Assembly: GCA_029863605.1 (NCBI GenBank) | Contig: JAOTVB010000003.1 | Coordinates: 20,333 to 84,332 of the forward strand | Direction: 5' to 3' | DNA from: Myxococcales bacterium | GTDB taxonomy: Bacteria > Myxococcota_A > Polyangia > Polyangiales > Houyiibacteriaceae | Length of the DNA: 64,000 nucleotides | Shown: positions 1 to 64,000 of the stretch, in pieces | How the letters are laid out: the number at the start of each line of letters is the position of its first letter | How positions within the stretch are numbered: position 1 is the stretch's first letter | Notes under the pieces: model-generated | Databases searched by the model: none | What the model was told of the DNA's origin: nothing | The model's input: the letters and a program-made list of their open reading frames with translations, nothing else | Translations under genes and position numbers: made by a program

Positions 1-1
1 C

Positions 2-577
2 CACGGCGGGGACAGGATGATCCGTGTCGTCGAGCGCCTTCGTGCGGCGATTCCCGATCTCGTTTTTCGTACGACGTTCATCGTCGGTCACCCAGGCGAG
101 ACCGACGCAGACTTCCAAGAGCTTTGCCAGTTCGTCGAGTGGGCCGAGTTCGACCACGTCGGTGTGTTCCTCTATTCCCACGAAGAGGGCACCCCGAGCG
201 GAGACATGCCAGACGGACCGGATGCCTCGATCGCCGAAGCGCGTCGAGCTGAGCTGATGCGAATTCAGCGGCCGATCAGTCGCAGTCGGCTGGAGATTCG
301 CATCGGCACGAAGCTCGACGTCCTGGTTGAAGGGGTGAGCGATGAAAGCGATTTGCTCTTGCAAGGGCGCTGGTGGGGACAGGCCCCCGAGGTCGATGGA
401 AGCGTGTATCTCGCAAACGGCACGGCCCGGCCTGGGGAGATCCGTCGCGTCCTCGTCACCGACGCCGCCGATTATGACCTGATGGCCGACTTCATCGACG
501 CTTCTGGGCAACGCGACGCGCCGCCCGACGCAAAAGATCCCCGACCCGCGAAAGTTAAGCTACGAACGCTAGGGTGA
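2..577 (+). CDS. rimO: Ribosomal protein S12 methylthiotransferase RimO, C-terminal fragment (5' end lies upstream of the window)
   Basis: Frame is open to the window start. Carries a radical-SAM MiaB/RimO-type C-terminal half (..TTFIVGHPGETDADF..) and a TRAM-like tail (..VLVEGVSDES..GRWWGQAPEVDG..). Confidence 0.75.
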   Translation, partial: HGGDRMIRVVERLRAAIPDLVFRTTFIVGHPGETDADFQELCQFVEWAEFDHVGVFLYSHEEGTPSGDMPDGPDASIAEARRAELMRIQRPISRSRLEIRIGTKLDVLVEGVSDESDLLLQGRWWGQAPEVDGSVYLANGTARPGEIRRVLVTDAADYDLMADFIDASGQRDAPPDAKDPRPAKVKLRTLG

Positions 578-1302
578 GGTGGACTGAGCTCGCCATCGTG
601 CTCGTGTTGCTGGCGGCCATGAGCAGCTGTGCAACAGCGGTGCCTGCGATGGTCGGCGGCTCGACGACACCGAAGAACCGAACCGACATCGGTATCGGTG
701 GCGCAGCCCGCGTGCCACTTGGGGACCTGAAAGATCCCGTCGTGACGGATCCGGGCGAGCCGGGTTACCGTGAAGCTGCCGATGCAGGGGGGGTCGTGCC
801 GCTGGCATATGCACGCTACGGGTTGAGCAGGACCTGGGACCTCGGGTTGATGGTCGCAGGCACGATGGTGCGAGCCGACGCGCGCCACGAAACCCTACTG
901 CAAGATGGTTCGACACGATCGAGCCTGGTCGTCGGGATCGCACCTTACGGTGGCTGGATCACCGACCGCGATGGCTCGGGGAGCGGCGGACGAGTCGGCC
1001 TCGAAGTGCCCTTCACTTTTGGGGTGGACATCGGCGGCATTTACGAGTTTTGGATAGGCGCACGGGGCAGTGGTGAGTACGTTCTCGGAGACTTTCGGAT
1101 TTCGGGAAGCGCTGCGCGGGCGAGCGGCGCCGGGGTGCGAATCGGACCAGTCATCGGGATGGCCCTCGGGGTGCGCCGATTTCACGCCTTGATCGAGCTT
1201 ACCGCGGCCTACGAACACTGGTTCATCGACCAGGCGGGGGTCTCGCTCGATCGGGGAGGCTTTGCGTTGATCCCTGGCTTTGGGCTCAGACTCCGATTGT
1301 AG
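574..1302 (+). CDS. Putative lipoprotein / beta-barrel envelope protein, function unknown
   Basis: GTG start overlaps the rimO stop (GTGA). Hydrophobic signal with Cys (..LLAAMSSC..). Gly-rich alternating beta-strand pattern, C-terminus ..GFGLRLRL. Confidence 0.5.
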   Translation: MRWTELAIVLVLLAAMSSCATAVPAMVGGSTTPKNRTDIGIGGAARVPLGDLKDPVVTDPGEPGYREAADAGGVVPLAYARYGLSRTWDLGLMVAGTMVRADARHETLLQDGSTRSSLVVGIAPYGGWITDRDGSGSGGRVGLEVPFTFGVDIGGIYEFWIGARGSGEYVLGDFRISGSAARASGAGVRIGPVIGMALGVRRFHALIELTAAYEHWFIDQAGVSLDRGGFALIPGFGLRLRL

Positions 1303-1320
1303 CGATCGAAGCCTTACACC

Positions 1321-1881
1321 TCACGCAGCCTTCGGGCGCCGTGTTCTCTTCTTTTTCTTTTTCGGGATCGCGGCATCGCTGTTCCTGAAGAGGTTGCCCA
1401 CGAAAGCACCCATCAAGGCCATCATCGTCGCCATCAGGGCGCCTAAGATGTACGCGCCGAGCGAGAGTTGATAGACGTCGGCGATGCTCGACAGATACGC
1501 CATCGTCGGGATCGCCGCGAGAAGGCCCCCAACGGGAGGCTCGAGGAAGTTCTTGCCAGGTGATACGTAGTTGAGCGCCGCCGCGCCGGTGAACCAAAGT
1601 ACGATGGTAATTACGATACCCGCGAACCCCTGCGGGTCATAGGGCGGTATCAGCAGCGGCAAGAGCCCGAGGGCCAACGCCGCCATCACCAAGAAGAGGC
1701 CGAACGAGATCGCGACCCAGCGGAGCTCGAACTCATCGGGCTGGTGTCTTCTCGCGTGCGCTTCTTCTTCGGTGAGCTCGGCCAGAAGCTCCGAGAGGCG
1801 CGCTCCGCACGAATGACACCGCTCGGTTCCTTTCGGGTTGAGTGCGCCGCATACGTGGCACTCGATGTCGTCGGCAGCCAT
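1321..1881 (-). CDS. Zinc-ribbon membrane protein, function unknown
   Basis: ATG at 1881 is preceded by GAGGTGAT. N-terminal CxxC..CxxC (MAADDIECHVCG..RCHSCG), about 4 predicted TM helices, poly-Lys tail. The track ORF starts 39 nt further upstream. Confidence 0.6.
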   Translation of the reverse strand: MAADDIECHVCGALNPKGTERCHSCGARLSELLAELTEEEAHARRHQPDEFELRWVAISFGLFLVMAALALGLLPLLIPPYDPQGFAGIVITIVLWFTGAAALNYVSPGKNFLEPPVGGLLAAIPTMAYLSSIADVYQLSLGAYILGALMATMMALMGAFVGNLFRNSDAAIPKKKKKRTRRPKAA

Positions 1882-2046
1882 ATCACCTCGCCTCGCTGGT
1901 TGCGTGTCCCCGCAAGGCATTGTCTACGGCGACGAGCCCGAGCGCAACTGCCTGTACATTCGAAGGAAACCGCCCTGGCTTGACCTGACGACCGGGCCCG
2001 CTACCTTCCCGCACCGCCCGGAACTGAGGCGACAAGGAGGCCGGAA

Positions 2047-3918
2047 GTGGCCCGTTTTATCGACGAGTTGAAGCGAACACATTCCTGCGGCGAGCTGCGC
2101 GAAGACCACATTGGAGAGGAGTGCGTCCTCTTTGGCTGGGTCCAAAATCGGCGCGACCACGGGGGTTGCATCTTCATCGACCTGCGCGACCGCGACGGAC
2201 TGACCCAAGTGATCTTCGACCCGGAAACCACTGCGAAGGAAGCCTTCGAAACGGCCGACCGTGCGCGCTCGGAGTGGGTCCTCGGCATCCGCGGCACGAT
2301 CCGCGACCGAGGCACCAAGGATGACGGGACGAGCCTTCGAAACCCTCGCTTGGCAACCGGGGCCATTGAAGTGATCGCGGCGGAGGCGACGGTCTTCAAC
2401 AAGGCGGATACGCCACCGTTCGAGATCGAAGACGATATCTCCACGCACGAAGACAAGCGCTTGGAGTTCCGTTACCTCGATCTTCGGCGTGCGCCGCTTC
2501 AAAAGAATCTGATGATGCGGAGCCATCTCAACCACGAAACGAGAAACTATTTTCAAGGCCAAGGGTTTCTCGAGGTCGAAACGCCGTTCATGGTCCGGTA
2601 CACGCCAGGCGGCGCGCGCAACTTCTTGGTGCCGTCACGACTCTATGGCGGCCACTTTTACGCACTTGCTGAAAGCCCGCAGCTCTACAAGCAGCTGCTG
2701 ATGGTGGCGGGTTACGACAAGTACTACCAACTCGTGCGCTGTTTCCGCGACGAGGACCTTCGGATCGATCGCCAGCCCGAGTTCACGCAGATCGACGTCG
2801 AAATGTCGTTTATCAACCAGGACGACCTGTTTAGAGTCATCGAAGGGCTCATTTTCCGGCTCTGGAAAGAGGTGCTCGGTGTCGACCTCGAAACACTCTA
2901 TCCGGAACGAAGCTTTCCGCGTCTGCCGTTTGACCAATCGATGGAGCGCTTCGGCAACGACAAGCCCGACATGCGGTTTTCGATGGAGCATGTCGATCTC
3001 ACCGACCTCACGGTCGAGCATGGCGGTGGCGGCATTGGCATGCTCGAGCCCATCGCGAAGAAGTTCGCGGACGGGGTGTATCGGCGAGACCTGCCCACCG
3101 AGATCGTGAAGGCGTTGGTCGTCCCGGCAGGCCACGGCTTCTCCCGAAAGGACCTCGACGCCCTCGAGAAGTTCGTCGGGCAAATGGGTGCGAAGGGCCT
3201 GGCACGGGCCAAGGTCGACGCCGGAGGCAACTGGCTGCAAAGCCCGCTCGCCAAGATGGTCACGCCAGAGTTCCGCAAGGCCGTCAACGAAGCGGTAGCC
3301 GCAAAGGACGGAGACCTGATCCTCTTCCAGTTTGGACCGACGCCCAAGGTGCACACGGTGATGGCCAACCTCCGGCTTCACGTGGCGCGCAAGCTCGGCC
3401 TGATCCCCGAGACGGGAAGCGGTGGCGAGTGGAACTTCCTCTGGGTAGTCGACCCACCCCTTTTCGAGCGCAACGAAGAAAAGAAGCGCTGGGATGCGGC
3501 TCACCACGTGTTCACGCGGCCGCACGACGAATGCATCGAGCTCCTCGAACGCGACCCTGGGAAAGTGCTCTGCTACCGGTACGACCTCGTGCTCAATGGC
3601 TTCGAGATTGCCGGGGGCTCGATTCGTTTGCACGACCCGGAAGTCCAGAAAAAGGTTTTCGAAGTGATCGGCCTCGGCGACGAGGAGGCGCGCGAGCAGT
3701 TTGGGTTCCTCCTCGATGCCTTGAACTACGGAGCTCCGCCGCATGGCGGCATCGCGTTCGGAATGGATCGGATCGCCATGCTCGCCGCCGAGACCGAGTC
3801 CATTCGGGACGTCATCGCGTTTCCAAAGACTCAGCGCGCCAACGACTTGATGACCCGCGCTCCGTCGCGTGTAGAGCCCGAGCAGCTCCTCGAGCTAAAG
3901 ATCAAAACCCTCGAATAG
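2047..3918 (+). CDS. aspS: Aspartate--tRNA ligase
   Basis: 623 aa. GTG start follows AAGGAGG. Class II aaRS motifs (..FRDEDLRIDRQPEFTQIDVEMSF.., ..GGSIRLH.., ..PPHGGIAFGMDR..). Confidence 0.95.
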   Translation: MARFIDELKRTHSCGELREDHIGEECVLFGWVQNRRDHGGCIFIDLRDRDGLTQVIFDPETTAKEAFETADRARSEWVLGIRGTIRDRGTKDDGTSLRNPRLATGAIEVIAAEATVFNKADTPPFEIEDDISTHEDKRLEFRYLDLRRAPLQKNLMMRSHLNHETRNYFQGQGFLEVETPFMVRYTPGGARNFLVPSRLYGGHFYALAESPQLYKQLLMVAGYDKYYQLVRCFRDEDLRIDRQPEFTQIDVEMSFINQDDLFRVIEGLIFRLWKEVLGVDLETLYPERSFPRLPFDQSMERFGNDKPDMRFSMEHVDLTDLTVEHGGGGIGMLEPIAKKFADGVYRRDLPTEIVKALVVPAGHGFSRKDLDALEKFVGQMGAKGLARAKVDAGGNWLQSPLAKMVTPEFRKAVNEAVAAKDGDLILFQFGPTPKVHTVMANLRLHVARKLGLIPETGSGGEWNFLWVVDPPLFERNEEKKRWDAAHHVFTRPHDECIELLERDPGKVLCYRYDLVLNGFEIAGGSIRLHDPEVQKKVFEVIGLGDEEAREQFGFLLDALNYGAPPHGGIAFGMDRIAMLAAETESIRDVIAFPKTQRANDLMTRAPSRVEPEQLLELKIKTLE

Positions 3919-3941
3919 GGGGACCCCACACTATCGCCTAC

Positions 3942-4166
3942 CTAGTGGCCGAGCTCGTCGCAGGCTTCCACATCGCCCCCAAAGCAGCGACTCTCGAGTG
4001 AGCCCTCCTCTTCGGGTTCTTTTTCCTTTGCTTCGACTCGGTCGGGTCCTCGGCCGGTCGATGGGTCCCACCCCGCCGTTTCCGCGCGATCGCCTGCCTT
4101 CTTCTTGCCACATCCCAACACGAGGACGAACACGATGAATAGCGAGAACTTGCCGAGCGTCTTCAT
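3942..4166 (-). CDS. Small lipoprotein, function unknown
   Basis: 74 aa with a lipobox (..VLVLGC) after a hydrophobic signal. Acidic, Cys-containing C-terminus. Confidence 0.5.
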   Translation of the reverse strand: MKTLGKFSLFIVFVLVLGCGKKKAGDRAETAGWDPSTGRGPDRVEAKEKEPEEEGSLESRCFGGDVEACDELGH

Positions 4167-4175
4167 CTCCTGACA

Positions 4176-4514
4176 ATGTTAGTCATCATGAAAGCCACCG
4201 TCAGATCTTTGTTCGTCGCCCTGTTCGTGCTCGCCATGGCGGTGCCCGAGGCTCCCCTGAGCGCAGACGAAGACTCCATGAAAAACTGCTACGACGTTCG
4301 TGGTGAGGCGCGGTACGGAGCGCTCGGTTACAAACACATCGTGATCGTGACCAACAGATGCGATATCACGCTCAAATGTGAGGTGTGGACCGACGTAGAC
4401 CCCTCACCCCGCGTGTCGCTGACCGTCGGCCCGAACGCCACCCAAGAGGTCGCCTGCCGAATCAACTCCCCGGCGCGAGGGTTCAAGGCCTTCGGCGAGT
4501 GCAAAAAAGAGTAG
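4176..4514 (+). CDS. Small secreted cysteine-containing protein, function unknown
   Basis: 112 aa, signal peptide, several Cys in the mature part. Alternative ATG at 4188. Confidence 0.5.
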   Translation: MLVIMKATVRSLFVALFVLAMAVPEAPLSADEDSMKNCYDVRGEARYGALGYKHIVIVTNRCDITLKCEVWTDVDPSPRVSLTVGPNATQEVACRINSPARGFKAFGECKKE

Positions 4515-4532
4515 CGCTCAGCCCACCCCAGG

Positions 4533-5615
4533 CTATCGCCTAGGGAGCGTGGTGAGGAAGCGCTCGAAGACCGCGTAGCCTTCGACGAGCTTGTCGAGCT
4601 CGGTGTACTCGTTGGGTTGATGCGCTTGAGCTGCAGTGCCAGGGCCCAGGTTCACACCGGGAACGCCGATACCGTCGAAGCGAGCCACGTCGGTCCAGGC
4701 TTGCTTGCTTCGCACTTCGGTCACGCCGCAGGTCATCAGGTGCTGAACCAAAGGATTCGTGGCGTGAGGGCGACCCGCAGGAGACAGGTCGGTGGCCCGC
4801 ACCTCGCACCCGTCGTCGACCAGACCGCGCACGTCGTTGAGCGCCTCTTCGGGAGTTCTCCCTGGGGCGAAGCGATAGTTGACATTGACGTCGACTTGGC
4901 CTGGGACCACGTTACGCGCGCCTCCGCCTGAAATCACGGTGGGCGTCATCACCTCGCGGAAAGTGTAGCCATCGATCTCGACATCGTTCGGCTTGCGCTT
5001 TTCGAGCTCGCTCAAGAAGGCGGCCGCCTTGTAGAGGGCGTTGTCACCTTGCCAGGGTCGCGCGCTATGGGCCGTGCGTCCGCGAAAGGTGAGGGTTGCA
5101 TGAACAGACCCCATCGCGCCGAGCTGCAGCTGATTGTCACTCGGCTCGAGACAGATCGCCAAGCTCAGCTCGCGTAGCTCGGGATGAGTCTCGAGAATCG
5201 GCCCGAGTCTGTTGTCCTCGAAAGGACCTTCCTCGCGCTCGTAAAAGATCAGCGTGAGATCGCAGGGGAGAGATTCGCGATCGAGGCGCTCGACCACCTC
5301 GATCATGATCGCGAGCCCCGACTTCATGTCGGCCGCACCTGCCCCGTAGAGCTTGTTGCCTTCGATTCGGACAGGCCCGTTGTGCTCGGTTCGAACGGTA
5401 TCCAAATGCCCGACGAGCGCGATGCGAGGCGCACTCTCGCGGCGCACCGCTCGCACGATGAGACTGTCGTGGAAGCGAGTGATGGCGTCGGCCCCCAAAC
5501 TCCGCGCCAGGCGTTCCTCGACGTGATTGCAAAGATCCGCCTCCTCGCCGATCGGGCTCGGAATCTGCGTCAGCGCCAGCAGAGTGTCGGAAAGCGCCTG
5601 GAAGACGTCGGTCAT
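4533..5615 (-). CDS. dapE: M20-family metallopeptidase, succinyl-diaminopimelate desuccinylase-like
   Basis: 360 aa. Motifs ..VGHLDTV.., ..GAGAADMKSG.., ..FYEREEG.. are typical of DapE/ArgE M20 enzymes. Confidence 0.75.
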   Translation of the reverse strand: MTDVFQALSDTLLALTQIPSPIGEEADLCNHVEERLARSLGADAITRFHDSLIVRAVRRESAPRIALVGHLDTVRTEHNGPVRIEGNKLYGAGAADMKSGLAIMIEVVERLDRESLPCDLTLIFYEREEGPFEDNRLGPILETHPELRELSLAICLEPSDNQLQLGAMGSVHATLTFRGRTAHSARPWQGDNALYKAAAFLSELEKRKPNDVEIDGYTFREVMTPTVISGGGARNVVPGQVDVNVNYRFAPGRTPEEALNDVRGLVDDGCEVRATDLSPAGRPHATNPLVQHLMTCGVTEVRSKQAWTDVARFDGIGVPGVNLGPGTAAQAHQPNEYTELDKLVEGYAVFERFLTTLPRR

Positions 5616-5639
5616 CGCGCCGAGCTTAGCAGGGTGATC

Positions 5640-6230
5640 CTACCGGACCACGTCTTCGGGCGTATCCCAGTCGTCGAGCGAGCGCACAATCGCCGGCGTG
5701 AGCTCGATCGGCCAGACTTCGACTTCGGAAAAGAGCTCCTGGAACGATCGGCGACCGTCCCCAATGACGTCATCGAGGACCGGAACCAAACGCTCGGCGT
5801 CGTATCGCGCGAGCATCGGTTCCCACGGAGCCTCTGGTCCGCGACGAGGGGCCAACACCACCGCTTCGGTCGGGTGATCGCGGAGAAGCAGAAGAGCCTC
5901 GGTCATCACATGGGGCATGTCGCACGCCACAGCGATGACGTATCGTTGGCCCGCCTCACGTGCAAACGCGAGAGCCGCTCGTAACCCACCGAGCGGACCG
6001 GATCCGGGGGGCTCATCGTCGACGCGCGGAAGCTCCGTGACCAGACCGGAGTACGGGCTCGCATTACCCACGAGCAACGGAACGAGACCTGCGTCGCGAC
6101 CACGGTCGACGAGTTGCTCGAGGATCGTCTGTGAGCCGCCCGGCACCGTGAGAAGCCCCTTTGCCTCGCCCATGCGACGGGACTCCCCGCCGACGAAAAT
6201 GGCGAGCTGGGTGTGGGACGCGATCGTCAT
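5640..6230 (-). CDS. mobA: Molybdenum cofactor guanylyltransferase
   Basis: 196 aa. N-terminal ..LAIFVGGESRRMGEAKGLL.. is a MobA-type nucleotide-binding motif. Its start overlaps the stop of the upstream gene by 1 nt. Confidence 0.8.
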   Translation of the reverse strand: MTIASHTQLAIFVGGESRRMGEAKGLLTVPGGSQTILEQLVDRGRDAGLVPLLVGNASPYSGLVTELPRVDDEPPGSGPLGGLRAALAFAREAGQRYVIAVACDMPHVMTEALLLLRDHPTEAVVLAPRRGPEAPWEPMLARYDAERLVPVLDDVIGDGRRSFQELFSEVEVWPIELTPAIVRSLDDWDTPEDVVR

Positions 6231-6652
6231 CAGACGAGAAGACCCGCATCGTTCGGAACGCGGGCGGCGAGTTTTTCGACGACGCGATTCAACTGGTCTT
6301 GCTGAATCGCGCTGGTGACGAAGTTGGTGAAGAAGACCGTGAAATATGCCGCCACATCGAGAATGACCGCGATCATCGACGTGTCTTGAACCGGACCCAA
6401 CCCGTTGCGCTCTTCAAAGTTCGCGATCTGAAGAGAGATTTGATAGTCGACCCAGATTCCGTAGATCGCGAGGGTGATGATGACGAAAAAGAAATCCAGC
6501 CAATAGCCTCTGCCCGTGGGCGTCTTGCCGTCCAGAGCCTGGAGGTCTTCATAGATGCCGTGGTACCAGAACGGCAAATAGAGGCCGAGGGTCAGGATGC
6601 TGAGAACCAACACGAAGGCGGGTTCGCGACGTTGTACGGTCGGAGTGGTCAT
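6230..6652 (-). CDS. Small multi-pass membrane protein (DUF4234-like)
   Basis: 140 aa, 3-4 hydrophobic helices, ..LGLYLPFWYHGIYEDL.. motif. Family assignment is from memory only. Confidence 0.55.
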   Translation of the reverse strand: MTTPTVQRREPAFVLVLSILTLGLYLPFWYHGIYEDLQALDGKTPTGRGYWLDFFFVIITLAIYGIWVDYQISLQIANFEERNGLGPVQDTSMIAVILDVAAYFTVFFTNFVTSAIQQDQLNRVVEKLAARVPNDAGLLV

Positions 6653-6684
6653 TGAACGGTCCCTTCTCCCTCGCGTGATGGGCT

Positions 6685-7590
6685 GTGTCGGCTAAGTTTC
6701 GTCCCATGAACGGTGCGTCTACGCAAGCGGCGACGATCGGTGTGATCGGTGATGTTCATCTGTTCTGGGACGCCGAGGACGTCGCTTTCTTCAACCGAAG
6801 TAACTACGACATGCTCCTTTTCGTGGGCGACTTGGCCGCATACACGCAGGTCCGAGGGCTCGGGGTAGCGCGGTCGCTCGGAAAGTTACGGACCCCAGCG
6901 TTGTGCATTCCGGGCAACCACGACGGCTTGCACGCGCTTCAACTGGGCGCCGAGATCACCCCGCGCGCCCATCGTCTTCGAAACGTGTTTTGCCAGGGCC
7001 AAGACTGGCGCTGCAATAATCTGGACCGCGCGCTCGGCGACGTGAAGCTCGTGGCGTACAGCCGACAAAAGGTCGAGCTTTCCGGCATCGCGTTCAATCT
7101 GGTCGTTTGTCGCCCTCATTCGATCGGCGGTCGAAGGGTCGCGTGTCTGCGCTACCTCGCCAAGAAGTATGGGGTCGATTCGATGGACGCGTCGAGCGCG
7201 CGTTTGAGAGCGCTGATCGATCAATGTGACGATGCTCCGATCGTGTTCTTGGCGCACAACGGCCCATCCGGGCTCGGTGACCGTGCCGACTCGATCTGGG
7301 GTTGCGATTTTCGTAAGCAGGAAGAGGATTGGGGCGACCCAGATCTCGAAGAGGCGGTTCGGCACGCCAAGGATCAAGGCCGCGCGGTCCTCGCTACGGT
7401 CGCGGGCCACATGCATCGAAGGACCAAATCCGGAAAGAACCGCCCAGGGCAAATCACAAAGGGCGGCACGCTGTACATCAACGCCGCAGAGGTCCCCCGC
7501 CACCGAATCAAACAAGGCGCAATGAAACGCCACCACGTCGAACTCACCCTGACCCACACGACGGCGACAGCCAAAGACATTTGGATCTGA
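6685..7590 (+). CDS. Calcineurin-like metallophosphoesterase
   Basis: Motifs GDVH, VGDLAAY, GNHDG and GHMH occur in the canonical order. Alternative ATG at 6706. Confidence 0.75.
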   Translation: MSAKFRPMNGASTQAATIGVIGDVHLFWDAEDVAFFNRSNYDMLLFVGDLAAYTQVRGLGVARSLGKLRTPALCIPGNHDGLHALQLGAEITPRAHRLRNVFCQGQDWRCNNLDRALGDVKLVAYSRQKVELSGIAFNLVVCRPHSIGGRRVACLRYLAKKYGVDSMDASSARLRALIDQCDDAPIVFLAHNGPSGLGDRADSIWGCDFRKQEEDWGDPDLEEAVRHAKDQGRAVLATVAGHMHRRTKSGKNRPGQITKGGTLYINAAEVPRHRIKQGAMKRHHVELTLTHTTATAKDIWI

Positions 7591-7627
7591 GCGACCGGTG
7601 TCTCGAAGTGCGGCGCACGGCATGGTG

Positions 7628-8113
<486 letters not shown>

Positions 8114-8171
8114 GCGCGCTTACTATCGCACAGTTGGCCGCCAGCTCGACGCAGATTTGACCACGGAACCG

Positions 8172-10037
8172 ATGTCGTTCGATCATCGCAAAGTCTTGAG
8201 CCGCAACGTCATGAAGAGGCTGCTCGCCGGGGGGCTACCACTCGTCGTGTACGTGTACACCGCGTCGGGGTACGCTCATTGGCTCGACACCGGAGAGTTC
8301 GTGGCTGCCGCAGCCGACTTCGGAATCTCTCACCCCCCTGGTCATCCGCTGGCATCGCTCGTCCTCGGGTTGGCAAACTTGTTGCCGATCGGCGCGCTCT
8401 CGTTCCGCGTGGCGTTGGTGTGCGCCCTTCTCGGTGCAGTCGCAGCCGTGGCTCTTTTTTCTGCGTTAGAACGAACCTTCCGCGTGAGCGGCGTCATTCG
8501 CGAGCCGTTGATCGTGCCGCTCTCGTTGGCAGGCACTTGGTGGGTGGCGGGTAGCCAGGCGTGGTGGTTTCAGGCGGTGCGTCCCGAGGTGTACGCCCTG
8601 CAAGCGGCACTCCTGTGCATTGCAATCGAGCGCCTGCTATGCGTCGCGACTTCGGGCCGGGACGGCGACGTTCGACCCCTCTATCATGCGGCGCTCGCCA
8701 TCGGGTTGGCCCTCGCCAACCATCATTACCTCGTGCTCTTGGCCCTAGTACCCGCCATGTGGCTGTTGATCGGCGTTTGGACGGTCTGGGGATGGCGCCC
8801 TTTCGCTTGGTCGACCGGGTTCCTCGGTGCCGGCTTGCTGACGTACCTCTTCTTGCCGCTCCGCGCAATCTCGGAACCGTTTCTCAACTTGGGTGACCCG
8901 ACTACGCCGTCTCGCTTCGTATGGGTCGTCAGCGCGCAAGCGTTCCAAAAGAGCCTGGGACCGGAGCGGATCGCACCCTTTCGCGAGCACCTCACCGACG
9001 TGATCGTCGCCATGGGTCAAGACCTGCACTTGGGAACGCTGCTTCTCGCGCTGCTCGGTGCCTACTTCATGCTCCGCGTCCGCGCTGCGCGGAAATTCGG
9101 TCTCTTTTGGCTCACCGTCTGGCTCGTTTACATGATGGGTCGAGCCTTACTCGGTTTTGTGCATGGCAATCCCGATGCATTGGCGTACTTCATGATGGCT
9201 TACGCCTCGGTGGGTGTGTTCGCCGGGTTCGCCCTTGGCGTCGTCCTCTCGGCGGTCGCGGAGGCAGCTCCGGGTCGACCAAGGCTGGTGCCGGCGCTCG
9301 GTGCGATCGTCGCATTGGCGTCGCTATTTCAATTTGCCCGTTCGTACGAGGAGGCTTCGCTTGCGAACTTCGTTGATACGGATGTCTTCGACGACGGCCT
9401 GCGCCGCTCACTTCCCGCACGCGCGGTGGTGTTGGCCCACAATCCAAATACGATCTTTCGCTTCTGGGGCGGAGAGGCCGAAGAGCTGAACCGACCCGAC
9501 GTCACGATGGTGCCGCTCCCAATGTCGAGCTACCCGAAACTGGTCGATCGGCTCGTCTCCGACGAGCCCGAGCTCAAACTGTTGCTGAGGAACTATGTCC
9601 TCGACGGCCAGCTCAACGCAGCCGACCTTCAGAGTCTTGCCGCGCTGCGACCCGTGTTCATCGAGATGGACATCCGGGTTGCCACCGAGATGTTCGACAT
9701 GTTGGTGCCCGAACAGCTCTATCACCGGGTCCTCACCGCCGACATCACCGAGACTGACGAAGGGCAAGCGATGCAAAGGCACGGAAAGCTCTGGGATGAC
9801 ATCGACGCGCGCATCGGTGAGCCGCATGACGCGCAGACCGAGGTTCAGCTCCTGTGGCGCCACTACAACGATGCACTCTATTTTGCGGGCGTTGGTGATC
9901 TGCACGGGGCCCGGCGAAGCGTGGGAGCGGGGCTCTCGTTGAACCCCCACGCGGCGGAGCTCCTGCTGATGCAAGACGCCCTCAAGCACGCCCCTTCAGG
10001 TGAACCCATCGACATCGCCCCGTTTCGCGTCCAATGA
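8172..10037 (+). CDS. DUF2723-type polytopic membrane protein (glycosyltransferase-like) with C-terminal TPR-like region
   Basis: ..LDTGEFVAAAADFGISHPPGHPLASL.. is followed by many TM helices. The track start (8082) would overlap the divergent EVE gene, so I chose the ATG at 8172. ATG 8112 or 8211 is also possible. Confidence 0.65.
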   Translation: MSFDHRKVLSRNVMKRLLAGGLPLVVYVYTASGYAHWLDTGEFVAAAADFGISHPPGHPLASLVLGLANLLPIGALSFRVALVCALLGAVAAVALFSALERTFRVSGVIREPLIVPLSLAGTWWVAGSQAWWFQAVRPEVYALQAALLCIAIERLLCVATSGRDGDVRPLYHAALAIGLALANHHYLVLLALVPAMWLLIGVWTVWGWRPFAWSTGFLGAGLLTYLFLPLRAISEPFLNLGDPTTPSRFVWVVSAQAFQKSLGPERIAPFREHLTDVIVAMGQDLHLGTLLLALLGAYFMLRVRAARKFGLFWLTVWLVYMMGRALLGFVHGNPDALAYFMMAYASVGVFAGFALGVVLSAVAEAAPGRPRLVPALGAIVALASLFQFARSYEEASLANFVDTDVFDDGLRRSLPARAVVLAHNPNTIFRFWGGEAEELNRPDVTMVPLPMSSYPKLVDRLVSDEPELKLLLRNYVLDGQLNAADLQSLAALRPVFIEMDIRVATEMFDMLVPEQLYHRVLTADITETDEGQAMQRHGKLWDDIDARIGEPHDAQTEVQLLWRHYNDALYFAGVGDLHGARRSVGAGLSLNPHAAELLLMQDALKHAPSGEPIDIAPFRVQ

Positions 10038-10056
10038 AATGGGGTCTGACCGTTTT

Positions 10057-10578
10057 TCAACGTGCTTGGCGCTCGACGCGGCGGGCGTGGCGGTAGACTT
10101 CGTAGAGGCGTTGACGAATGGCCGGCGGGACGCTTTTTCGTAGGTCGATCTTCCAGCCCGCAGGTTGTTCGATCAAGACGATAGGCGTGTAATCGGGCGC
10201 TGTAGACGATGAGCGCACGTAAGCCGTGTTTCCTTCGATGTCGATCATGAGCTCGTCCTTGGCGGCAACCAGCTGCCCGAAGACGAAGCCACCAAGCCCC
10301 TGGTCGTGCTCGCCCTGCCAGTTGGAAAAGCAGCTTCGGAAGAGGTTCTCGTCGACGAGCTTGAAGCGTTCGCGAGCCTGAAGCCGCCGGCGGATCTCTG
10401 CTTGCGGGACGTCCCGGACATCGTACGCGCGAAACAACGTCTCGATGGTTGCGTTCGGAGATTCGAAGCCCGAGGATGCGGACTCGGCCTTGCACGAAGT
10501 CAGCGCAAGCAGGACGGTGGCGGCGATGGTAAAGGCTCGCACATAGCTGTTATTGCTTCGTTTTTGTGGGTTGTCCAC
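10057..10578 (-). CDS. Lipoprotein, function unknown
   Basis: 173 aa with lipobox ..LALTSC. Confidence 0.55.
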   Translation of the reverse strand: MDNPQKRSNNSYVRAFTIAATVLLALTSCKAESASSGFESPNATIETLFRAYDVRDVPQAEIRRRLQARERFKLVDENLFRSCFSNWQGEHDQGLGGFVFGQLVAAKDELMIDIEGNTAYVRSSSTAPDYTPIVLIEQPAGWKIDLRKSVPPAIRQRLYEVYRHARRVERQAR

Positions 10579-10630
10579 CCATTGACGCGTCGCGTGACAT
10601 GCTTAACTTGCCGCGAACGCAGGAAAAGCA

Positions 10631-13240
10631 ATGCGATTGGATCGACTTACCACCAAAACACGCGAGGCTTTGGTCGCGGCGCAGCAGAACGCGACCGACC
10701 GTGGGAATCCCGAGGTCTACCCGGAGCATCTAATGCTCGAGTTGCTTGCGCAGGCCGACGGGCTGGCACCCGCGATTCTCGAGAAGGCCGGTGCGGACCT
10801 GCAAGGTTTGATCCGGGCGGAGGGCGCAATCCTCGACAAGATGCCCAAAGTGGCCGGAGGGTCCGAGCCCGGGATCTCCCGACGGCTGCGCAATCTGTTG
10901 ACGGCGGCGTGGAAAGAGACCGAAGAGCTCAAAGACGAATACACTTCTGCGGAGCACGTGCTCCTCGCTGCATATGGCGACGCGCAACTCAAGCAGGCGC
11001 TCGAAGCACAGCGGGTGGATCGCAAGAAACTCCTCGAGGCGCTCCAAGAGGTTCGCGGAACGCAGCGAGTGACCGACCCGGATCCAGAAGGGAAGTTTCA
11101 AGCGCTCGAGAAGTATACGCGCGACCTGACCGAAGCAGCGCGCCAAGGTAAGACCGATCCGGTGATCGGACGCGACGAAGAGATCCGCCGCGTGATGCAG
11201 GTGCTTTCGCGCCGTACCAAGAACAACCCCGTGTTGATCGGCGAGCCAGGAGTCGGCAAGACGGCGATCGCCGAAGGGATCGCGCACCGCATCGCGCAAG
11301 GCGACGTCCCCGAAGGTCTGAAAGAAAAACGCCTCTTGGCGCTCGACCTCGCGGCGATCGTCGCAGGCTCGAAGTACCGCGGCGAGTTCGAGGAGCGCCT
11401 CAAGGCGGTGCTGAACGAGATCGAGGCCGCCAAAGGCGGGATCATCCTCTTCATCGACGAGCTTCATACGCTGGTCGGCGCAGGTGCCGCCGAGGGCTCG
11501 ATGGACGCCAGCAACATGCTCAAGCCGGCCCTCGCGCGTGGGGAGCTACGGTGCATCGGCGCAACTACGCTCGACGAGTATCGAAAACGCATCGAAAAGG
11601 ACGCCGCGCTTGCACGGCGCTTCCAGCCCGTATTTGCCGGTGAGCCATCGGTGCCCGATACAATCGGGATCTTGCGAGGGCTGAAAGAGCGCTACGAGAT
11701 TCACCATGGCATTCGGATTCAAGACTCGGCAATCGTCGCCGCAGCGACGCTCAGCCATCGGTACATCACCGACCGTTTCTTGCCTGACAAGGCGATCGAC
11801 TTGGTCGACGAGGCTGCGTCACGACTGAAGATGGAGATCGACTCGCTCCCGGCCCCGATCGACACCCTCGAGCGCAAGGTGATGCAGCTCGAGATCGAGC
11901 GACAGGCGCTCAAGAAGGAGAAGGACGACGCGAGCAAGAAGCGCCTCGACGAGCTCGAAATGGAGCTCTCGGAGCTTCAGGAGCAGCGCGACATCATGCG
12001 CGCGCAGTGGCTGCGCGAAAAGGACCTGATCACCGAGATTCGCGAAAAGAAGGAACTCGTTGAAAGCCTCCGACTCGACCTCGAAAGGGCTGAGCGCACC
12101 GCGGATTTCGAGACGGCGGCCCGCCTTCAATACGGCGAAGTCCCGGCAGCCGAAGCGGCGGTGACCCAAGCTCAGCAAAAGCTCGCCGAAGTGCAGACCA
12201 ACACTTCGTTCCTGAAGGAAGAGGTCACCGACGAAGACATCGCCGAAGTGGTGTCGAAGTGGACCGGAATCCCGGTCAGCAAGATGCTCGAAGGCGAAAA
12301 AGAGAAGCTCCTGCACATGGAGGACCGGCTTCGCGATCGCGTGATCGGCCAAGACGAAGCGGTCGTTGCCGTGTCAAACGCGGTGCGCCGCTCGCGGGCA
12401 GGATTGAGCGAGCCCAATCGACCGATTGGGTCGTTCCTCTTCTTGGGTCCGACCGGTGTCGGCAAGACCGAGCTCGCGCGCGCCCTCGCCGAGTTCTTGT
12501 TCGACGACGACAAAGCGATGATTCGACTCGACATGAGCGAATACATGGAAAAGCACGCGGTGGCTCGCTTGATCGGTGCACCGCCAGGCTATGTCGGTTA
12601 CGAGGAAGGCGGCCAGCTCACCGAGCCCGTGCGACGCCGCCCCTACTCGGTCGTGCTTTTCGATGAAGTCGAAAAAGCCCACCCAGACGTGTGGAATGTC
12701 CTGCTGCAGGTGCTCGATGACGGGCGCCTCACCGACGGCCATGGCCGGACGGTCGACTTCAAGAACGTAGTCGTCATTCTGACCTCGAACGTCGGCTCCC
12801 ATCACATCATGGCGCTCGACGACGACGAGGCGATGCGTAAAGCGGTCATGGAAGATCTACGCGACTCGTTCCGCCCGGAGTTTCTGAACCGGCTCGACGA
12901 GACGATTATCTTCCACCGACTCGACCGGGCCCAGCTTCGGGCGATCGTCGACGTCCAGCTTCGCAACTTCGAGAAGCGGCTCGTCGATCGCGAGCTCACG
13001 CTCGCGATCTCAGACGAGGCCAAGGATTTCCTCGCCAACGTCGGCTACGACCCGGCCTACGGCGCACGGCCGCTGAAGCGCGCGATCCAACGCTACCTCG
13101 AAAACGGATTGGCCGAGGACATCCTCGCAGGACGCTTCGCGGCGGGCGACGTGATTCGCGTCGGTACGGGCGATGGCAAGCTCGTCTTCGAAAAGGCCGG
13201 GGAAATCGGTGCGGAAGCACCCCGAGCTACAGCCGAATAA
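10631..13240 (+). CDS. clpB: ATP-dependent chaperone / disaggregase ClpB
   Basis: 869 aa. Two AAA+ modules ([16 protein letters not shown]) with a long coiled-coil middle domain. Confidence 0.97.
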
Positions 13241-13353
13241 GACCTGCGATCGCAGTACGTTAGGAGAGTTACTCACGGCAAATCTGGGACTCCTTGCGCC
13301 CACGTGTACACTGTGTAAGCCTCTCGCGCTCTTACGGAGGAGCAAACGCATCC

Positions 13354-13584
13354 ATGGTCGAGACCGTACAAGTCAAACCAATCGAAGTTCACGTCGGTGA
13401 TCGTGGGCTCGAGCGTGCGGTCAAGCACCTCAAGCGGAAGATGGCGACCGAGGGAATCCTCCGTGAGCTCAAACGCCGCCGTCACTACATGAAGCCCTCG
13501 ATCAAGAAGCGGAAGAAGGCCGCCGAAGCCGCTCGGCGCCGTCGCAAGCGCGTTCGTCAAATGAACGAAGGCCCGAGCTTCTGA
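13354..13584 (+). CDS. rpsU: 30S ribosomal protein S21
   Basis: ATG at 13354 follows GGAGG. MVETVQV..LERAVKHLKRKMATEGILRELKRRRHYMKPS.. is S21-like. The track ORF starts 60 nt upstream. Confidence 0.9.
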   Translation: MVETVQVKPIEVHVGDRGLERAVKHLKRKMATEGILRELKRRRHYMKPSIKKRKKAAEAARRRRKRVRQMNEGPSF

Positions 13585-13587
13585 GCT

Positions 13588-14931
<1,344 letters not shown>

Positions 14932-15023
14932 GACACACTCTACCGAGGTGCAGCACGGTTAACAAGCCAACGAGCGTAGGCTTGCCACTGCTCTCGTCAG
15001 GCGCTCTACTCGTGCCCATCGCA

Positions 15024-15863
15024 ATGGCCATCGATCCCACAACGGTCGGTTATCAAACCGATTCGATCGAGTTCTGCCATACGTGGCGGGATACCGTCCT
15101 CTATGCGCTCGGGGTCGGGGCAACCGCCGACACGAATCTGGATTTCTTGTACGAAGGACGTGGCCCAAGAGTCCTCCCGACCTTTGCCTCGATTCCGACC
15201 TTTGCGGCCTTTGATGAATTGGTGGACAAAATCGGCTGCGACCGGCTGGGCATCGTGCATCACAGCCAGCGACTCGAGGTCTTGAAAGCCCTGAAACCCA
15301 ACGCTTGCTTGGAAGTGACCGGTCGCGTCGCCGGCCTCTACGACTTGAAGCGGGTCGCCATGTCGGTGTTCGATATCGAGGTGAATGACGAGAAAGGCGA
15401 CACCGTGGCACGAGGGGTGGTCACGCTCGTGCTCCGCAACGATGGAAAATTCGGCGGCGACCGACCTCCGCGGAGCAAACGGATCCCCCCGCCCGAACGC
15501 GAACCGGACTTCGAGGTGCGCGAGACGGTCCCGCCGACCCAAGCGCTGCTCTATCGGCTGAGCGGCGATCACAATCCACTGCACGTCGATCCCGAGTTTG
15601 CGGCCAAAACAGGGTTCGATCGCCCGATTCTGCACGGCCTCTGTACGCTTGGGTACGCGGGGCGCGTGGTCCTGAACGAGGTATGCGACGGTGACCCGGA
15701 ACGATTCGCGGCGCTTCAAGGGCAATTCAGCGCACCGGTGTACCCAGGCGACACCCTGGTCATCCGAGGCTGGAAAGCAGAGGACCGCGTGTTCTTGAGT
15801 GTGATGACCGACGAGCGACCCGCCGACGTTTGCCTGAGCAACGCGTATGCGGAGCTTCGTTAG
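15024..15863 (+). CDS. MaoC-like (double hot-dog) enoyl-CoA hydratase 2 family protein
   Basis: ATG at 15024 in the frame of ORF 14766..15863. ..YRLSGDHNPLHVDPEFA.. is the hydratase-2 motif. The upstream part of the ORF overlaps pfk in antisense. Confidence 0.8.
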   Translation: MAIDPTTVGYQTDSIEFCHTWRDTVLYALGVGATADTNLDFLYEGRGPRVLPTFASIPTFAAFDELVDKIGCDRLGIVHHSQRLEVLKALKPNACLEVTGRVAGLYDLKRVAMSVFDIEVNDEKGDTVARGVVTLVLRNDGKFGGDRPPRSKRIPPPEREPDFEVRETVPPTQALLYRLSGDHNPLHVDPEFAAKTGFDRPILHGLCTLGYAGRVVLNEVCDGDPERFAALQGQFSAPVYPGDTLVIRGWKAEDRVFLSVMTDERPADVCLSNAYAELR

Positions 15864-15928
15864 CGCAGCTGCCGATTTTTCGTCTTGCCGAGGCGTGGAT
15901 CCACACACAGGGTTACGGGGTGTCGCGG

Positions 15929-17038
15929 ATGATGCTTTCTGGCTGCCTTTTCGCCCTTGGGCTGGGGCTCGGCGCAGGCTGCGCGACCGAGGCACCCGCC
16001 GCGCTCGAGCCTCCGCCGCCGCCAGTTCACGCCAAGACCCTCGAACCCGAGGCGATGACCCCGACATCGACCTCAACCGCCGAGATCCTGGCCAACCGAC
16101 AATCAGACATCCGATCGGAGACTTCCGGCCGGGTCGTGGCGGTTCACGTCGAAGCCGGCGATCGCGTGGAGGCGGGCGAGGTGCTGCTTCGGCTCGACGT
16201 CGGTCGCCCGGCGTCGGCAGTCCAAGCCGCGCAGGCTGCCGTGGCGCAAAGCGATGCGAGGCTCGATCAAACAGAGCGAGAGCGCGACCGAACCGAACGA
16301 CTCGTGCAAACGGGAGGCTTACCCGAACAAAGGCTCGATGACGCCCGCGACGCGGTGCGCATGGCGTCGGCCGCCCGCGACGCGGCCAGAGCCGAAGCTA
16401 GGCTCGCTCGGCGAGGCCTGACCGAGGCCGTGGTGCGCGCTCCGTTCGGTGGAACGATCGTCGAGCGTGCGATCGAAGTCGGCGAATGGGTGGCTCCCGG
16501 AAGCCCGCTCTTGACCCTGGCCGACACGAGTCTTCTCAAGGCCCGCGTGCTGCTCGATCCCCGCGAGGCCCTCGACGTGGCGGTCGGCTCCAAAGTCGAA
16601 GTGTCGGTGTTCGCGCGTCCAGGAGAAACCTTCACGGGCCGGGTGGTGCGCGTCGGCGAGGTGATCAACCCGCGGACGAGGCGGCTGCCGGTCGAGATCG
16701 AAATCGATGATCCAATTACTCGACTTCGCCCGGGGCTGGTCGCCAGGTTCACCGTCGAAACCGGAGATCCGAAGCTAGTCCTGCGCGTGCCACTCGAAGG
16801 GGTGTTCGAGCGTTTCGGGCGCCAGCACGTGTACGTCATCGAAGATGGGATCGCCCATCGGCAGACGGTATTGATCGGCTCGGTGCGGGGCGGCTTTGCC
16901 GAAATCAAAGAAGGTCTAAACGTCGGGGATACTGTCGTTATCAAAGGCGTCGCGCGCGTGGTCGACGCCTCGAAAGTGCTCGTGGTGCCGGTCGAAGCCG
17001 CGACCGCATCGACCGCCGAGCAAGCCGTGGAGCCATGA
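15929..17038 (+). CDS. RND efflux periplasmic adaptor (membrane fusion protein)
   Basis: Lipoprotein-like start MMLSGCLFALGLGLGAGC. HlyD/AcrA-type lipoyl, coiled-coil and beta-barrel pattern. Overlaps the RND pump start by 4 nt. Confidence 0.85.
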   Translation: MMLSGCLFALGLGLGAGCATEAPAALEPPPPPVHAKTLEPEAMTPTSTSTAEILANRQSDIRSETSGRVVAVHVEAGDRVEAGEVLLRLDVGRPASAVQAAQAAVAQSDARLDQTERERDRTERLVQTGGLPEQRLDDARDAVRMASAARDAARAEARLARRGLTEAVVRAPFGGTIVERAIEVGEWVAPGSPLLTLADTSLLKARVLLDPREALDVAVGSKVEVSVFARPGETFTGRVVRVGEVINPRTRRLPVEIEIDDPITRLRPGLVARFTVETGDPKLVLRVPLEGVFERFGRQHVYVIEDGIAHRQTVLIGSVRGGFAEIKEGLNVGDTVVIKGVARVVDASKVLVVPVEAATASTAEQAVEP

Positions 17039-20000
17039 GCATCCCGAGCTTCGCAGTCAGGCAGCCGGTGCTCGTCAACTTGGTCGCGATCTCCATGGTC
17101 TTGGTTGGCGCCCTCGTGTTGAGCGACATGCACCGAGAGTCGCTGCCGACGATGCCCACTGGCTGGGGGAACGTAACGACGGTCTACGTGGGGGCATCGC
17201 CCGAAGAGATCGAGCAGTTGGTCGCGATTCCGGTGGAGAACGCGGTGGCGAGCGTCGACGACGTCGAGGAGATCTGGGCGACCTCGAAAGAAGGTGTCTC
17301 GTACGTGAGCTTCAAGTTCAAGGCGGCCGTCGAAGACATGACGAGCGCGATGATGGAGATCTCGAACGAGGTCAATCGAATCGACGACCTCCCTGTCGAC
17401 GCCGAACGCCCGATCGTCCGGGAGTTCAAGGTCGACTTCCCGACGATTGCCGTGGCCGTACGCGGCGAGGTCACCGAGGCGGTGCTCCGCCAGGTTGGCA
17501 AGGACTTGGCCGAACGGATCGAGCGGATCGACGGGGTCTCTGGGATTTGGCGGAACGGCATTCGTGACCGCGAACTACGCGTGGACGTCGATCCAGATCG
17601 GCTCGTAGCCCACCAGCTGTCGCTCACTTCGGTGACCCAAGCCCTACGACTTCGGGCGGCAAACGTCCCTGCAGGGACGACCAAAGGCGGTGGGGACACC
17701 CGCCTCGTCCGCGGCATGACCCGCGTCGACAATGCGGTCGAGCTTGCGAAAGTGGTCATCCGTCCCGACCCCATGGGAGGCTCCGTTCGTGTCGGCGACG
17801 TAGCAGAAGTTCAGGACACTCTTGCGCCGGGGAAGTACAGCGGGCGCGTCAACGGCGAGCCGGCCATCGTGCTCACGGTCCGAAAAGACGAGCAGTCCGA
17901 CAGCATTCGCATCAGCGAAAGCGTGCATGCGCTGGTGGACGATTTTCGGAAGACGCTGCCCCAGGGCGTGACTATCGACACGTTCGGCGATGCCGCACAC
18001 GAGGTTGAACGCTCGCTAGACACCCTGTACGCGAATGCGGCCGCCGGCTTGTTGTTGGTCTTGCTCCTGCTCTGGGTGGCAATAGGCGCACGAAACGCGA
18101 TGATGGCCGCGGTGGGTCTCCCGGTTGCGTTGGCCGGAGCGATCGTCGCGATGGACATGATGGGCATCACCATCAACATGATGTCGCTCGTCGCATTGAT
18201 CCTCTGCTTGGGTGTCGTCGTCGACGACGCGATCATCATCATCGAGAACATCTACCGGCACATGGAGGAGGGGATGCCTCGTCGCCGTGCCGCCGTCGTC
18301 GGCACCGAGGAGGTTTTCTGGCCGGTCGTGTCTTCGACGCTCACCAGCTGGGCCGCGTTTCTGCCCCTTCTCTTGATGGAGGGCGTCCTCGGTCAGTTCT
18401 TCGCGATCATCCCGAAAGTAGTCGTGGCCGCGCTGGCCGCGTCGCTGATCGAGGCGATGTTCATTCTGCCGAGTCACATGGCGGATTTCGGCAAACTCGG
18501 GACGCAGGGGGGAAAGTCAGCACCCCCGGAAACCCGCTTCCAAAGAGCCAAGCGTCGGATCACGGTGGGTTACGAACGGGTTTTGCGCTGGTCGCTCCAG
18601 CATCGCGCAACCGTCGTGTTCGGCTGTTATGCCTTGTGTGGAGTGCTCATCGTCGGAGCCTTGGCGACCAAGGACGTCATTTTGTTCAACGAAGGGGATG
18701 TGGACATGTTCGATGTGCGCGTCCGGATGCCCACCGATGCCTCGAAAGAGGAAACCGAGCAGCTCCTCGCCAAGCTCGAAGATCGGATCCGGGCACTCGA
18801 AAACGCCGACATCGAAGCGACGCTCGCGGTCCGAGGGATGGCGCGGACCGACATGGGGATCGACACTGGCGACCACATGGGGATGGTCACGGTCTTCGTC
18901 GTTCCCGCAACCCAACGAAGCAGCCTTCATGGAGGTCGCGACCTCTTTAGCCAGGTCAGCGGCCTCTACGACGACGTCGTCGGACCCGCGCGACTCGAAG
19001 TCGTCGAGGTACGCCCCGGACCACCGCGCGGGGCGCCGGTCGCCGTCCGGGTGCGGGGAAACGACCAGGAGCGTCTCGTCGAGCTCGCGGAGCAAGTCCT
19101 TGCGGAGGTCAGGAGAACCCCGGGCACGAGGAACGCGAACCACGACTACGAGCTCGGCAAGCAAGAGCTGCAAATCAAAGTCGACGAAGAGCGCGCTGCG
19201 TTGAATGGGCTTACCCCGGAAGCGGTCTCGGCGTGGCTTCGGAGCGCGTTCGGCGCAACACCGGCGGCAACACTTCGCGATGGAGACGACGAGATCGACA
19301 TCGTGGTTCAGCTAGCGGAGGAGGTGCAGAGCGACCCCGAGCGGATTGCGTCACTTCGGCTCATTACTCCTACGGGCGACGAGGTGGCGCTTCGGGAGAT
19401 CGCCGATGTGACCCATGGGCGCGGCGCGGGAGAGATCCAGCGCTATCAACAGAAGCGCATGGTTTCGGTGCTCTCAAACATCGATGAAGAGGTCACGAAC
19501 AGCGGTGAGGTCAACTCGGTCTTGAAGAAGAAGCTTGCGCCTCTCGAAGCCGCAAACCCCGACATCCGCTTCGAGTATGGCGGCCAGTGGGAAGAGACTC
19601 AGGAATCGGTCGAGTCGCTGTTCCAGGCGTTCGTCATCGCCATGCTTCTCATCTACACGATCCTGGCCACGCAGTTTCAGAGCTTTTCTCAGCCTGCAGT
19701 CGTGATGGCTGCGATCCCACTGTCGTTCATCGGTGTTAGCGCTGGGTTCTTGTTGACGGCAAAGCCGGTAGGCCTGATCGCCCTCGTGGGCGTCGTCGGC
19801 CTGACCGGAATCGTCGTGAACGATTCATTGGTGCTGGTCGACTTCATCAACAAACGGCGCCAACGCGGGATGGCGCTGGACGAAGCGATTGTCGAAGCGG
19901 GGCGGTTGCGGTTGCGACCGATTTTCTTGACCAGTGTGACGACGATCGCCGGCCTTCTCCCCCTGTCGCTGGCGAGCGAAAGCTTGGCGCACCTCGCACC

Positions 20001-20190
20001 CATGGCGCAGGTGATCGTATGGGGCCTGACCTTTTCGACGGTGCTCACCCTATTGGTGGTGCCGTGCCTCTATCGACTCGACATCGATCTCGCGGCTCGG
20101 GCTTCGGATTTGGTTGCACCCTTCAAACGCTGGGTCACCGATCCCGGAGCTGCGAAAGTCGAGGACACCGCGGACACGACCGCCGACTGA
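17035..20190 (+). CDS. RND family efflux transporter permease (AcrB-like)
   Basis: 1051 aa with the 12-TM, two-large-loop architecture of AcrB/CzcA-family pumps. Confidence 0.92.
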   Translation: MSIPSFAVRQPVLVNLVAISMVLVGALVLSDMHRESLPTMPTGWGNVTTVYVGASPEEIEQLVAIPVENAVASVDDVEEIWATSKEGVSYVSFKFKAAVEDMTSAMMEISNEVNRIDDLPVDAERPIVREFKVDFPTIAVAVRGEVTEAVLRQVGKDLAERIERIDGVSGIWRNGIRDRELRVDVDPDRLVAHQLSLTSVTQALRLRAANVPAGTTKGGGDTRLVRGMTRVDNAVELAKVVIRPDPMGGSVRVGDVAEVQDTLAPGKYSGRVNGEPAIVLTVRKDEQSDSIRISESVHALVDDFRKTLPQGVTIDTFGDAAHEVERSLDTLYANAAAGLLLVLLLLWVAIGARNAMMAAVGLPVALAGAIVAMDMMGITINMMSLVALILCLGVVVDDAIIIIENIYRHMEEGMPRRRAAVVGTEEVFWPVVSSTLTSWAAFLPLLLMEGVLGQFFAIIPKVVVAALAASLIEAMFILPSHMADFGKLGTQGGKSAPPETRFQRAKRRITVGYERVLRWSLQHRATVVFGCYALCGVLIVGALATKDVILFNEGDVDMFDVRVRMPTDASKEETEQLLAKLEDRIRALENADIEATLAVRGMARTDMGIDTGDHMGMVTVFVVPATQRSSLHGGRDLFSQVSGLYDDVVGPARLEVVEVRPGPPRGAPVAVRVRGNDQERLVELAEQVLAEVRRTPGTRNANHDYELGKQELQIKVDEERAALNGLTPEAVSAWLRSAFGATPAATLRDGDDEIDIVVQLAEEVQSDPERIASLRLITPTGDEVALREIADVTHGRGAGEIQRYQQKRMVSVLSNIDEEVTNSGEVNSVLKKKLAPLEAANPDIRFEYGGQWEETQESVESLFQAFVIAMLLIYTILATQFQSFSQPAVVMAAIPLSFIGVSAGFLLTAKPVGLIALVGVVGLTGIVVNDSLVLVDFINKRRQRGMALDEAIVEAGRLRLRPIFLTSVTTIAGLLPLSLASESLAHLAPMAQVIVWGLTFSTVLTLLVVPCLYRLDIDLAARASDLVAPFKRWVTDPGAAKVEDTADTTAD

Positions 20191-20235
20191 CGTCGCCCCC
20201 ATGGCGATCCGCGCCGAAGCTGCTAGGCGCAGGGC

Positions 20236-21027
20236 ATGGCGAAACGATTCGAAAACCAAGTCGTGTGGATCACCGGGGGAGGAAGCGGTATCGGACGAGC
20301 CCTCGCCCTTGCATTCGCTGAAGAGGGCGCCACCGTGGCAGTGTCGGGGCGTCGCCGAGAGCGACTCGAGCTCGTCGTTACCGAGATCGTCGGCAACGGT
20401 GGAAAGGCACTAGCCGTGCCTTGCGACGTTACTGACGAGGCCTCGATAGAGCGCGCCGTGCGACAAGTGGTCGAAACGCTCGGGCGCCTCGATGTCACGG
20501 TTGCCAATGCGGGCTTTTCCGTGGCGGGCAAGATTGCGAAGTTGTCGGCCGAGGACTGGCGGCGGCAGCTCGATGTCAACGTCATCGGCCTCGCGATGAC
20601 CGCCCGATACTCGATCCCGCACCTCATGGAGCACTCAGGCCGTTTGGTGCTCGTCGGAAGCGTGGCCAGCATGCTCGCGACGCCTGGCGTGGGCGCCTAC
20701 TCCGCATCGAAATACGCCGTCCGCGCGATCGGTCAGACCCTGGCCGTCGAGCTGCACGGCACAGGGGTGAGCTGCACGACGATCCACCCGGGCTTCATCG
20801 AAAGCGAGATCGCGCAGGTCGACAATCGAGGTGTGTTCGATGCGAGCCGCGAGGACACACGACCGCAAAAGCTCATGTGGCCCGCCGATCGTGCCGCCAA
20901 GGCGATGATCGACGCCATTGCCGCTCGAAAGCGAGAGCACACGTTCACCGGCCACGGCAAGGTGGGCGCTTTCGTCGGCCGGCACCTCCCGGGATTGGTG
21001 CATCTGGGGCTCACCCGCGCGAAGTAG
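20236..21027 (+). CDS. Short-chain dehydrogenase/reductase
   Basis: ITGGGSGIGRA (TGxxxGxG) and YSASK (YxxxK). Confidence 0.85.
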   Translation: MAKRFENQVVWITGGGSGIGRALALAFAEEGATVAVSGRRRERLELVVTEIVGNGGKALAVPCDVTDEASIERAVRQVVETLGRLDVTVANAGFSVAGKIAKLSAEDWRRQLDVNVIGLAMTARYSIPHLMEHSGRLVLVGSVASMLATPGVGAYSASKYAVRAIGQTLAVELHGTGVSCTTIHPGFIESEIAQVDNRGVFDASREDTRPQKLMWPADRAAKAMIDAIAARKREHTFTGHGKVGAFVGRHLPGLVHLGLTRAK

Positions 21028-21029
21028 CG

Positions 21030-21968
21030 CTATTGCACCACGAAGCGGGTCATGATCAGGATGTAGCTCTCCTTTTGCGAGCCGAGGGTCTGCCGGAGAG
21101 CACCTTCGATGGCGAACTTGCCCTTGTTGAAACCCGCACTGGCTGTGATCTGATTGAGATTGCGCCCGCTGTCGCGCCGATAGCCGGCCCGGAGGGGGGC
21201 TACTTCCCCGGCGATGAACTGGACCCCCGCACCTGCCACGAGCTCGTTTCTTTCGAAAGTCGAGAGATCCACCAAAATGTCGCCGCCAAAACTGACGCTC
21301 TCGATGGGCGCAAGGCTCACGCTGCCGCCGGCCATTTGTGGCGCGAGCGACGAGCGGGTCTTGATCAGGTTGTATCCGAGGCCGGCGACTTTGAGCCAAG
21401 GTATCGGGGTGATGGTCATCGACGCGTCCAACGTGACGCCGTTGAACGTTGGCGCTAGCGGCTGCCCGTCGAAGGACTCGGCGCGCATCCGGCCCCATCG
21501 GACCCCAAGGCCGACGCCGAGCTGTTCGATCACTTGAATGCCGACGGCCGTACGCCAATCCCAGCCCTTGTACCGACGCTCGCTGCCACTGAAGATCCCT
21601 CGAAAACCGGTGCCAAGGGCGAGCTTCTTGGCGGTCGTGGAGTCGGTGACCGCGCTTCCAATCGTCCAGTAGGTGTTGCCCCCGCCGGGAATGATCTGCG
21701 AGAACGCTTCGATATGGTAAGCGGACACCGCGGCCATGTTCGATGCGTTATACGCGAGCGCCGAAGTCCCGGTGGCTCCCGCGCGGGCGCCTGCACCCAT
21801 GCCTAAGGTGTACGGCGTCTCGAAATTGTCTTCTGGTGGCAGCTGAGGGTTCGCCGGTTCCGCGACGCCGCTCGGTGCCACGGTCTGGGCAAGCACGGCG
21901 GCAGGCGAGCATAACGTGGTCACAAGACCGACGGTCGCGGCCGCCCAAAAAGCTCGTATTTTCCACAT
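21030..21968 (-). CDS. Putative outer-membrane beta-barrel protein, function unknown
   Basis: ATG at 21968 gives MWKIRAFWAAATVGLV..AVLAQ as signal peptide, followed by a Gly/aromatic-rich beta pattern. The upstream 96 codons of the track ORF look non-coding. Confidence 0.55.
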   Translation of the reverse strand: MWKIRAFWAAATVGLVTTLCSPAAVLAQTVAPSGVAEPANPQLPPEDNFETPYTLGMGAGARAGATGTSALAYNASNMAAVSAYHIEAFSQIIPGGGNTYWTIGSAVTDSTTAKKLALGTGFRGIFSGSERRYKGWDWRTAVGIQVIEQLGVGLGVRWGRMRAESFDGQPLAPTFNGVTLDASMTITPIPWLKVAGLGYNLIKTRSSLAPQMAGGSVSLAPIESVSFGGDILVDLSTFERNELVAGAGVQFIAGEVAPLRAGYRRDSGRNLNQITASAGFNKGKFAIEGALRQTLGSQKESYILIMTRFVVQ

Positions 21969-22204
21969 GGTTCGCGTCCCGGGCGAAGCTAGCAGCGTTA
22001 GATCACTCATCCAAATTGTCTGCCTGGCGCCCCGGGACTGACGCATGAACGCTACGACGTGGACCATTGTTCCTGCCTGGAAGTGCCGTGCAGGCGCCAA
22101 AGCCGACCACCTCACTCGGTGGGAACCCGGTGGACAAACTGTGGAGCCCTCGCGCGCACACCATCGATCACGCGCGATCGTTACGCGCAAAAAAATCAAT
22201 ACGC

Positions 22205-22213
22205 TGTGGATGA
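22205..22213 (-). promoter_or_regulatory. DnaA-box-like 9-mer (TCATCCACA, 8/9 to TTATCCACA)
   Basis: Read directly in the long dnaA upstream region. Confidence 0.3.
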
Positions 22214-22555
22214 TCGACGAGCGAGTTGCACGTCGATGTTGCGCGAACGATAACAAGTCGTAATTCGAAGTGATTGCAACAGCTTGTCAACAGCAAAGCA
22301 ACGGCTCGTAACGCAGTGCGTGTTGCTGTCAAAAAAACGGCATTTGAATCTTTCGCGATCCCAAGTGTTTAGAAGTTTGTTGTGGGATCACCGTAGACGC
22401 ACTCGAAACAGGCTGCTAGTTTCGCGGCCCTTCACTGGAGGAGCGCCAACCGAATCGGCGGATGGTAAAAGGTGAACGGTAACTCGCCCTGAGCAACGTG
22501 TGGACGACTTGGGGACGAAGACGCTGATGTGCGCGGTTTTCGGGGTAGGGAGACG

Positions 22556-23908
22556 ATGGAACAATTGTGGGAACGGACACTTGGCAGTCTGAAGTCGCAT
22601 CTCTCCTCGGAGAACTTCGAAACCTGGCTCCAACCCGTTCAGTTTGGCGGGGTCGAGCCGGATTCCATCGTTCTACGCATCCCGAACCAGTTCTTCGCAG
22701 ATTGGATATCGGCGCACTACCTCGATCTCATTTTCGACACGCTCGATCGTGAGGCAGGCGACTCGAACGTACCGAAGAAGGTCCGCTGGGAGCTGGACGA
22801 AACCCTGCGTGAAAAAGCACAAGCTGCGCGAGAGTCGACAAAACGCCCTCCGCCGAGGGCGACTCCTCGTGAGCCGTCGGTCTTTTCAGACCTCAATCCA
22901 AAGTATCGCTTCAAGAATTTCGTGGTGGGGCCCGCAAATCAGCTTGCACACGCCGCAAGCGTCGCGGTCGGCTCCGATCCCGGTTCTCGCTACAACCCGC
23001 TTTTCATCTACGGCGGGGTTGGGCTCGGCAAGACCCATTTGGTCAACGCGATCGGTCATACCATCCTCCAACGCAATCCCCGCGCCCGCATCCGCTACGT
23101 TTCGGCTGAGCGCTTTACCAACGAGTTCATCTGGTCACTACAGAATCACGAGATCAGCGCGTTTCGAGACCGTTATCGCTCGCAGTGCGACGTCTTGTTG
23201 ATGGATGACATCCAGTTCCTCGCAGGGCGTGAGCAAACTCAAGAAGAGTTCTTTCATACCTTCAACGCCCTCTATCACTCGGACAAGCAGATCGTCGTCA
23301 CCTCCGACGTCTACCCCCAACAGATCTCGGAGATGCAGGAACGCCTGGTCAGTCGCTTTCAGTCCGGGATGGTCGCCGACGTGCAGGTTCCCGAGCTCGA
23401 CACTCGAATTGCGATCCTGCAAAAGAAGGCGGAGACCGAAGGGATCGCGCTCGTGAGCGAGGTGGCGCTTTTTTTGGCACAGATGGTTCGCAGCAACGTG
23501 CGTGAGCTCGAAGGAACACTCCTCCGGGTCGCCGTGAAGGCGGAGCTCTTGGGTCAGCCCATGGGGCTCGAGCTCGCCAAGGAAACGATGCGTCAGGTGA
23601 CTCCGAACCAAGACATGGCGACTACCGTCGAGGACATTCAACGGATCGCATGCGGGTACTTCGGTGTCCGTTTGACCGACTTGAAGTCCCGTCGCCGGCA
23701 TCGCGCCATCAGCTTTCCCCGGATGGTGTCGATGTACATTTGCCGTCAGCGTCTCGGCACCAGCTATCCTGAGCTCGGCGAGCGCTTCGGGGGAAAGGAC
23801 CACACCACGGTAATCAGCGCCGTACGCAAGATCAGCGGCTTGATCGAAGAGCAAGACGAGCGTGTCTTGAGCGCCGTGGGCGCCATCGAACGCAAGCTAG
23901 GCATCTGA
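22556..23908 (+). CDS. dnaA: Chromosomal replication initiator DnaA
   Basis: ATG at 22556 after GGGAG. MEQLWERTLGSLK.., Walker A GGVGLGKTHL, and a C-terminal DNA-binding helix (..HTTVISAVRKI..). Confidence 0.97.
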   Translation: MEQLWERTLGSLKSHLSSENFETWLQPVQFGGVEPDSIVLRIPNQFFADWISAHYLDLIFDTLDREAGDSNVPKKVRWELDETLREKAQAARESTKRPPPRATPREPSVFSDLNPKYRFKNFVVGPANQLAHAASVAVGSDPGSRYNPLFIYGGVGLGKTHLVNAIGHTILQRNPRARIRYVSAERFTNEFIWSLQNHEISAFRDRYRSQCDVLLMDDIQFLAGREQTQEEFFHTFNALYHSDKQIVVTSDVYPQQISEMQERLVSRFQSGMVADVQVPELDTRIAILQKKAETEGIALVSEVALFLAQMVRSNVRELEGTLLRVAVKAELLGQPMGLELAKETMRQVTPNQDMATTVEDIQRIACGYFGVRLTDLKSRRRHRAISFPRMVSMYICRQRLGTSYPELGERFGGKDHTTVISAVRKISGLIEEQDERVLSAVGAIERKLGI

Positions 23909-24044
23909 GAGCCGAAGGTGCTGAACCCGCTTTCTCAGGGCTCTCCTGCGCGGTTCTCCTGCGCCTAGCAGGCCGGGCCTTTCGCACACTTTTGGTGTAT
24001 ACCCGCCCCTGTGCGCGAAGTGCGATCAAGCTGGGGAACGCACC

Positions 24045-24053
24045 TGTGGATGA
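24045..24053 (-). promoter_or_regulatory. DnaA-box-like 9-mer (TCATCCACA)
   Basis: 8/9 match to TTATCCACA, read directly. Confidence 0.35.
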
Positions 24054-24204
24054 TGCGGGGTTCGATCAATCCCCACTTAGCGCACGATCAACCACGTCAC
24101 CAAAGTTCGCTCAAACCTTAGTTCTTCCGCTTGGTTACATTGCTTCATTCACAATTCACAGCTGTTAAGACGACGACGAGATCTTTAAATTAAGGATCCT
24201 AAGC

Positions 24205-24213
24205 AGTGGATAA
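24205..24213 (-). promoter_or_regulatory. DnaA-box-like 9-mer (TTATCCACT)
   Basis: 8/9 match to TTATCCACA, next to the AT-rich stretch at 24179-24203. Confidence 0.4.
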
Positions 24214-24253
24214 ACAGACAACGCCTTTCATTGGAGTCATGGAGTAACCCAAC

Positions 24254-25399
24254 ATGGAGCTTACGATCGAGAAGCAACAGTTCCTCCGTGGTCTCGCACG
24301 CACACACGGAGTCGCGGATCGCAAAAGCTCGATGCACATCCTGTCGAACGTGTTGCTGTCGGCAGAAGGGAACGACACCCTTCGGCTTTCTGCCACGGAT
24401 CTCTATCTTGGAGTCACCGCGGTCGTTTCTGCGAAGATCAAAGAGGGTGGCACCATAGCCGTGTCGGCTCGCACCCTATTTGACATCGTCAAGAATCTTC
24501 CTGACGGCGAAGTGAGCTGGAAGCTGAGTGACAGTCATGCGGTAGAGCTGAGCTGTGGAAAGGTGCGTTACCGAATTCCTGCGATGCCCGGCGAAGATTT
24601 CCCTCCTCTGCCCAATGCTGGCGACGCCGACTTGGTCGAGCTCGACGCTTCCGTCCTGGCGGATCTGATCGCGCTCACGCAATACTCGATGTCTCACGAT
24701 GACACCCGTCCGCATTTAGCGGGAACTTTGTTCGAGTGCGATGGAAAGGTCGTCCGTATGGTGACGACCGATGGTCACCGGCTATCGAAAGCCGAGCGCA
24801 AGGTTCCTGGAAAAGGCCCCAAAGGCAAGATGAAGAGTTTCAGCATGCTCGTGCCCCACAGAGGCATATCCGAGCTCAAGCGTCTTCTCGAAGACGTCAA
24901 AGCCACAAAGGGTAAGGGCGATGCGGAGACGACCATCGAGATTGCAACCGCAGGGGGTAATGCGTTCTTTCAACGCGACGACCTCTCCCTGAGCGTGAAG
25001 CTGGCAGACGAGCATTTCCCACCGTATGAGAAGGTGATCCCAAGCAAGCAGAGCCGAACGGTGATCGCTGCCCGGGGCCCCTTGGTCGAAGCGCTCCGCC
25101 GGATCAGCCTCGTCGCCAACGACAAGAGTGGCGGCGTGCAGCTGATAATCGAGCCTGGCACCCTGCGGTTGCAGAGCCAAAATCCCGACGTGGGCGAGGG
25201 CAGCGAAGAGGTAGACGTGGATTACGCGGGCGATGATCTACGGATCGGGTTCAACGCAAGGTATCTCCTCGATGCCCTCGGTGCGCTTCCCTACGACGAG
25301 ATCGCCTTGGAGCTCAGTGGGGAGCGTGACCCCGGGGTGCTCAAGCCGGTCGGAAACGGATCAGAGTTCATCGGCGTCATCATGCCTATGCGCATTTAG
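24254..25399 (+). CDS. dnaN: DNA polymerase III beta sliding clamp
   Basis: 381 aa with clamp-like three-domain repeats, directly downstream of dnaA. Confidence 0.97.
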   Translation: MELTIEKQQFLRGLARTHGVADRKSSMHILSNVLLSAEGNDTLRLSATDLYLGVTAVVSAKIKEGGTIAVSARTLFDIVKNLPDGEVSWKLSDSHAVELSCGKVRYRIPAMPGEDFPPLPNAGDADLVELDASVLADLIALTQYSMSHDDTRPHLAGTLFECDGKVVRMVTTDGHRLSKAERKVPGKGPKGKMKSFSMLVPHRGISELKRLLEDVKATKGKGDAETTIEIATAGGNAFFQRDDLSLSVKLADEHFPPYEKVIPSKQSRTVIAARGPLVEALRRISLVANDKSGGVQLIIEPGTLRLQSQNPDVGEGSEEVDVDYAGDDLRIGFNARYLLDALGALPYDEIALELSGERDPGVLKPVGNGSEFIGVIMPMRI

Positions 25400-25451
25400 G
25401 GCCGGGCCGTTGTCTGGTGATTCGCGCACGGTCGAAACGCCAACCCGAGTC

Positions 25452-26519
25452 GTGGTGTTGCGTGCTCGTGGGTTTCGAAACCTCGCGCCGCTGGCGTTCG
25501 AACCCGGTCCTCATTTCAACGTCATCCACGGAGACAACGGCGCCGGGAAGTCGAATCTTCTCGAGGCGATTCATTACCTCGGGGCGCTCAAGAGTTTTCG
25601 AGGTGCCAAGCGCGACGACCTGATCGGGCTCGATTCCGATACCGCCCTGCTCGACGCCACCATCTCAGGCGGCGCTGCACCTCACAAGCTTCGTGTGGAG
25701 CTCGGGAGATCCGAGCGCCGCCGCCTCCAGCTCGATCAAAAGCGACCACGCTCGAGCAGCATTTGGCATCAAACGGTCCAGATGGTGCTTTTTCATCCCG
25801 GCGACCTCATGCTTGCCGTAGGAGGTCCCGACCGGCGTCGCGCTTTTCTCGACCGGATGCTCGAGCAAATCGACCCTATCTATGGGTCGACCCTGGCAAC
25901 CTACGAGAAGGCCCTCCGGAGCCGCAACCGACTCTTGAAGGAGCCATCTGCCGAACGGCGTTCGGTACGCGCTTACGATGCCATCCTGAGCAAGGCAGGG
26001 GCCGTCGTGGGGAAGGCCAGAGCTCGATTGATCGACGACTTGGAGCCGAGGGTCACCCGCGCGTTCGCCGAGGTTTTCGGAGGTGATACTCCCCTCGGGG
26101 TTCGGTACCTGCCGCGGGTCGAGCCTACCGAGGAGGCGATCACCCAGGCGCTCGAGAGCTCGTTCGAGAAGGATTGCGCTCGAGGCTTCACGGCTGACGG
26201 TCCCCATGGTGATGACCTAGAGCTTCGACTTCACGACGTCGGCGCGCGTCATCACGGCTCTCAGGGTCAGCATCGGACGATCGTGTTGGCCCTGAAGACC
26301 GCCGAGCTCGATCTGTTGACCGAGCGCACCGGTCGGGTGCCGATCCTGCTGCTCGACGATGTGTCGAGCGAGCTCGACCGGAGCCGCAACCGGCGGTTCT
26401 TCGAAGTGCTGAGCCATGCGGGCGGGCAGGTCTTCCTGACCACCACGCATCCCGAGTTCATTTTGCTCGAAAACGACCGGGTCGACTTCCAGGTCGACGA
26501 CGGATGCGTCACTCGATGA
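25452..26519 (+). CDS. recF: DNA replication and repair protein RecF
   Basis: ..LRARGFRNL.., Walker A GDNGAGKSNLLEAI, C-terminal ..LLLDDVSSELD... Start is uncertain: GTG 25452 chosen, TTG 25410 possible. The track ORF start lies inside dnaN. Confidence 0.88.
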   Translation: MVLRARGFRNLAPLAFEPGPHFNVIHGDNGAGKSNLLEAIHYLGALKSFRGAKRDDLIGLDSDTALLDATISGGAAPHKLRVELGRSERRRLQLDQKRPRSSSIWHQTVQMVLFHPGDLMLAVGGPDRRRAFLDRMLEQIDPIYGSTLATYEKALRSRNRLLKEPSAERRSVRAYDAILSKAGAVVGKARARLIDDLEPRVTRAFAEVFGGDTPLGVRYLPRVEPTEEAITQALESSFEKDCARGFTADGPHGDDLELRLHDVGARHHGSQGQHRTIVLALKTAELDLLTERTGRVPILLLDDVSSELDRSRNRRFFEVLSHAGGQVFLTTTHPEFILLENDRVDFQVDDGCVTR

Positions 26520-27189
26520 TTTTAGCGCTCTTGATGTAATCGAGGTTCGGGAAGTTGTCCTTCAAGTAGGCGTTGCCCTGGGACTGAAGAAGCGCCTGCG
26601 ACGGGCCACGGCCCCGTGGCGCACCTTCGCCATAACCGGCGTGGAGCGCGTCGACCGTGCTCATGTCTTTCACCTTCCCAAACGGGGAGAAGCCCATCCC
26701 ATCGAGCCGCGAGTTATCGACGAAGTTGATGAAGAACTGGGTAGTTCGGGAGTTGGGGCCCGACGTAGCGAACGATACCGTCCCCCGGGTGTTGCTGCCC
26801 TTCACCGGATCGTCGGGGATCCGCTTCTCGCGCCACTCGGCATTGAGGGCCGGGTCACCACTGATGCCTACCTGCGCCATGAATCCGCCGATGACACGGA
26901 AAAACGCGACGTCGTCGTAGTAGCCATTTTGAACGAGCTCGTAGAAGCGGTCGGCGCCGTGTGGGGACCAGTCGCGGTGGACTTCAATCAAGATTGGGCC
27001 CTTCGTGGTGTCGAGCTCGGCCACGTATTGATCGGGCGCTTGGCTTGGCTTGTTGTCAGTCAGTTTGGCCTCCTCTTCTTTGCTCGGCGGTTCGGTTTCC
27101 TCGCCTGGATTCGGGGTGTTGGTCTTTTCGTTCTTGGAGCACCCGAAAACGAGCACCCCACTCAAGATCAGCAGCGCTGCGGTTCGCAT
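26509..27189 (-). CDS. Cyclophilin-type peptidyl-prolyl cis-trans isomerase, lipoprotein
   Basis: Lipobox ..VLVFGC. Cyclophilin core (..FFRVIGGFMAQ.., ..GTVSFATSGPNSRTTQFFINF..). Confidence 0.9.
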   Translation of the reverse strand: MRTAALLILSGVLVFGCSKNEKTNTPNPGEETEPPSKEEEAKLTDNKPSQAPDQYVAELDTTKGPILIEVHRDWSPHGADRFYELVQNGYYDDVAFFRVIGGFMAQVGISGDPALNAEWREKRIPDDPVKGSNTRGTVSFATSGPNSRTTQFFINFVDNSRLDGMGFSPFGKVKDMSTVDALHAGYGEGAPRGRGPSQALLQSQGNAYLKDNFPNLDYIKSAKIIE

Positions 27190-27265
27190 GGGCGTACCTT
27201 GGCAAGCCCGCTACGGCGCGCAAGGCGGTCGTTTGGATGAGCGACGAGCGTGGGTCTCGAGGGCC

Positions 27266-28360
27266 TCAGCTCTCGAAAAGCCCGCGAAGCTTCTTGAGAA
27301 AGCTCGCCTGCTCCGGAAGGCTTTCAACGCCGAATTCGTCTGCGAGCTCGGTGATGAGCCTGCGTTGGCGGCGACTCACCTCGCGCGGGACCTCTACCAC
27401 GACCGTCACGAGCTGATCGCCCTTACCATACCCCCCATACACGGAGATTCCTTTGCCACGCAAGCGGAAGACCTTCCCCGACTGGGTTCCTGGTGGCACC
27501 TTCATCACCACCGTTCCCTCGAGCGTCGGGACATCGATGCTTGCCCCGAGCACCGCTTGGGGAAACGAGATCGGGACGGACACCAAGATGTCGGCCTCTT
27601 GACGCTTGAAAAGTGCATGGTCGTGTACATGGATGTGTATGTGGAGATCCCCGTTGGCTCCCGCGACGGCCTCCCCCGCGCCCCGGACGGTTCGCACGGC
27701 ACCATCTTGAACACCTGCTGGGACCTTCACGCTCATTGTTTCGGCTCGAAGCTTGGTCCCGGTCCCTTTGCATGCTTTGCACGGCGTAGGGATGTTCGTG
27801 CCGGTGCCGCGGCACCCGTGACACGGACGCGCTGCTGCGAAGAGTCCGCGTTGATATTTCACTTGGCCGCGTCCTTGGCAGATGTTGCACTTGTGAATGG
27901 GGGTTCCGGCCTGCGCGCCACTCCCGCCACACGTCGCGCACGGAGCAGGTCGGTTGACGTCGATGTTCTTCTCGACGCCCAGCGCGGCCTCGACAAACGA
28001 AATCTCGAGGTCGTATTTGAGGTCGCGACCGCCTCTACGCTTGCGTCGAGCCCCGCTGAAGACCTCGCCGAACAGCCCCTCGAGGATCTCGCTGACGGCG
28101 CCGAAGTCGCTTGTGTCGAACCCCGGACCATCGGTCGCGAAGGCGGCGTGACCATGACGGTCGTAGCGATGGCGCTTGTCGGGGTCGCTCAGCACGGCAT
28201 AGGCCTCGCTCGCTTCTTTGAATGCGTCCTCGGCGGCGGGGTCGTCTGGATTGCGGTCCGGGTGGTATCGCATCGCGAGCGCGCGATAGGCTTGTTTGAT
28301 CTCGTCGCCGGACGCGGTCTGGCTGACTTCGAGAATCACGTAGTAATCGCGCTGAGTCAC
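27266..28360 (-). CDS. dnaJ: Molecular chaperone DnaJ
   Basis: GTG at 28360 gives VTQRDYYVILEV.. (J domain with HPD). Four CxxCxGxG zinc-finger repeats and a C-terminal substrate-binding domain. The upstream part of the 553-aa track ORF was rejected. Confidence 0.92.
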   Translation of the reverse strand: MTQRDYYVILEVSQTASGDEIKQAYRALAMRYHPDRNPDDPAAEDAFKEASEAYAVLSDPDKRHRYDRHGHAAFATDGPGFDTSDFGAVSEILEGLFGEVFSGARRKRRGGRDLKYDLEISFVEAALGVEKNIDVNRPAPCATCGGSGAQAGTPIHKCNICQGRGQVKYQRGLFAAARPCHGCRGTGTNIPTPCKACKGTGTKLRAETMSVKVPAGVQDGAVRTVRGAGEAVAGANGDLHIHIHVHDHALFKRQEADILVSVPISFPQAVLGASIDVPTLEGTVVMKVPPGTQSGKVFRLRGKGISVYGGYGKGDQLVTVVVEVPREVSRRQRRLITELADEFGVESLPEQASFLKKLRGLFES

Positions 28361-28420
28361 GGGTTTCGCAGTGTAGACGCGCCGCGGAACGGCGCAAACG
28401 GCGTGGAAGAACCCAGCCGA

Positions 28421-29332
28421 ATGTGGGAGGGGAAGAGGGTGCCAGCATTCGAGCTCGAGGTCGAAGCGGAAGATGACGGTGCGCGGCTCGATGTCGTGCT
28501 GGCGCGGCGCGCCCCCGGTCTGAGCCGAGGTCGAGTGAAGGCGCTTTTCGCACTGGGAGAGGTCCGGTTGAATGGGAGGCGCGCGAAGAAGAGCGCTTTG
28601 GTAGCAACCGGGGATCGCGTGACCCTCGAATCGCTTCCGGGCCCAGCCGACTTTCACGCGACTCCGGATCCGGCTCTCGACATCGATGTGGTCGTCGAAC
28701 GTGGGGGATACGTGGTAGTCGAAAAACCCTCCGGCGTTCCGAGTCATCCCCTTCGAGAAGGCGAGCTCGGTACGTTGGCCGGAGCTCTCGTCGCTCGTTA
28801 CCCCGAGATGCGCGGTGTCGGTTACCGCAAGCGCGAACCCGGAATCCTGCATCGCCTCGACAACGACACATCCGGGTTGATGCTTGCCGCTCGTGACCAA
28901 TCGACTTTCGAGGCGCTTCGTGAGCAACTGCAGGCGGGCGAGATCGAAAAGCGATACGTCGCTCGCTGTGCCGGAATCGTCGTCGCGCCACAGATCATCG
29001 ACGCTCCTATCGCCAACGACCCCCGCGACCGGAGAAAGGTTCGTGTCTGCCGTGACCCCCGTGAAATCAAACGGCTAGACGCTCAGCCTGCATATACGGA
29101 GATCTTGCGGAGCGAGCCGGACGAAGCTGGCTCGTGTGTCGAGGTGCGCGCCAACGATGCCCGCCGCCATCAAGTGCGTGTACATCTAGCGTCGATCGGC
29201 CATCCGCTCGTAGGCGATACGCTCTATGGTGGCCCGACCCTCCCTGGCCTCGACCGCCACTTTCTCCACGCCAGCTATCTATCCTTTACCGACCCGAAAA
29301 CGGGTGCGCGTTCTGCCATCCGAAGCCCCTGA
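28421..29332 (+). CDS. RluA-family pseudouridine synthase
   Basis: ATG at 28421. S4-like N-terminus (..RLDVVLARR..), catalytic ..HRLDNDTSGL.., and ..RHQVRVHL... This is the only coding part of the 760-aa track ORF. Confidence 0.85.
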   Translation: MWEGKRVPAFELEVEAEDDGARLDVVLARRAPGLSRGRVKALFALGEVRLNGRRAKKSALVATGDRVTLESLPGPADFHATPDPALDIDVVVERGGYVVVEKPSGVPSHPLREGELGTLAGALVARYPEMRGVGYRKREPGILHRLDNDTSGLMLAARDQSTFEALREQLQAGEIEKRYVARCAGIVVAPQIIDAPIANDPRDRRKVRVCRDPREIKRLDAQPAYTEILRSEPDEAGSCVEVRANDARRHQVRVHLASIGHPLVGDTLYGGPTLPGLDRHFLHASYLSFTDPKTGARSAIRSP

Positions 29333-29367
29333 AAGTTCGCGAGAACTCGACGGTGACCGCAACGTCG

Positions 29368-30552
29368 TCAGAAGGGGATCCGCAGGCCGGCTTGGGAGAT
29401 GACCTGATTTCCGAAGGCGTTGGTGTTCCAGCGATAGTTGAAGCTGATATCGAACTGGGCGCCCGCGATCGAGCGGTGGGCGCGGCCTTCGAGGAAAGAT
29501 CCGAGGACCAAGAACTGGATGCCGACCTCGTTGACTTGAAACGCGCTCATCTTTGGGTCGTTGGTGACGTAGCGATCCTCGAACGTGTACGCGTTGGGGT
29601 CGTTCTTGTAGAAGAACGCCGACGTCTGTTTGTAGTAGCGGTAACGAAGGCGGGTTTGGAAGTATGGAGACATCTCCTGGTAAATGCGCACCTCTGGGTT
29701 GATCGCCGAGATCGACCAGTCATCGAAGTAGGATCGATAGATCGCCTGGAGCGAAGTGCGCGAACGCGGGATGTACCAAGCGACGCGCGAGTAGAGGAGA
29801 TTGCGTAGGCGGAGGTCCGGGTGTTCTTCCGGGCGCTGTCCGCCGAGCACCGAACGATACGGATTCGCTAGAAACCCCGACTGCACCGTGAAGTCGTAGG
29901 CAACCTCGAAGATCAGCGTGGGCGTCAGAGCTTGCTCCCACCCGACCGCCATCGATACCGCATCGAGTCTTTCACCGAAATCGCTGCCGCGAGTACCGTC
30001 CTCGCCGGGCCTCATCTGCGTGCCTCCCCGGAAATTCTGGCCGATTTCGTCGTGTAAGTACGTCACCCGTCCGAGCAGCCGCGTGGCCCTGTCGGCAAGC
30101 CAAATCGACGGCTGAAAGAAGGCGCTGAACGAAAAGTAGTCCGGCTCCTTGCTGAACCGCGTGCCCCCCCACAGGTCGACCGGGTTTTCGCGATCAGAGA
30201 ATTCGTGTCCACCCTTGATCGAAACATCGTGGCGGATTTCGTTGAAGCGGGTGTCCTCGAGGGCGCCGGCCGCGATGCTTGCGCTCGTGATCGAGTCGAC
30301 GAGGTAGTCGACGCGGAGGCGGCTTCCCTGCGGCGCTTCGAGCTGCGCGATGATCTCGGGCGCCACCACCCGCGTGCTTCGATCCCAGTAGTAGTTTCCA
30401 CGAAGTTGCACGTCACCGGTCCAAGTACCGGTCACCTCGTCGGCGTGGGAGCCACCAGGAGGCAGTCCGAGGAGAGCGATCCCGGCCACCAGTAGCACCC
30501 GAACGAACGCCCAACCCGGGCACCGTCGAAGAGCCGTCAGTTGCACCCGCAA
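29368..30552 (-). CDS. DUF3570-like outer-membrane beta-barrel protein
   Basis: 394 aa with a signal peptide, beta-rich throughout, ending ..GLRIPF. Contains D-S-I-T-S-A-S at 30277-30297. Start is TTG 30552 or GTG 30546 and overlaps the upstream stop. Family call is from memory of DUF3570/DUF4266 synteny. Confidence 0.7.
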   Translation of the reverse strand: MRVQLTALRRCPGWAFVRVLLVAGIALLGLPPGGSHADEVTGTWTGDVQLRGNYYWDRSTRVVAPEIIAQLEAPQGSRLRVDYLVDSITSASIAAGALEDTRFNEIRHDVSIKGGHEFSDRENPVDLWGGTRFSKEPDYFSFSAFFQPSIWLADRATRLLGRVTYLHDEIGQNFRGGTQMRPGEDGTRGSDFGERLDAVSMAVGWEQALTPTLIFEVAYDFTVQSGFLANPYRSVLGGQRPEEHPDLRLRNLLYSRVAWYIPRSRTSLQAIYRSYFDDWSISAINPEVRIYQEMSPYFQTRLRYRYYKQTSAFFYKNDPNAYTFEDRYVTNDPKMSAFQVNEVGIQFLVLGSFLEGRAHRSIAGAQFDISFNYRWNTNAFGNQVISQAGLRIPF

Positions 30553-30848
30553 CCGCCGCCGGCGTTGCCGAGGCCCCCGGTGGCGCCCTCTCGGGCGTCG
30601 AGCACGTGCGAATAAAACTTCGCTTCGGTGGCTTCACGCTGGAAGTCCATACTCGGCCGGGACAGGTATTCGCGCTCATACGGCTTGACGGTCGCGCAGC
30701 CCCCGACCGCAAGAGCCGAAAAGACCGCAACAAGAACGCCAAGCTTGAGCGCTAGAAACCTGGGTTTTCGTCGATACCGTCGTCGGTGAGATGACGCGCG
30801 AGGGCGACGAGTGGAGTGAGGAATATGCGGGTGGTTGTTCGCAGCCAT
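30537..30848 (-). CDS. DUF4266-like small lipoprotein (C-terminal GGGCGCN)
   Basis: Lipobox ..ALAVGGC, then ATVKPYEREYLSRPSMDF..AREGATGG..GGGCGCN. The only start I could find in frame is ATG 30848, which gives a 97-nt overlap with the upstream gene. Confidence 0.7.
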   Translation of the reverse strand: MAANNHPHIPHSTRRPRASSHRRRYRRKPRFLALKLGVLVAVFSALAVGGCATVKPYEREYLSRPSMDFQREATEAKFYSHVLDAREGATGGLGNAGGGCGCN

Positions 30849-32743
30849 GGGTGCTCAGCAATGAAATCGGCGGCATACGGACCGACGACGTAATACACGT
30901 CGACGAAAGCCCGGCCGGCTCGGTTAGTCATCAGATAACGATCACGAAAGCGCCGAAGCGCCCAAATCTCGTCGGCAAGGGGCGACCCATAGGCGGCGGT
31001 CGCGACAAAGCACGGGGGGACGGTAGTGAAGTCGATGCGGGTCGTGGTCAAGGTTGCACGCGCTGCTGCGCTCCGTCCTTGGCAGATGTCGACGGCAGAT
31101 ATTTCGACCTCGTACTCGGCCTCGTGTTGGTCGAAGGCGATGTCGACCTCGAGGAGATCACCCGCGTCGAGGCAATCCCCATCGCCATCGCGATCGAGGC
31201 CGTTTTCGCACTCTCCTGCGGAGTTCGATACGTAAGGAGCGCACAGGGTCTCCGTCCATGTGCCGCCTTTGCAATCGCCATCCACCGGGATTTGCAGCCG
31301 GTCGCCGACCACCGGTCGGTCGTCCTCACTGAGCGCCACAGCTCTTGCCTCGTCGACCGCGATCCCATCGGTCGTTAGAATTTCGTACTGGCGCAATGGC
31401 AATAGGCTCGGAGGCACGGTGAACGCGAGGCGGCCTACGCGGTGGGACCACTTGGGATTGGGGTGATTCTCGATCGCGAGATCGACGATTGCAGCTGGGG
31501 CACCGTCTAGGTCGCAAGCGCCCACGCATCGATCTTCCGGACCACAGATGAAGCCGAAGTCGCATTGTTCGGAGTCGGTGCAAGGCTGGCTGCACTGTGG
31601 CGGCGGATCGGGCTGGCCGCAGATGTTGGTCGTGAGCACGCTGAGGGTTGCGCGAGTCCCTGCGACATCTTTGCGGAGCCGATCAGCGCCGCTTCCAGGC
31701 GCACCTTCCGGGTCGTCGGTGATCGAATCGTCCATGGTGATCATCGCGCCGTCTTCGCCGTGAAGGCTGCCGTAACCGATCGGGTCGACCGCGGTGTGGG
31801 TGGCGATCGGCACTCCTAGTGTGAACGGAATGCTGTAGACGACCGAGGGTTGCCCACGATAGGGGTAACCATAGGTCTGCGCCCAGAAATCAAAGCCGTC
31901 CGACATGGGCGCGGGATAGGTGACGTCGTTGAACACGTCGTTGTAGTCGCCCTCGACGTTCACCTCGACGAAAGCCGTATACTCGCCATCTTCCCATTCG
32001 CCCGGCACGAGATACTGGATCGCGATCGGCTGGTCCGCAGCGGGTGTGGCCATCGTCACGGCGTCGATTTCGGGCATGACGCGCTCCGCCTCGTCGATGA
32101 ATCGCGCCACGTCGGGATGATCGAACTCGCCGAGCCCGACGACGTCGCGGCGCGGCGGATAGAGCGAGCCCATCCCGAGGGCGCGCATCGTTTCGCTTCC
32201 AGACGGTAGGACGAATGGCTCTCCGTACCCGTTGCTCACGTCTTGCCCGCTCATGAAGCGACCCTTGTCGCTGTTGAAAACGCTTGCGCAGGTGACCGCG
32301 TCGAGGGCCTCTCGAGTCGTCGTCGTCTGGTCGAACGACAGACAAAAGTAGCTGTCAGGAGATGCGTCGACCGTATTCCGGGTCGCAAAACCTTCGGATA
32401 TTCGATCCTGGAAGATCACGAGCGGAAAGACCTCTGCACCTGGGGCCGTCGCGCGGCGCCAACCCCAAACGGGAAGAATTCCTTCGCGGCGCCCGTAAGG
32501 CCACCGAAAGCCGCTGTTCATCTGCAATGCGCCGGGACGATTGCCGACGCCCCGGAGGGCCACGGACGAGGTGAGCCGGACGGTGCCCATGAACGTGCCG
32601 TCGTCGCGCTCGATCCAGATTGCGATCTGCGCACGCTCGGTGGGGGTGAAGCTGAGCTCGAGGAGGCGTGCTTGAGCCGCGCTCACCCCGGAGCTTGCTA
32701 GCCAAGCTGCAACGACCCATAGGCTAAGCCATCCAAAGCGCAT
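30752..32743 (-). CDS. Large secreted protein, function unknown (Cys-rich / Asp-rich middle, C-terminal CFVATAAYGS module)
   Basis: 663 aa, signal peptide MRFGWLSLWVVAAWLASSGVSAAQA. Two DAVT[CM]A[ST] motifs. Cys-rich segment ..CGQPDPPPQCSQPCTDSEQCDFGFICGPEDRCVGAC.. and Asp-rich segment ..DRDGDGDCLD... Confidence 0.75.
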   Translation of the reverse strand: MRFGWLSLWVVAAWLASSGVSAAQARLLELSFTPTERAQIAIWIERDDGTFMGTVRLTSSVALRGVGNRPGALQMNSGFRWPYGRREGILPVWGWRRATAPGAEVFPLVIFQDRISEGFATRNTVDASPDSYFCLSFDQTTTTREALDAVTCASVFNSDKGRFMSGQDVSNGYGEPFVLPSGSETMRALGMGSLYPPRRDVVGLGEFDHPDVARFIDEAERVMPEIDAVTMATPAADQPIAIQYLVPGEWEDGEYTAFVEVNVEGDYNDVFNDVTYPAPMSDGFDFWAQTYGYPYRGQPSVVYSIPFTLGVPIATHTAVDPIGYGSLHGEDGAMITMDDSITDDPEGAPGSGADRLRKDVAGTRATLSVLTTNICGQPDPPPQCSQPCTDSEQCDFGFICGPEDRCVGACDLDGAPAAIVDLAIENHPNPKWSHRVGRLAFTVPPSLLPLRQYEILTTDGIAVDEARAVALSEDDRPVVGDRLQIPVDGDCKGGTWTETLCAPYVSNSAGECENGLDRDGDGDCLDAGDLLEVDIAFDQHEAEYEVEISAVDICQGRSAAARATLTTTRIDFTTVPPCFVATAAYGSPLADEIWALRRFRDRYLMTNRAGRAFVDVYYVVGPYAADFIAEHPWLRTTTRIFLTPLVALARHLTDDGIDENPGF

Positions 32744-32834
32744 GACTTGAGCAGCCTAGCCGGCTGGGTTTTGCCACTCAAGGAAACGCCTCGAGGGAAA
32801 TTTTTCGTCGTCCTTTCAGGCGGTTAGGCCGACC

Positions 32835-34874
<2,040 letters not shown>

Positions 34875-34928
34875 GGGCAAAGGCTATCACCGCTTGAAAA
34901 AGGGGAAAGTCGCCGTACATCAAGGTTC

Positions 34929-35630
34929 ATGGATTTGGGACGCTTTTGGGATGTGACCACTTCGACGGCAGCCAGCGCCGCCCGTCCCAACTTCGGCAAC
35001 GTTCACTACGAACGCACGAAGAGCCCGACGCAGCCGCTCGAGCTCTACGAGTTCGAGGTTTGTCCGTATTGCCGCATCGCTCGTGAAGCGCTCTCGGCTT
35101 TGAGTCTCGACCCGATCATCTATCCGTGCCCGAAAGGCGGCCGGCGGTTTCGCGAAAAGGTGAAGCGGGAAGGGGGCCGTTATCAGTTCCCCTACTTGGT
35201 CGATCCCAATACCGGGGTTGCGATGTACGAGTCTGCCGATATCGTCGACTATTTGTTTTCCGAGTATGGCAACGGGCAGGCGCCTTGGTTCCTCCGGCAG
35301 CGCGGCTTTGCGGTGTCGACGTCGATGCTCGCATCCAGCTTCCGCCCGTTCAAAGGTCGCCAGGCCGTGCCTTCACGCGAGCCGGAGGAGCTCCTCGAGC
35401 TCTATTCGTACGAGGGCTCGCCGTTTTGCCGCATCGCGCGCGAGGCCCTCTGTGAGCTCGAGCTTCCGCATCGAGTTAGGAACGTTCCGCGGCGAAGCCC
35501 CGATCGCGAGGGCTTCGTTGCCGTCTCCGGCAAGATGCGGGTGCCCTACCTGCTCGACCCCAATACCGGCACGCAAATGTTCGAGTCCGACGCGATTCGC
35601 CGCTATCTCTACGGGACCTACGCCCAATAG
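34929..35630 (+). CDS. Tandem glutaredoxin/GST-N-like domain protein
   Basis: ATG at 34929. Two homologous halves, ..YEFEVCPYCRIAREAL.. and ..YEGSPFCRIAREAL... Confidence 0.7.
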   Translation: MDLGRFWDVTTSTAASAARPNFGNVHYERTKSPTQPLELYEFEVCPYCRIAREALSALSLDPIIYPCPKGGRRFREKVKREGGRYQFPYLVDPNTGVAMYESADIVDYLFSEYGNGQAPWFLRQRGFAVSTSMLASSFRPFKGRQAVPSREPEELLELYSYEGSPFCRIAREALCELELPHRVRNVPRRSPDREGFVAVSGKMRVPYLLDPNTGTQMFESDAIRRYLYGTYAQ

Positions 35631-35648
35631 AAGGGGACGGTCCCTTTC
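35631..35648. terminator. Inverted repeat AAGGGGACGGTCCCTTT filling the gap between convergent stops
   Basis: Read directly. It is one of three near-identical GGGGAC-N-GTCC hairpins in the window. The flanking T-tracts are short. Confidence 0.4.
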
Positions 35649-36737
35649 CTAGCGGTGGCTCTTGGCAAACGCTCGGGCAAAATCGACGAACTTTTGCACG
35701 CTTTCGGGCTCCATCGCGTTGTATATCGACGTCCGAATGCCGCCTACCGAGCGGTGCCCCTTGATGCCGACCATCCCTGCCTCGGCAGCATCCGCGATGA
35801 GCCTCTTTTCGAGGTCTTCGGAGGGCAATCGGAACACGGGGTTCATCACCGACCGCGAGTCGACCTCGACCGGACAGCGGAAGAAGTCCGGGTCCCCGTC
35901 GACCATGCCATAGATCATCTTTGCCTTCTCCCTGTTGCGCTTTTCCATCGCTCGGGCGCCGCCCTGGGCCTTGACCCATCGAAGCACGTTCCGAACCATG
36001 TAAACCGCAAAGGTCGGGATGGTGTTCTGGAGCGAATCTCCCTCGAGGATCGTCTTGTATCGGAAGATCTTGGGGATCGTGCTCGGACTCCGCTCCGCGA
36101 GCTCCTTTCGGAAGATGAGGACCGTGATCCCGGCGGGCCCGAGATTCTTCTGGGCTCCAGCATAGACGAGCCCGAACTTCGAAACATCGATTGGCCGCCA
36201 CAGAATGTCACTCGACATGTCTGCGACGAGCGGCACGTCGCCCGTGTCGGGAAACCGGTGAAACTGCGTGCCCATGATCGTGTTGTTGCTCGTCATGTGC
36301 ACATAAGCCGCGTTGGGATCGAGCTCGAGCTCGGCCTGCGCAGGCACACGGATGTACTTACCGTCGACCTCTCCTGTGCCCGCCTCGCGCGCCTCTCCCG
36401 TGATCTTCGCTTCAGCCAGCGCCTTCGTGCTCCACGTTCCCGTCATGATGTAGTCGGCCGACTGACCAGGGGCGCGGAGGTTCATCGGTGCCAAGGCGAA
36501 CTGGGCCGTTGCACCGCCTTGCATGAAGAGCACTTCGTGGGTTTCCGGGATGTCCAGCAGCTCGCGCAAAAGCGCCTTTGCTTCTTCGTGCACTTTGGCG
36601 TACGCCGCGCCCCGGTGGCTGTGCTCGAGGAGAGACATGCCCGTCCCCTCGTGGTCGAGGAATTCCTGTTGGGCGTATTCGAGGACCGACAACGGGAGCG
36701 TTGCCGGGCCTGAGCTGAAGTTGATGACGCGAGCCAT
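35649..36737 (-). CDS. serC: Phosphoserine aminotransferase
   Basis: 362 aa. ..NFSSGPA.., ..YAGAQKNLGPAG.. (PLP Lys region). Confidence 0.95.
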   Translation of the reverse strand: MARVINFSSGPATLPLSVLEYAQQEFLDHEGTGMSLLEHSHRGAAYAKVHEEAKALLRELLDIPETHEVLFMQGGATAQFALAPMNLRAPGQSADYIMTGTWSTKALAEAKITGEAREAGTGEVDGKYIRVPAQAELELDPNAAYVHMTSNNTIMGTQFHRFPDTGDVPLVADMSSDILWRPIDVSKFGLVYAGAQKNLGPAGITVLIFRKELAERSPSTIPKIFRYKTILEGDSLQNTIPTFAVYMVRNVLRWVKAQGGARAMEKRNREKAKMIYGMVDGDPDFFRCPVEVDSRSVMNPVFRLPSEDLEKRLIADAAEAGMVGIKGHRSVGGIRTSIYNAMEPESVQKFVDFARAFAKSHR

Positions 36738-36835
36738 AGGCGGCGGAGCCTAGCCGTGGTTTTGCTCCGCGCAAGGTTCACCCGGGGCTTCCAGTTGCGT
36801 CAGGAATCGGCGCGGCTATACGAACGCCCGGCCTC

Positions 36836-36911
<76 letters not shown>

Positions 36912-36957
36912 CCACTCGAAAAACCAAGTCTGCCGGCGGGGTTGCCGGTCGGGGTCT

Positions 36958-37716
36958 TTGCCCTCTACCTTGATGCGTATGAGGGAGCTTTTTCGAGCCT
37001 GTAGTGCGGTGGTGCTCGTCCTGTCTGCGTCGGTGGCCGGCGCCTCGACGAGCGCGCAAGAACCCGAGGACGACACAGCAGCGCGCGAGTACTTCGAGAA
37101 GGGGCGCGTTGCATTCGACGGTGCGGACTACGAGCGCGCGCTCGTATATTTTCGGCACGCGTATCGCCTGAGCCAACGTTCGGAGCTTCAATACAATATC
37201 GGGGTCGCGGCCGACCGGCTACAAAGAGAAGACGAAGCGCTCGAGGCGTTCGAGCAGTATCTCGCAGCGAGCGAGGAACCGGAGCGCGAAGCCGAGGTGC
37301 GCGAGCGAGTCAACGCCCTTCGTGCTTCGATCGAGGAGCGCGAGGCCACCGAACGCGCGCTCGTCGACGCAACAGCACGATACGAAGGATCGGATCCGCT
37401 CGCCGAGCGATCCGGCGCAAAGCTTCCGACATCGACGATTGCAGGTGGTTCGGCGCTCGCGGCGATAGGCGGAGCGGGAGTTGCCGCAATGGCGGTCGGA
37501 CTCGCGCGCGATGGCTCGTGCAAAGAAGAAAGAGGTGGAACGTGCGTCACCGAACACTCGGCGACAGCGTGGACCTGGGTGTACGGCGGTCTGGGCATTG
37601 CTGCGCTTGCAGGTAGCGCGACTTGGTTTGCGGTGAGTTACAAGCGCAACAAGGAGAACCGCGAAACCGCATGGACAATCACGCCGACCGGCGTCGTGGT
37701 ATCAGGAAAGTTCTAA
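36958..37716 (+). CDS. Secreted TPR-like protein with C-terminal membrane anchor, function unknown
   Basis: 252 aa. Signal peptide, TPR-like ..[14 protein letters not shown].., Glu-rich helix, Gly/Ala-rich TM segments. Confidence 0.55.
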
Positions 37717-37748
37717 TGGCTGTATTATATATGATACGCTTAGAAAGC

Positions 37749-38423
37749 TCATATTTTCAAGGTGTTATATAACTCGACGGCTGCATCGACCAGGTCGTTT
37801 TCGCTCTGCACGCGAGGTACGCGTAGCACGGGGATGCGCGGAAAGTAGTCGGCGAGGACTTCTCGATTCGAGAGGCGACTCATGTCTTCCCTGCTGCTTC
37901 GTTCGACGTGATTGAGAACGATCGCTCGCACGGAGATCTTTCGTCGGCGCAATGCCTCCATCGCCGTGAGCGTATAGGAAAGGACACCGAGGTCATTGCG
38001 TGCGACGACGACTGTCTGTAGATCGAGCAGCGCGCCGAGGTCCGCGATCGTATGCTCCCGATCGAGCGGAACCAACACGCCGCCGATCCCTTCGACGATC
38101 GAATAGTCCGCCTCTTTGCCGAGCTCGCGAATTCGTTTTGCGAGTGCGCGCAACGAACCGACCTTGGGGCCGCCGCGCCTCTCGATGGCGTACGGCGAAA
38201 GGGCATCCTTGGCGCGATAGAAGCCTGGGGCGTCTGCAAGCGAATCGTTGCCGCAAGCTTGCCCGAGAGCGATCGCATCGCGAGGCTCCGGATCACAACC
38301 GGTCTCGATCGGCTTCATCGCGGCCACTCGCTTTCCGCGTTGGACACACGCGGTTGCAAGCGCGCATGCGAGCCACGTCTTGCCAACGCCTGTGCCGGTT
38401 GCTGTGATGAAAGTGCCCTGCAT
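37749..38423 (-). CDS. bioD: Dethiobiotin synthase
   Basis: 224 aa. ..FITATGTGVGKT.. P-loop, directly downstream of bioF. Confidence 0.9.
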   Translation of the reverse strand: MQGTFITATGTGVGKTWLACALATACVQRGKRVAAMKPIETGCDPEPRDAIALGQACGNDSLADAPGFYRAKDALSPYAIERRGGPKVGSLRALAKRIRELGKEADYSIVEGIGGVLVPLDREHTIADLGALLDLQTVVVARNDLGVLSYTLTAMEALRRRKISVRAIVLNHVERSSREDMSRLSNREVLADYFPRIPVLRVPRVQSENDLVDAAVELYNTLKI

Positions 38424-38435
38424 TACGTTCGCCTC

Positions 38436-39593
38436 CTAGTCGTTTGAAGCCAAGCTCGCGAAAACCTTGATCGCTTGGTCGATGTGCTCCGGGCGATGTG
38501 TTGCCATCGGTGTCAGTCGAAGGCGCGCTGTTCCCCGAGGAACTGTCGGTGGTCTGATTCCCTGCACGAAAATCCCTTGCTCGAGAAGTCTCGCAGACAA
38601 GCGCATCGTACGATCGTTGTCGCCTATCATCACCGGAAGTATTTGGCTCTCCCCGCGTGGAAGATCGTACCCGAGATCGCGAAGGCCGATGCGCAGTCGG
38701 GAAGCGTGCTGGAGGAGGGTGGTGCGCGCTTCGGAGCCGCGCCGAACGAGGGAAAGTGCCGCGAGCCCAGCGCGTGCAAGCGATGGTGGAGGAGCCGTCG
38801 AGTAGACGTAACTTCTTGCGCGGTTCTGCACGAGCGAGACGACCGCTTCGGTGGCAGCGACGAAAGCCCCGGCGCCGCCAAAAGCTTTTCCGAGTGTACC
38901 GATGAGCACGTCGGGTACGATCTCGGCCGCGGCGCTGAGACCACTGCCTTGTGGGCCGAAGACCCCGAGCGCGTGCGCTTCGTCGACGAGAAGGCCAGCG
39001 TCATACGACCCTGCCAGCCGAGCGAGATCGCGAAGAGGTGCCGCGACGCCGTCCATCGAGAAGAGCGAGTCGGTCACGATCAAGGCTCGCTCGGCCCGGG
39101 TGCGGTGGGCGTGTAACAACGATTCGAGATGCTCGGCGTCGCGGTGCCGATAGACATGGACCCTGGCTCGCGAGAGGCGGCAGCCGTCGATTAGGCTCGC
39201 GTGATTGAGGGCGTCGCTGAAGATCGCATCGCCTTCTCGGACCAGGGCCTGAATCGTTCCCACGTTGGCCGCGTACCCATTGGCGAAGAGGGCGGCCGCG
39301 GGCGCGGAGACGAAATCGGCGAGTGCACGTTCCGCCTCTTGATGGGCGCGCATCGTTCCCGTGATGAGCCGGGAGGCGCCGGCGCCGTATCCCTCGTGTT
39401 CGTCGGCGGCAGCCAGAAGGTCTGGATGGTTCGCCAGACCGAGATAGTTGTTCGAGCAAAAGCAGAGGACGGCTCGACCGTCGATTCGGACCTCAGGGCC
39501 CTGCGGACCTTCGATGCGAAATGGGCGTCGAAGGAGGCCGGCCTCCTCGAGCTCCCGGAGGGCCCCCCCGATCTGTTCCCGGAACCGCGTCAC
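38436..39593 (-). CDS. bioF: 8-amino-7-oxononanoate synthase
   Basis: 385 aa, GTG start. PLP alpha-oxoamine synthase motifs (..NNYLGL.., ..GTLGKAFG..). Confidence 0.9.
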   Translation of the reverse strand: MTRFREQIGGALRELEEAGLLRRPFRIEGPQGPEVRIDGRAVLCFCSNNYLGLANHPDLLAAADEHEGYGAGASRLITGTMRAHQEAERALADFVSAPAAALFANGYAANVGTIQALVREGDAIFSDALNHASLIDGCRLSRARVHVYRHRDAEHLESLLHAHRTRAERALIVTDSLFSMDGVAAPLRDLARLAGSYDAGLLVDEAHALGVFGPQGSGLSAAAEIVPDVLIGTLGKAFGGAGAFVAATEAVVSLVQNRARSYVYSTAPPPSLARAGLAALSLVRRGSEARTTLLQHASRLRIGLRDLGYDLPRGESQILPVMIGDNDRTMRLSARLLEQGIFVQGIRPPTVPRGTARLRLTPMATHRPEHIDQAIKVFASLASND

Positions 39594-39644
39594 GCCGGAT
39601 CTAAGCCCACGGACAACGGAGGGTCAAACCGGGTCCTCGGCGGC

Positions 39645-39672
39645 GTTCCACGTGCAACGTTGCACGTGCAAC
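39645..39672. repeat. Two tandem 14-bp palindromic units GTT[C/G]CACGTGCAAC (parS-like or operator)
   Basis: Read directly: GTTCCACGTGCAAC (39645-39658) then GTTGCACGTGCAAC (39659-39672). Includes a perfect 20-bp palindrome at 39649-39668. Lies 52 nt upstream of the bioF GTG. Confidence 0.6.
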
Positions 39673-39693
39673 AATCCGGGGCCGCCCCGAACC

Positions 39694-40677
39694 TCAAAGC
39701 TTCAAATCTGCTCGGGGATCGGTAGCGAAAGCCTCCTCCACGGTCTCGAGCGCCTTCTCGACCTCGCCCGATCGCCCCGCTGGAAGCCTGATCTCAAGAT
39801 GGGCGATCAGGTCGCCACGCGGCTTCCCTTTGGCCTCGATCCCCTTCCCTCGAATCCTCAGCTTCGCCCCGTTTTGAGAGCCCGGCGGGATCGCGAGTGT
39901 CACGCTTCCGCTGGGAGTCGGCACGTTCACTTTGGCGCCCGAATAGGCCTCGAGCGGCGTGACGGGGACTCGAACGTGGAGTTGCCTCCCTCGCATCGAG
40001 AAGAACGGGTGCTTTCGAACCTTCACCCTCAGGACGAGATCACCTGCCGGGCCGCCGTCGATCCCGTGGCCGCCCTGCCCCCGCAGCCGAATCTTGCCAT
40101 CGCTCTTGACCCCCGCTGGGATTCGCACCTTGAGCGTTCGATCTCCGCCGTCGGAGGACCGGAGACTCAGCTCCTTCGTGCACCCAAGCACAGCGTCCCG
40201 AAAGTCGATCGTGACCTCGGAGGCGAGATCTGGGCCGGGCCGTGGCGCCCGGACATAGGCTCCACCCGAAGCCCCGCCGAAAAGGTCCTCGAGGTTCACC
40301 CGGAACGGACCGCCTCTTGGGGCCCGGCCGCCCCGGACTCCGCCGCCAAAGATCTCGCTGAAGTCGAAGCCACCCGCTTCGCCGAAACCTCCGCCGCCGA
40401 AACCGCCCACCCCCTGAGTCGCCGCGTGATAGGCCTCGGGGTCGAAACCCTCGCGAAGGCCAACCTCTCCAAACTCGTCGTAGAGCTTCCGCTTATTCGC
40501 ATCCGATAGAACGTCGTAAGCTCCGGAAACGTCTTTGAAGCGCTCCTCGGCCTTTTTGTCGTCGGGGTTGCGATCGGGGTGCAGCTCTTTGGCAAGCTGG
40601 CGGTAGGCCTTCTTGAGCTCCTCTGCGCTTGCACTCCGCGAAACCCCCAGGATCTTATAGAAATCGCGGTCAGCCAT
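39694..40677 (-). CDS. cbpA: J-domain protein of the CbpA type (DnaJ without zinc finger)
   Basis: 327 aa. ..[18 protein letters not shown].. J domain, Gly-rich linker, DnaJ C-terminal domains, no CxxCxGxG repeats. Confidence 0.8.
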
Positions 40678-40871
40678 GGCGAGACAAGATAACCACTACG
40701 CTTCGGTTTTCAATCAAAACGAACGACCGATTGCGCGTATTAGGCATTTTAGTTGGATTCTTCATGCCAATTTTGTCATTTTTGGGCGCTATACATGTCA
40801 ATAGCGCGAGTACTCTCCGCGGGACGACCGCCCTTCTTGCTGGGCAGTGGGGCGCATGATACTCGCTCGCC

Positions 40872-41648
40872 ATGGGCTTGGTCGACGTCAGCCGACTCCC
40901 GCAGCATGTCGCGATCATCATGGACGGCAACGGGCGTTGGGCACAAGCGCGGGGACAGCCGCGGACTTTTGGGCATGCGCGCGGTGCGGATGCCGTACGC
41001 GATGTCATGCGGGCAGCGAGGCGACTCGGCATTCCGGCCTTGACCTTATACGCGTTCAGCGAGCAAAACTGGGATCGCCCGCAGGACGAAGTCGATGCGC
41101 TCGTCGATCTACTGTGCGAGCACTTGGTATCCGAACGCGATGAGCTGACCGACAACGAGATCCGTTTGTCTGCGATCGGACGTCTTCACAAATTGCCGAC
41201 ACGCGCGCGCGAACGATTGCAGAAGTTGATGGCGGACACCGCGCAATACGATGGGATGACGCTGACGCTTGCGCTCTCGTACGGAGGCCGTGAAGAAATG
41301 GTCGACGCCATGCGCACGCTTGCCGAGCGAGTTGCAAGCGGAACGCTCGAACCGACTGCGATCGACAGCGCCACGCTCGAAAATGAGTTGGCATCGATGA
41401 ACGTTGGTCCCGTCGACTTACTGATTCGCACGGGGGGCGAGCAGCGGATGAGCAACTTTTTGCCCTGGGGTGCGGCCTACGCGGAGCTTCACTTCACGGA
41501 CGAGCTCTGGCCCGATTTTGGGGCTAATTCGCTGTATGATGCCCTGAGCGCCTACCAGAATCGCGAGCGGCGATTCGGCCTAGTCCCCGACGACTGCGAG
41601 GCGGCTAAAGCCCCTTTAGCGAGGGGCAGCTTGGAGCGCGCACTTTGA
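40872..41648 (+). CDS. uppS: Undecaprenyl diphosphate synthase
   Basis: 258 aa. ..HVAIIMDGNGRWA.., ..RTGGEQRMSNFLPW... Confidence 0.93.
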   Translation: MGLVDVSRLPQHVAIIMDGNGRWAQARGQPRTFGHARGADAVRDVMRAARRLGIPALTLYAFSEQNWDRPQDEVDALVDLLCEHLVSERDELTDNEIRLSAIGRLHKLPTRARERLQKLMADTAQYDGMTLTLALSYGGREEMVDAMRTLAERVASGTLEPTAIDSATLENELASMNVGPVDLLIRTGGEQRMSNFLPWGAAYAELHFTDELWPDFGANSLYDALSAYQNRERRFGLVPDDCEAAKAPLARGSLERAL

Positions 41649-42517
41649 CCGAAACTGTCGAAGAGGACCTCCCGGTGCGCAGGAGGCTATCGGGCACCGC
41701 CCTTCGTGTCGCCACGGTCATTCCGCTGATCCCGATGATCTTGTTCATGATGTTTTGGGATCCCGTCGACTTCCCGTGGTGGCGTTGGGTTTGGCACGTG
41801 TTCATCTTGGCCGCGATCGCAGTGGGCGGTTACGAGATGATGGCGATGAAGGTTCCGTCGTCGCGCGGCTCTTGTCTTTGGGGTTCGATGTCTTCCGTCG
41901 CGTTCGCGTCTTCGGTGATCTTCCTCGACTCGGTCGATCAGGTGTATGGCGTCGTTCTCCTATTGATTCTCGCAACGATGGTGCTCGGCATGTTGCGAGA
42001 GGACCCGCTTCACAACGCGAGCGTGCACATCGGCTGGTTGCTCGCGACGCCCGTGTACATCGGTGGGACGCTCGCAACCGTGGACTTGGTGCGTGACTTC
42101 CCGCCAACGGGCGCGTGGGTCCTGCTCGCATTCGCCCTTGCCTGGGGAAGCGACACCTCGGCGTATTTCTTCGGTCGCAAGTTCGGGAAGACCAAGCTCG
42201 CGCCACGAATCTCACCCAAGAAGACCCTCGAAGGCGCGGCGGCTGGCCTCGCTGGCTCGGTTCTTTGCGCGCTGGTGATCAGCTTCTTCGTGCCGGACTT
42301 GCCCGCAGTCGACGCGATCGCCCTCGGCGTGATCGGGGGCGTTGCTGGCCAGGGTGGCGATCTTTTCGAGTCAGTGCTCAAGCGCAGCAGTGGCGTCAAA
42401 GACAGTGGGGGCATCCTTCCTGGCCACGGCGGCCTCCTCGACCGCGTCGATGCGCTGGTGTTCACCGCCCCCGCGACGTGGGCTTACGGGACGTTCATCG
42501 CTGGGTTCGGTGGCTGA
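41645..42517 (+). CDS. cdsA: Phosphatidate cytidylyltransferase
   Basis: 290 aa polytopic protein. C-terminal ..SVLKRSSGVKDSGGILPGHGGLLDRVD.. signature. Overlaps the uppS stop. Confidence 0.9.
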   Translation: MTETVEEDLPVRRRLSGTALRVATVIPLIPMILFMMFWDPVDFPWWRWVWHVFILAAIAVGGYEMMAMKVPSSRGSCLWGSMSSVAFASSVIFLDSVDQVYGVVLLLILATMVLGMLREDPLHNASVHIGWLLATPVYIGGTLATVDLVRDFPPTGAWVLLAFALAWGSDTSAYFFGRKFGKTKLAPRISPKKTLEGAAAGLAGSVLCALVISFFVPDLPAVDAIALGVIGGVAGQGGDLFESVLKRSSGVKDSGGILPGHGGLLDRVDALVFTAPATWAYGTFIAGFGG

Positions 42518-42546
42518 TTCCGGCTGAAAGCCGACCCCGCGCCTCC

Positions 42547-43377
42547 TTAGCGCCCGGCAGCCCGCTTGATCTGACCTAGATCGATGATCGCGCCGCCTTC
42601 CCCGACGACCAGGGGCTGGGTTCCGTCCCACTTCTCGACCGCCCTCAGGTAGACGATGTCCGGCGTGATCGTCCGCTTCAGGAGCTCTTGCGCTTTCGCT
42701 TCGGCCCCGGCCCTCGCCAGCATGGCCAGCGCGTCGCCCTCGGCTTTCGCCTCCACTTGCTCGGCCTCGACTTTGATCCGTGCCAGGTCGTTCCTCGCGG
42801 TCAACGCGCGCTGTTCGGCGACCTGCTTCGCCTCCACCGCCGCCTGGTATTCGGGGGCGAATTGGAAGTCCGTAATCGACAGCTCGGTCACCACGATCTT
42901 GCTCTTTTCGAGGGTAGCCGTGATGTTCAGCGCGATCGCCTCTTTGACCTCCTGGCGCTTGGTGATCAGTTGCTCGGCCGTGTACTGCGCGGTGGCCTTC
43001 TTGACCGACTCCTGCAGAGCGGGATCGATGATCGTGCCTTCGACGACCACCCGCGTTCCGATGTTTCGGAAGATCTCGACGATCTGGAGGGGGTCGAGGC
43101 GGTAGTTGAGGGCGATCTGGGTCGAGACGACCTGGAGGTCTTTCGACGACGCGGTCGAGCTCGCGAGGATCTTGTGAACGCGCGCGGAGATGTTGATGAT
43201 CTGGGTTTTGACCGGTGTCCGGAAGTAGATGCCCTCTGGGAGAGGGTCGGTTTGGATTTCCCCCCATTTGGTCACCACGCCCAGGTTTCCGGCATTGACC
43301 TGGGTGCATCCGGAGAGGCTCACTACGAGGAGAGCGGTGAGGAATCCTCGCCGCGCGGCTGGCTTGAATTTCGGCAT
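42547..43377 (-). CDS. SPFH/prohibitin (band 7) family lipoprotein
   Basis: 276 aa. Lipobox ..VSLSGC, prohibitin-like core and an Ala/Glu-rich coiled coil. Confidence 0.85.
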   Translation of the reverse strand: MPKFKPAARRGFLTALLVVSLSGCTQVNAGNLGVVTKWGEIQTDPLPEGIYFRTPVKTQIINISARVHKILASSTASSKDLQVVSTQIALNYRLDPLQIVEIFRNIGTRVVVEGTIIDPALQESVKKATAQYTAEQLITKRQEVKEAIALNITATLEKSKIVVTELSITDFQFAPEYQAAVEAKQVAEQRALTARNDLARIKVEAEQVEAKAEGDALAMLARAGAEAKAQELLKRTITPDIVYLRAVEKWDGTQPLVVGEGGAIIDLGQIKRAAGR

Positions 43378-43416
43378 AGCGTCTGGTTATAGACCCAGGC
43401 GCCCCAGATTTGCTCG

Positions 43417-43441
43417 AAAAAAGGGGACAGTCCCCTTTTTT
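43417..43441. terminator. Bidirectional intrinsic terminator-like hairpin AAAAAAGGGGACAGTCCCCTTTTTT
   Basis: Perfect inverted repeat with A- and T-tracts, 11 nt downstream of the last gene of the hydrogenase/hyp unit. Confidence 0.55.
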
Positions 43442-43451
43442 CGGGGATTAA

Positions 43452-44138
43452 TCACCAGCCGAGGATTGCGACCATGACGCCGGTGGCGACGATGAGGGCA
43501 CCCGCCGTGCTATCACCGTAACGCTCGAGCCATTTGCCTTTGAAGAGACGGGCGCCTGAATGGGCCACCGCTACCAGGGCGACCATCGTTCCAATCGTCG
43601 CCGCTTCGTACGCAACCACGATCGACGCGGTTTCGATGCCAGACAGAGGAGCAGCTGCAAACAAGATCGGAATGACCGCGACGCAGGGGTCTGCGCAGTA
43701 GATCAAGAACAACGACCAAGTCGACGCACGCGATGCATCGTGGACGTGATCGTAGTGATGATGGTGATGACCGTGCAGGCGGTGAGCGAGCGAGTGCCGA
43801 AAGCCCCAGACTGCGTACGCCACTCCGAAGCCGATCAAAAGAAGCCCTGCCACCGACTCCATCTTCTCTCCGAGTGACTCGAACAAGTGGGCCCCAAACA
43901 TCAATGCCAGGAGGCCGAGGAGCACCGAGATCGTGACGTGGCCGAGGCCGCAAAGGAGGGCCACCCGTGCCGTGTGGCTGCGCGACCAGCTTCGCGCGCG
44001 CGCGACGGCCGCGATGGGGACCCAGTGGTCCGGCGCCAGAGAATGCAATGATCCCACGGTGATAGCGGCCATCGTGAGTGTGGCAAAAAGGCTAGTGGTG
44101 CTCATGGCTGTGCTCATGACTGTGCGCGTGATGCTCAA
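43452..44138 (-). CDS. Putative nickel/cobalt permease (HX4DH motif, His-rich loop)
   Basis: About 6 TM helices. ..HSLAPDHW.. fits the NiCoT-type H-x4-D-H signature. Loop ..HRLHGHHHHHYDHVHD... Start is uncertain (ATG 44138, 44117 or 44105) and overlaps the hypB 3' end. Confidence 0.6.
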   Translation of the reverse strand: MSITRTVMSTAMSTTSLFATLTMAAITVGSLHSLAPDHWVPIAAVARARSWSRSHTARVALLCGLGHVTISVLLGLLALMFGAHLFESLGEKMESVAGLLLIGFGVAYAVWGFRHSLAHRLHGHHHHHYDHVHDASRASTWSLFLIYCADPCVAVIPILFAAAPLSGIETASIVVAYEAATIGTMVALVAVAHSGARLFKGKWLERYGDSTAGALIVATGVMVAILGW

Positions 44139-44841
44139 GCGATGTGGACCCCGAGCGTTGCGCGGGCCGCTGGGCCTCGAGCCACTCGAGCCATGCGTCG
44201 ATCCCCTCGCCCGTCTTTGCAGAAACCTTCAGGAGCTTTGCGTCGGGCATGACTCTCGAAAGGGCGTCTTCGACCGCGTGGACGTCGAAGTCCAAGTGGG
44301 GGATCAAATCGACCTTGGTCAACAGTACCAGGTCTGCCTTTTGAAACATGACAGGGTACTTCAGCGGTTTGTCTTCGCCTTCGGTGACCGAGAGCGCGAC
44401 GACGTTTGCAGCTTGGCCGAGATCGTAGATCGCGGGGCAAACCAGGTTCCCCACATTCTCGATGAAGAACACATCGCAATCCGAGCATGGAGCGTGATGC
44501 AAGGTGTGATGCACCAGCCGCGCGTCGAGGTGACAAGCCGAGCCAGTGGTGATCGTGGTCGACCGAATCCCTGCGGCGTTCAACCGGTCGGCGTCGCGAT
44601 CGGTTGCGAGGTCGCCGCTCACCGCTCCGAGACGAAGCCTCCCTCCGGCTGCTCGGGCGGTGGCCTCGAGAACTGCCGTCTTTCCGGCTCCTGGGGAGCC
44701 CATCAAGTTGATGGCAAGCACCGCTAACCCTTCGAAATGACGACGATTATGGGCTGCCTGCGCATCGTTGTCGGAGAGGATCCGCTCCTGCACCTCGACC
44801 GGGACGATCTCGGGGTCGCCGCATCCACAGGTCTCACACAT
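44092..44841 (-). CDS. hypB: Hydrogenase nickel-incorporation GTPase HypB
   Basis: MCETCGCG N-terminal metal site, GSPGAGKT P-loop, ..ENVGNLVCP.., His-rich C-terminal tail ..EHHAHSHEHSHEHH. Confidence 0.95.
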   Translation of the reverse strand: MCETCGCGDPEIVPVEVQERILSDNDAQAAHNRRHFEGLAVLAINLMGSPGAGKTAVLEATARAAGGRLRLGAVSGDLATDRDADRLNAAGIRSTTITTGSACHLDARLVHHTLHHAPCSDCDVFFIENVGNLVCPAIYDLGQAANVVALSVTEGEDKPLKYPVMFQKADLVLLTKVDLIPHLDFDVHAVEDALSRVMPDAKLLKVSAKTGEGIDAWLEWLEAQRPAQRSGSTSLEHHAHSHEHSHEHH

Positions 44842-45181
44842 CGGGGGCCTCCATTTCGATTCGTTCGAGGATGATCTCGTCGCCGTGAATCATCCGTGCG
44901 GGACGTCCACAGGTATCGCACCGCAACACGGCACCTCTCGCGATGACACGGTCACAACTCGGACAGGCCCAGACCGCGGCGACTGAGTCGATTGCGAGCT
45001 CCGCGCCTTCACAGATTGTCCGCTCACGAAAAGTGTCGAACGCCGTCTTCAGTAGATCGAGCTCGACACCGGCGAGCTCGCCGATCTTCACGTGGAGACG
45101 ATGCACGCGCGTGCTCCCGTGAAGCACTGCTTCTTGCTGCACGCGGTCGATGAGGGAACCGACGATGGAGTACTCGTGCAT
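44834..45181 (-). CDS. hypA: Hydrogenase nickel-insertion protein HypA
   Basis: ATG at 45181 gives MHEYSIV... Two CxxC pairs (CPSC, CDTC). Confidence 0.93.
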   Translation of the reverse strand: MHEYSIVGSLIDRVQQEAVLHGSTRVHRLHVKIGELAGVELDLLKTAFDTFRERTICEGAELAIDSVAAVWACPSCDRVIARGAVLRCDTCGRPARMIHGDEIILERIEMEAPDV

Positions 45182-45182
45182 G

Positions 45183-46028
45183 TCATCCCTCGCTTTCGAA
45201 ACGTGGAGCACGCTTCTCGAAAAACGCCGCGATGCCCTCGGCAAAGTTCGGCCCATCAGCAATGCGCGCGAGCTCGGTCAGCTCCGCGTCGAGGTGGACG
45301 TCGAGCCGGTCCATCCCGGCCGCCTGGTTGAGGAGGTTCTTGGCAGCGGCGACCGCGGACGTCGGGGCTTCGGCAAGCTGAGTAGCGATTTCGAGAGCTT
45401 TCTCGCCGAAGGAATCATCCGGAAAAACCCGGTTGATCAGCCCCCATTCCAAGGCGTCTCGAGCCGATAGACGCGGGTTCAGCAGGACGAGCTCGAGCGC
45501 CTTTCGTAGCCCCAACAACCGCGGCAAAAAGAAGGTGGAGCTCTCCGCACCGGTCAGGCCCGTCTTGAAGTAGGCCCATTCGAACCACGCGCGCTCCGAT
45601 GCGACGACGAGGTCGCAACTCATGGCGATCCCGAAGCCCCCGGCGGCCGCAGGGCCATCGACCGCGGCGATGAACGGCTTTGGCGCGCGCCGAATCTCCG
45701 AAATGGTGCTGTGGATGTATTCGAGGATCTGTTTGAAGATCTCGCCGTAACCCTCCGTCGGTTGGCAAGTGCTCGGCTGCAGGTAACCGAGGTCGGTGTC
45801 GTCGCCTCCGTCGCGGATGTACTTGAGGTCGGCGCCGCTACAAAATACGCCGCCTTCGCCACAGATCAAAACCGAACGAACCTCTTTGTCTCGCGCGAGT
45901 CGGAGGCCGGCCTTCCTGAAGTCTTGAGCCGTCTCGACATCGAGAGAGTTCAGTCGCTCGCGGCGAGCGATCGTCAGGATGCCCACGGGGCCACGTCGTT
46001 CGACTCGGATGTGTTTCATCTCGGTCAT
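45183..46028 (-). CDS. Crotonase-fold (enoyl-CoA hydratase/isomerase family) protein embedded in the hyp operon
   Basis: ATG at 46028 lies 1 nt after the hypE stop codon. Its own stop codon ends 1 nt before the hypA ATG. ..GEGGVFCSGADL.. and ..FIAAVDGPAAAGGFGIAMSCD.. are oxyanion-hole segments. Confidence 0.85.
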   Translation of the reverse strand: MTEMKHIRVERRGPVGILTIARRERLNSLDVETAQDFRKAGLRLARDKEVRSVLICGEGGVFCSGADLKYIRDGGDDTDLGYLQPSTCQPTEGYGEIFKQILEYIHSTISEIRRAPKPFIAAVDGPAAAGGFGIAMSCDLVVASERAWFEWAYFKTGLTGAESSTFFLPRLLGLRKALELVLLNPRLSARDALEWGLINRVFPDDSFGEKALEIATQLAEAPTSAVAAAKNLLNQAAGMDRLDVHLDAELTELARIADGPNFAEGIAAFFEKRAPRFESEG

Positions 46029-46029
46029 G

Positions 46030-47070
46030 TCAGCAGATCCTAGGTAAGAGCTCGCCTTCGGCCTCCGAGAGCAAACGGCTCCCAAACCCCGTATCGAGCA
46101 CGACGAACCCGGGTCGCTCAGCCACGCATTGTCCGACGATTGCAGCCATTCGTCCGAGCGGGTGCGAGCGGATCGCGTCGAGAACGCCGGCCGCGCTTTC
46201 AGGCCGAACGCCAAATACTGCCTTTCCTTCGTTCGCCGAAACCAGCGGGTCGATGCCAAGCAGTTCCCCGACCGCACGAACCTCGTCGCGCAACGGGATC
46301 GACGGCTCATCGATCACGATCCCAACCCCGCTCTTCTCGGCCATCTCGTGCAGGGCGCTCGACAAGCCACCGCGCGTGGGATCTTTCAGCGCGACGATCC
46401 CGTCGCCTCCGACCTCGAGCGCACGTCGGACCATGGTATTGATCGGAGCGACGTCCGAAACGAGCTCGGTTTCCAAGGCCAGCTCGTTTCGCGTCGCCAT
46501 GATCGCCAGACCGTGATCTCCCATCGTTCCTGTCACCAGGATTTGGTCCCCAGGCTCGAGCCCGGCATCGGTCACGATTCGGTCGGTGATGCCCACGCCG
46601 GTCGTGTTCAACACCAGGCCGTCGAGCTCGCCGTGCCCCATCACTTTCGTGTCGCCGGTGACGATAGTCGTTCCCGCTTCTTCGCAGCACGTGCGGATCG
46701 ACTTCCAGATGCCCTTCAACGTCTCGCGGGAAAACCCATCTTCGACGATCGCGGCGCAGGTGAGCGCAAGCGGCTCAGTAGCTCCCATCATCGCGAGATC
46801 ATTGACGGTTCCGGCGACAGCGAGCGTTCCGATGTCGCCTCCCGGAAAGACGATCGGCTGGACCACGTGAGAGTCGGTCGTGATCACCAGGTAGCGATCG
46901 CCCAGTCGGATCGCCGCACCGTCGTCCATCGCCGCCAAGCCGACGTTTCCTTCTCCTAGGTCGCCGAGGCCCTTGGCGAAGATCTGCTCGATCAGCGCGC
47001 GCATCGCGCCACCGCCGGTGCCGTACTTGAGCGTGATGCGCTCGTCGATGAGGCGGGCGTTTCGAGTCAT
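46030..47070 (-). CDS. hypE: Hydrogenase maturation protein HypE
   Basis: 346 aa PurM-like fold with C-terminal ..PRIC. Confidence 0.95.
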   Translation of the reverse strand: MTRNARLIDERITLKYGTGGGAMRALIEQIFAKGLGDLGEGNVGLAAMDDGAAIRLGDRYLVITTDSHVVQPIVFPGGDIGTLAVAGTVNDLAMMGATEPLALTCAAIVEDGFSRETLKGIWKSIRTCCEEAGTTIVTGDTKVMGHGELDGLVLNTTGVGITDRIVTDAGLEPGDQILVTGTMGDHGLAIMATRNELALETELVSDVAPINTMVRRALEVGGDGIVALKDPTRGGLSSALHEMAEKSGVGIVIDEPSIPLRDEVRAVGELLGIDPLVSANEGKAVFGVRPESAAGVLDAIRSHPLGRMAAIVGQCVAERPGFVVLDTGFGSRLLSEAEGELLPRIC

Positions 47071-48215
47071 GCGACACCTCGCTTCATCGAGCTGAGATCG
47101 GGGTGGCCGCCGTACTGATGCCAGATCCTGCAGGTGCCTTCAGCGCTGACCATGCACGCACCGACCGGCGTGTCGGGCGTGCACTCTTTGCCGAACAAGG
47201 AGCAGTCGGAGGGTGAGGCGATCCCGGCCATGATGTCTCCGCACTGGCATTGCTGAACGAGCTTCGGCGGTGCGTAGCTCCACAACGCAGACGCGTCGAT
47301 CGTGAACCGCTTTCTCGTGTCGTAGCGGGCGAACTCGTCCCGCAATCGGAGGTTTCCGTTGGGCACGTGCGCGATGCCTCGCCAACGGCCTCCCGTAGGC
47401 CGAAAAACGCGCCAAAGAAGCTCCTGAGCGTGCGCGTTGCCTTCCCGTGTGACGCATCGGGGATAGGCGTTTTCGACCTTGGCCTCCCCTGCGTTGATCA
47501 GCTCGAGCAGTCGAACGAGGCCCGCAAGAACGTCCAAGGGTTCGAAGCCCGCCACCACGACCGGCAAACGGTGACGTTCGACGAATTTTTCGAAAACCGC
47601 CGAGCCGGTGATCGTGGCTGCATGGCCCGCTGCGAGAAAGCCCTCGATCTTGGTCTCGGGCATCTCCGCCACGATCTCCATGACCGGGGGGATGTACTTG
47701 TGTGCGGAGAGGACGGAAAAATTGTCGGGCGGATCGTCCACGAGGACAGCCGCGGTTGCGACTGCGGTCGTCTCGAAGCCCGACGCAAAGAAGACCAGCT
47801 CCTCGTCGGTGTCACGGGCGAGGTCGACCGCTTGCGTGACGCTGTAGACCACGTCGACATGGGCGCCGTCGGCCTTGGCGTCGGCGAGCGATTGCGAGGT
47901 TCCCGGCACGCGAAGCATGTCGCCGTAGGACGCGATGCGTACGCCCTGCTTGGCGAGGGCTACCGCTTCGTCCACTTCTGGCACATCCGTCACACAAACC
48001 GGACAGCCTGGGCCCATTATAACCCGCAAATCAGCCGGAAAAGCAGCCCTCAAGCCGAACTTCGCGATCGCCTGCTCGTGGCTGCCGCAGACGTGCATCA
48101 CCGAAACCGGAGCATGATCGGCGCGAGACACCAAGCGCTCGAGGGCGTCTCTCAGGGCCCGCGCCCGAACTGGATCGCGAAATTTTAGCTGCGCAAGCGC
48201 GTCATTCGGAAGCAT
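47067..48215 (-). CDS. hypD: Hydrogenase maturation protein HypD
   Basis: 382 aa. ..MHVCGSHE.., ..GPGCPVCV.., ..FETT... Confidence 0.95.
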   Translation of the reverse strand: MLPNDALAQLKFRDPVRARALRDALERLVSRADHAPVSVMHVCGSHEQAIAKFGLRAAFPADLRVIMGPGCPVCVTDVPEVDEAVALAKQGVRIASYGDMLRVPGTSQSLADAKADGAHVDVVYSVTQAVDLARDTDEELVFFASGFETTAVATAAVLVDDPPDNFSVLSAHKYIPPVMEIVAEMPETKIEGFLAAGHAATITGSAVFEKFVERHRLPVVVAGFEPLDVLAGLVRLLELINAGEAKVENAYPRCVTREGNAHAQELLWRVFRPTGGRWRGIAHVPNGNLRLRDEFARYDTRKRFTIDASALWSYAPPKLVQQCQCGDIMAGIASPSDCSLFGKECTPDTPVGACMVSAEGTCRIWHQYGGHPDLSSMKRGVA

Positions 48216-48525
48216 CGTAGGCCTCCCTTGCTGAGGGCGCAGCGTAGGGTGCGGCGTCGATCTCGGACCGTATGTCCTGGGTTATCAGGTCTTGGTCATC
48301 CGCGAGCCGCAAGAGCTCGTCGTAGAGCGCGAGAGTTTCGATCGCCTCGTCGGGAGGAATGCGACGGATCGCAAACCCGACGTGGTTCAGAATGTAGTCG
48401 CCCGGTGCTACCGGCACGTCACAGACCTCGAGGCGCACCTCCTTCTTCACGCCCCAAAAATCGACTGTCGCGGTGTTGCGATCACGATCGACGGCGACGA
48501 CCTGCCCTGGAACACCTAAGCACAT
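48202..48525 (-). CDS. hypC: Hydrogenase maturation chaperone HypC
   Basis: ATG at 48525 gives MCLGVPGQVV.. (essential N-terminal Cys2). The C-terminal tail is longer than usual. Confidence 0.9.
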   Translation of the reverse strand: MCLGVPGQVVAVDRDRNTATVDFWGVKKEVRLEVCDVPVAPGDYILNHVGFAIRRIPPDEAIETLALYDELLRLADDQDLITQDIRSEIDAAPYAAPSAREAYDASE

Positions 48526-50807
48526 GGGGTTGAGCCTTCCGCTACGATTGCGTTCGCGATCAATACCTGTCCGAGGGCGAGCCCACCGTCTCCCGGCGGC
48601 ACTCGAGAATGCGTGAAGCATTCGAATTCATTTTGTAATTCGGCCAGAACACCCTGGGTCAGGATCGGGTTTTGAAACACTCCTCCGGTAAGCACCACAG
48701 GTGGCTGTCCGATCACCTCGGCCAAGCCACGCACCACGGCGCCCGTTGCTCCGATCAGCGTGTTGTGGAACTTCGCCGAGATCGTGCTCGCCGCAACGCC
48801 GCGCATTACATCTTCGACGACCGCGCGAACCATCGGTCGGAGGTCGATGATCTCGACCGCCCCGGTGCGGTCGATCTCGAACGGATACGAGGCACGCTCG
48901 GTCACATCCGCGATCACGTTCAAAGCGACCGCCACCTGTCCTTCGAACGTCGAGTCTGGGCGGTTCAGCACCAAAGCCCCAACCGCGTCGAAGTAGCGCC
49001 CGACGCCATGCGCTTGCGGCGCGTTGAGATGGCGATCGATCATCTGAGTGACTACGCGAATCGATTCGTCGGGAATCCTTTGAAAGAGCGGAAATTCATC
49101 GATCGGTGCGTCTCCGGAGAACGCGTCATGCAGCAGGCTGAGGGCCACGCGCCACACCTCGCGCATGGCGAGGTTTCCGCCCGGGAGCTTGATCGGCCGA
49201 AACGTCGCCAAACGCCGAAAATGCCCTGTGAAACAGAGCAAGAGCTCCCCGCCCCACGCAGTGCCGTCGTTTCCGTAGCCCGTGCCGTCGTAAGCGATTC
49301 CGAGCACCGGTCCCCGCAGACCATGCTCGGCCATCGCGCTCACCACGTGGGCGTGGTGGTGCTGCACGCCGATCGTCTCCGCTCCGCCTCGCGCTTTCGC
49401 GTAGCGCGTCGACAGGTAGCCAGGATGCAGGTCGTGCGTGACCACTTCCGGCTCCACCGAAAGAATCGTTTGCATGCGATCGACCGCCTCTTCGAAAAAC
49501 TCCATGGCTGCGAGCGTTTCGAGGTCTCCGATGTGGGGCCCGAAGTACGCCGTGTCCTCTACGGCGATGCAGAAGGTGTTCTTGAGGTGTGCACCACAGG
49601 CAAGGACCGGGCGGTCGACGGATTCTTTCAACTGGAACGGCCTTGGAACGAACCCGCGCGAACGACGCATGACCGTCGCTTTTCCGGCGATCACCCGAGC
49701 GACCGAATCATCGCAACGCATCGCGATGTCGCGGTCGTGGACCAAAAGGACATCCGCAATGCCTCCGAGTCGTGCGATCGCCTCCGCGTTGTCCTTGCAA
49801 ATCGGCTCGCCTGCGATGTTGGCCGAGGTCATGACCAGTGGGCGATCGACTTCGCGAAGGAGCAGGTGGTGGAGGGGTGTATACGGCAAGAAAAGCCCTA
49901 AAACAGGGGATTCCGGGGCCACCTCCGCGGCGAGTGGAGCATCGGGACGGCGCTCGACCAGGACGATCGGCCTCTCCTGCGACGAAAGCAGCAATTCCTC
50001 TTCTGTCGTCAAGTTCGCAAGCGACCTGGCCACCGCGAGGTCACGCGCCATGACGGCGAACGGTTTTTCGTCTCGATGCTTTCGCGCGCGAAGCTTTCGA
50101 ACCACAGGCGCATCGGACGCGTCGCATGCGAGATGAAACCCCCCCAACCCTTTGATCGCGACGATCGCTCCGCCGCGAAGCAAGCCGACTGCAGTCGCCA
50201 GCGGGTCGTCGCAGATCGTCTCGGTGCCATCCGGCTCGCACAAAGAGAGCTTTGGTCCGCATTCGGGGCACGCATTGGGCTGCGCATGGAACCGACGATC
50301 CATGACATCGTGAAACTCGCGCTCGCACGATGGGCACAGAGCAAAGTCATGCATCGTCGTCGCAGAGCGATCATAGGGAATGTCCGTCGTGATCGTGAAA
50401 CGCGGACCGCACTCGGTGCAGTTCGTGAAGGGATATCGGTATCGACGATCGTTCGGGTCGAGCACCTCCTCTTCACACTTGTTGCAAGTTGCGAGATCCG
50501 GCGGAATCGAAAGAGCCCGGGCGCCGACCCCCTCGCTTGGCTCGATCACGAAGTCCTCGGCCAGCTCCGGCGGGATCTTCGAAAGGCGCAGCTCTCGGAT
50601 CCGGGCAGAGGCAGGCGTATCATCCCGTAACCATTGAACAAACGACTCTAGCGACCCTGCACCTCCAAATGCTTCGATCGTCACTCCTTCCGAATGGTTC
50701 CACACCCGACCAGCCAGGCCTGCGCGGCGCGCCAACCGGTATACCCAAGGTCGAAACCCAACCCCTTGCACCGTGCCGCGCACCTCGATTCGACATCCCT
50801 CGCTCAT
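48516..50807 (-). CDS. hypF: Carbamoyltransferase HypF
   Basis: ATG at 50807. Acylphosphatase domain (..VRGTVQGVGFRPWVY..), two zinc-finger pairs, YrdC-like and Kae1-like domains. 763 aa. Confidence 0.95.
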   Translation of the reverse strand: MSEGCRIEVRGTVQGVGFRPWVYRLARRAGLAGRVWNHSEGVTIEAFGGAGSLESFVQWLRDDTPASARIRELRLSKIPPELAEDFVIEPSEGVGARALSIPPDLATCNKCEEEVLDPNDRRYRYPFTNCTECGPRFTITTDIPYDRSATTMHDFALCPSCEREFHDVMDRRFHAQPNACPECGPKLSLCEPDGTETICDDPLATAVGLLRGGAIVAIKGLGGFHLACDASDAPVVRKLRARKHRDEKPFAVMARDLAVARSLANLTTEEELLLSSQERPIVLVERRPDAPLAAEVAPESPVLGLFLPYTPLHHLLLREVDRPLVMTSANIAGEPICKDNAEAIARLGGIADVLLVHDRDIAMRCDDSVARVIAGKATVMRRSRGFVPRPFQLKESVDRPVLACGAHLKNTFCIAVEDTAYFGPHIGDLETLAAMEFFEEAVDRMQTILSVEPEVVTHDLHPGYLSTRYAKARGGAETIGVQHHHAHVVSAMAEHGLRGPVLGIAYDGTGYGNDGTAWGGELLLCFTGHFRRLATFRPIKLPGGNLAMREVWRVALSLLHDAFSGDAPIDEFPLFQRIPDESIRVVTQMIDRHLNAPQAHGVGRYFDAVGALVLNRPDSTFEGQVAVALNVIADVTERASYPFEIDRTGAVEIIDLRPMVRAVVEDVMRGVAASTISAKFHNTLIGATGAVVRGLAEVIGQPPVVLTGGVFQNPILTQGVLAELQNEFECFTHSRVPPGDGGLALGQVLIANAIVAEGSTPCA

Positions 50808-51205
50808 GGCCCGTTTCCTGAGACGCTCAGAACATAGGTGACCACCTCCCACTTTTCTTGGTCCGTCAAGGTGGGCCACGCGGGCATCGAGGTCCCGCGT
50901 TTGCCTTCGCTCACGACCGCGTAGACGCCGCGCGGCGTCGCACTTGCACGCCACTCCTGGCTTTGAAAGTTGACGGGTCGCGCCGAGAGCCCTTCCTGCC
51001 GCACGCCGTTTCCATCGGCACGCACGCCGTGGCACAGGGCACACTTCTCGCTGAAGATCGCACGCCCACGCACGCGCGCCTCGTCCGAAGCGAGGAGACC
51101 GGCAGGCACCGGGAGGTTCCGATAATCGGTCGGGAGGCGCCCATCAACGCCGTTACACGCCGAGAGTGCGAGCGACATGATCAACGCTCCTCGTGCTGTT
51201 CTCAT
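50804..51205 (-). CDS. Class I c-type cytochrome, probable lipoprotein
   Basis: ..LALSAC lipobox, a single CALCH haem motif, ..GTSMPAW.. (axial Met region). Start is ATG 51205 or 51178. Its stop overlaps the hypF ATG (ATGA). Confidence 0.75.
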   Translation of the reverse strand: MRTARGALIMSLALSACNGVDGRLPTDYRNLPVPAGLLASDEARVRGRAIFSEKCALCHGVRADGNGVRQEGLSARPVNFQSQEWRASATPRGVYAVVSEGKRGTSMPAWPTLTDQEKWEVVTYVLSVSGNGP

Positions 51206-51701
51206 GGCGATCCAATCGTCGAATCGGCGGATAACCGAGCGTGCGGAGCTCCTCCACGACTCGCTCGACGAGCTCGGGAATGCTGGCTTCGACCGCTTCG
51301 GTACGGCCAAGGCCGAGGTCGATGCTTTGTGGGACTACGCCGATCAACACCACTCGGTCCGGGTAGCGGTCGAGCAGGCTTGCTCCTGCGAGCAGGTCCG
51401 CGACCCCAATTTGATGCGGGGACAAGCGCTCGTAGACAGCGGGGGCTACTTCGTCGCCCTCGATCCTGACGAGCGTTCCAGGTGGCCCCTCAGCGCGGAT
51501 CGCGTCGACCATGATCACCTGCTCGGCGCTGTCGACGAGTGGCAAGAGCGACAGCCCGAGCGTGCCTCCGTCGAGCGCCAACACACCCTCCGGAAGATCG
51601 TACTCCCGGAGCAGCTTGTGGATCGCCGCGATGCCCGCTCCATCGTCTTGGCAAACCACGTTGCCAAGTCCGAGGACCAACACCGGCGTCCGCTCACTCA
51701 T
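51153..51701 (-). CDS. [NiFe] hydrogenase maturation endopeptidase (HyaD/HupD family)
   Basis: ..VLVLGLGNVVCQDDGAG.., ..VDAIRAEGPPG.., ..SPHQIG... Confidence 0.9.
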   Translation of the reverse strand: MSERTPVLVLGLGNVVCQDDGAGIAAIHKLLREYDLPEGVLALDGGTLGLSLLPLVDSAEQVIMVDAIRAEGPPGTLVRIEGDEVAPAVYERLSPHQIGVADLLAGASLLDRYPDRVVLIGVVPQSIDLGLGRTEAVEASIPELVERVVEELRTLGYPPIRRLDRHENSTRSVDHVARTLGV

Positions 51702-52434
51702 CACGCTTGCGCCATGACCGCGGAAGGAACTTGTAACCGCTGAACATCGAATCGATGAGGCCGTGTCCCTCGGACCGCGAGACCAGAATCGCGCTCCAGA
51801 TGTGGTGGGCGAAGAAGCCGAGGAGCAGCCACATCGCGATGTGATGAATCCACCGTGCAGTCTGCGCGCCGCCGAGGATCGGAAGCAGGAAGTCCCACAT
51901 TTTCATGTACGACACGCCCGCCCCGACGGAGTACAGGGCAAGCCCGGTCACGATCATCGTGAAGTAGAGCGCGAACACGAGGAGATAGGTGAGCCCGGCA
52001 AGGGGGTTATGCCCAACGTTCAAAGGGGGCTCCCGACTGAGGAAAGTGTAGAACTTGAGCATGCTCCACACGTCGCGGCGGCGGCGCGCGCTTGCCGGCA
52101 CGAATTGGTGCCATCGCGCGTAGTACGAGCCGACGAACATCCAGCCGACACGGACCAGCACGGCTAGCGTGAACACGATCGCGGTGTAGGAGTGGACGAC
52201 CTTCATCGTCCCCATCACGAACTGTTGGTCTTCTGCGCCGGCGGGGATGAAGAAGGGCCTTCCGATGTAGATACCTGTGACCGCCTGGATCAGGATCGCG
52301 AGCATGATGATCCAGTGCGTCAGGCGCACGACCGCATCCCACACGTAGACACGCTCGAGCCCTCCGGTCTCGTCTTTGGCTCGATAGCTGACCTCTGGCC
52401 GTGCACCTCCGGCGGTTGTCGTCGGCGGGGTCAT
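51694..52434 (-). CDS. [NiFe] hydrogenase b-type cytochrome subunit (HyaC/HupC family)
   Basis: ATG at 52434 overlaps the large-subunit stop (ATGA). 246 aa, 4 TM helices, conserved His residues (..RLTHW.., ..HSYTA.., ..RWIHHI..). Confidence 0.9.
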   Translation of the reverse strand: MTPPTTTAGGARPEVSYRAKDETGGLERVYVWDAVVRLTHWIIMLAILIQAVTGIYIGRPFFIPAGAEDQQFVMGTMKVVHSYTAIVFTLAVLVRVGWMFVGSYYARWHQFVPASARRRRDVWSMLKFYTFLSREPPLNVGHNPLAGLTYLLVFALYFTMIVTGLALYSVGAGVSYMKMWDFLLPILGGAQTARWIHHIAMWLLLGFFAHHIWSAILVSRSEGHGLIDSMFSGYKFLPRSWRKRDE

Positions 52435-54137
52435 CTCGCCTTCACGCGAGTGACCTCGCGCCCTCCCGTGTCGACCACGTGCACACCGCAGGCCATGCAG
52501 GGATCGAACGAATGAACGGTACGGAGGATCTCGATCGGTTGCTCGGGATCCGCAACGGGTGTTCCGACCAGGGCTGCCTCGTAAGGCCCAGGGGTATCGC
52601 CGGCGTCGCGTGGCCCAGCGTTCCAGGTGCTCGGGACGACGCACTGATAGCGATTGATTTTGGCGTCTTTGATGTGCACCCAGTGACCGAGCGCACCGCG
52701 CGGCGCCTCGTGGAAGCCAGCACCCGTGGACTCTTTCGGCCAAGAGCTCGGCTCCCATTTGCTGTTGTCGTGGATGCGAAGCTCGCCACTGCCCATGTTG
52801 GCCGCGAGCTCGTCGACCCAGTCGCCGATCTTATCGACGAGAACCTGGGTTTCGATACCGCGCGCGGCAACTCTACCGAGGGTCGAGAACAGGGCCGCGG
52901 GCCCGACTTCGAGCTTCTTGAGCACCGCGTTGACCAGGGCGGTCACCTGCTCATGTCCCTGAACGTAGGAGACGAGCATGCGAGAGAGCGGCCCCACCTC
53001 CATCGGCACGCCGTCGTAGCGCGGGGATTTCAGCCACGAGTACTTCTCCGAAGTGTTGAGACGCTCGTAGGGTGGCTCCGGCCCGGTGTAGTTCGGGCTG
53101 GTCTCGCCCTCCGATGGGTGGAGCGCCTGGTCATCCCCGGCCGCGTAGTCGTACCAGGAGTGTTTGATGTGCTCCGTGATCTTTGATGCATCAAACGCTT
53201 CCACCTTCGAAATATCCCGGTTGCGGATGATGCCGGATGGAATGAAGAGCGGAGAGTTCGACTCGTCGTTCAGTGGGTACTCGCCGTAGACCATGTAGTT
53301 CCCGACGCCGGCGCCGTACCCAGCCCAGTCTTTGTAGAACGAAGCGACGGCCAACAGGTCCGGGATGTAGACTTGGCTCACGAACTGCTTCGCGCCGGCG
53401 ATCATGTCCTTGAAGGCGGCGATCGAATGCACGTTGAGGGCGGCCTGAGCATTCGGATCGACCGGCGTCGCCATGCCTCCCACCAAAAAGCTCTGCAGAT
53501 GTGGGTTTTTCCCGCCCAGAATCGCATGCATCTTGATGAACTCGCGCTGCCAATCGAGGGCCTCGAGGTAGTGTGCGACCGCCATGAGATTGGCCTCCGG
53601 CGGAAGCTTGTATGCGGGATGACCCCAATAGGCGTTGCCAAACGGGCCGAGCTGCCCGCGGTCCACGAGCCCCTTGATGCGGTCTTGGATCCCCTTGAAG
53701 TACGTCGTGCTTGACTTGGGCCAGTTCGAGATCGATTGAGCGAGCGTGGACGTCCCTGCCGGGTCGGCCTTCAGTGCGGACACGATGTCGACCCAATCGA
53801 GCGCATGCAGATGATAGAAATGGATGACGTGATCCTGAATGCACTGCGACGCGATGATCAGGTTCCTCAAGATGCGGGCGTTCGGTGGCGGTTTCGCGCC
53901 GATGGCATTTTCGACGGCGCGAATCGAAGCGATCGCGTGCACCGTCGTGCAGACTCCGCAGATCCGTTGAGTAAAGGCCCACGCATCGCGTGGGTCGCGG
54001 CCCTGTAAGATGATCTCGATCCCTCGGAACATCGTGGAGGACGACCAGGCGTTCGATACCTGACCTCCATCGACCTCTGCCTCGATGCGTAGGTGACCTT
54101 CGATGCGCGTGACCGGATCGACGACGATATGAGTCAT
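52431..54137 (-). CDS. [NiFe] hydrogenase large subunit (group 1-like)
   Basis: ..RIEGH.., RICGVCTTVH, and C-terminal DPCMACGVH followed by a 15-aa extension for protease cleavage. Confidence 0.97.
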   Translation of the reverse strand: MTHIVVDPVTRIEGHLRIEAEVDGGQVSNAWSSSTMFRGIEIILQGRDPRDAWAFTQRICGVCTTVHAIASIRAVENAIGAKPPPNARILRNLIIASQCIQDHVIHFYHLHALDWVDIVSALKADPAGTSTLAQSISNWPKSSTTYFKGIQDRIKGLVDRGQLGPFGNAYWGHPAYKLPPEANLMAVAHYLEALDWQREFIKMHAILGGKNPHLQSFLVGGMATPVDPNAQAALNVHSIAAFKDMIAGAKQFVSQVYIPDLLAVASFYKDWAGYGAGVGNYMVYGEYPLNDESNSPLFIPSGIIRNRDISKVEAFDASKITEHIKHSWYDYAAGDDQALHPSEGETSPNYTGPEPPYERLNTSEKYSWLKSPRYDGVPMEVGPLSRMLVSYVQGHEQVTALVNAVLKKLEVGPAALFSTLGRVAARGIETQVLVDKIGDWVDELAANMGSGELRIHDNSKWEPSSWPKESTGAGFHEAPRGALGHWVHIKDAKINRYQCVVPSTWNAGPRDAGDTPGPYEAALVGTPVADPEQPIEILRTVHSFDPCMACGVHVVDTGGREVTRVKAR

Positions 54138-55261
54138 GCGTCACCTCCTTCCGAGCCTTTGGTAGGGTCTGCGGGCTTGTCTTCGCCTCCAGAACCGACC
54201 AGCTTCTTGCCGAGGTGAATCAGGGTGTGCGTTCCAAACGCAGCCGCGACGCCGACGGTTCCCCAGAAGCCGACCTTGTCGATGTTCGAAGCCTTTCCAA
54301 AGCCCGGGAAACCCGGAAGGTGGGCGTAGAAGGGCGTCATCTTGTCCCAGAAATCAGGCTCGGCGCAGCCGATGCATCCGTGGCCGCAGGCGATCGGCCA
54401 GCTGGTGTTGTCGTTCCAGCCGACATTCGGGCAGTTCTGGAAAGACACCGGCCCCTTGCAGCCCATCTTGTAGAGGCAGTGCCCCTGGCGGTGAGCCTCG
54501 TCGCCCCACTGCTCCACATACTGGCCGGAGTCGTAGTGCGCTCGTCTCTCGCAGTTGTCGTGAATGGACTTTCCGTATGCGAAGAGCGGTCGGTTCAGTG
54601 CGTCGGTTGCCGGCCAGCGTCCATAGGTAAGGAAATACACGACGGTAGCCGTGAGGTTCTCGGCGTTCACTGGACAAGCCGAGAGATTGATCTGCGTCTT
54701 GATCCCGGGAACTGCGTCAGCGACACCCAACGCGCCCGTTGGATTCGGTGACGCCGCAGGGAGCCCACCGAAAGTCGCGCAAGTGCCGACCGCAATGACT
54801 GCGGCAGCATTGCTGCACACTTCGTTCGCGATCTGCAGGGCGGACTTGCCGCCGATCGTGCAGTACGCACCGTTTGCTCCGGTTGGGATCGAGCCCTCGA
54901 CGACCGCGATGTATTGGCCCTGCTTGTTCTTCACCACCGACTCGAGCGCTTCTTCGGCTCGATGTCCGGCCGCCGCCATGATCGTCTCGTGGTAATCGAT
55001 CGAAAGGAGGTCGAGCACGACCTCGGCAGCGCTTGGTTTGCTCGAGCGCAGAAACGACTCGGTGTTGCCAGCACAGTCCTGGAACTCCAGCCAGACCAAT
55101 GTCGGCTTGGGTTTGTTCTCGAGTGCGTCTGCGATCGCGGCAGCCGCGCTCTTCGGCAAACCGATCATCACGGCCATCGCGGAGCAGAAGCCCAGGAACT
55201 CGCGGCGCGATACTCCGCGCGCCTCCAACTCGCGGCATAGATCACTCGTCGGTCCGTCCAT
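54134..55261 (-). CDS. [NiFe] hydrogenase small subunit with Tat signal
   Basis: ATG at 55261 after GAGGAGG. Tat motif SRREFLG, FeS-cluster Cys/His pattern, C-terminal TM anchor. The first cluster motif reads DCAGNTES rather than C-x-x-C. Confidence 0.95.
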   Translation of the reverse strand: MDGPTSDLCRELEARGVSRREFLGFCSAMAVMIGLPKSAAAAIADALENKPKPTLVWLEFQDCAGNTESFLRSSKPSAAEVVLDLLSIDYHETIMAAAGHRAEEALESVVKNKQGQYIAVVEGSIPTGANGAYCTIGGKSALQIANEVCSNAAAVIAVGTCATFGGLPAASPNPTGALGVADAVPGIKTQINLSACPVNAENLTATVVYFLTYGRWPATDALNRPLFAYGKSIHDNCERRAHYDSGQYVEQWGDEAHRQGHCLYKMGCKGPVSFQNCPNVGWNDNTSWPIACGHGCIGCAEPDFWDKMTPFYAHLPGFPGFGKASNIDKVGFWGTVGVAAAFGTHTLIHLGKKLVGSGGEDKPADPTKGSEGGDA

Positions 55262-55474
55262 CGCTGCCTCCTCGCTGTTGGTAAGCAAAGGTCGGGCCGG
55301 ACGTGGACATCCGGTCGCAGCGACCGTAACCGTGCGAAATTCGTCGGAACAAGCTCGTTCTGCGAGTTGAAAGCGCTTTTCATCGCATCGCGTATTTCTT
55401 TCGCGAGGAAACTGCCGAGCGCACTTTCTGCGCGCATTTGGTGACTACCAAGTACACGGTGTAGCATCGGTGGG

Positions 55475-56746
55475 ATGTCGGCCGCGCTCGAAGAATTCGG
55501 TTTCTTCCAAGTCGTACAGGGCTACCTCGACCAGGCGTCCGGGATCATGGGCTTGCCAGACCACGTTCGCGAGATCCTCGCAGAACCGAAGAACGAGCTG
55601 ATCGTGCACTTTCCGGTTCGCATGGATGATGGGCGCAATCGCGTGTTCAAGGGCTACCGCATTCAGCACAACAACGTGATGGGCCCGTACAAGGGCGGCA
55701 TGCGATATCACGAAGCCGTCAATCTCGACGAGCTCAAAGCTCTCGCGATGCAGATGACGTGGAAGTGCGCTCTCCTCGGCGTTCCCTTCGGGGGCGGGAA
55801 GGGCGGCATCAAGTTCAATCCTCGCGATCACTCGGAAGACGAGCTTCGACGGATCACTCGTCGATTCACGCACGCCCTAGGCACCAATATCGGACCGGCT
55901 TACGACATCCCCGCACCCGACGTAGGCACGAATGCCAAGACGATGGTGTGGATGATGGATACGTACATGAACACGGGCCCCACCTACGAAAAGAACGATC
56001 AGCGTGCTGTCGTCACGGGAAAGACGATCAACGCCGGCGGTTCGGAGGGACGTGAGAAGGCCACGGGTCAGGGCGTCGTTCACTGCATCAAGGAATGGGC
56101 GCGGGAACGGCGGTTCGACCTCGAGGGTGCGACCGCGATCGTTCAGGGTTTTGGCAACGTGGGGTCGAATGCGGCCTTGTTGCTCTCGAAGCTCGGCGTA
56201 TCGACGATCGCGACCGGAGACCACACCGGCTATCTCCACAACGAAGAAGGGCTAAACGCGCACAAATTGCAAGACTACGTCCAAGCCAATGGATCGATCG
56301 AAGGCTATCCGCGCGGGGAGAGGATCACACGAGACGAGTTCTTCGAAACCCCGGCCGACCTCTTCATTCCGGCGGCGCTCGAAAACCAAGTCGGCGAAAA
56401 AGAGGCCACGGCCCTTCGAGTCCGTCTCATCGCCGAAGGCGCGAATGGTCCGATCAATCCTGCTGGCGAAGCGGTGCTCAAGGACCGAGGGATTCCGATC
56501 ATTCCCGACGTGCTCGCGAACTCTGGCGGCGTGACCGTCAGTTACTACGAATGGGTCCAGAACCGAAACAGCGAGCACTGGGATCTCGAAGAAGTACAGC
56601 GTCGCTTGTTGCACATGATCCGACGTGCCTATCAGCGGACGATGTTTTACGCGGCCGAGAAGAAAGTCGATCCTCGTATCGCCGCGTACGCCCTGGCCCT
56701 CGAGAGCTTGGCGACGTCGTATGAAGAACGCGGAATTTTCCCTTGA
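55475..56746 (+). CDS. gdhA: Glutamate dehydrogenase
   Basis: 423 aa. ..KGGMRYH.., ..PFGGGKGG.., ..GFGNVG... Confidence 0.93.
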   Translation: MSAALEEFGFFQVVQGYLDQASGIMGLPDHVREILAEPKNELIVHFPVRMDDGRNRVFKGYRIQHNNVMGPYKGGMRYHEAVNLDELKALAMQMTWKCALLGVPFGGGKGGIKFNPRDHSEDELRRITRRFTHALGTNIGPAYDIPAPDVGTNAKTMVWMMDTYMNTGPTYEKNDQRAVVTGKTINAGGSEGREKATGQGVVHCIKEWARERRFDLEGATAIVQGFGNVGSNAALLLSKLGVSTIATGDHTGYLHNEEGLNAHKLQDYVQANGSIEGYPRGERITRDEFFETPADLFIPAALENQVGEKEATALRVRLIAEGANGPINPAGEAVLKDRGIPIIPDVLANSGGVTVSYYEWVQNRNSEHWDLEEVQRRLLHMIRRAYQRTMFYAAEKKVDPRIAAYALALESLATSYEERGIFP

Positions 56747-56832
56747 GTTTTCCGGTTGCTTGGGCGCCGGCTGATCGTCCTCAGCGACTGGCGACTTGAC
56801 AATATCCGCGCCTAGAATCACCTGCATAAGCC

Positions 56833-57717
56833 ATGGTCGCAGAAGCGGTGTTCCAAGGAGAGATCCCTGCCGAAGGCGTCGCAGACCTGCTTGGTGGTCT
56901 CGAACAGATCGGCACGACCGGCGTGCTGGCGTTTCACAGCACGTCGGGCTCGGGTGCGATCCGCTTGGTTCACGGGCAGATTGCCGAGCCGGAATTGAAC
57001 GGCGACGAGGAGCGGGCTCTCGAAACCCTACTTGCACTCCGGGACGGCGAGTTCGCCGTCTACCCGAAGCTTCCGCACCTTCCGGTTTCCCGCGGCACCG
57101 ACACCACCCGACGGGGCTCGATCGCGGTGCACCCGCCGTCCGAGCTGATGCGCTATTGCGAGGGCGCAGGGTTGACGGGTCGACTTCTCCTCGAGCATCG
57201 CGGTCGGCTGGCGATCGGCTACTACGAAAAGGGGCAGCTCGAAGACGTGAGCATCGACGGCGGCACGGCGGCGGACTTCGTTCAAGCGCTCGAATGGACC
57301 GAGGGCACGTTCCGGGTCGACGCGGTTCCGCCTCCGCGTGAAACGCTGCCACCGTCTCTTCAGGACAAGACTCCGGCACACTTGACCAGTCCCACAGAGC
57401 TCGCGCGCGCAGGGGCCGACCGCCCCGACGGCACGCCGGTGTCGGGCCTCCGCCCACGTGTTGAACGGGACGAAGATGCGACCATCCGCATCATTCGGCG
57501 TCCGGAAACCGAGGATTTGGACGAGCCGCCCGAGCTTTGGAGCACGCTCGAGTATTCTCCCTCTTTTCCTAGAGAATCTGCTACAACTACCCCCGTGAAG
57601 TCGAAAGACGACGGACGATCGATTGGGTTCTGGCGGACGCTCGGCTGGGTGGGCGCTGTCTTAGTAGTGGTGCTCGGCTGTCTTTGGGTGCTCGCAGCTC
57701 TCCCGCCGCTGGAGTAG
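56833..57717 (+). CDS. DUF4388-repeat protein with C-terminal membrane anchor
   Basis: Two DUF4388-like modules (..VADLLGGLEQIGTTGVL..GEFAV.. and ..LMRYCEGAGLTGRL..GTFRV..), a Pro/charged linker and a terminal TM helix. Confidence 0.6.
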   Translation: MVAEAVFQGEIPAEGVADLLGGLEQIGTTGVLAFHSTSGSGAIRLVHGQIAEPELNGDEERALETLLALRDGEFAVYPKLPHLPVSRGTDTTRRGSIAVHPPSELMRYCEGAGLTGRLLLEHRGRLAIGYYEKGQLEDVSIDGGTAADFVQALEWTEGTFRVDAVPPPRETLPPSLQDKTPAHLTSPTELARAGADRPDGTPVSGLRPRVERDEDATIRIIRRPETEDLDEPPELWSTLEYSPSFPRESATTTPVKSKDDGRSIGFWRTLGWVGAVLVVVLGCLWVLAALPPLE

Positions 57718-57727
57718 TGTCGGCGCC

Positions 57728-59344
57728 GTGGGCCCGCGCTTGCGATCGAGACGCTTGCGTCGAAGCCTGATCGCAGCGGCGCTGTTCGCTTCGTCAATCG
57801 CTTCGCCCGGGATGGCGAGCGCGCAGGAGGGGGCGCCAGAGCCTTATACGCCTGGTGAGGTCGTTCCCGCGCCGCCCCTCCAGGACGAAGGTGCGAAAGA
57901 CACCGATGACGAGTTCCGGGACCCGTACGGCGTGGCCAGCGAGCGTCGTCCGGCGGACCAAATCTCGTCGCAGGTTCGGTACATCCTCGAGCGCATCGAG
58001 GTCATCGGCAATACGCGAACCAAATCACGAGCGGTTCGGAAGTTCATCCCTCTCGAGCCTGGGCAGTTTCTCGATCCTGAGTCGCCGGACTTGGTCGCGA
58101 CCGAGTGGCGGCTCATGGGCACCGGGTGGTTCGATTGGGTCGACATTCGACTCGAGCGCGGCGAAAAGCCTGGCTACGCCGTTCTGATCGTCCACGTCCA
58201 GGAGCGCAACACGGTCATCATCGAGCAGCTGGTTGCGGGGCTCACCGAAGGGGTGACCAACACGACCGACTCCCGCAATTTACTGCCCTGGTTTGGCTTC
58301 AAGCTCACCGAAACCAATATGGCAGGCCTTGGTATTCGATTGTCGGGGACCGCGTTGGTGAGCGGGTTCAACCAAGGTGGTCGGATCGATCTCCGATATC
58401 CGAAGATGATCAAAGACCAGTGGGGCCTTCGCTTCGGCACGTTCTTTCTCAATGGTCGAGAGTTCTACGGAAACCAGCCCTTGGTGAGCGTGCCATGCGG
58501 CAACCCAACTTGTCCCGGCACCTCCCTCGTCGATAGCGCCGTAGTCCGGTACCGACGTGGCGGGTTCATGCTTGGTACCGAGAAAGACATCACGTCGACG
58601 CTTCGTTACCAGCTCGATTGGATCGGCGACATCGTCAGCGTCCTCGAACGTCCCGAGGCGGCAAGCGAGACACGAGGAAACGAGATCAGTCCAATCGAAT
58701 TCGCCATCGAAGACGGACACAGCTTTGTATCTTCACTCCGGTTCGCCTTGATCTTGGATAGACGCGACGACCCGGGCATCACGAAACAGGGTGTGCTTCT
58801 GCGGGGCGTCGTCACTGCAAGCACCCGGTTTCTCGGGAGCGACTACGACTTTCTACAGCTCGAAGTATGGATCCGAAGATGGTGGCGGCTTCCTTGGAAT
58901 CACACGATTCGGTTCGGCGCGTTCGGCGGAGTTGCCTTCGGAAACACCCCCTTCTTCTATCTCTTCCACGTGTCGGACCTCACCGACCTCGTTCCATCGC
59001 GTTTTCTCGAGATGCAGCTCGACCGCCGACAGGCGCCAAACCTTCTCGGAACCTCGATCGAAAACAACTACCTCGGAGAGCTCGCATGGCGCCTAGACGT
59101 CGGATACGACGTGCCTGTTTATGAGCGCGTGCGAGATCGCGGCCTTCGTGAGATCGACCTCTACATGCTCATCGGGCTCTATTCACTGGCCAACATTCGT
59201 GATTCACGGCTCGGCACGGATGGCTACTCGGGTTTCTCCAGGTATCCGATGGACCTCACCTTCGACTTCGGGTTCCGCTTCGACACTCGAATAGGCGTCT
59301 TTCAAGTCGGCTTCTCGACGCTGCTGGGGTTCATACGGCTGTGA
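57728..59344 (+). CDS. BamA/Omp85-like outer-membrane protein with one POTRA domain
   Basis: GTG start, signal peptide, POTRA-like ..ILERIEVIGNTRTKSRAVRKFIPLEPGQFLD.., then a long beta-barrel region. Confidence 0.7.
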   Translation: MGPRLRSRRLRRSLIAAALFASSIASPGMASAQEGAPEPYTPGEVVPAPPLQDEGAKDTDDEFRDPYGVASERRPADQISSQVRYILERIEVIGNTRTKSRAVRKFIPLEPGQFLDPESPDLVATEWRLMGTGWFDWVDIRLERGEKPGYAVLIVHVQERNTVIIEQLVAGLTEGVTNTTDSRNLLPWFGFKLTETNMAGLGIRLSGTALVSGFNQGGRIDLRYPKMIKDQWGLRFGTFFLNGREFYGNQPLVSVPCGNPTCPGTSLVDSAVVRYRRGGFMLGTEKDITSTLRYQLDWIGDIVSVLERPEAASETRGNEISPIEFAIEDGHSFVSSLRFALILDRRDDPGITKQGVLLRGVVTASTRFLGSDYDFLQLEVWIRRWWRLPWNHTIRFGAFGGVAFGNTPFFYLFHVSDLTDLVPSRFLEMQLDRRQAPNLLGTSIENNYLGELAWRLDVGYDVPVYERVRDRGLREIDLYMLIGLYSLANIRDSRLGTDGYSGFSRYPMDLTFDFGFRFDTRIGVFQVGFSTLLGFIRL

Positions 59345-59934
59345 AGTACTGGCTCGCTGCATGGCTGTGGTTGATAGGCGCAAGTGCGAGCGCACAGCGC
59401 GATTTGCCGCTGCGCGACGTGCAAGTGCAGTGGTTACGTGGCGCCCCGAAGGTGAGCTTTTCGGCCAAGGACCTCGCTGACGAACGGGTCCGAAAGGAGC
59501 TGCAAAGCGCGCTTCGGAAAAGGCTGGTGGTGACGGTCACCGCGCACCCGCGCGGATCGGGACGAACCATCGTCCGTCGCCAGTTCGGTTGCGACGTGAC
59601 GCACGACCTTTGGGAGGACGGATACCTCGTTCGCATTGCGAGTCAGACGGAACGCTTGTCTTCGCTCGAGAAGGCGCTCGATCGATGCCTCGTGGTGCAA
59701 GGGCTGTTCGTCGGTGAACCCAGACGCTACGAATCCTACAAAGGAAAAGAGATTTTCTTCTCCATCGAAGCCGAGTTCAATCCGATTTCGGAGAAGCAAT
59801 GCCGGGAGCTGATCCGTCCGACGGGCAGCGACGATCCAATCGGGCCGATCACGGTGAGCATCGTTCGGCGTCGAATCTGTCAGGCGGAGCGAACGGTTCG
59901 TTTCCGGGGCAAGGACGCGCGGGTTCCCAAATGA
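59341..59934 (+). CDS. Secreted protein, function unknown (possibly DUF4390-like)
   Basis: GTG overlaps the upstream stop (GTGA), and its stop overlaps the kinase ATG (ATGA). Signal peptide MKYWLAAWLWLIGASASAQ. Confidence 0.5.
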   Translation: MKYWLAAWLWLIGASASAQRDLPLRDVQVQWLRGAPKVSFSAKDLADERVRKELQSALRKRLVVTVTAHPRGSGRTIVRRQFGCDVTHDLWEDGYLVRIASQTERLSSLEKALDRCLVVQGLFVGEPRRYESYKGKEIFFSIEAEFNPISEKQCRELIRPTGSDDPIGPITVSIVRRRICQAERTVRFRGKDARVPK

Positions 59935-61442
59935 GCCGAATCGAACGCAAAATCCTGTTCGCGATTGGGCTCACAGTCTTCTTGACGCTCGGGGGCAGCA
60001 TTTTCTTTGCCCAGGGCGCCCTTCGAGAGGTGTACCGAGTTGGGGTGAACGAGCGGTTTGGGCAAGAGCTCGTCCACGGCGTGGAGGCTCGCCGCGGTCA
60101 GCTGGTCGCCCTCCGGGAAAGCTCTGAACAGGTCGCCGACGCGATCGGATGGGCCGTCGAGGCGGAGGTGAGCGAAAAGGACAGCCGGCGCGCGCTGGAA
60201 GCGCTTCTCGTCGAGCTGCTTGATCGCTACCCAGACGTGAAGAGCGTGCGCGTCGTCGAGGGAGATCGCCTCTACGCCGCTGCGAGCCGCGAGCCAGAAC
60301 CCAACGGTGACGCGTTGCGTGCAACGATCCGGAGTCGGGACGCCACTGCGCGCGGAAAGAAGCTTCGCGTAGAGGTCGAGGTCGTCGTTCCCGAGATGTA
60401 TTTCCAGCGGCTTCAGGAAGCAGGCGAGGTCGCTGACGTCTACTCGCGGCTACAGCGAGAAAGCGCTTCGGTTTCAGATGTGTACGTTTGGGTTTTCGGT
60501 GTGCTGGTGTTCCTCGTGATCGTCGTTGCGTTCTTGATCGGGGCCATCGCTTCTCGTCGCGTGACCCGTCGCGTGACGGTGCTCGCCGAAGCAACCCGTC
60601 GGGTCGGCGCCGGAGACCTCACCGTGAGCCTACCGACTGGCGCCACCGACGAAGTGACCGAGCTCACGCAGGCCTTCAACGACATGGTTCGTGATCTACG
60701 CGACTCGAGAACCAGAATCGAGTACCTCCAAAAAATTGGCGCTTGGCAGGACTTCGCTCGACGACTCGCGCATGAAATCAAGAACCCACTCACACCCATC
60801 CAGCTCGCCGCGCAGGAGATGGACGAGACGTATACCGGCGAGGACGAGGGATATCGTGAAAAGCTCGAACATGCGCGAGCGATCATCGAGGAGGAGGTCG
60901 CCACTCTGCGCAGGCTCGTCGGTGAGTTCAGCGCGTTTGCCAAGCTCCCTCGAGCCGATCTCTCGCCAGCCGACCTTTGTGAGTTGATCCAATCAATTCA
61001 AGACTCTGTCCCGGCAATTCTCGAAGATATCGGTGTGGACGGCCCGGCGCCGGTCGAGGTTCGCGTGAGCTGTGCAACGAGACCCATGCATGTGCGTATG
61101 GATCCCATGATGCTGCGGCGTGGATTCGACAACATCTTGCGCAATGCGATTCAGGCCGTTTACCGCGCCAAGCCGACCGGCGGTGGGCAGGTGCTGCTTC
61201 GTGCGTACTCGGTCGAAAATTCGGCGTTCATCGAGGTGCTAGACAATGGCCCCGGCATCGCTCGGGAGAATTGGGACCGGGTCTTCGACCCTTACTACAC
61301 CACGAAGGTCGAGGGCACCGGCCTCGGCCTGGCCATCGTGAAAAAGGTCGTACTCGAGCACGGCGGTGAGGTCAGCCTCGATGATGCGCCCGAGGGAGGC
61401 GCGCGCTTTAGGATCAGGCTCCCCCTCATCGGCTCTTCATGA
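59931..61442 (+). CDS. NtrY-like sensor histidine kinase (2 TM, HAMP, HisKA, HATPase)
   Basis: ATG at 59931. H-box ..LAHEIKNPLTPIQL.., N-box ..LRNAIQA.., G-boxes ..DNGPGI.., ..GTGLGLAIV... Confidence 0.9.
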   Translation: MSRIERKILFAIGLTVFLTLGGSIFFAQGALREVYRVGVNERFGQELVHGVEARRGQLVALRESSEQVADAIGWAVEAEVSEKDSRRALEALLVELLDRYPDVKSVRVVEGDRLYAAASREPEPNGDALRATIRSRDATARGKKLRVEVEVVVPEMYFQRLQEAGEVADVYSRLQRESASVSDVYVWVFGVLVFLVIVVAFLIGAIASRRVTRRVTVLAEATRRVGAGDLTVSLPTGATDEVTELTQAFNDMVRDLRDSRTRIEYLQKIGAWQDFARRLAHEIKNPLTPIQLAAQEMDETYTGEDEGYREKLEHARAIIEEEVATLRRLVGEFSAFAKLPRADLSPADLCELIQSIQDSVPAILEDIGVDGPAPVEVRVSCATRPMHVRMDPMMLRRGFDNILRNAIQAVYRAKPTGGGQVLLRAYSVENSAFIEVLDNGPGIARENWDRVFDPYYTTKVEGTGLGLAIVKKVVLEHGGEVSLDDAPEGGARFRIRLPLIGSS

Positions 61443-61984
61443 CCGGCGCCCAAAGACCAGGTTGGCGGAAGTGGCTCCAATGGCTTGCCGGCGTGTCTGT
61501 GTTCTTCGTCGTCTACAGCTTCGCCACGCGTGCGCGCCAGCTTCCCCTGGTTGGAGAAGCCGCGCCCGACGTGACGCTTCCGGTTGCCGCCGGTGGCCCA
61601 GGCGATGGTCCGCTCGAGGTTAGGTTGTCGGCCCTCGAGGGCCGGGTCGTGGTTCTCGATTTTTGGGCCAGTTGGTGCAACGCGTGTCGTCGTACGTCGC
61701 CGATCCTGAATGACCTCCAGGAGGAGTTCGAAGCGGAGGACGTATCGTTCTACGCGATCAACGTCGAACCGATCGACAGACAGCGGGTACAAGCGGCTCA
61801 TCTCTCGTTTGGGAACGACTTTCCGACACTTCACGACCGTGCCGGGACAGCCCAGAAGAGATATGCGGTCCGCACGCTCCCGACGGTCGTCGTGGTTGGC
61901 CGAGACGGCATCGTGAAGTGGGCCCGCAGCGGGGTCCCGGGCCGATCCGACCTCCGGAACGCGATTTCCGGCGCCCTAAACTAG
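61439..61984 (+). CDS. TlpA-like thiol:disulfide oxidoreductase, membrane-anchored
   Basis: N-terminal TM helix, ..DFWASWCNACRR.. CxxC redoxin motif. Overlaps the kinase stop by 4 nt. Confidence 0.85.
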   Translation: MTGAQRPGWRKWLQWLAGVSVFFVVYSFATRARQLPLVGEAAPDVTLPVAAGGPGDGPLEVRLSALEGRVVVLDFWASWCNACRRTSPILNDLQEEFEAEDVSFYAINVEPIDRQRVQAAHLSFGNDFPTLHDRAGTAQKRYAVRTLPTVVVVGRDGIVKWARSGVPGRSDLRNAISGALN

Positions 61985-62052
61985 CCGGAATTGCGCACGG
62001 TTGACGTCTCTAGACCACGCTGGTAGTTTCGCCGGCCGCGCGAGGCCGATGA

Positions 62053-62838
62053 ATGCGGCCTGCCCCGGGTGGAGAAAAATCCTTGGTCCAAACGCTTCAG
62101 GGTCCGAGTTTGGAAGAGCGGGTCAGCCAGCTTCAGGGGCTGATGGACTCGGCAAGCGAGGCGGTGCGCCAAGAGTACCAGGACCGCTTCGATATTGCGT
62201 GGATCTATCACGATAGCGCGCTCGAGGGCGTCGTCTACTCGATGGATGAGCTCAGGTCGGCCATCTACGACGAGGCGGTCATCGATGCATCCCTAATCCC
62301 CGTGTACGACGAGATTCGAAACCATATGGGAGCGATCGAGATGATCCGCGATATGGCTAACCGTCGACGGTTCACCATCAACCTCGACGTGATCAAGAAG
62401 TTGTTCGCGCAGCTCGCCCCCGAGGAGCTCGAAGGAAAAGGGCCGCCCAAGTACCGAAAGGACATGCCGCTTCACCGGCTGTACTTCCACGAGATCGCCC
62501 AACCCGACAAGATCAGCTATCGGATGCGCCAGCTCGTGCAGTGGCTCTCGGATCCGGAAACCAAGAAGACGATGCATCCGGTGCGCACGGCAAGCAAGGT
62601 GCATCATCAGTTGCTGCAGATCTATCCGTTTCCGCGACACAGCGGCAAGGTGGCGCGCTTGGTGATGAACCTCATTCTGATGCGTGCAGGCTTCCCGCCG
62701 GTCGTAATTCACGCAACGGAGAGGCAACGCTACTACGAAGCGCTTCGAAGTGGCGAAGATGCAACCTCCGCGCTCATCAATCAGGCGCTCGGTGCGGCGA
62801 TCGAGACCGCGATTCAATACTTCGAAGAGCACCAATAG
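62053..62838 (+). CDS. Fic-fold protein with degenerate active-site motif
   Basis: ..IYPFPRHSGKVARLVMNLIL.. aligns with HPFx[DE]GNGRxxR, but His is Tyr and D-G-N is R-H-S. Confidence 0.7.
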   Translation: MRPAPGGEKSLVQTLQGPSLEERVSQLQGLMDSASEAVRQEYQDRFDIAWIYHDSALEGVVYSMDELRSAIYDEAVIDASLIPVYDEIRNHMGAIEMIRDMANRRRFTINLDVIKKLFAQLAPEELEGKGPPKYRKDMPLHRLYFHEIAQPDKISYRMRQLVQWLSDPETKKTMHPVRTASKVHHQLLQIYPFPRHSGKVARLVMNLILMRAGFPPVVIHATERQRYYEALRSGEDATSALINQALGAAIETAIQYFEEHQ

Positions 62839-62858
62839 TAAAAGGGGACGGTCCTCTT
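62839..62858. terminator. Inverted repeat AAAAGGGGACGGTCCTCTT filling the gap between convergent stops
   Basis: Read directly. Near-identical to the hairpin at 35631-35648. Confidence 0.4.
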
Positions 62859-63440
62859 CTAGCTCTTCACCAAGAACCGCGGAAGCGCGGAGATGACGGC
62901 GAGCTGGGCGGCGCCGTGGTCGAGCACTCGAGCCCCGTTTTCTGGGGTGATGCCACCGATCGCCACCACCGGGCGGGGCACGGAGCGACACACTTCCTCG
63001 AGCTTCTTCAGGCCAACCACTGGGTCTGGGTTCTCTTTTGTGGAGGTCTCGAAAACGGGCCCAAAGGCGATCCGGTCGGCGCCCTCCCGTTCGGCCTCGA
63101 GCGCCTGCCGGAGGTTGTGAGTCGATACTCCAATGTCGATTGCGCCTACGATCTCGCGTGCCTCTGCGATTCGCATGTCATCTTGACCGAGGTGTAGTCC
63201 GTCGGCTCCGACCAACGCTGCGATGTCGGGCCGGTCGTTCACCACGAAAGGCACGTTTGCCTGCTTGCAGGCGGCGTTGAGCTGCTCTGCCAGGGCGAGC
63301 AAGCGCTGGTCGTCGAGCGTCTTGGCTCTCAGCTGCAACGCTGCGCAGCCAACGCTCAGAGCTCGTCTGGCCAGCTCCTCGGGATCGCTCGAAACCTCGG
63401 TATCGACGATCGCGTAAAGCCGATCACTCCACGGGTTCAT
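62859..63440 (-). CDS. thiE: Thiamine-phosphate synthase
   Basis: 193 aa. ..LQLRAK.., ..DGLHLGQDD.., ..VAIGGI... Confidence 0.9.
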   Translation of the reverse strand: MNPWSDRLYAIVDTEVSSDPEELARRALSVGCAALQLRAKTLDDQRLLALAEQLNAACKQANVPFVVNDRPDIAALVGADGLHLGQDDMRIAEAREIVGAIDIGVSTHNLRQALEAEREGADRIAFGPVFETSTKENPDPVVGLKKLEEVCRSVPRPVVAIGGITPENGARVLDHGAAQLAVISALPRFLVKS

Positions 63441-64000
63441 TGCTGCTCAGCACGCCGTATAAGTCCGGACGGCGATCACGAAAGAAGTCCCAGTTCGCAC
63501 GATACTCGCGGAGCGCGTCGCGGTCGAAGGTCGCCACGGCAATTCCCTCCTCGTGACGGTCGAGCTCTGCGATCACCTCGCCCCTGTGATCGCAGATGAA
63601 TGAGCTCCCGTAAAAGGTGAGCCCAGCCTCGGTACCGATCCGGTTTGCGGCCGCCAAAGGCATCGCGTTGGCCACTGCATGGCCGAGCATCACGCGGCGC
63701 CATGGGTCTTTACTGTCTTCGTCGGGGGTTGTGGGCTCGGTACCGATCGCGGTTGGATAAAGAAGGACCTCGGCGCCCAGCAGCGCCATCGCGCGCGCCG
63801 TTTCGGGGAACCACTGGTCCCAGCAGACGCCGATCCCGAGTCGGCCATGCCTCGTGTCCCAGACCCGAAAACCCGTATTTCCTGGACGAAAGTAGAATTT
63901 CTCTTCGTAGCCCGGGCCGTGGGGAATGTGGCTCTTTCGGTAGACCCCAAGCTCGGCTCCATCGGCGTCGACAACCGCCAGGCTATTGTAGTAACCGTCG
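63424..64000 (-). CDS. aguB: Carbon-nitrogen hydrolase, N-carbamoylputrescine amidase-like (5' end outside window)
   Basis: My own translation past the track start keeps the frame open to the window edge (..DGYYNSLAVVDADG..YRKSHIP..GICWDQWFPE..ALLGAEVLLYPTAIG..). Confidence 0.8.
   Translation of the reverse strand, partial: DGYYNSLAVVDADGAELGVYRKSHIPHGPGYEEKFYFRPGNTGFRVWDTRHGRLGIGVCWDQWFPETARAMALLGAEVLLYPTAIGTEPTTPDEDSKDPWRRVMLGHAVANAMPLAAANRIGTEAGLTFYGSSFICDHRGEVIAELDRHEEGIAVATFDRDALREYRANWDFFRDRRPDLYGVLSSNEPVE

Follow-up and report, generated by a model that had tools for sequence, protein, structure and literature searches.

Organization of the operon

Three co-directional genes on the minus strand of a marine myxobacterium of the order Polyangiales constitute one operon, as read from open reading frame calls and sequence, and encode a 663-aa exported protein (the large protein), a DUF4266 lipoprotein and a DUF3570 β-barrel (Table 1). 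All three products are exported as judged from their sequences. The trio is flanked by the housekeeping genes uvrB, rluD, dnaJ, recF, dnaN and dnaA, and no linked electron donor or acceptor gene lies among them. The initial annotation had described this trio with its 663-aa secreted protein, as found here, and had called the genes overlapping, which holds for the first two: they share 97 nt, with the DUF4266 gene starting at ATG 30848, the only canonical start 5′ of its lipobox (public gene calls shorten this gene to 37 aa). Overlap of the second and third genes depends on an ambiguous barrel start, since TTG 30552 or GTG 30546 gives a 10–16-nt overlap with the end of the DUF4266 gene, but with GTG 30498 the two genes are 38 nt apart.

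Table 1 Features of the three-gene operon, in positions of the window (the whole 64-kb stretch of DNA analysed).
Feature	Position	Strand	Basis or remark
Gene 1, exported 663-aa large protein	30752..32743	-	ORF
Gene 1 signal peptide (Sec), residues 1–23, MRFGWLSLWVVAAWLASSGVSAA	32675..32743	-	sequence; model helix 2–16
DUF2271 N-terminal half, residues 24–66, RAQIAIWIE strand	32546..32674	-	PF10029 match of joined construct
Lineage-specific conserved insert in DUF2271 domain, ~130 residues (67–199)	32147..32545	-	homologue alignment
Heptad 1, DAVTCAS, residues 148–154	32282..32302	-	in insert, outside DUF2271 core
DUF2271 C-terminal half, residues 200–320	31784..32146	-	PF10029 match at residues 222–269
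Heptad 2, DAVTMAT, residues 227–233	32045..32065	-	acceptor columns of DUF2271 profile
Cys-rich linker, residues 375–410	31514..31621	-	invariant Cys in homologues
FN3/Ig-like β-sandwich, ~residues 415–570	31034..31501	-	Foldseek PDB FN3 matches; fn3 Pfam matches in homologues
CFI-box-CTERM, residues 578–646, CFVATAAYGS then three helices	30806..31012	-	NCBIfam NF041770
Gene 2, DUF4266 lipoprotein, 103-aa precursor, mature ~53 aa	30537..30848	-	PF14086; start read from DNA
Gene 2 lipobox AVGGC (Cys51)	30696-30710	-	sequence
Gene 2 C-terminal GGGCGCN	30540-30560	-	sequence
Gene 3, DUF3570 outer-membrane β-barrel, 376–394 aa by start chosen, C-terminal RIPF	29368..30552	-	PF12094
Heptad 3, DSITSAS, residues 86–92	30277..30297	-	alignment with distant DUF3570 proteins

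Profile searches bear out the families that had been proposed for the two smaller genes. The lipoprotein scores 72.1 bits for DUF4266 (cut-off 27; E = 7e-20), with residues 54–103 spanning the whole profile, and its GGGCGCN terminus recurs in 56 of 60 related ORFs. The third product scores 87.4 bits for DUF3570 (cut-off 25; E = 1.2e-24), and the representative library contains 1123 relatives. Its signal peptide and C-terminal aromatic residue, seen in sequence and model, are those of an outer-membrane barrel, and the AlphaFold2 (AF2) model is all-β (pLDDT 89, pTM 0.84) and matches the porins OmpG and OccD in Foldseek at E ~1e-9.

Architecture of the large protein

The large protein, whose signal peptide has no lipobox Cys on reading of the sequence, is built around a divided DUF2271 domain. 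The intact protein scores 16.2 bits against PF10029 (gathering score 27.3), a construct from which the insert is removed (residues 24–66 joined to 200–320) scores 25.0 bits (E = 1.7e-5, profile positions 15–111 of 136), and the homologues P0083 and P0110 exceed the cut-off at 28.8 and 27.4 bits, so that the protein is, by sequence, a relative of the DUF2271 superfamily, with scores that do not imply clean family membership. The insert, which contains GNRPGALQMNSGFRWPYGRREG and YPPRRD, shows the strongest conservation in the protein, with near-invariant columns in an alignment of 118 homologues, and abounds in Arg, Asp, His, Trp and Cys that do not vary. Residues 67–199 match nothing in Pfam or the PDB, and within an AF2 model of pLDDT 78 and pTM 0.77, for which Foldseek returns FN3/Ig matches only, pLDDT falls below 50 at residues 68–85 and 114–154.

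The linker that follows carries Cys residues invariant in the family (C375, C384, C388, C394, C400, C406 and C410) and gives weak TIL/DUF7107 matches in homologues. The C-terminal CFI-box-CTERM domain matches NF041770 over the full length of the profile at 96.4 bits (cut-off 40), is modelled as helices at residues 588–653, and is presumed to be an anchoring or sorting module. The large protein had been taken as an unidentified occupant of the place of missing partners; its DUF2271, FN3-like and CFI-box-CTERM assignments replace that description.

Altered acceptor motifs in two flavinylation-associated families

DUF2271 and DUF3570 are domains experimentally flavinylated by ApbE at [S/T]GA[S/T] (PMC8238504). 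The initial annotation had described this study (Meheust et al. 2021) correctly and had rightly linked the operon families to ApbE-dependent flavinylation. A pattern search finds no [ST]G[AG][ST] in the three operon proteins. The form D-x-[IV]-[ST]-x-A-[ST] occurs three times in 1160 operon residues where 0.015 matches are expected, none of 20000 shuffles yields at least three, and the other ~16,300 residues of the window's called proteins hold no match, in agreement with the earlier claim that three such heptads are very unlikely by chance, although the pattern had been loosened with the sequences already in view. That post hoc relaxation, and a DAVTCAS that does look coincidental, would suit chance resemblance in three unrelated secreted proteins, but this explanation is extremely improbable given the counts, the exact coincidence of two heptads with acceptor columns in two curated, mutually independent family models, and heptad conservation in hundreds of homologues. 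For heptads 2 and 3, profile position and homologue conservation refute a chance origin. All three heptads had been put forward as flavinylation-like and as worth tracing in orthologues; heptads 2 and 3 stand as conserved positional homologues of acceptor sites, and heptad 1, in the lineage-specific insert, does not.

In an alignment with distant DUF3570 proteins, each residue of the barrel heptad DSITSAS falls opposite its counterpart in DAITGAT, DIVTGAT and DAVSGAT. Positionally, DSITSAS is homologous to the first of two DUF3570 flavinylation motifs, with Ser92 as candidate FMN acceptor. Against PF12094, changing the central Ser to Gly raises the score by 5.7 bits to 93.1, while D-to-K (82.5), A-to-L (84.1) and last S-to-K (84.9) lower it by 2.5–4.9 bits; a control substitution gives 86.5. 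Among 103 DUF3570 representatives clustered at ≤50% identity, D is kept in 101, [TS] in 102, A in 99 and the terminal [ST] in 101, and position 5 is S in 85, A in 7 and G in 7. The alignment shows no second canonical acceptor site in the window barrel, which thus has one TSAS site where the ApbE-associated DUF3570 subgroup has two [S/T]GA[S/T] sites.

Similarly, DAVTMAT is positionally homologous to the flavinylation motif of DUF2271, with Thr233 as candidate FMN acceptor and T-M-A-T on the columns where flavinylated DUF2271 proteins have [S/T]GA[S/T]. Relative to the 25.0 bits of the joined construct, M231G reaches 28.9 (+3.9 bits), D227K, T230K, A232L and T233K fall to 22.1, 21.0, 20.4 and 20.8 (a loss of 2.9–4.6), and control substitutions give 24.2 and 23.1 (a loss of 0.8–1.9). 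In Polyangiales loci the pattern is D-A-[VI]-[TS]-x-A-T, where x takes ten residues (M, T, R, Q, L, A, F, V, S and the canonical G). Across large-protein homologues of 31–100% identity the terminal Ala-Thr is constant and the leading Asp and position-4 Thr/Ser are almost always kept, and a metagenomic sister clade has canonical SGAT with Ala in place of the Asp before the motif. DAVTCAS follows D-A-[VIM]-[TSA]-C-[AP]-[ST] in its family; because its Cys is invariant (as is Cys134), its Ala is often Pro and its Thr/Ser sometimes Ala, which is unlike the variation of an acceptor motif, it probably only resembles one.

In heptads 2 and 3, then, the Gly alone is replaced, and the Asp, the position-4 Thr/Ser, the Ala and the terminal Ser/Thr of the acceptor site are almost invariant over deep divergence, a pattern that points to purifying selection on the acceptor while position 5 varies. 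The Gly is not essential in a model substrate, where the tag is a 7-residue linear motif and ~50% flavinylation remains after Gly-to-Ala (PMC12052999), and this supports a flavinylation reading. We read the replaced Gly as a relaxed or co-evolved recognition position rather than as loss of the site. To our knowledge, acceptance by ApbE of the bulky Met, Arg, Gln or Phe at this position has never been demonstrated, and such residues count against flavinylation.

ApbE, usual partners and distribution

The initial annotation had noted that ApbE and a TlpA-like protein are missing from the operon, as they are. Precomputed Pfam annotation of called genes over almost the whole 64-kb window contains no ApbE (PF02424), PF13899 thioredoxin-like protein or DsbD, and phmmer with E. 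coli Ftp finds no ApbE match in the window. The only TlpA-like redoxin of the window lies 29 kb away (61439-61984), 3′ of a histidine-kinase gene. A screen with one E. coli ApbE query gave no match across related genome loci (1.62 Mb) and metagenome loci (0.73 Mb), together ~180 loci and ~2.3 Mb, so the apbE neighbour of the flavinylated DUF3570 subgroup is not seen in the window or in these loci. These absences count against flavinylation; by contrast, ApbE adjoins the DUF3570 gene in 543 published clusters (PMC8238504). A missing neighbour is, however, weak evidence of ApbE independence, because canonical Gly-type DUF3570 genes also lie far from apbE: it is absent from 10 kb upstream and 3.4 kb downstream of one such gene (L011) and from 8 kb upstream and ~3 kb downstream of another (L095). 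Linkage is therefore not obligatory, which favours flavinylation.

Homologues of the large protein number >1145, all in Polyangiales/Sandaracinaceae-type MAGs. At ~50 of the 80 species-level Polyangiales loci, and also in two distant lineages (L098 and L100), its gene lies directly 5′ of a DUF3570 gene of the Ser type, which supports a dedicated partnership, and the variant system is widespread in Polyangiales. Large-protein paralogues also stand alone in unrelated contexts with no DUF3570 gene nearby, Ser-type DUF3570 genes occur without the large protein in two loci (L009 and L012), and an unrelated Gly-rich lipoprotein takes its place in Sandaracinus amylolyticus.

This distribution bears on whether the insert, or another unlinked enzyme, attaches flavin or another phosphoryl-linked group, with the large protein replacing ApbE, a reading near to that of the initial annotation. 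We consider this quite improbable: solo paralogues and Ser-type genes without the large protein fit it poorly, the large protein has no similarity to any transferase, and its acceptor-type motif makes it look like a substrate, even though it stands at the place of ApbE and TlpA in canonical clusters and its insert is highly conserved, rich in the invariant residues named above, without a match to a known family or fold, and of low model confidence, as is often so for ligand- or partner-dependent segments.

It is possible, though on the whole doubtful, that the proteins are degenerate, flavin-free descendants that lost linkage to ApbE, thioredoxin and DsbD and then took a non-redox envelope role, such as a porin–lipoprotein complex that anchors or displays the FN3/CFI-box protein, with motif residues kept for folding. 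A dead acceptor should drift, yet the heptad D, [ST], A and Ser/Thr are among the barrel's most conserved positions, heptad 2 barely varies in the large protein, variation is confined to a position partly dispensable by mutagenesis (PMC12052999), and the CXC end of DUF4266, a proposed redox element, is also invariant. Degeneration would fit the loss of the defining Gly from all three proteins and of the second DUF3570 site, the lack of ApbE matches in the ~180 related loci and of thioredoxin-like and DsbD genes in the window, and a large protein that is mostly FN3/Ig-like with an anchoring-type C-terminus, has solo paralogues and has its place taken by the unrelated lipoprotein in S. amylolyticus.

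Proposed function

We tentatively favour, without calling it probable, a lineage-specific DUF4266/DUF3570 extracytosolic flavinylation-associated module with a dedicated DUF2271-family partner, in which heptads 2 and 3 would still be flavinylated. Covalent flavin on the operon proteins is plausible from their sequences: the DUF4266 and DUF3570 scores lie well above the Pfam cut-offs, and both heptads fall on acceptor columns of family profiles. Thr233 (D-A-V-T-M-A-T) and barrel Ser92 (D-S-I-T-S-A-S) would take FMN in phosphoester linkage, supplied by a flavin transferase of the ApbE type whose gene would lie at another place in the genome. Because the target of ApbE is a linear heptad, the enzyme could do so in the periplasm, ahead of barrel insertion. 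Two flavins and the CXC thiols might then relay electrons over a short path where the periplasm meets the outer membrane. A single Gly-less motif where ApbE-associated DUF3570 has two, and the lack of a linked donor or acceptor gene, weigh against the flavinylated module.

A distinct modification system marked by the Gly-less heptads is unlikely in our judgement. Such a system may be ApbE-free attachment of flavin or another phosphoryl-linked cofactor, perhaps helped by the insert, or may be a flavin/thiol outer-membrane electron conduit of porin-like barrel, CXC lipoprotein and anchored DUF2271-type protein, which, if true, would be a haem-free counterpart of porin–cytochrome complexes.

Comparison with known systems

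In MtrAB(C) porin–cytochrome conduits, an outer-membrane barrel is encoded together with two redox proteins, one small (periplasmic or a lipoprotein) and the other larger and anchored. The likeness of the trio to this layout would be a functional analogy only, with flavin and thiol cofactors presumed in place of haems, of which the trio has none, and a much smaller barrel (14–18-strand type by Foldseek versus 26 strands in MtrB).

Another parallel is found in some Pseudomonadota, where JDVT-CTERM proteins adjoin DUF4266, DUF3570 and TlpA genes, and the exported JDVT-CTERM protein has been proposed to work with the DUF4266/DUF3570 pair (Haft 2023 preprint, 10.1101/2023.06.07.544157). Both loci combine this pair with an exported protein that ends in a Cys-containing sorting or anchoring domain; the window differs in its CFI-box-CTERM, in lacking a CPBP/MrtJ protease nearby and TlpA, and in phylum.

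Flavinylated DUF2271 proteins of PepSY-like, iron-associated clusters, such as that of Amantichitinum ursilacus (PMC8238504, PMC11334425), share with the large protein the β-sandwich core, export and the heptad columns. The large protein is about five times larger, with its domain split by the insert, added Cys-rich, FN3 and CFI-box-CTERM modules, Met or other residues for Gly in its family and a score below the Pfam cut-off for the window protein, and it partners DUF3570/DUF4266 rather than PepSY-like reductases.

The nearest relatives are the ApbE–DUF3570–DUF4266–thioredoxin-like clusters, with or without DsbD (Meheust et al. 2021, eLife, PMC8238504), which have the same DUF4266 lipoprotein with C-terminal CXC, an adjacent gene of the DUF3570 family in identical order, and an acceptor-type heptad at the matching alignment position. 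The window operon differs in that ApbE, a thioredoxin-like protein and DsbD are missing from its vicinity, its barrel has a single acceptor-type site where those clusters have two, with Ser for Gly (D-x-I-T-S-A-S), an extra DUF2271-family gene lies upstream, and the setting is one of housekeeping genes beside uvrB. It unites two families known for covalent flavin, and in both of its members the attachment motif is altered in a conserved manner, with no ApbE nearby. To call the system undescribed, as had been done, is too strong: it is a new variant of the described, functionally uncharacterised DUF3570/DUF4266 flavinylation-associated system, and as such the trio lends itself to testing, as a variant of an envelope redox system that is poorly understood.

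Organization and neighbourhood of the operon

The operon comprises the genes for a large protein, a DUF4266 lipoprotein and a DUF3570 barrel, bounded by uvrB and, on the other side, by a convergent rluD-like gene. The window is a stretch of a 283-kb marine metagenome contig, and the trio is found again on other contigs. The identities given to the second and third genes in the initial annotation are borne out by Pfam (72 bits over the full-length profile for DUF4266; 87 bits for DUF3570). The ATG at 30848 is the only canonical start 5′ of the DUF4266 lipobox (AVGGC, Cys51) and gives a 97-nt overlap with the large-protein gene, while the DUF3570 start is ambiguous (30552, 30546 or 30498). The lipoprotein ends in GGGCGCN, as it does in 56 of 60 related ORFs.

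Coordinates of the trio and of other features in the window
Feature	Length	Positions	Strand	Remark
Large-protein gene	663 aa	30752-32743	-	ORF
DUF4266 gene	103 aa	30537-30848	-	ORF
DUF3570 gene	394 aa	29368-30552	-	ORF
uvrB		32835-34880		Borders the trio on one side
Insert of large protein (residues 67-199)		32147-32545		
DUF4266 D[AS]REGAT (residues 83-89)		~30582-30602		
dnaA, dnaN, recF		22529-26519		A few kb from the trio
Protein with two glutaredoxin/GST_N_3-like repeats		34626-35630		Divergent from uvrB; position kept in relatives
[NiFe]-hydrogenase cluster		about 44000-55300	-	Complete
Omp85-family gene, unknown gene, then HAMP histidine-kinase gene		57728-61984		
TlpA/AhpC-like redoxin gene		61439-61984		Overlaps the end of the HAMP histidine-kinase gene

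Public calls of the DUF4266 gene, both in the window and at the related locus L001 (12094-12207), start at an internal Met and are 37 aa long, so that they lack the lipoprotein signal as well as half the Pfam domain; on contigs L004, L006 and L010 the gene has no public call at all. The conserved D[AS]REGAT stretch of the lipoprotein, which is like D-x-x-x-G-A-T, was rejected as a fourth acceptor-like site, its last residue being Asp or Pro in some members. An Rfam scan of 28800-33400 returned no FMN or other riboswitch, and a promoter and terminator scan gave a site count not above that of shuffled sequence.

The order uvrB, large protein, DUF4266, DUF3570 is kept at about 50 of 80 species-level genome loci. 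About 30 of the 80 hold solo or tandem paralogues of the large protein in unrelated settings; neighbours of the solo paralogues include genes for a GGDEF protein, a peptidase, a beta-propeller, a radical-SAM enzyme, an alpha-amylase and Lnt, among which no common redox theme is evident. In two distant high-GC lineages, a DUF3570 gene of the Ser type (Ser at heptad position 5) directly follows the large-protein gene; one of these loci (L098) has two tandem large-protein copies and the other (L100) has no DUF4266 gene. Ser-type barrels also occur without the large protein, in Sandaracinus amylolyticus and at locus L012. In S. amylolyticus, the protein whose gene separates uvrB from the DUF4266 gene was checked for distant homology to the large protein and proved unrelated.

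Many Polyangiales MAGs share the entire gene order uvrB, trio, dnaJ, PPIase gene, recF, dnaN, dnaA, and the operon therefore lies within a conserved region adjacent to the replication origin. Elsewhere in the window, the [NiFe]-hydrogenase cluster encodes small and large subunits, cytochrome b, HycI protease, a c-type cytochrome and hypF/C/D/E/A/B, and no periplasmic candidate with a thioredoxin fold is encoded there apart from the TlpA/AhpC-like redoxin, whose gene lies 29 kb from the trio.

Precomputed Pfam matches of the called genes over almost the whole window include no ApbE, the flavin-attaching enzyme, and phmmer with E. coli Ftp as query found none in 1.62 Mb of genome loci or 0.73 Mb of metagenome loci. 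It is conceivable, if on balance doubtful, that flavinylation has been lost and that the proteins serve a new role. The absence of apbE from the neighbourhood is not diagnostic, however, because two canonical Gly-type DUF3570 loci also have no apbE in the adjoining 8-10 kb on the upstream side and about 3 kb on the downstream side. Moreover, the aligned homologues point to strong purifying selection on the acceptor residues despite the lack of apbE nearby. A literature search on ApbE in Myxococcota gave nothing usable.

A predicted split DUF2271 domain in the large protein

The large protein carries a CFI-box-CTERM domain at residues 578-646 (NCBIfam, 96 bits) and, when intact, a sub-threshold Pfam match to DUF2271 at residues 222-269 (16 bits). 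Because residues 24-66 fused to 200-320 reach 25 bits against positions 15-111 of the 136 in the DUF2271 profile, and because two homologues pass the Pfam cut-off, we assign the N-terminal 320 residues to a predicted DUF2271 domain that a conserved ~130-residue insert interrupts. Downstream of this domain, the protein has six invariant Cys and an FN3/Ig-like region. The family numbers >1145, and every member carries the label Polyangiales, Sandaracinaceae, Myxococcota or 'Deltaproteobacteria'. A PDB sequence search with the family profile returned nothing meaningful, Foldseek gave generic FN3 matches only, and a literature search on the CFI-box found nothing.

Within the insert, notably residues 68-85 and 114-154 are near-invariant in the family yet have pLDDT <50, and they have no Pfam or PDB family match; the structure of these low-confidence segments may depend on a ligand or partner. 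A modification that does not require ApbE, perhaps one in which this conserved and unclassified insert takes part, seems improbable to us.

The gene stands in tandem, in two or three copies, at L033, L039, L084, L087, L098, L120-L124, L129, L148, L150 and L160-L164, and some genomes carry a second, unlinked copy. In the metagenome arrays L120-L122, L124, L129, L140, L160 and L161, one copy bears a 'DAITCPT / DAVAAAT' signature.

Acceptor-like heptads of the large protein and the barrel

The pattern D-x-[IV]-[ST]-x-A-[ST] occurs three times in the trio proteins against 0.015 expected and is absent from all other called proteins of the window, in keeping with the earlier claim that such heptads would be very unlikely by chance. 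In homologues, the motif residues are strongly conserved at the barrel heptad and at site 2 of the large protein, and vary more at site 1. Site 1 (DAVTCAS, residues 148-154) sits inside the insert with an invariant Cys, as is Cys134, and shows frequent Ala-to-Pro and some Thr-to-Ala changes; given these features, it was not accepted as a flavin acceptor.

At site 2 (DAVTMAT, residues 227-233), replacing Met with Gly raises the score against the Pfam DUF2271 model by 3.9 bits, while changes of D, T, A and T lower it by 2.9 to 4.6 bits (controls, 0.8 and 1.9). About 170 homologues follow D-A-[VI]-[TS]-x-A-T, with ten different residues at x, and the terminal Ala-Thr is invariant in every aligned homologue. 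In a sister clade from metagenomes, site 2 reads as canonical SGAT, preceded by an Ala that replaces the leading Asp. Genes of this clade (L105-L110, e.g. L108 8275-13785) are flanked by an alpha-amylase-family gene and by lnt (apolipoprotein N-acyltransferase), with no DUF3570 or DUF4266 gene nearby.

The barrel heptad, DSITSAS (residues 86-92), was placed in an alignment of 103 DUF3570 sequences, namely the query and 102 representatives of its matches among 1.84 billion searched proteins. It shares columns with DAITGAT, DIVTGAT and DAVSGAT of distant members, in which a second canonical site follows ~11 residues further on. Across the 103 sequences, D is kept in 101, [IV] in 99, [TS] in 102, A in 99 and the terminal [ST] in 101, with position 5 occupied by Ser in 85, Ala in 7 and Gly in 7. 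The single substitution of this Ser by Gly adds 5.7 bits against the Pfam DUF3570 model, and changes of D, A or the last S cost 2.5 to 4.9 bits (control, 0.9). Most of the nearest ~100 DUF3570 clusters (<=50% identity) have a Gly-less acceptor heptad that [S/T]GA[S/T] surveys would miss.

The AlphaFold model of the DUF3570 protein is confident and all-beta (pLDDT 89, pTM 0.84). Because its best PDB matches are the OmpG and OccD porins (E about 1e-9), we read the protein as a predicted porin-like outer-membrane barrel, in agreement with the inclusion-body behaviour reported for a Chlorobium DUF3570 protein (Meheust et al., PMC8238504). A barrel of this kind would locate the putative flavin at the outer membrane.

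A possible flavin relay

Among the ways in which bacteria transfer electrons outside the cytoplasm, covalent flavinylation by ApbE is a major one that has been charted only in part, and the DUF3570/DUF4266 module is among its least understood parts. DUF2271 and DUF3570 are ApbE substrates at [S/T]GA[S/T] (Meheust et al., PMC8238504); the heptad D-x-x-[S/T]-G-A-[S/T] suffices as a flavinylation tag, and about 50% flavinylation remains after a Gly-to-Ala change in it (review PMC12052999). Since the acceptor Ser/Thr is strongly conserved together with the rest of the motif, and variation is confined to a position that is partly dispensable, we tentatively favour the most parsimonious reading of these sequence patterns, in which the DUF2271-type large protein and the DUF3570 barrel are still flavin acceptors. 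An ApbE encoded away from the operon would supply FMN to both, and the two acceptors, together with the CXC lipoprotein, would form an electron relay at the outer membrane. Should these sites carry flavin, the rule for recognition by ApbE needs widening, and many 'orphan' substrates could then be predicted; should they not, the operon offers a clean example from nature of a flavoprotein family in new use.

Comparison with known systems

The system had been called undescribed, which is true only in part: the component families are known, and ApbE/DUF3570/thioredoxin-like/DUF4266 clusters, with or without DsbD, were described by Meheust et al. (PMC8238504), although the module is uncharacterised. 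What is new is the apparent Gly-less acceptor variant, dominant in this DUF3570 branch, the consistent lack of ApbE neighbours (window and related loci) and of thioredoxin-like and DsbD neighbours (window), the recognition of the modelled barrel as porin-like, and the coupling of DUF4266/DUF3570 with a split-DUF2271/FN3/CFI-box protein. One operon thereby couples DUF2271 with DUF3570, the two 'new' families of flavinylation substrates, in Polyangiales and at least two other lineages. In some Pseudomonadota, JDVT-CTERM proteins adjoin DUF4266, DUF3570 and TlpA genes (preprint 10.1101/2023.06.07.544157), a precedent for a C-terminally sorted partner of DUF4266/DUF3570. At locus L095 (6547-9955), a canonical two-motif DUF3570 (DIVTGAT...DILTGAT) and DUF4266 adjoin an Rce1-like CPBP protease gene, which recalls the JDVT-CTERM/MrtJ neighbourhoods described by Haft.

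Follow-up and report, generated by a model that had tools for sequence, protein, structure and literature searches.

HypX and the maturation genes of the window

To our knowledge, HypX is the only CO-forming enzyme of [NiFe]-hydrogenase maturation, and it is described solely as a fused two-domain protein. Most descriptions of it concern Pseudomonadota, Aquificota, Actinomycetota and cyanobacteria. In this single polypeptide a formyltransferase-like N-terminal domain is joined to a crotonase-like C-terminal domain, and the latter acts as the formyl-CoA decarbonylase in aerobic synthesis of the CO ligand (HypX, also named HoxX, of C. necator; the A. aeolicus structure is PDB 6J0P). HypD and HypC together make up the scaffold for Fe(CN)2CO assembly. 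The gene order is hypE-hypX in C. necator and hypE-hypX-hypA in Sulfurovum, and in Rhizobium and Bradyrhizobium canonical hypX also lies directly 3' of hypE in the hyp cluster.

The window, which is the whole 64-kb stretch of DNA analysed, comes from a Myxococcota lineage (Polyangiales-like). Here a free-standing crotonase gene (the target gene) occupies the corresponding place after hypE, among the following features:

44092..44841, minus strand: hypB, 249 aa (Pfam cobW/HypB/UreG)
44834..45181, minus strand: hypA, 115 aa, with its ATG 1 nt past the target stop (Pfam HypA 1.5e-26)
45183..46028, minus strand: target gene, encoding a hyp-operon-specific crotonase-fold protein of 281 aa (translation; Pfam ECH_1 4.5e-49)
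46038..46041, minus strand: Shine-Dalgarno-like AGGA within the 3' end of hypE, 9 nt before the target ATG (sequence reading)
46030..47070, minus strand: hypE, 346 aa, with its stop 1 nt before the target ATG (Pfam AIRS and AIRS_C; public-contig gene calls)
47067..48215, minus strand: hypD, 382 aa (Pfam HypD 1.1e-128)
48202..48525, minus strand: hypC, 107 aa (Pfam HupF_HypC; gene call)
48516..50807, minus strand: hypF, 763 aa (Pfam Acylphosphatase, zf-HYPF, Sua5 and HypF_C)
51153..51701, minus strand: HycI/HyaD-type maturation endopeptidase (Pfam HycI 3.7e-26)
51694..52434, minus strand: b-type cytochrome subunit of hydrogenase (Pfam Ni_hydr_CYTB)
52431..54137, minus strand: [NiFe]-hydrogenase large subunit, 568 aa (Pfam NiFeSe_Hases 2.6e-237)
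54134..55261, minus strand: [NiFe]-hydrogenase small subunit, 375 aa, with a Tat signal (gene call; NCBIfam hydA 2.7e-121)

The target gene is separated from each of its neighbours by a single base. Read along the minus strand, one spacer base (46029) separates the hypE stop codon (TGA, 46032-46030) from the target ATG (46028-46026); after 281 codons, another (45182) lies between the target stop codon (TGA, 45185-45183) and the hypA ATG (45181-45179). The 1-nt gaps given in the preliminary description of this locus, and its reading of the gene as the crotonase half only, with 281 aa, agree with the sequence, the translation and Pfam. Its term "co-translated" does not stand as worded; the 1-nt spacings indicate tight packing, with probable translational coupling and co-transcription. 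A metatranscriptome contig matches positions 45786-46062 exactly, spanning the junction of hypE and the target gene. The mechanical open reading frame reaches back to an ATG at 46310, within hypE. Homologues begin at the position equivalent to 46028, and the ATG at 46028 is therefore the likely start.

A crotonase family linked to hyp genes

The target protein belongs to the crotonase superfamily, scoring 167.5 bits with Pfam ECH_1 (PF00378) against a cut-off of 27. An AlphaFold2 model, for which the input alignment was drawn from representative-library proteins only, has a pLDDT of 94.6 and a pTM of 0.91, and shows the canonical crotonase fold with its spiral of beta-beta-alpha units and C-terminal helical domain. 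All of the top 50 Foldseek matches listed are crotonases (TM 0.8-0.95), with PaaG, the 1,2-epoxyphenylacetyl-CoA/oxepin-CoA isomerase, first; the PaaG structures from T. thermophilus (6SL9/6SLB) and E. coli (4FZW_C) are the nearest solved structures among the matches listed (E 4e-25, TM 0.83-0.90, 34% identity). The best PDB sequence matches are likewise PaaG and enoyl-CoA hydratases (phmmer ~1e-35, 30–34% identity). HypX is not among the best 60 of 204 PDB sequence matches, nor among the 50 Foldseek matches listed.

These database names might suggest an ordinary metabolic enoyl-CoA hydratase or isomerase, PaaG-like and serving fatty-acid or aromatic catabolism, that sits in the operon by chance. 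The best NCBIfam names are also metabolic ("oxepin-CoA hydrolase, alternative type", and PaaG), but all scores lie far under the curated equivalog cut-offs (185 against 300 bits for NF046063, 158 against 345 bits for TIGR02280). Nor does the surrounding DNA fit: gene calls and Pfam scans found no other beta-oxidation or paa gene in the 64-kb window. Pfam analysis of 20 further large open reading frames of the window returned housekeeping functions only; formyl-CoA transferase, oxalyl-CoA decarboxylase and C1 genes were all absent from them.

The distribution of relatives already contradicts a chance placement. The family of the target was examined at 160 loci (59–96% identity) from two independent collections (80 genome and 80 metagenome loci), and hyp linkage was found at every one that has flanking sequence, the others lying on contigs too short to judge. 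Hyp genes flank the homologue in 79 of the 80 species-level genome loci (65–96% identity; Myxococcota, Methylomirabilota and Acidobacteriota), and at the single exception a hypE remnant lies in frame upstream. JGI metagenomes, scanned independently, showed hyp genes on 69 of 80 contigs, the remaining contigs being short; more than 545 relatives were confirmed in these metagenomes. Three gene orders were observed around the family crotonase (ECH), namely hypE-ECH-hypA, hypE-FT-ECH-hypA (FT, formyltransferase) and hypD-ECH-hypE. The hyp association has thus outlasted rearrangement, and hypE is always a neighbour, also in the loci that place the crotonase between hypD and hypE.

In the representative library a gap in score separates the family (at least ~250 bits, >50% identity) from generic crotonases (at most ~180 bits, ~40% identity). 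The target family is a tight and previously undescribed one, with members found in Myxococcota, Acidobacteriota and Methylomirabilota and there only within operons for [NiFe]-hydrogenase maturation; no description of a stand-alone crotonase or of a split HypX in hyp operons was found in the literature searched. Its closest homologues are hyp-linked proteins wherever a flank exists, and not unlinked metabolic hydratases. Together with the residue replacements described below, this bears out the earlier view that the protein is no ordinary fatty-acid enzyme, and a metabolic role with chance placement appears very improbable.

Active-site residues compared with hydratases, PaaG and HypX

The target shares the ECH_1 domain and the oxyanion-hole glycine motifs with canonical enoyl-CoA hydratases such as E. 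coli PaaF and rat ECH. However, the two glutamates of these enzymes (EC 4.2.1.17) are replaced. When the target is aligned with PaaF of E. coli, which is a genuine hydratase, A-G-G-F-G-I-A stands against G-A-G-C-E-L-A and W-A-Y-F against L-P-E-I, placing Gly133 at the first glutamate and Tyr153 at the second, so that the loss of both, proposed previously from a manual alignment, holds. Gly133 is found in 160/160 family loci. The catalytic Asp of PaaG, which lies in a P-D-G motif (Asp136 of the T. thermophilus enzyme), is also absent: Ala161 takes its place in 160/160 loci, a glutamate follows one residue on, and the target has no paa context.

Loss of both hydratase glutamates and of the PaaG aspartate might indicate a crotonase-fold subunit that lacks catalysis and serves as a scaffold, as a chaperone that binds CoA or acyl-CoA, or as a docking partner for HypCD or HypE; HypX has been reported in complex with HypC and HypD (PMC6802093). 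On the other hand, the oxyanion-hole motifs G65-A66-D67-L68 and G130-G131, which align with those of PaaF and PaaG, are kept in all full-length family sequences, and residues E150, W151, Y153, K155, E162, S163, S164 and T165 vary little or not at all across the three phyla. Conservation of this kind typically marks a functioning rather than a degenerate active site, and we consider a purely non-catalytic role improbable.

Two of these residues correspond to a pair in HypX. By BLASTP and, independently, by MAFFT, Tyr153 (codon TAC, 45570..45572, minus strand) aligns with HypX Tyr439 of C. necator and Tyr416 of A. aeolicus, and Glu162 (codon GAG, 45543..45545, minus strand) with Glu449 and Glu426, respectively. 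Mutation of these Tyr and Glu residues in R. eutropha HypX gave a HypX-minus phenotype (PMC6802093). Tyr153 is present in 159/160 family loci and Glu162 in 160/160. At the Glu162 site the motif reads G-A-E in the family, G-S-E in HypX and P-D-G in generic neighbours; among 116 full-length library representatives Glu162 occurs in family-like ones only, and it is absent from P0016, the nearest paralogue without hyp linkage (44% identity). As judged from these alignments, Glu162 is the family-diagnostic acid that sets the family apart from its PaaG-like neighbours. Tyr153 by itself is non-diagnostic, since Tyr or Phe is found at this position in most of the PaaG-like clade, as in the target family.

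Further likenesses to the HypX C-terminal domain are the crotonase fold, the lack of both hydratase glutamates, and an equal spacing between the glutamate and a downstream L-P-R/K motif. The differences are also considerable. The target is an unfused crotonase domain, its local motif is E-W-A-Y where HypX has N-P-H-Y, and it retains the complete C-terminal helical portion seen in ordinary crotonases and carries a family-specific insertion (residues ~72-98), while lacking the C-terminal tail of HypX. It is 27% identical to the HypX C-terminal domain (E 2e-10), compared with ~40% for PaaG-like and generic crotonases. An HMM of the HypX C-terminal domain scores the family at a mean of 70.7 bits and generic neighbours at 51.4, but the distributions overlap (generic 26–75 bits; window protein 63). 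In an NJ tree the family lies beside PaaG-like sequences; HypX forms a long branch near the root, which makes the tree uninformative on its relation to the family. Since the target is nearer to PaaG than to the HypX C-terminal domain in both sequence and fold, it would be an analogue of HypX in function, or else related to it very deeply, and not a simple fission product.

Formyltransferase neighbours and the proposed reaction

In 56 of the 160 loci (27 genome and 29 metagenome loci), a formyltransferase gene stands between hypE and the crotonase gene; all 27 genome loci of this kind are from Acidobacteriota. These genes lie directly upstream of the crotonase gene (at locus L059 the formyltransferase stop overlaps the crotonase start) and encode PurN-like proteins of 180–290 aa with a Formyl_trans_N domain (Pfam 7.4e-21). 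The acidobacterial proteins keep the PurN catalytic N-x-H and Asp, and are distinct from the Fmt/FDH-like N-terminal domain of HypX. Outside these 56 loci, an adjacent formyltransferase is also present with a distant member, P0015 (41% identity), which has the order hypE - Formyl_trans_N+C - ECH; its formyltransferase is Fmt-like, with 28% identity to the HypX N-terminal domain (E 8e-13). A metagenome scan seeded with P0015 for more Fmt-type split loci returned main-family members only (38–46% identity to P0015), and the Fmt-type arrangement thus rests on one 3-kb contig.

Other loci were searched for formyltransferases with two HMMs, one built from the 27 acidobacterial genes and the other from 8 HypX N-terminal domains. 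Among all six-frame open reading frames of the 64-kb window no formyltransferase-like match was better than E ~1, and none was detected within 8 kb of any Myxococcota or Methylomirabilota locus (best E > 1). The long, high-scoring library matches (P0010, P0019, P0033, P0061, P0064, P0116, P0132 and others) include no fused formyltransferase-crotonase; those taken up as possible fusions are instead tandem crotonases, SnoaL fusions or frame-shifted calls.

We hypothesize that the target is a formyl-CoA decarbonylase supplying CO to HypCD, which, from the comparisons of sequence and gene neighbourhood above, seems the probable function. As a dedicated [NiFe]-hydrogenase maturation factor, it would hold formyl-CoA in the usual crotonase oxyanion hole, and Tyr153 and Glu162 would serve as the base system for its conversion to CO and CoA-SH. 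The CO would become the carbonyl ligand of Fe(CN)2CO, assembled on HypC-HypD, which is the presumed recipient. In many Acidobacteriota, formyl-CoA could be provided by the PurN-like formyltransferase, dependent on N10-formyl-THF, whose gene lies directly upstream; a pair of genes would then cover the job of fused HypX. The operon in the lineage of the window contains no formyltransferase, which would leave general metabolism or an unlinked formyltransferase as the source of formyl-CoA. The CoA of HypX is a tethered cofactor that swings between the fused domains, so the same scheme cannot hold unchanged for a stand-alone protein.

Crotonase-family enzymes also catalyse hydrolysis and decarboxylation. 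Hyp linkage, with hypE as a constant neighbour and with hypD on the other side in some loci, proves that the gene acts in maturation but does not fix the reaction, and the adjacent formyltransferase is missing in many lineages, that of the window included. A hyp-dedicated crotonase could accordingly be a thioesterase or hydrolase with formyl-CoA or another small acyl-CoA as its substrate, a decarboxylase (e.g. of oxalyl-CoA or of the malonyl type) that feeds ligand synthesis with a C1 unit, or an enzyme whose substrate is an intermediate of the HypE/HypF cyanide branch, held on protein as a thioester or thiocarbamate. However, the sole recurrent extra neighbour is a formyltransferase of the N10-formyl-THF type, from two different subfamilies, and this indicates a formyl unit; the Tyr/Glu pair matches that of the HypX decarbonylase. 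Moreover, whether or not a locus carries the formyltransferase, its active-site invariants are the same, which favours a single chemistry across the family. We therefore regard a different chemistry as rather unlikely and retain the decarbonylase as our preferred assignment.

The preliminary description had suggested a split HypX-type CO enzyme. The functional part of this idea is favoured by the hyp linkage, the 56 formyltransferase-adjacent loci and the Tyr/Glu match, while fission of canonical HypX is disfavoured by the 27% identity, the greater closeness to PaaG and the PurN-like partner. More tentatively, it is possible that a free-standing decarbonylase was built independently of HypX from a PaaG-like crotonase, with partners that are PurN-like, Fmt-like or lacking, and that the partner-less lineages use the cellular pool of formyl-CoA. 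[quoted passage not shown] Apparently split hypX genes in Sulfurovum and in Mesorhizobium plasmid records look like fragmented canonical hypX, and were excluded from the evidence.

In Acidobacteriota, Myxococcota and Methylomirabilota, three phyla that are abundant in soil and sediment, the place of hypX is thus taken by a sharply delimited crotonase family. If this family forms CO as proposed, enzymatic CO-ligand synthesis compatible with O2 would be more widely distributed than now known, and the two half-reactions would be found naturally on two polypeptides, making the decarbonylase step, never isolated from HypX, assayable alone. The partner-less form would provide a test of whether free formyl-CoA feeds the hydrogenase cofactor. 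Genes of this family are at present either nameless or labelled "enoyl-CoA hydratase", and no source-annotation names are recorded for the protein clusters; genome annotation would then also improve, as would the prediction from metagenomes of the capacity for aerobic H2 oxidation.

The crotonase gene and its operon

The crotonase gene is closely packed between hypE and hypA, with an AGGA motif 9 nt 5′ of its start codon:

46032-46030, minus strand: hypE stop codon (TGA), followed by one spacer base before the crotonase ATG
46028-46026 (ATG) to 45185-45183 (TGA), minus strand: crotonase ORF, 281 codons
45181-45179, minus strand: hypA ATG, one spacer base after the crotonase stop codon

The product was assigned to ECH_1 (Pfam, E = 4.5e-49). 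Gene calls and Pfam searches revealed a complete uptake-hydrogenase and maturation operon around it, entirely on the minus strand, in the order small subunit, large subunit, cytochrome b, HycI-type protease, small c-type cytochrome, hypF, hypC, hypD, hypE, crotonase, hypA, hypB and a conserved 206-aa protein. An identical crotonase is encoded, with unchanged gene order, on seven public sediment metagenome contigs, and the closest genome locus is that of a Myxococcales MAG (96% identity). The hypE/crotonase junction lies within a metatranscriptome contig of sequence identical to 45786-46062, consistent with the presence of both genes on one transcript; DNA carry-over is also a possible source of this contig.

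Linkage to hyp genes across relatives

A genome scan, with one genome per species, yielded 80 loci with homologues of 65-96% identity, from Myxococcota (Polyangiales, Sandaracinaceae and Kofleriaceae), Methylomirabilota/Rokubacteria, and Acidobacteriota (Thermoanaerobaculia and Vicinamibacteria). Searched by tblastn with the Hyp proteins of the window, 79 of these loci have hyp genes on the flanks of the crotonase homologue, mostly in the order hypE-crotonase-hypA-hypB. The sole locus lacking intact hyp neighbours, L055 (L055:7557-8831), has a HypE C-terminal fragment (AIRS_C) just 5′ of the crotonase and in its reading frame, and we therefore take it to be an operon that has decayed or been rearranged. 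JGI metagenomes, scanned independently, gave at least 600 stretches and at least 545 confirmed relatives; hyp genes are present on 69 of the 80 contigs kept, and the remaining contigs are too short to tell. The preliminary description had named, as grounds for its refutation, closest homologues that are metabolic enoyl-CoA hydratases with no hyp linkage, and both scans point the other way.

A third gene order, hypD-crotonase-hypE, occurs on five to six contigs (L142, L144, L152, L154 and L160, and also L126), whose crotonases share about 59-60% identity with the window protein and whose hypE shares only about 45%, indicating that the association of crotonase and hyp genes outlasts rearrangement. 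Judged by this synteny, the crotonase is a fixed component of hyp operons and no passenger, and is very probably a hydrogenase maturation factor. The family is sharply delimited in a representative library of 1.84 billion proteins: members score at or above about 250 bits with >50% identity, and generic crotonases begin well below them, near 180 bits and 40% identity. No names are on record for its protein clusters.

Active site and relation to HypX

In HypX, the N-domain produces formyl-CoA, which is decarbonylated by the crotonase-like C-domain (PMC6802093; PMC12134894). Tyr416 and Glu426 of the Aquifex aeolicus enzyme, whose numbering was reconstructed and then checked, correspond to Tyr439 and Glu449 in R. 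eutropha (C. necator); they are located at the CoA thiol, and their mutants are HypX-minus (PMC6802093; PMC12134894). Alignment of the window protein to E. coli PaaF bore out the earlier remark that both hydratase glutamates are absent, with Gly133 at the first position and Tyr153 at the second, and a hydratase was ruled out for this reason. A PaaG-type isomerase was ruled out because the Asp is absent and the NCBIfam scores are far under the cut-off. The oxyanion-hole motifs of the crotonase fold are intact. BLASTP alignment with C. necator HypX (27% identity, E = 2e-10) paired HypX Tyr439 with Tyr153 and Glu449 with Glu162, and the same pairing was obtained in MAFFT alignments with eight HypX C-domains.

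Conservation of window protein residues among the 160 related loci
Gly133: 160 of 160
Glu150: 160 of 160
Trp151: 158 of 160
Tyr153: 159 of 160
Ala161: 160 of 160
Glu162: 160 of 160

The family has G-A-E where HypX has G-S-E, the Glu of each being equally far from a downstream L-P-R/K motif, whereas PaaG-like neighbours have P-D-G with the catalytic Asp. Among 116 full-length library representatives, Glu162 is limited to family-like sequences; it is absent from the aligned position of P0016, the nearest paralogue without hyp linkage (44% identity), which is neighboured by metal-ATPase and TIR genes. Glu162 is the informative residue, and Tyr153 alone is non-diagnostic, since many PaaG-like proteins carry Tyr or Phe there.

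Among solved structures, the window protein is best matched by PaaG and further crotonases (phmmer, about 1e-35), and its AlphaFold model (pLDDT 94.6) matches PaaG with a TM score of 0.83-0.90. HypX was not among the best 60 of 204 PDB sequence matches, nor among the 50 Foldseek matches listed. Against an HMM of the HypX C-domain, the family mean is 70.7 bits and that of generic neighbours 51.4, with overlapping ranges, and the window protein scores 63 bits. The attachment point of HypX was not resolved in a tree of the family and crotonases. Close kinship with the HypX C-domain was rejected in view of the PaaG-type best matches and the overlapping HMM scores.

Formyltransferase neighbours and proposed role

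Many acidobacterial loci have about 700 bp between hypE and the crotonase, in which a 180-290-aa Formyl_trans_N protein is encoded (Pfam, 7.4e-21). A third of the crotonase's relatives are thus preceded by an enzyme of an N10-formyl-THF-using class (27 of the 80 genome loci and 29 of the 80 metagenome contigs).

L059:7267-8004, L106:6160-6876, L109:2784-3428 (56 loci in all): PurN-like formyltransferase between hypE and crotonase, Acidobacteriota
L095:1255-2130 and 2132-2968: Fmt-like formyltransferase (Formyl_trans_N plus Formyl_trans_C, 291 aa) and crotonase P0015, order hypE-formyltransferase-crotonase

The PurN-like protein scores 70 bits against NCBIfam PurN, under the 150-bit cut-off, and matches a PDB GAR transformylase at 2.4e-15; it keeps the PurN catalytic Asn-x-His and Asp and carries an insertion of 8 residues following this His. 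In L059, the stop codon of its gene overlaps the start of the crotonase gene. The Fmt-type two-gene arrangement, a single example on the low-GC 3-kb contig L095, is more HypX-like than these pairs: the formyltransferase and the HypX N-domain share 28% identity (E = 8e-13), and P0015 is a distant family member, 41% identical to the window protein, with the family insertion and an E-W-A-Y-x-K...A-E motif. In L063, a closed Thermoanaerobaculia chromosome, a putative IS transposase ORF (L063:6208-7479; 423 aa, integrase-like by sequence) occupies the formyltransferase site between hypE and the crotonase.

C. necator, Rhizobium and Bradyrhizobium have canonical hypX directly after hypE; in Sulfurovum it is flanked by hypE and hypA, as the crotonase is in the window. 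The crotonase therefore holds the hypX slot. This position and the aligned Tyr/Glu pair favour the HypX-type function first envisaged, but the gene does not look like the product of a recent hypX fission. The acidobacterial partner is PurN-like, whereas the HypX N-domain is Fmt/FDH-like; together with a crotonase nearer to PaaG, this suggests parallel assembly of the two-step chemistry of HypX, or a very old divergence. On plasmids of Sulfurovum mangrovi (L087:6001-7618) and Mesorhizobium huakuii (L088:5055-6632), the annotation of canonical hypX is broken up into a formyltransferase family protein and a second protein, hypothetical or enoyl-CoA hydratase-related, which probably reflects frameshifts in hypX or its decay.

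An HMM search detected no formyltransferase gene within the 64-kb window. In a neighbour-joining family tree, the Myxococcota clade is nested inside a basal acidobacterial grade of formyltransferase-bearing loci, making loss or relocation in the window's lineage somewhat likelier than gain elsewhere.

We lean towards the crotonase being specifically a formyl-CoA decarbonylase, considering the invariant Tyr/Glu pair that replaces the hydratase and isomerase bases, the obligatory hyp context, and the frequent, translationally coupled formyltransferase 5′ of it; all functional statements here are based on sequence and synteny, with flanks covering 8 kb per side. The carbonyl of bound formyl-CoA would occupy the oxyanion hole, the formyl proton would be abstracted by Glu162 and Tyr153, directly or via water, and CO and CoA-SH would be released, the CO being captured by iron on HypC-HypD. 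The PurN-like enzyme of Acidobacteriota would transfer a formyl group from N10-formyl-THF to CoA; in the window's lineage, formyl-CoA could derive from an unlinked formyltransferase paralogue or a metabolic pool. Since CoA in fused HypX is a tethered cofactor swinging between domains (PMC6802093), a stand-alone protein would have to release formyl-CoA and bind it again, or else act within a complex. In the literature searched we found HypX as a fused protein only, and no stand-alone crotonase or formyltransferase-crotonase gene pair in hyp operons; the novelty here would be a HypX-type synthesis of the CO ligand by unfused and partner-less proteins of different subfamilies.

Other features of the operon and its surroundings

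22529-23908, plus strand: dnaA
24254-25399, plus strand: dnaN
43452-44072, minus strand: 206-aa protein (N-terminus MAAITVGSLHSLAPDHW...), directly after hypB
50804-51178, minus strand: 124-aa c-type cytochrome (Cytochrome_CBB3 / Cytochrom_C), between maturation protease and hypF
54134-55261, minus strand: hydrogenase small subunit

Outside the operon, the window consists of chromosomal housekeeping DNA close to dnaA and dnaN, which lie some 20 kb away from the hydrogenase operon and thus place the window near the chromosomal replication origin. The 206-aa protein gave zero Pfam or NCBIfam matches. Most of the 160 related loci have its gene 3′ of hypB, and it is therefore probably a further factor specific to the operon, which may be a membrane protein or handle metals. 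The 124-aa cytochrome is additional to the b-type cytochrome subunit, and the related locus L100 has one too. At residues ~60-68, the small subunit reads D-C-A-G-N-T-E-S, compared to E-C-T-C-C-S-E-S in C. necator HoxK, with Asn replacing the second N-terminal Cys of the proximal Fe-S cluster motif. C-A-G-N is also present in seven Myxococcota/Acidobacteriota loci (L028, L036, L100, L054, L058, L060 and L071), and the usual C-x-G-C in two others (L048 and L074), which suggests unusual proximal cluster ligation in hydrogenases accompanying the crotonase.

Follow-up and report, generated by a model that had tools for sequence, protein, structure and literature searches.

The small subunit of [NiFe] hydrogenases such as the group 1b enzyme of D. 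vulgaris Miyazaki F (PDB code 1h2a) holds its proximal iron-sulfur cluster with four cysteine residues, including those of a C-T-G-C motif. Other groups depart from this arrangement. The enzymes classified in HydDB under group 1f, e.g., Geobacter sulfurreducens Hya and those of Acidobacterium ailaaui, Roseiflexus and Frankia synton-3, are group 1 hydrogenases with Asn or Asp in place of a proximal Cys and standard ligands of the medial and distal clusters, as in the locus described here (PMC5364354). The replacement by Asn or Asp has been reported for the group 1f enzymes of Roseiflexus, Geobacter and Frankia, and the replacement by Asn for group 2a (PMC5364354). At proximal position 2, Table 1 of PMC4070099 similarly lists a change from Cys to Asn in N. 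punctiforme and from Cys to Asp in G. metallireducens. The role of group 1f, labelled "oxygen-protecting" in HydDB, is poorly defined and has been associated with the oxidation of H2 in aerobic settings or at trace levels, and the class has been called polyphyletic (PMC6896113).

Two more distant enzymes are structurally documented. In Huc, the group 2a hydrogenase of M. smegmatis (PDB codes 7utd and 7uur), all three clusters, the proximal one included, are of the [3Fe-4S] type according to a cryo-EM structure at 1.52 A and EPR (PMC10017518). Unlike the enzyme of the present locus, Huc is cytosolic, is devoid of a Tat signal, delivers its electrons to a different output and binds menaquinone directly (PMC10017518). 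HofK from the actinobacterial-type hydrogenase of C. necator (group 1h/5; PDB code 5aa5) possesses an Asp and differs by the lack of both a Tat signal and a cytochrome b (PMC5364354). Among cultured organisms, Sulfurimonas paralvinellae harbours on its plasmid NZ_CP041407 a Tat-exported small subunit with the motif QDCAGN, followed by the large subunit and the cytochrome b in the same order as in the present locus. This HydABC-type membrane-bound hydrogenase of Campylobacterota is usually filed under group 1b.

The hydrogenase operon of a sediment Myxococcota bacterium

The window, i.e., the whole stretch of 64,000 nucleotides that was analysed, belongs to a sediment Myxococcota (Polyangiales-like) bacterium and carries all genes considered below on its minus strand. 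The small subunit precursor of the hupS/hyaS type (54134..55261, 375 aa) was recognized from its translation, its Pfam domains PF01058 and PF14720 (Oxidored_q6 and NiFe_hyd_SSU_C), a TIGR00391 score of 405 bits (cutoff, 179.5), and its PDB matches, headed by 1h2a_S in a phmmer search (1.6e-98). With about 50% identity, this D. vulgaris protein shares the fold and the medial and distal ligands of the window small subunit but differs by its C-T-G-C motif and four proximal Cys, and by being a soluble periplasmic enzyme devoid of a C-terminal anchor and of a cytochrome b. The Tat signal covers residues 1-46, with RREFLGF at 19-25 (SRREFLGF at 18-25), and the mature chain begins at L47; in the alignment, the LENKPR that opens the mature chain of Hyd-1 faces query residue 47, and this supports the C17/N20 numbering of the mature protein. 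A hydropathy scan delineates a C-terminal hydrophobic anchor helix at residues about 330-349 (54215..54274). Matching against NCBIfam returned generic family names and no subgroup model. An AlphaFold2 prediction for the small subunit, made from a 20-sequence alignment, was poor, with a mean pLDDT of 59 and values under 50 in the cluster-binding parts (residues 63-66 and 228-322), and was left unused.

The large subunit, of the NiFeSe_Hases family (52431..54137, 568 aa; PF00374, 789 bits; top PDB match 3myr_B, 733 bits), retains intact L1 (QRICGVCTTVH) and L2 (SFDPCMACGVH) motifs and ends in an extension to be removed by the protease. It is followed by a b-type cytochrome membrane subunit of 246 aa, counted from the ATG of MTPPTT (51694..52434; PF01292; TIGR02125, 153 bits, cutoff 121.5), for which hydropathy indicates about 4 TM segments, and by a maturation endopeptidase of the HyaD/HybD type (51153..51704; PF01750). 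The next gene encodes a monohaem c-type cytochrome with a CALCH motif (50804..51205; PF13442 / PF00034), probably a lipoprotein judging from its LALSAC lipobox; its start codon, at 51205 or 51178, is uncertain, and its stop codon overlaps the start of hypF (ATGA). Maturation genes complete the set, namely the carbamoyltransferase gene hypF (48516..50807, from its Pfam HypF domains), hypC (48202-48525), hypD (47067-48215) and hypE (46030-47070), all three assigned by Pfam, and a gene for a HypB/CobW-type GTPase (44092..44841; PF02492). The order of the hydrogenase genes is conserved across related loci, and a cytochrome c with CxxCH occurs 3' of the protease gene in 54 of them. From this comparison, the operon-encoded lipoprotein cytochrome c is a clade-specific extra; it goes unmentioned for group 1f in the papers examined.

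Asn66 and the cluster-binding motifs

The translation of 54134-55261 (minus strand) contains the stretch ..LVWLEFQDCAGNTESFLRS.., in which translation, alignment and conservation locate the first proximal motif, C63-A64-G65-N66 (C17..N20 of the mature chain), at 55064..55075. On the minus strand, this motif is encoded within cag gac tgt gct ggc aac acc gag tcg, and the codon AAC of Asn66 (precursor numbering; 55066-55064) is separated from TGC or TGT by two substitutions. In phmmer alignments, Asn66 stands opposite the second Cys of C-T-G-C in 1h2a and opposite the last Cys of C-T-C-C in wild-type C. necator MBH and E. coli Hyd-1, the printed alignments for the corresponding entries 3rgw and 3uqy being those of engineered variants. 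Across 54950-55180, three independent runs of sediment metagenomes yielded contigs that agree at every base, and no variant occurs at 55064-55066 in four runs. Alignment with the reference sequences identifies the two remaining proximal ligands as Cys161 in GTCATFGG (54779..54781) and Cys196 in SACPV (54674..54676), and places Gly65 and Gly166 at the positions of the supernumerary Cys of group 1d.

The distal cluster is predicted from the alignment to be a standard 3Cys+His [4Fe-4S] cluster, with H234, C237, C262 and C268 as ligands (54458..54562). The medial region (54365..54433) similarly contains the standard [3Fe-4S] pattern C277/P289/C296/C299 of the reference alignment, to which an additional Cys292 (codon 54386-54388) is added within WPIACGHGCIGC. 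This residue occupies position 5 of the motif, where the published group 1f medial motif, xPIxAGHxCxGC, a consensus rather than a strict criterion, has Ala (PMC6501319). Cys292 is kept in 79 of 80 related genomes (the best 80 of 525) and in 119 of the 120 closest protein clusters. The remaining clades under study have Ala or Ser at its position, and Sulfurimonas has Val; on this comparison, Cys292 is a clade-specific extra beside the medial cluster.

An earlier sequence-only reading had pointed to the replacement of the second proximal Cys by an Asn (C-A-G-N) whose codon AAC at 55064-55066 could not result from a one-base error, to the presence of the other proximal ligands, to an extra Cys in PIACGHGCIGC and to a Tat-exported, cytochrome-b-linked enzyme. 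All of these observations hold: the replacement is confirmed by the translation and by alignment to solved structures, the codon AAC lies two substitutions away from Cys, three independent assemblies agree on it, C161 and C196 are in place, the extra Cys is C292 of the medial-cluster motif, and the Tat motif accompanies a cytochrome b gene in the operon. The analogy which it drew with Asp-ligated or [3Fe-4S] proximal clusters also falls on the correct column of the alignment, since HofK (5aa5) possesses Asp and HucS (7utd_B), in a protein with a proximal [3Fe-4S] cluster, reads C-S-G-N at the position of Asn66. Both proteins are nevertheless distant from the window small subunit (105 bits for HofK and 103 bits for HucS, which has only the C-x-G-N motif in common with it).

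Distribution and classification of the Asn/Asp-type enzymes

A genome scan retrieved 525 matching species genomes, the best 80 of which, all MAGs from Myxococcota, Acidobacteriota and Gemmatimonadota, were fetched. The C-x-G-N motif occurs in every one of these 80 genomes from three phyla, and the site is encoded by AAC in 76 and by AAT in 4 of them, so that Asn has been maintained through synonymous change. At the same site, the 120 closest protein clusters display Asn (117), Cys (2) or Asp (1), and six of the 120 read C-C-G-N; farther away, about 20 of the best 150 representatives at 50% identity possess N, D or E. In a neighbor-joining tree of small subunits, built without support values and with references of groups 1b-1e, the full-length, cleanly aligned N/D/E sequences group together with the window in a single superclade, except for one separate lineage, and a few partial or chimeric N/D/E sequences lie outside. 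This superclade is distinct from D. vulgaris 1b, HybO 1c, HyaA/HoxK 1d and HynS 1e. Within the clade, Asp replaces Asn in P0071 (74% identity), P0121, P0122 and P0131, and a reversion to Cys is found in P0058, P0087 and P0125. An exchange of Asn, Asp and Cys better suits a residue still occupying the ligand position of a [4Fe-4S] cluster than a [3Fe-4S] cluster.

Cultured carriers endowed with both a Tat motif and a cytochrome b are Sulfurimonas paralvinellae (CAGN) and Sulfobacillus acidophilus (CDGN). The S. paralvinellae hydrogenase belongs to the N/D superclade along with the window (neighbor-joining tree) and is 46.5% identical to it in the small and 50% in the large subunit, but exhibits Val in place of Cys292 and no adjacent cytochrome c gene in the fetched locus. 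A tblastn search of plasmids gave no match above 50% identity, and no name of a cultured organism appeared among the members of ten N/D-type cluster representatives. As judged from these comparisons, Asn at the second proximal position is fixed in a large and old clade with the signature QDC-x-G-[N/D], where standard enzymes read EC-T-G-C. The novelty implied by the sequence-only reading does not survive: the residue is typical of this clade (80/80 genomes, 117/120 clusters and many clusters at 50% identity), the combination with Tat export and a cytochrome b recurs in the cultured Sulfurimonas and Sulfobacillus, and the substitution of Cys by Asn or Asp is already published for groups 1f and 2a (PMC5364354, PMC4070099), so that Asn proves to be typical of a described subgroup.

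With respect to its class, the locus displays the attributes of the membrane-bound group 1 [NiFe] uptake hydrogenases, i.e., the expected domains, the Ni-binding motifs L1 (RxCGxC) and L2 (DPCxxC), a Tat signal, and operon genes for a cytochrome b subunit and a dedicated endopeptidase, and is on sequence grounds an uncharacterised Asn/Asp-type member of this group. Judged against the published motif descriptions, it probably belongs to HydDB group 1f: the proximal site C63/N66/C161/C196 corresponds to the three Cys plus Asn/Asp described for that group (PMC5364354), whereas Cys292 departs from its medial consensus. The window lies outside the reference clades of groups 1b-1e in the small-subunit tree (neighbor-joining, no support values), its large subunit is 47-50% identical to the 1b, 1c, 1d and 1e references, and the solved subunits of the 1a ([NiFeSe]) enzymes are distant (158-178 bits for the small and 302-333 bits for the large subunit). 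The 6-Cys O2-tolerant type of group 1d, defined by C-T-C-C and G-x-C-x-x-x-G-C, is ruled out by Gly65 and Gly166 at the supernumerary Cys positions. Group 1h/5 is at variance with the Tat signal, the cytochrome b, the Asn instead of Asp, and the L1 motif, which reads QRICGVCTTVH in the window versus TSRICGICGDNH in that group. Group 2a, to which Huc and cyanobacterial HupS belong and whose cytosolic small subunits lack a Tat signal and bear non-standard ligands at the medial and distal clusters, does not fit either, owing to the Tat signal and to the distal H/C/C/C and medial C/P/C/C ligands of the window small subunit.

Cluster type and meaning of the substitution

Taken as a whole, the locus very probably encodes an intact, chromosomal, Tat-exported and cytochrome-b-anchored group 1 [NiFe] uptake hydrogenase, in which Asn is a known trait of the lineage and the proximal cluster would be of the [3Fe-4S] type. 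Judging from the gene set, periplasmic H2 would most likely be oxidised and the electrons transferred through three clusters and the cytochrome b to the quinone pool, along a relay consisting of a 3-Cys proximal, a standard [3Fe-4S] medial and a standard 3Cys+His [4Fe-4S] distal cluster. Asn presumably does not act as a thiolate-like ligand, and the proximal cluster would consequently be of a higher-potential [3Fe-4S] type, as in Huc. By analogy with this distant group 2a relative, the clade being known here from sequence, a high-potential 3-Cys proximal cluster is most likely. Such a cluster would tip catalysis toward the oxidation of H2 with high-potential acceptors, and any resistance to O2 would not depend on the group 1d mechanism, since the 6-Cys [4Fe-3S] cluster is missing.

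Other explanations have to be weighed against a [3Fe-4S]-type proximal cluster. The notion that Asn arose from an error in sequencing or assembly, or signals a pseudogene in decay, found no support and can be dismissed in view of the three identical independent assemblies, the two-base change, the synonymous codons for Asn in 80/80 genomes, and the integrity of all remaining ligands, of the motifs in the large subunit and of the maturation genes. It is also highly improbable that another Cys takes over as proximal ligand, whether Cys292, Cys134 or, in the C-C-G-N variants encountered in 6/120 clusters, Cys64. The near-constancy of Cys292 in the clade (79/80 genomes, 119/120 clusters) would suit such a role, but this residue sits in the medial motif WP-x-x-C-GH-x-C-x-x-C, away from the proximal motifs, and Sulfurimonas, Sulfobacillus, P0122 and P0131 possess Val or Ala at this position and still miss the proximal Cys. 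Cys134 also occurs in 1d enzymes, whose ligand set is already full, and the window small subunit has Ala64. A substitute Cys was therefore rejected: the nearby replacement Cys which the sequence-only reading had envisaged as an argument against itself is not supported either, with no clade-specific Cys near the proximal motif and Cys292 located in the medial one.

A proximal [4Fe-4S] cluster, with its fourth iron bound by the carboxamide O or N of Asn66 as a counterpart of the Asp of group 1h, is a genuine possibility, although not the favoured one. Asn very rarely serves as a ligand of Fe-S clusters, and the proximal cluster of Huc, the only solved C-x-G-N enzyme, is a [3Fe-4S]. On the other side, Asn, Asp and Cys swap at this site among sequences 74-75% identical to the window, the Asp of HofK (5aa5) at the same column is reported to complete a [4Fe-4S] cluster (as cited in PMC5364354), and substitutions mimicking natural variants left a measurable activity to A. 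macleodii HynS (PMC4070099). The literature prior to Huc also considered the Asn of group 2a as coordinating a 4Fe4S cluster (PMC5364354). Finally, the sequence-only reading implied a novel type of high-affinity hydrogenase, insensitive to O2 and peculiar to this organism. Such a type would agree with the C-x-G-N common to the window enzyme and Huc and with the sub-atmospheric H2 uptake to which group 1f has been linked in Acidobacterium ailaaui (PMC6776052, PMC7174314). It is unlikely, however, in view of the occurrence of the trait in hundreds of genomes, its previous publication, and a distal cluster which is standard, unlike that of Huc.

The locus alone matters little, since the substitution is a trait of a described family. 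A bolder and rather doubtful proposal would consider the clade (525 scan genomes; Myxococcota/Acidobacteriota/Gemmatimonadota) as an unrecognised subgroup of group 1, a periplasmic and membrane-anchored counterpart of Huc with a high-potential relay. Three linked traits may define this subgroup: the 3Cys+Asn proximal site, the invariant Cys by the medial cluster and the dedicated lipoprotein cytochrome c. [quoted passage not shown] The structure of Huc makes the [3Fe-4S] reading testable, and cultured carriers are available in Sulfurimonas and Sulfobacillus, identified here, and in Geobacter, known from the literature. The family is very common among uncultured soil and sediment bacteria, in which the type of proximal cluster, either [3Fe-4S] or O/N-ligated [4Fe-4S], could tune H2 affinity, catalytic bias and O2 resistance.

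An asparagine in the proximal-cluster motif

The [NiFe] hydrogenase small subunit encoded on the minus strand at 54134-55261 (375 amino acids; Pfam PF01058 and PF14720; TIGR00391, 405 bits) reads ..LVWLEFQDCAGNTESFLRS.. at its proximal motif, and the corresponding minus-strand DNA, cag gac tgt gct ggc aac acc gag, places the asparagine codon AAC at 55066-55064. As the sequence-only reading had argued, a one-base error does not account for this residue, since two substitutions separate AAC from a cysteine codon. In phmmer searches against solved structures, Asn66 of the precursor lies opposite the second cysteine of C-T-G-C in the Desulfovibrio vulgaris Miyazaki F enzyme and opposite the last cysteine of the wild-type C-T-C-C of E. 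coli Hyd-1 (3uqy) and C. necator MBH (3rgw). The mature Hyd-1 chain, starting with LENKPR, begins opposite residue 47, so that the mature numbering C17/N20 proposed earlier is sound. Contigs of three independent metagenome runs are identical to the window over 54950-55180, and no variant of codon 55064-55066 occurred in any run checked. Translation, codon, structure alignments and independent contigs thus all confirm an asparagine at the second proximal position. The remaining proximal ligands (C161, C196) are standard, as are those of the medial (C277, P289, C296, C299) and distal (H234, C237, C262, C268) clusters.

The hydrogenase operon and its chromosomal setting

The hydrogenase has every part of a periplasmic, membrane-anchored uptake hydrogenase, and all features tested for group 1 membership were found. 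The small subunit, with its twin-arginine signal SRREFLGF and a C-terminal hydrophobic anchor at about residues 330-349, is followed in 5' to 3' order on the minus strand by the large subunit (52431-54137; L1 QRICGVCTTVH, L2 SFDPCMACGVH), a b-type cytochrome (51694-52434; TIGR02125 above cutoff), a maturation endopeptidase (51153-51704) and a small c-type cytochrome (50804-51205) and, 3' of the latter, by hypF, hypC, hypD, hypE and a HypB-like GTPase gene. Between hypE and the GTPase gene, an enoyl-CoA hydratase/isomerase-family ORF (45183-46310, minus strand) overlaps the hypE end by about 280 bases as listed, so that the actual start probably lies farther downstream.

Its housekeeping neighbours, the presence of dnaA and recF some 30 kb away and an even GC content of about 0.62 show that the hydrogenase locus is chromosomal. 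At that distance from the operon, the window probably includes the region of the chromosomal replication origin, with dnaA (22529-23908), a putative dnaN (24254-25399) and a recF-like SMC_N ATPase (25233-26519). The lowest GC content in the window, 0.58, occurs at 22-26 kb alongside the dnaA/recF-like genes (22529-26519). The closest genome is the Myxococcales MAG JAOTYL010000010, whose small subunit is 99% identical, and the window DNA occurs in sediment metagenomes.

Distribution and affiliation of the asparagine type

The novelty implied by the sequence-only reading does not hold, asparagine being not unusual for this lineage. In the 120 protein clusters most similar to the small subunit (69-95% identity), the second proximal position is occupied by Asn in 117, by Cys in two and by Asp in one. 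When one genome per species was scanned, 525 genomes had at least one relative; the best 80 of these, which belong to the Myxococcota/Polyangiales, the Acidobacteriota (Vicinamibacteria, Thermoanaerobaculia, Holophagae) and, for one genome, the Gemmatimonadota, all display C-x-G-N (80/80), with AAC as the codon in 76 and AAT in four. A search at 50% identity found Asn, Asp or Glu in this column in about 20 of the best 150 representatives. A minority variant, C-C-G-N, occurs in 6 of the 120 clusters and 6 of the best 80 genomes, mostly from Acidobacteriota; its extra cysteine directly follows the first proximal ligand, one position off the extra cysteine of the O2-tolerant C-T-C-C. In two other Asn-type (C-S-G-N) proteins, P0145 (809 aa) and P0159 (600 aa), the hydrogenase domain begins only at about residue 290-500, which indicates a long N-terminal extension or a fusion.

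Asparagine at this site is, moreover, already typical of a described subgroup, since replacements of Cys by Asn or Asp have been published for described hydrogenase groups (the group 1f/2a literature: PMC5364354, PMC4070099). According to Mohammadi et al. (PMC5364354), Asn or Asp replaces this cysteine in the group 1f enzymes of Roseiflexus, Geobacter and Frankia, and group 2a enzymes have asparagine. For proximal position 2, Yonemoto et al. 2014 (PMC4070099) record a change from Cys to Asn in Nostoc punctiforme and from Cys to Asp in Geobacter metallireducens, note multiple members for each natural substitution, and find that the engineered equivalents retain activity.

A neighbour-joining analysis of the core region included reference sequences of groups 1b (D. 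vulgaris), 1c (HybO), 1d (HyaA, HoxK) and 1e (A. macleodii HynS); in the resulting tree, the full-length, cleanly aligned Asn, Asp or Glu representatives and the window's clade form one superclade apart from all these references. A single separate lineage, also with Asn or Asp, falls outside it, and its CAGN member P0244 belongs to a group 1 lineage according to a PDB search; a few partial or chimeric Asn-type sequences are placed elsewhere. The superclade includes two annotated enzymes of cultured bacteria, from Sulfurimonas paralvinellae (QDCAGN) and Sulfobacillus acidophilus (QDCDGN), each with a Tat motif and an adjoining cytochrome b gene. The residue before the first proximal cysteine tracks the ligand type (window 55073-55081 and reference alignments), Q-D-C in the Asn/Asp type and E-C in all-Cys enzymes, which gives a simple signature, QDC-x-G-[N/D] versus EC-T-G-C.

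From its sequence features, the enzyme is a likely member of HydDB group 1f. The proximal motif fits this group, and in the tree the enzyme falls outside the clades of the 1b-1e references, to each of which its large subunit shows 47-50% identity; the solved 1a ([NiFeSe]) subunits are distant matches only. The medial motif counts against 1f, with Ala in the published 1f consensus (PMC6501319) and Cys in the window's clade. The two subunits differ in their nearest solved relatives, the Allochromatium vinosum 1e enzyme (3myr_B, 733 bits; others at most 652) for the large one and the D. vulgaris Miyazaki F 1b enzyme for the small one. Group 1f, described in HydDB as "oxygen-protecting, unresolved role" (PMC5037454) and later tied to aerobic and sub-atmospheric H2 oxidation (PMC6776052, PMC7174314), has been termed polyphyletic and poorly studied (PMC6896113).

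Cluster chemistry and clade-specific features

Using the C. necator regulatory small subunit HoxB (C-G-G-C) as a bridge to solved structures, the C-S-G-N of HucS from M. smegmatis (7utd_B) and the C-D-G-D of the C. necator group 1h subunit HofK (5aa5) align with the HoxB motif, and the window's C-A-G-N occupies the same column in the multiple alignment. The earlier analogy to Asp-ligated or [3Fe-4S] proximal clusters was therefore apt. Maps at 1.52 A, EPR and the nature of the fourth residue led to the assignment of all three HucS clusters as [3Fe-4S], and the raised operating potential of Huc was ascribed partly to them (PMC10017518); Huc is thus the one solved enzyme with this motif, and its proximal cluster has three irons.

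By analogy with Huc, a [3Fe-4S]-type proximal cluster of higher potential is favoured, at about an even chance. H2 would be oxidised at the NiFe site and its electrons handed to the proximal cluster, bound by three cysteines; a [3Fe-4S] medial cluster and then a [4Fe-4S] distal one would relay them to cytochrome b and on to quinone. The main rival, a possibility that falls short of probable, is a [4Fe-4S] proximal cluster with the asparagine bound to the fourth iron. Two observations speak for it: sequences that share about 75% identity with the window exchange Asn for Asp or revert to Cys, and in group 1h enzymes an Asp ligates the cluster (PMC5364354). Replacement of the missing ligand by another cysteine is unlikely: Cys292 sits within the medial motif and is lacking in other Asn-type clades, and Cys134 also occurs in enzymes that already possess a full ligand set. 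The O2-tolerant 1d type was rejected, its two extra cysteines being replaced by Gly65 and Gly166.

Two features distinguish the window's clade from the remaining Asn/Asp-type enzymes examined, and a case for its novelty would rest on them. The extra cysteine noticed in the sequence-only reading, Cys292 (codon 54386-54388), lies inside the medial-cluster motif WPIACGHGCIGC, in the context WP-[IV]-x-C-G-H-x-C-x-G-C, and is near-invariant in the clade (79 of the best 80 genomes, 119 of the 120 closest clusters); Ala, Ser, Val or Ile takes its place in all other group 1 clades examined, other Asn/Asp-type enzymes included. It stands three residues after the proline corresponding to the site in D. 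fructosovorans where a Pro to Cys change turns the medial cluster into [4Fe-4S] (summarised in PMC4463661).

The second feature is the monohaem cytochrome c gene (50804-51205, minus strand) between the protease gene and hypF, whose stop overlaps the hypF start (ATGA). The product, with a haem site CALCH and a lipobox LALSAC, is probably a lipoprotein. In 54 related loci, from Myxococcota and Acidobacteriota, a homologue with CxxCH occupies the equivalent position; among the related loci compared, the gene is absent from those of the Kofleriaceae type. Uptake hydrogenases linked to cytochrome b are not usually described as having a dedicated cytochrome c.

Asparagine at the second proximal position is an ordinary and already described family trait, and the locus adds a new, uncharacterised member to a known kind of hydrogenase, whose interest lies in the cluster chemistry of Tat-exported Asn-type enzymes and in the very wide spread of the clade.
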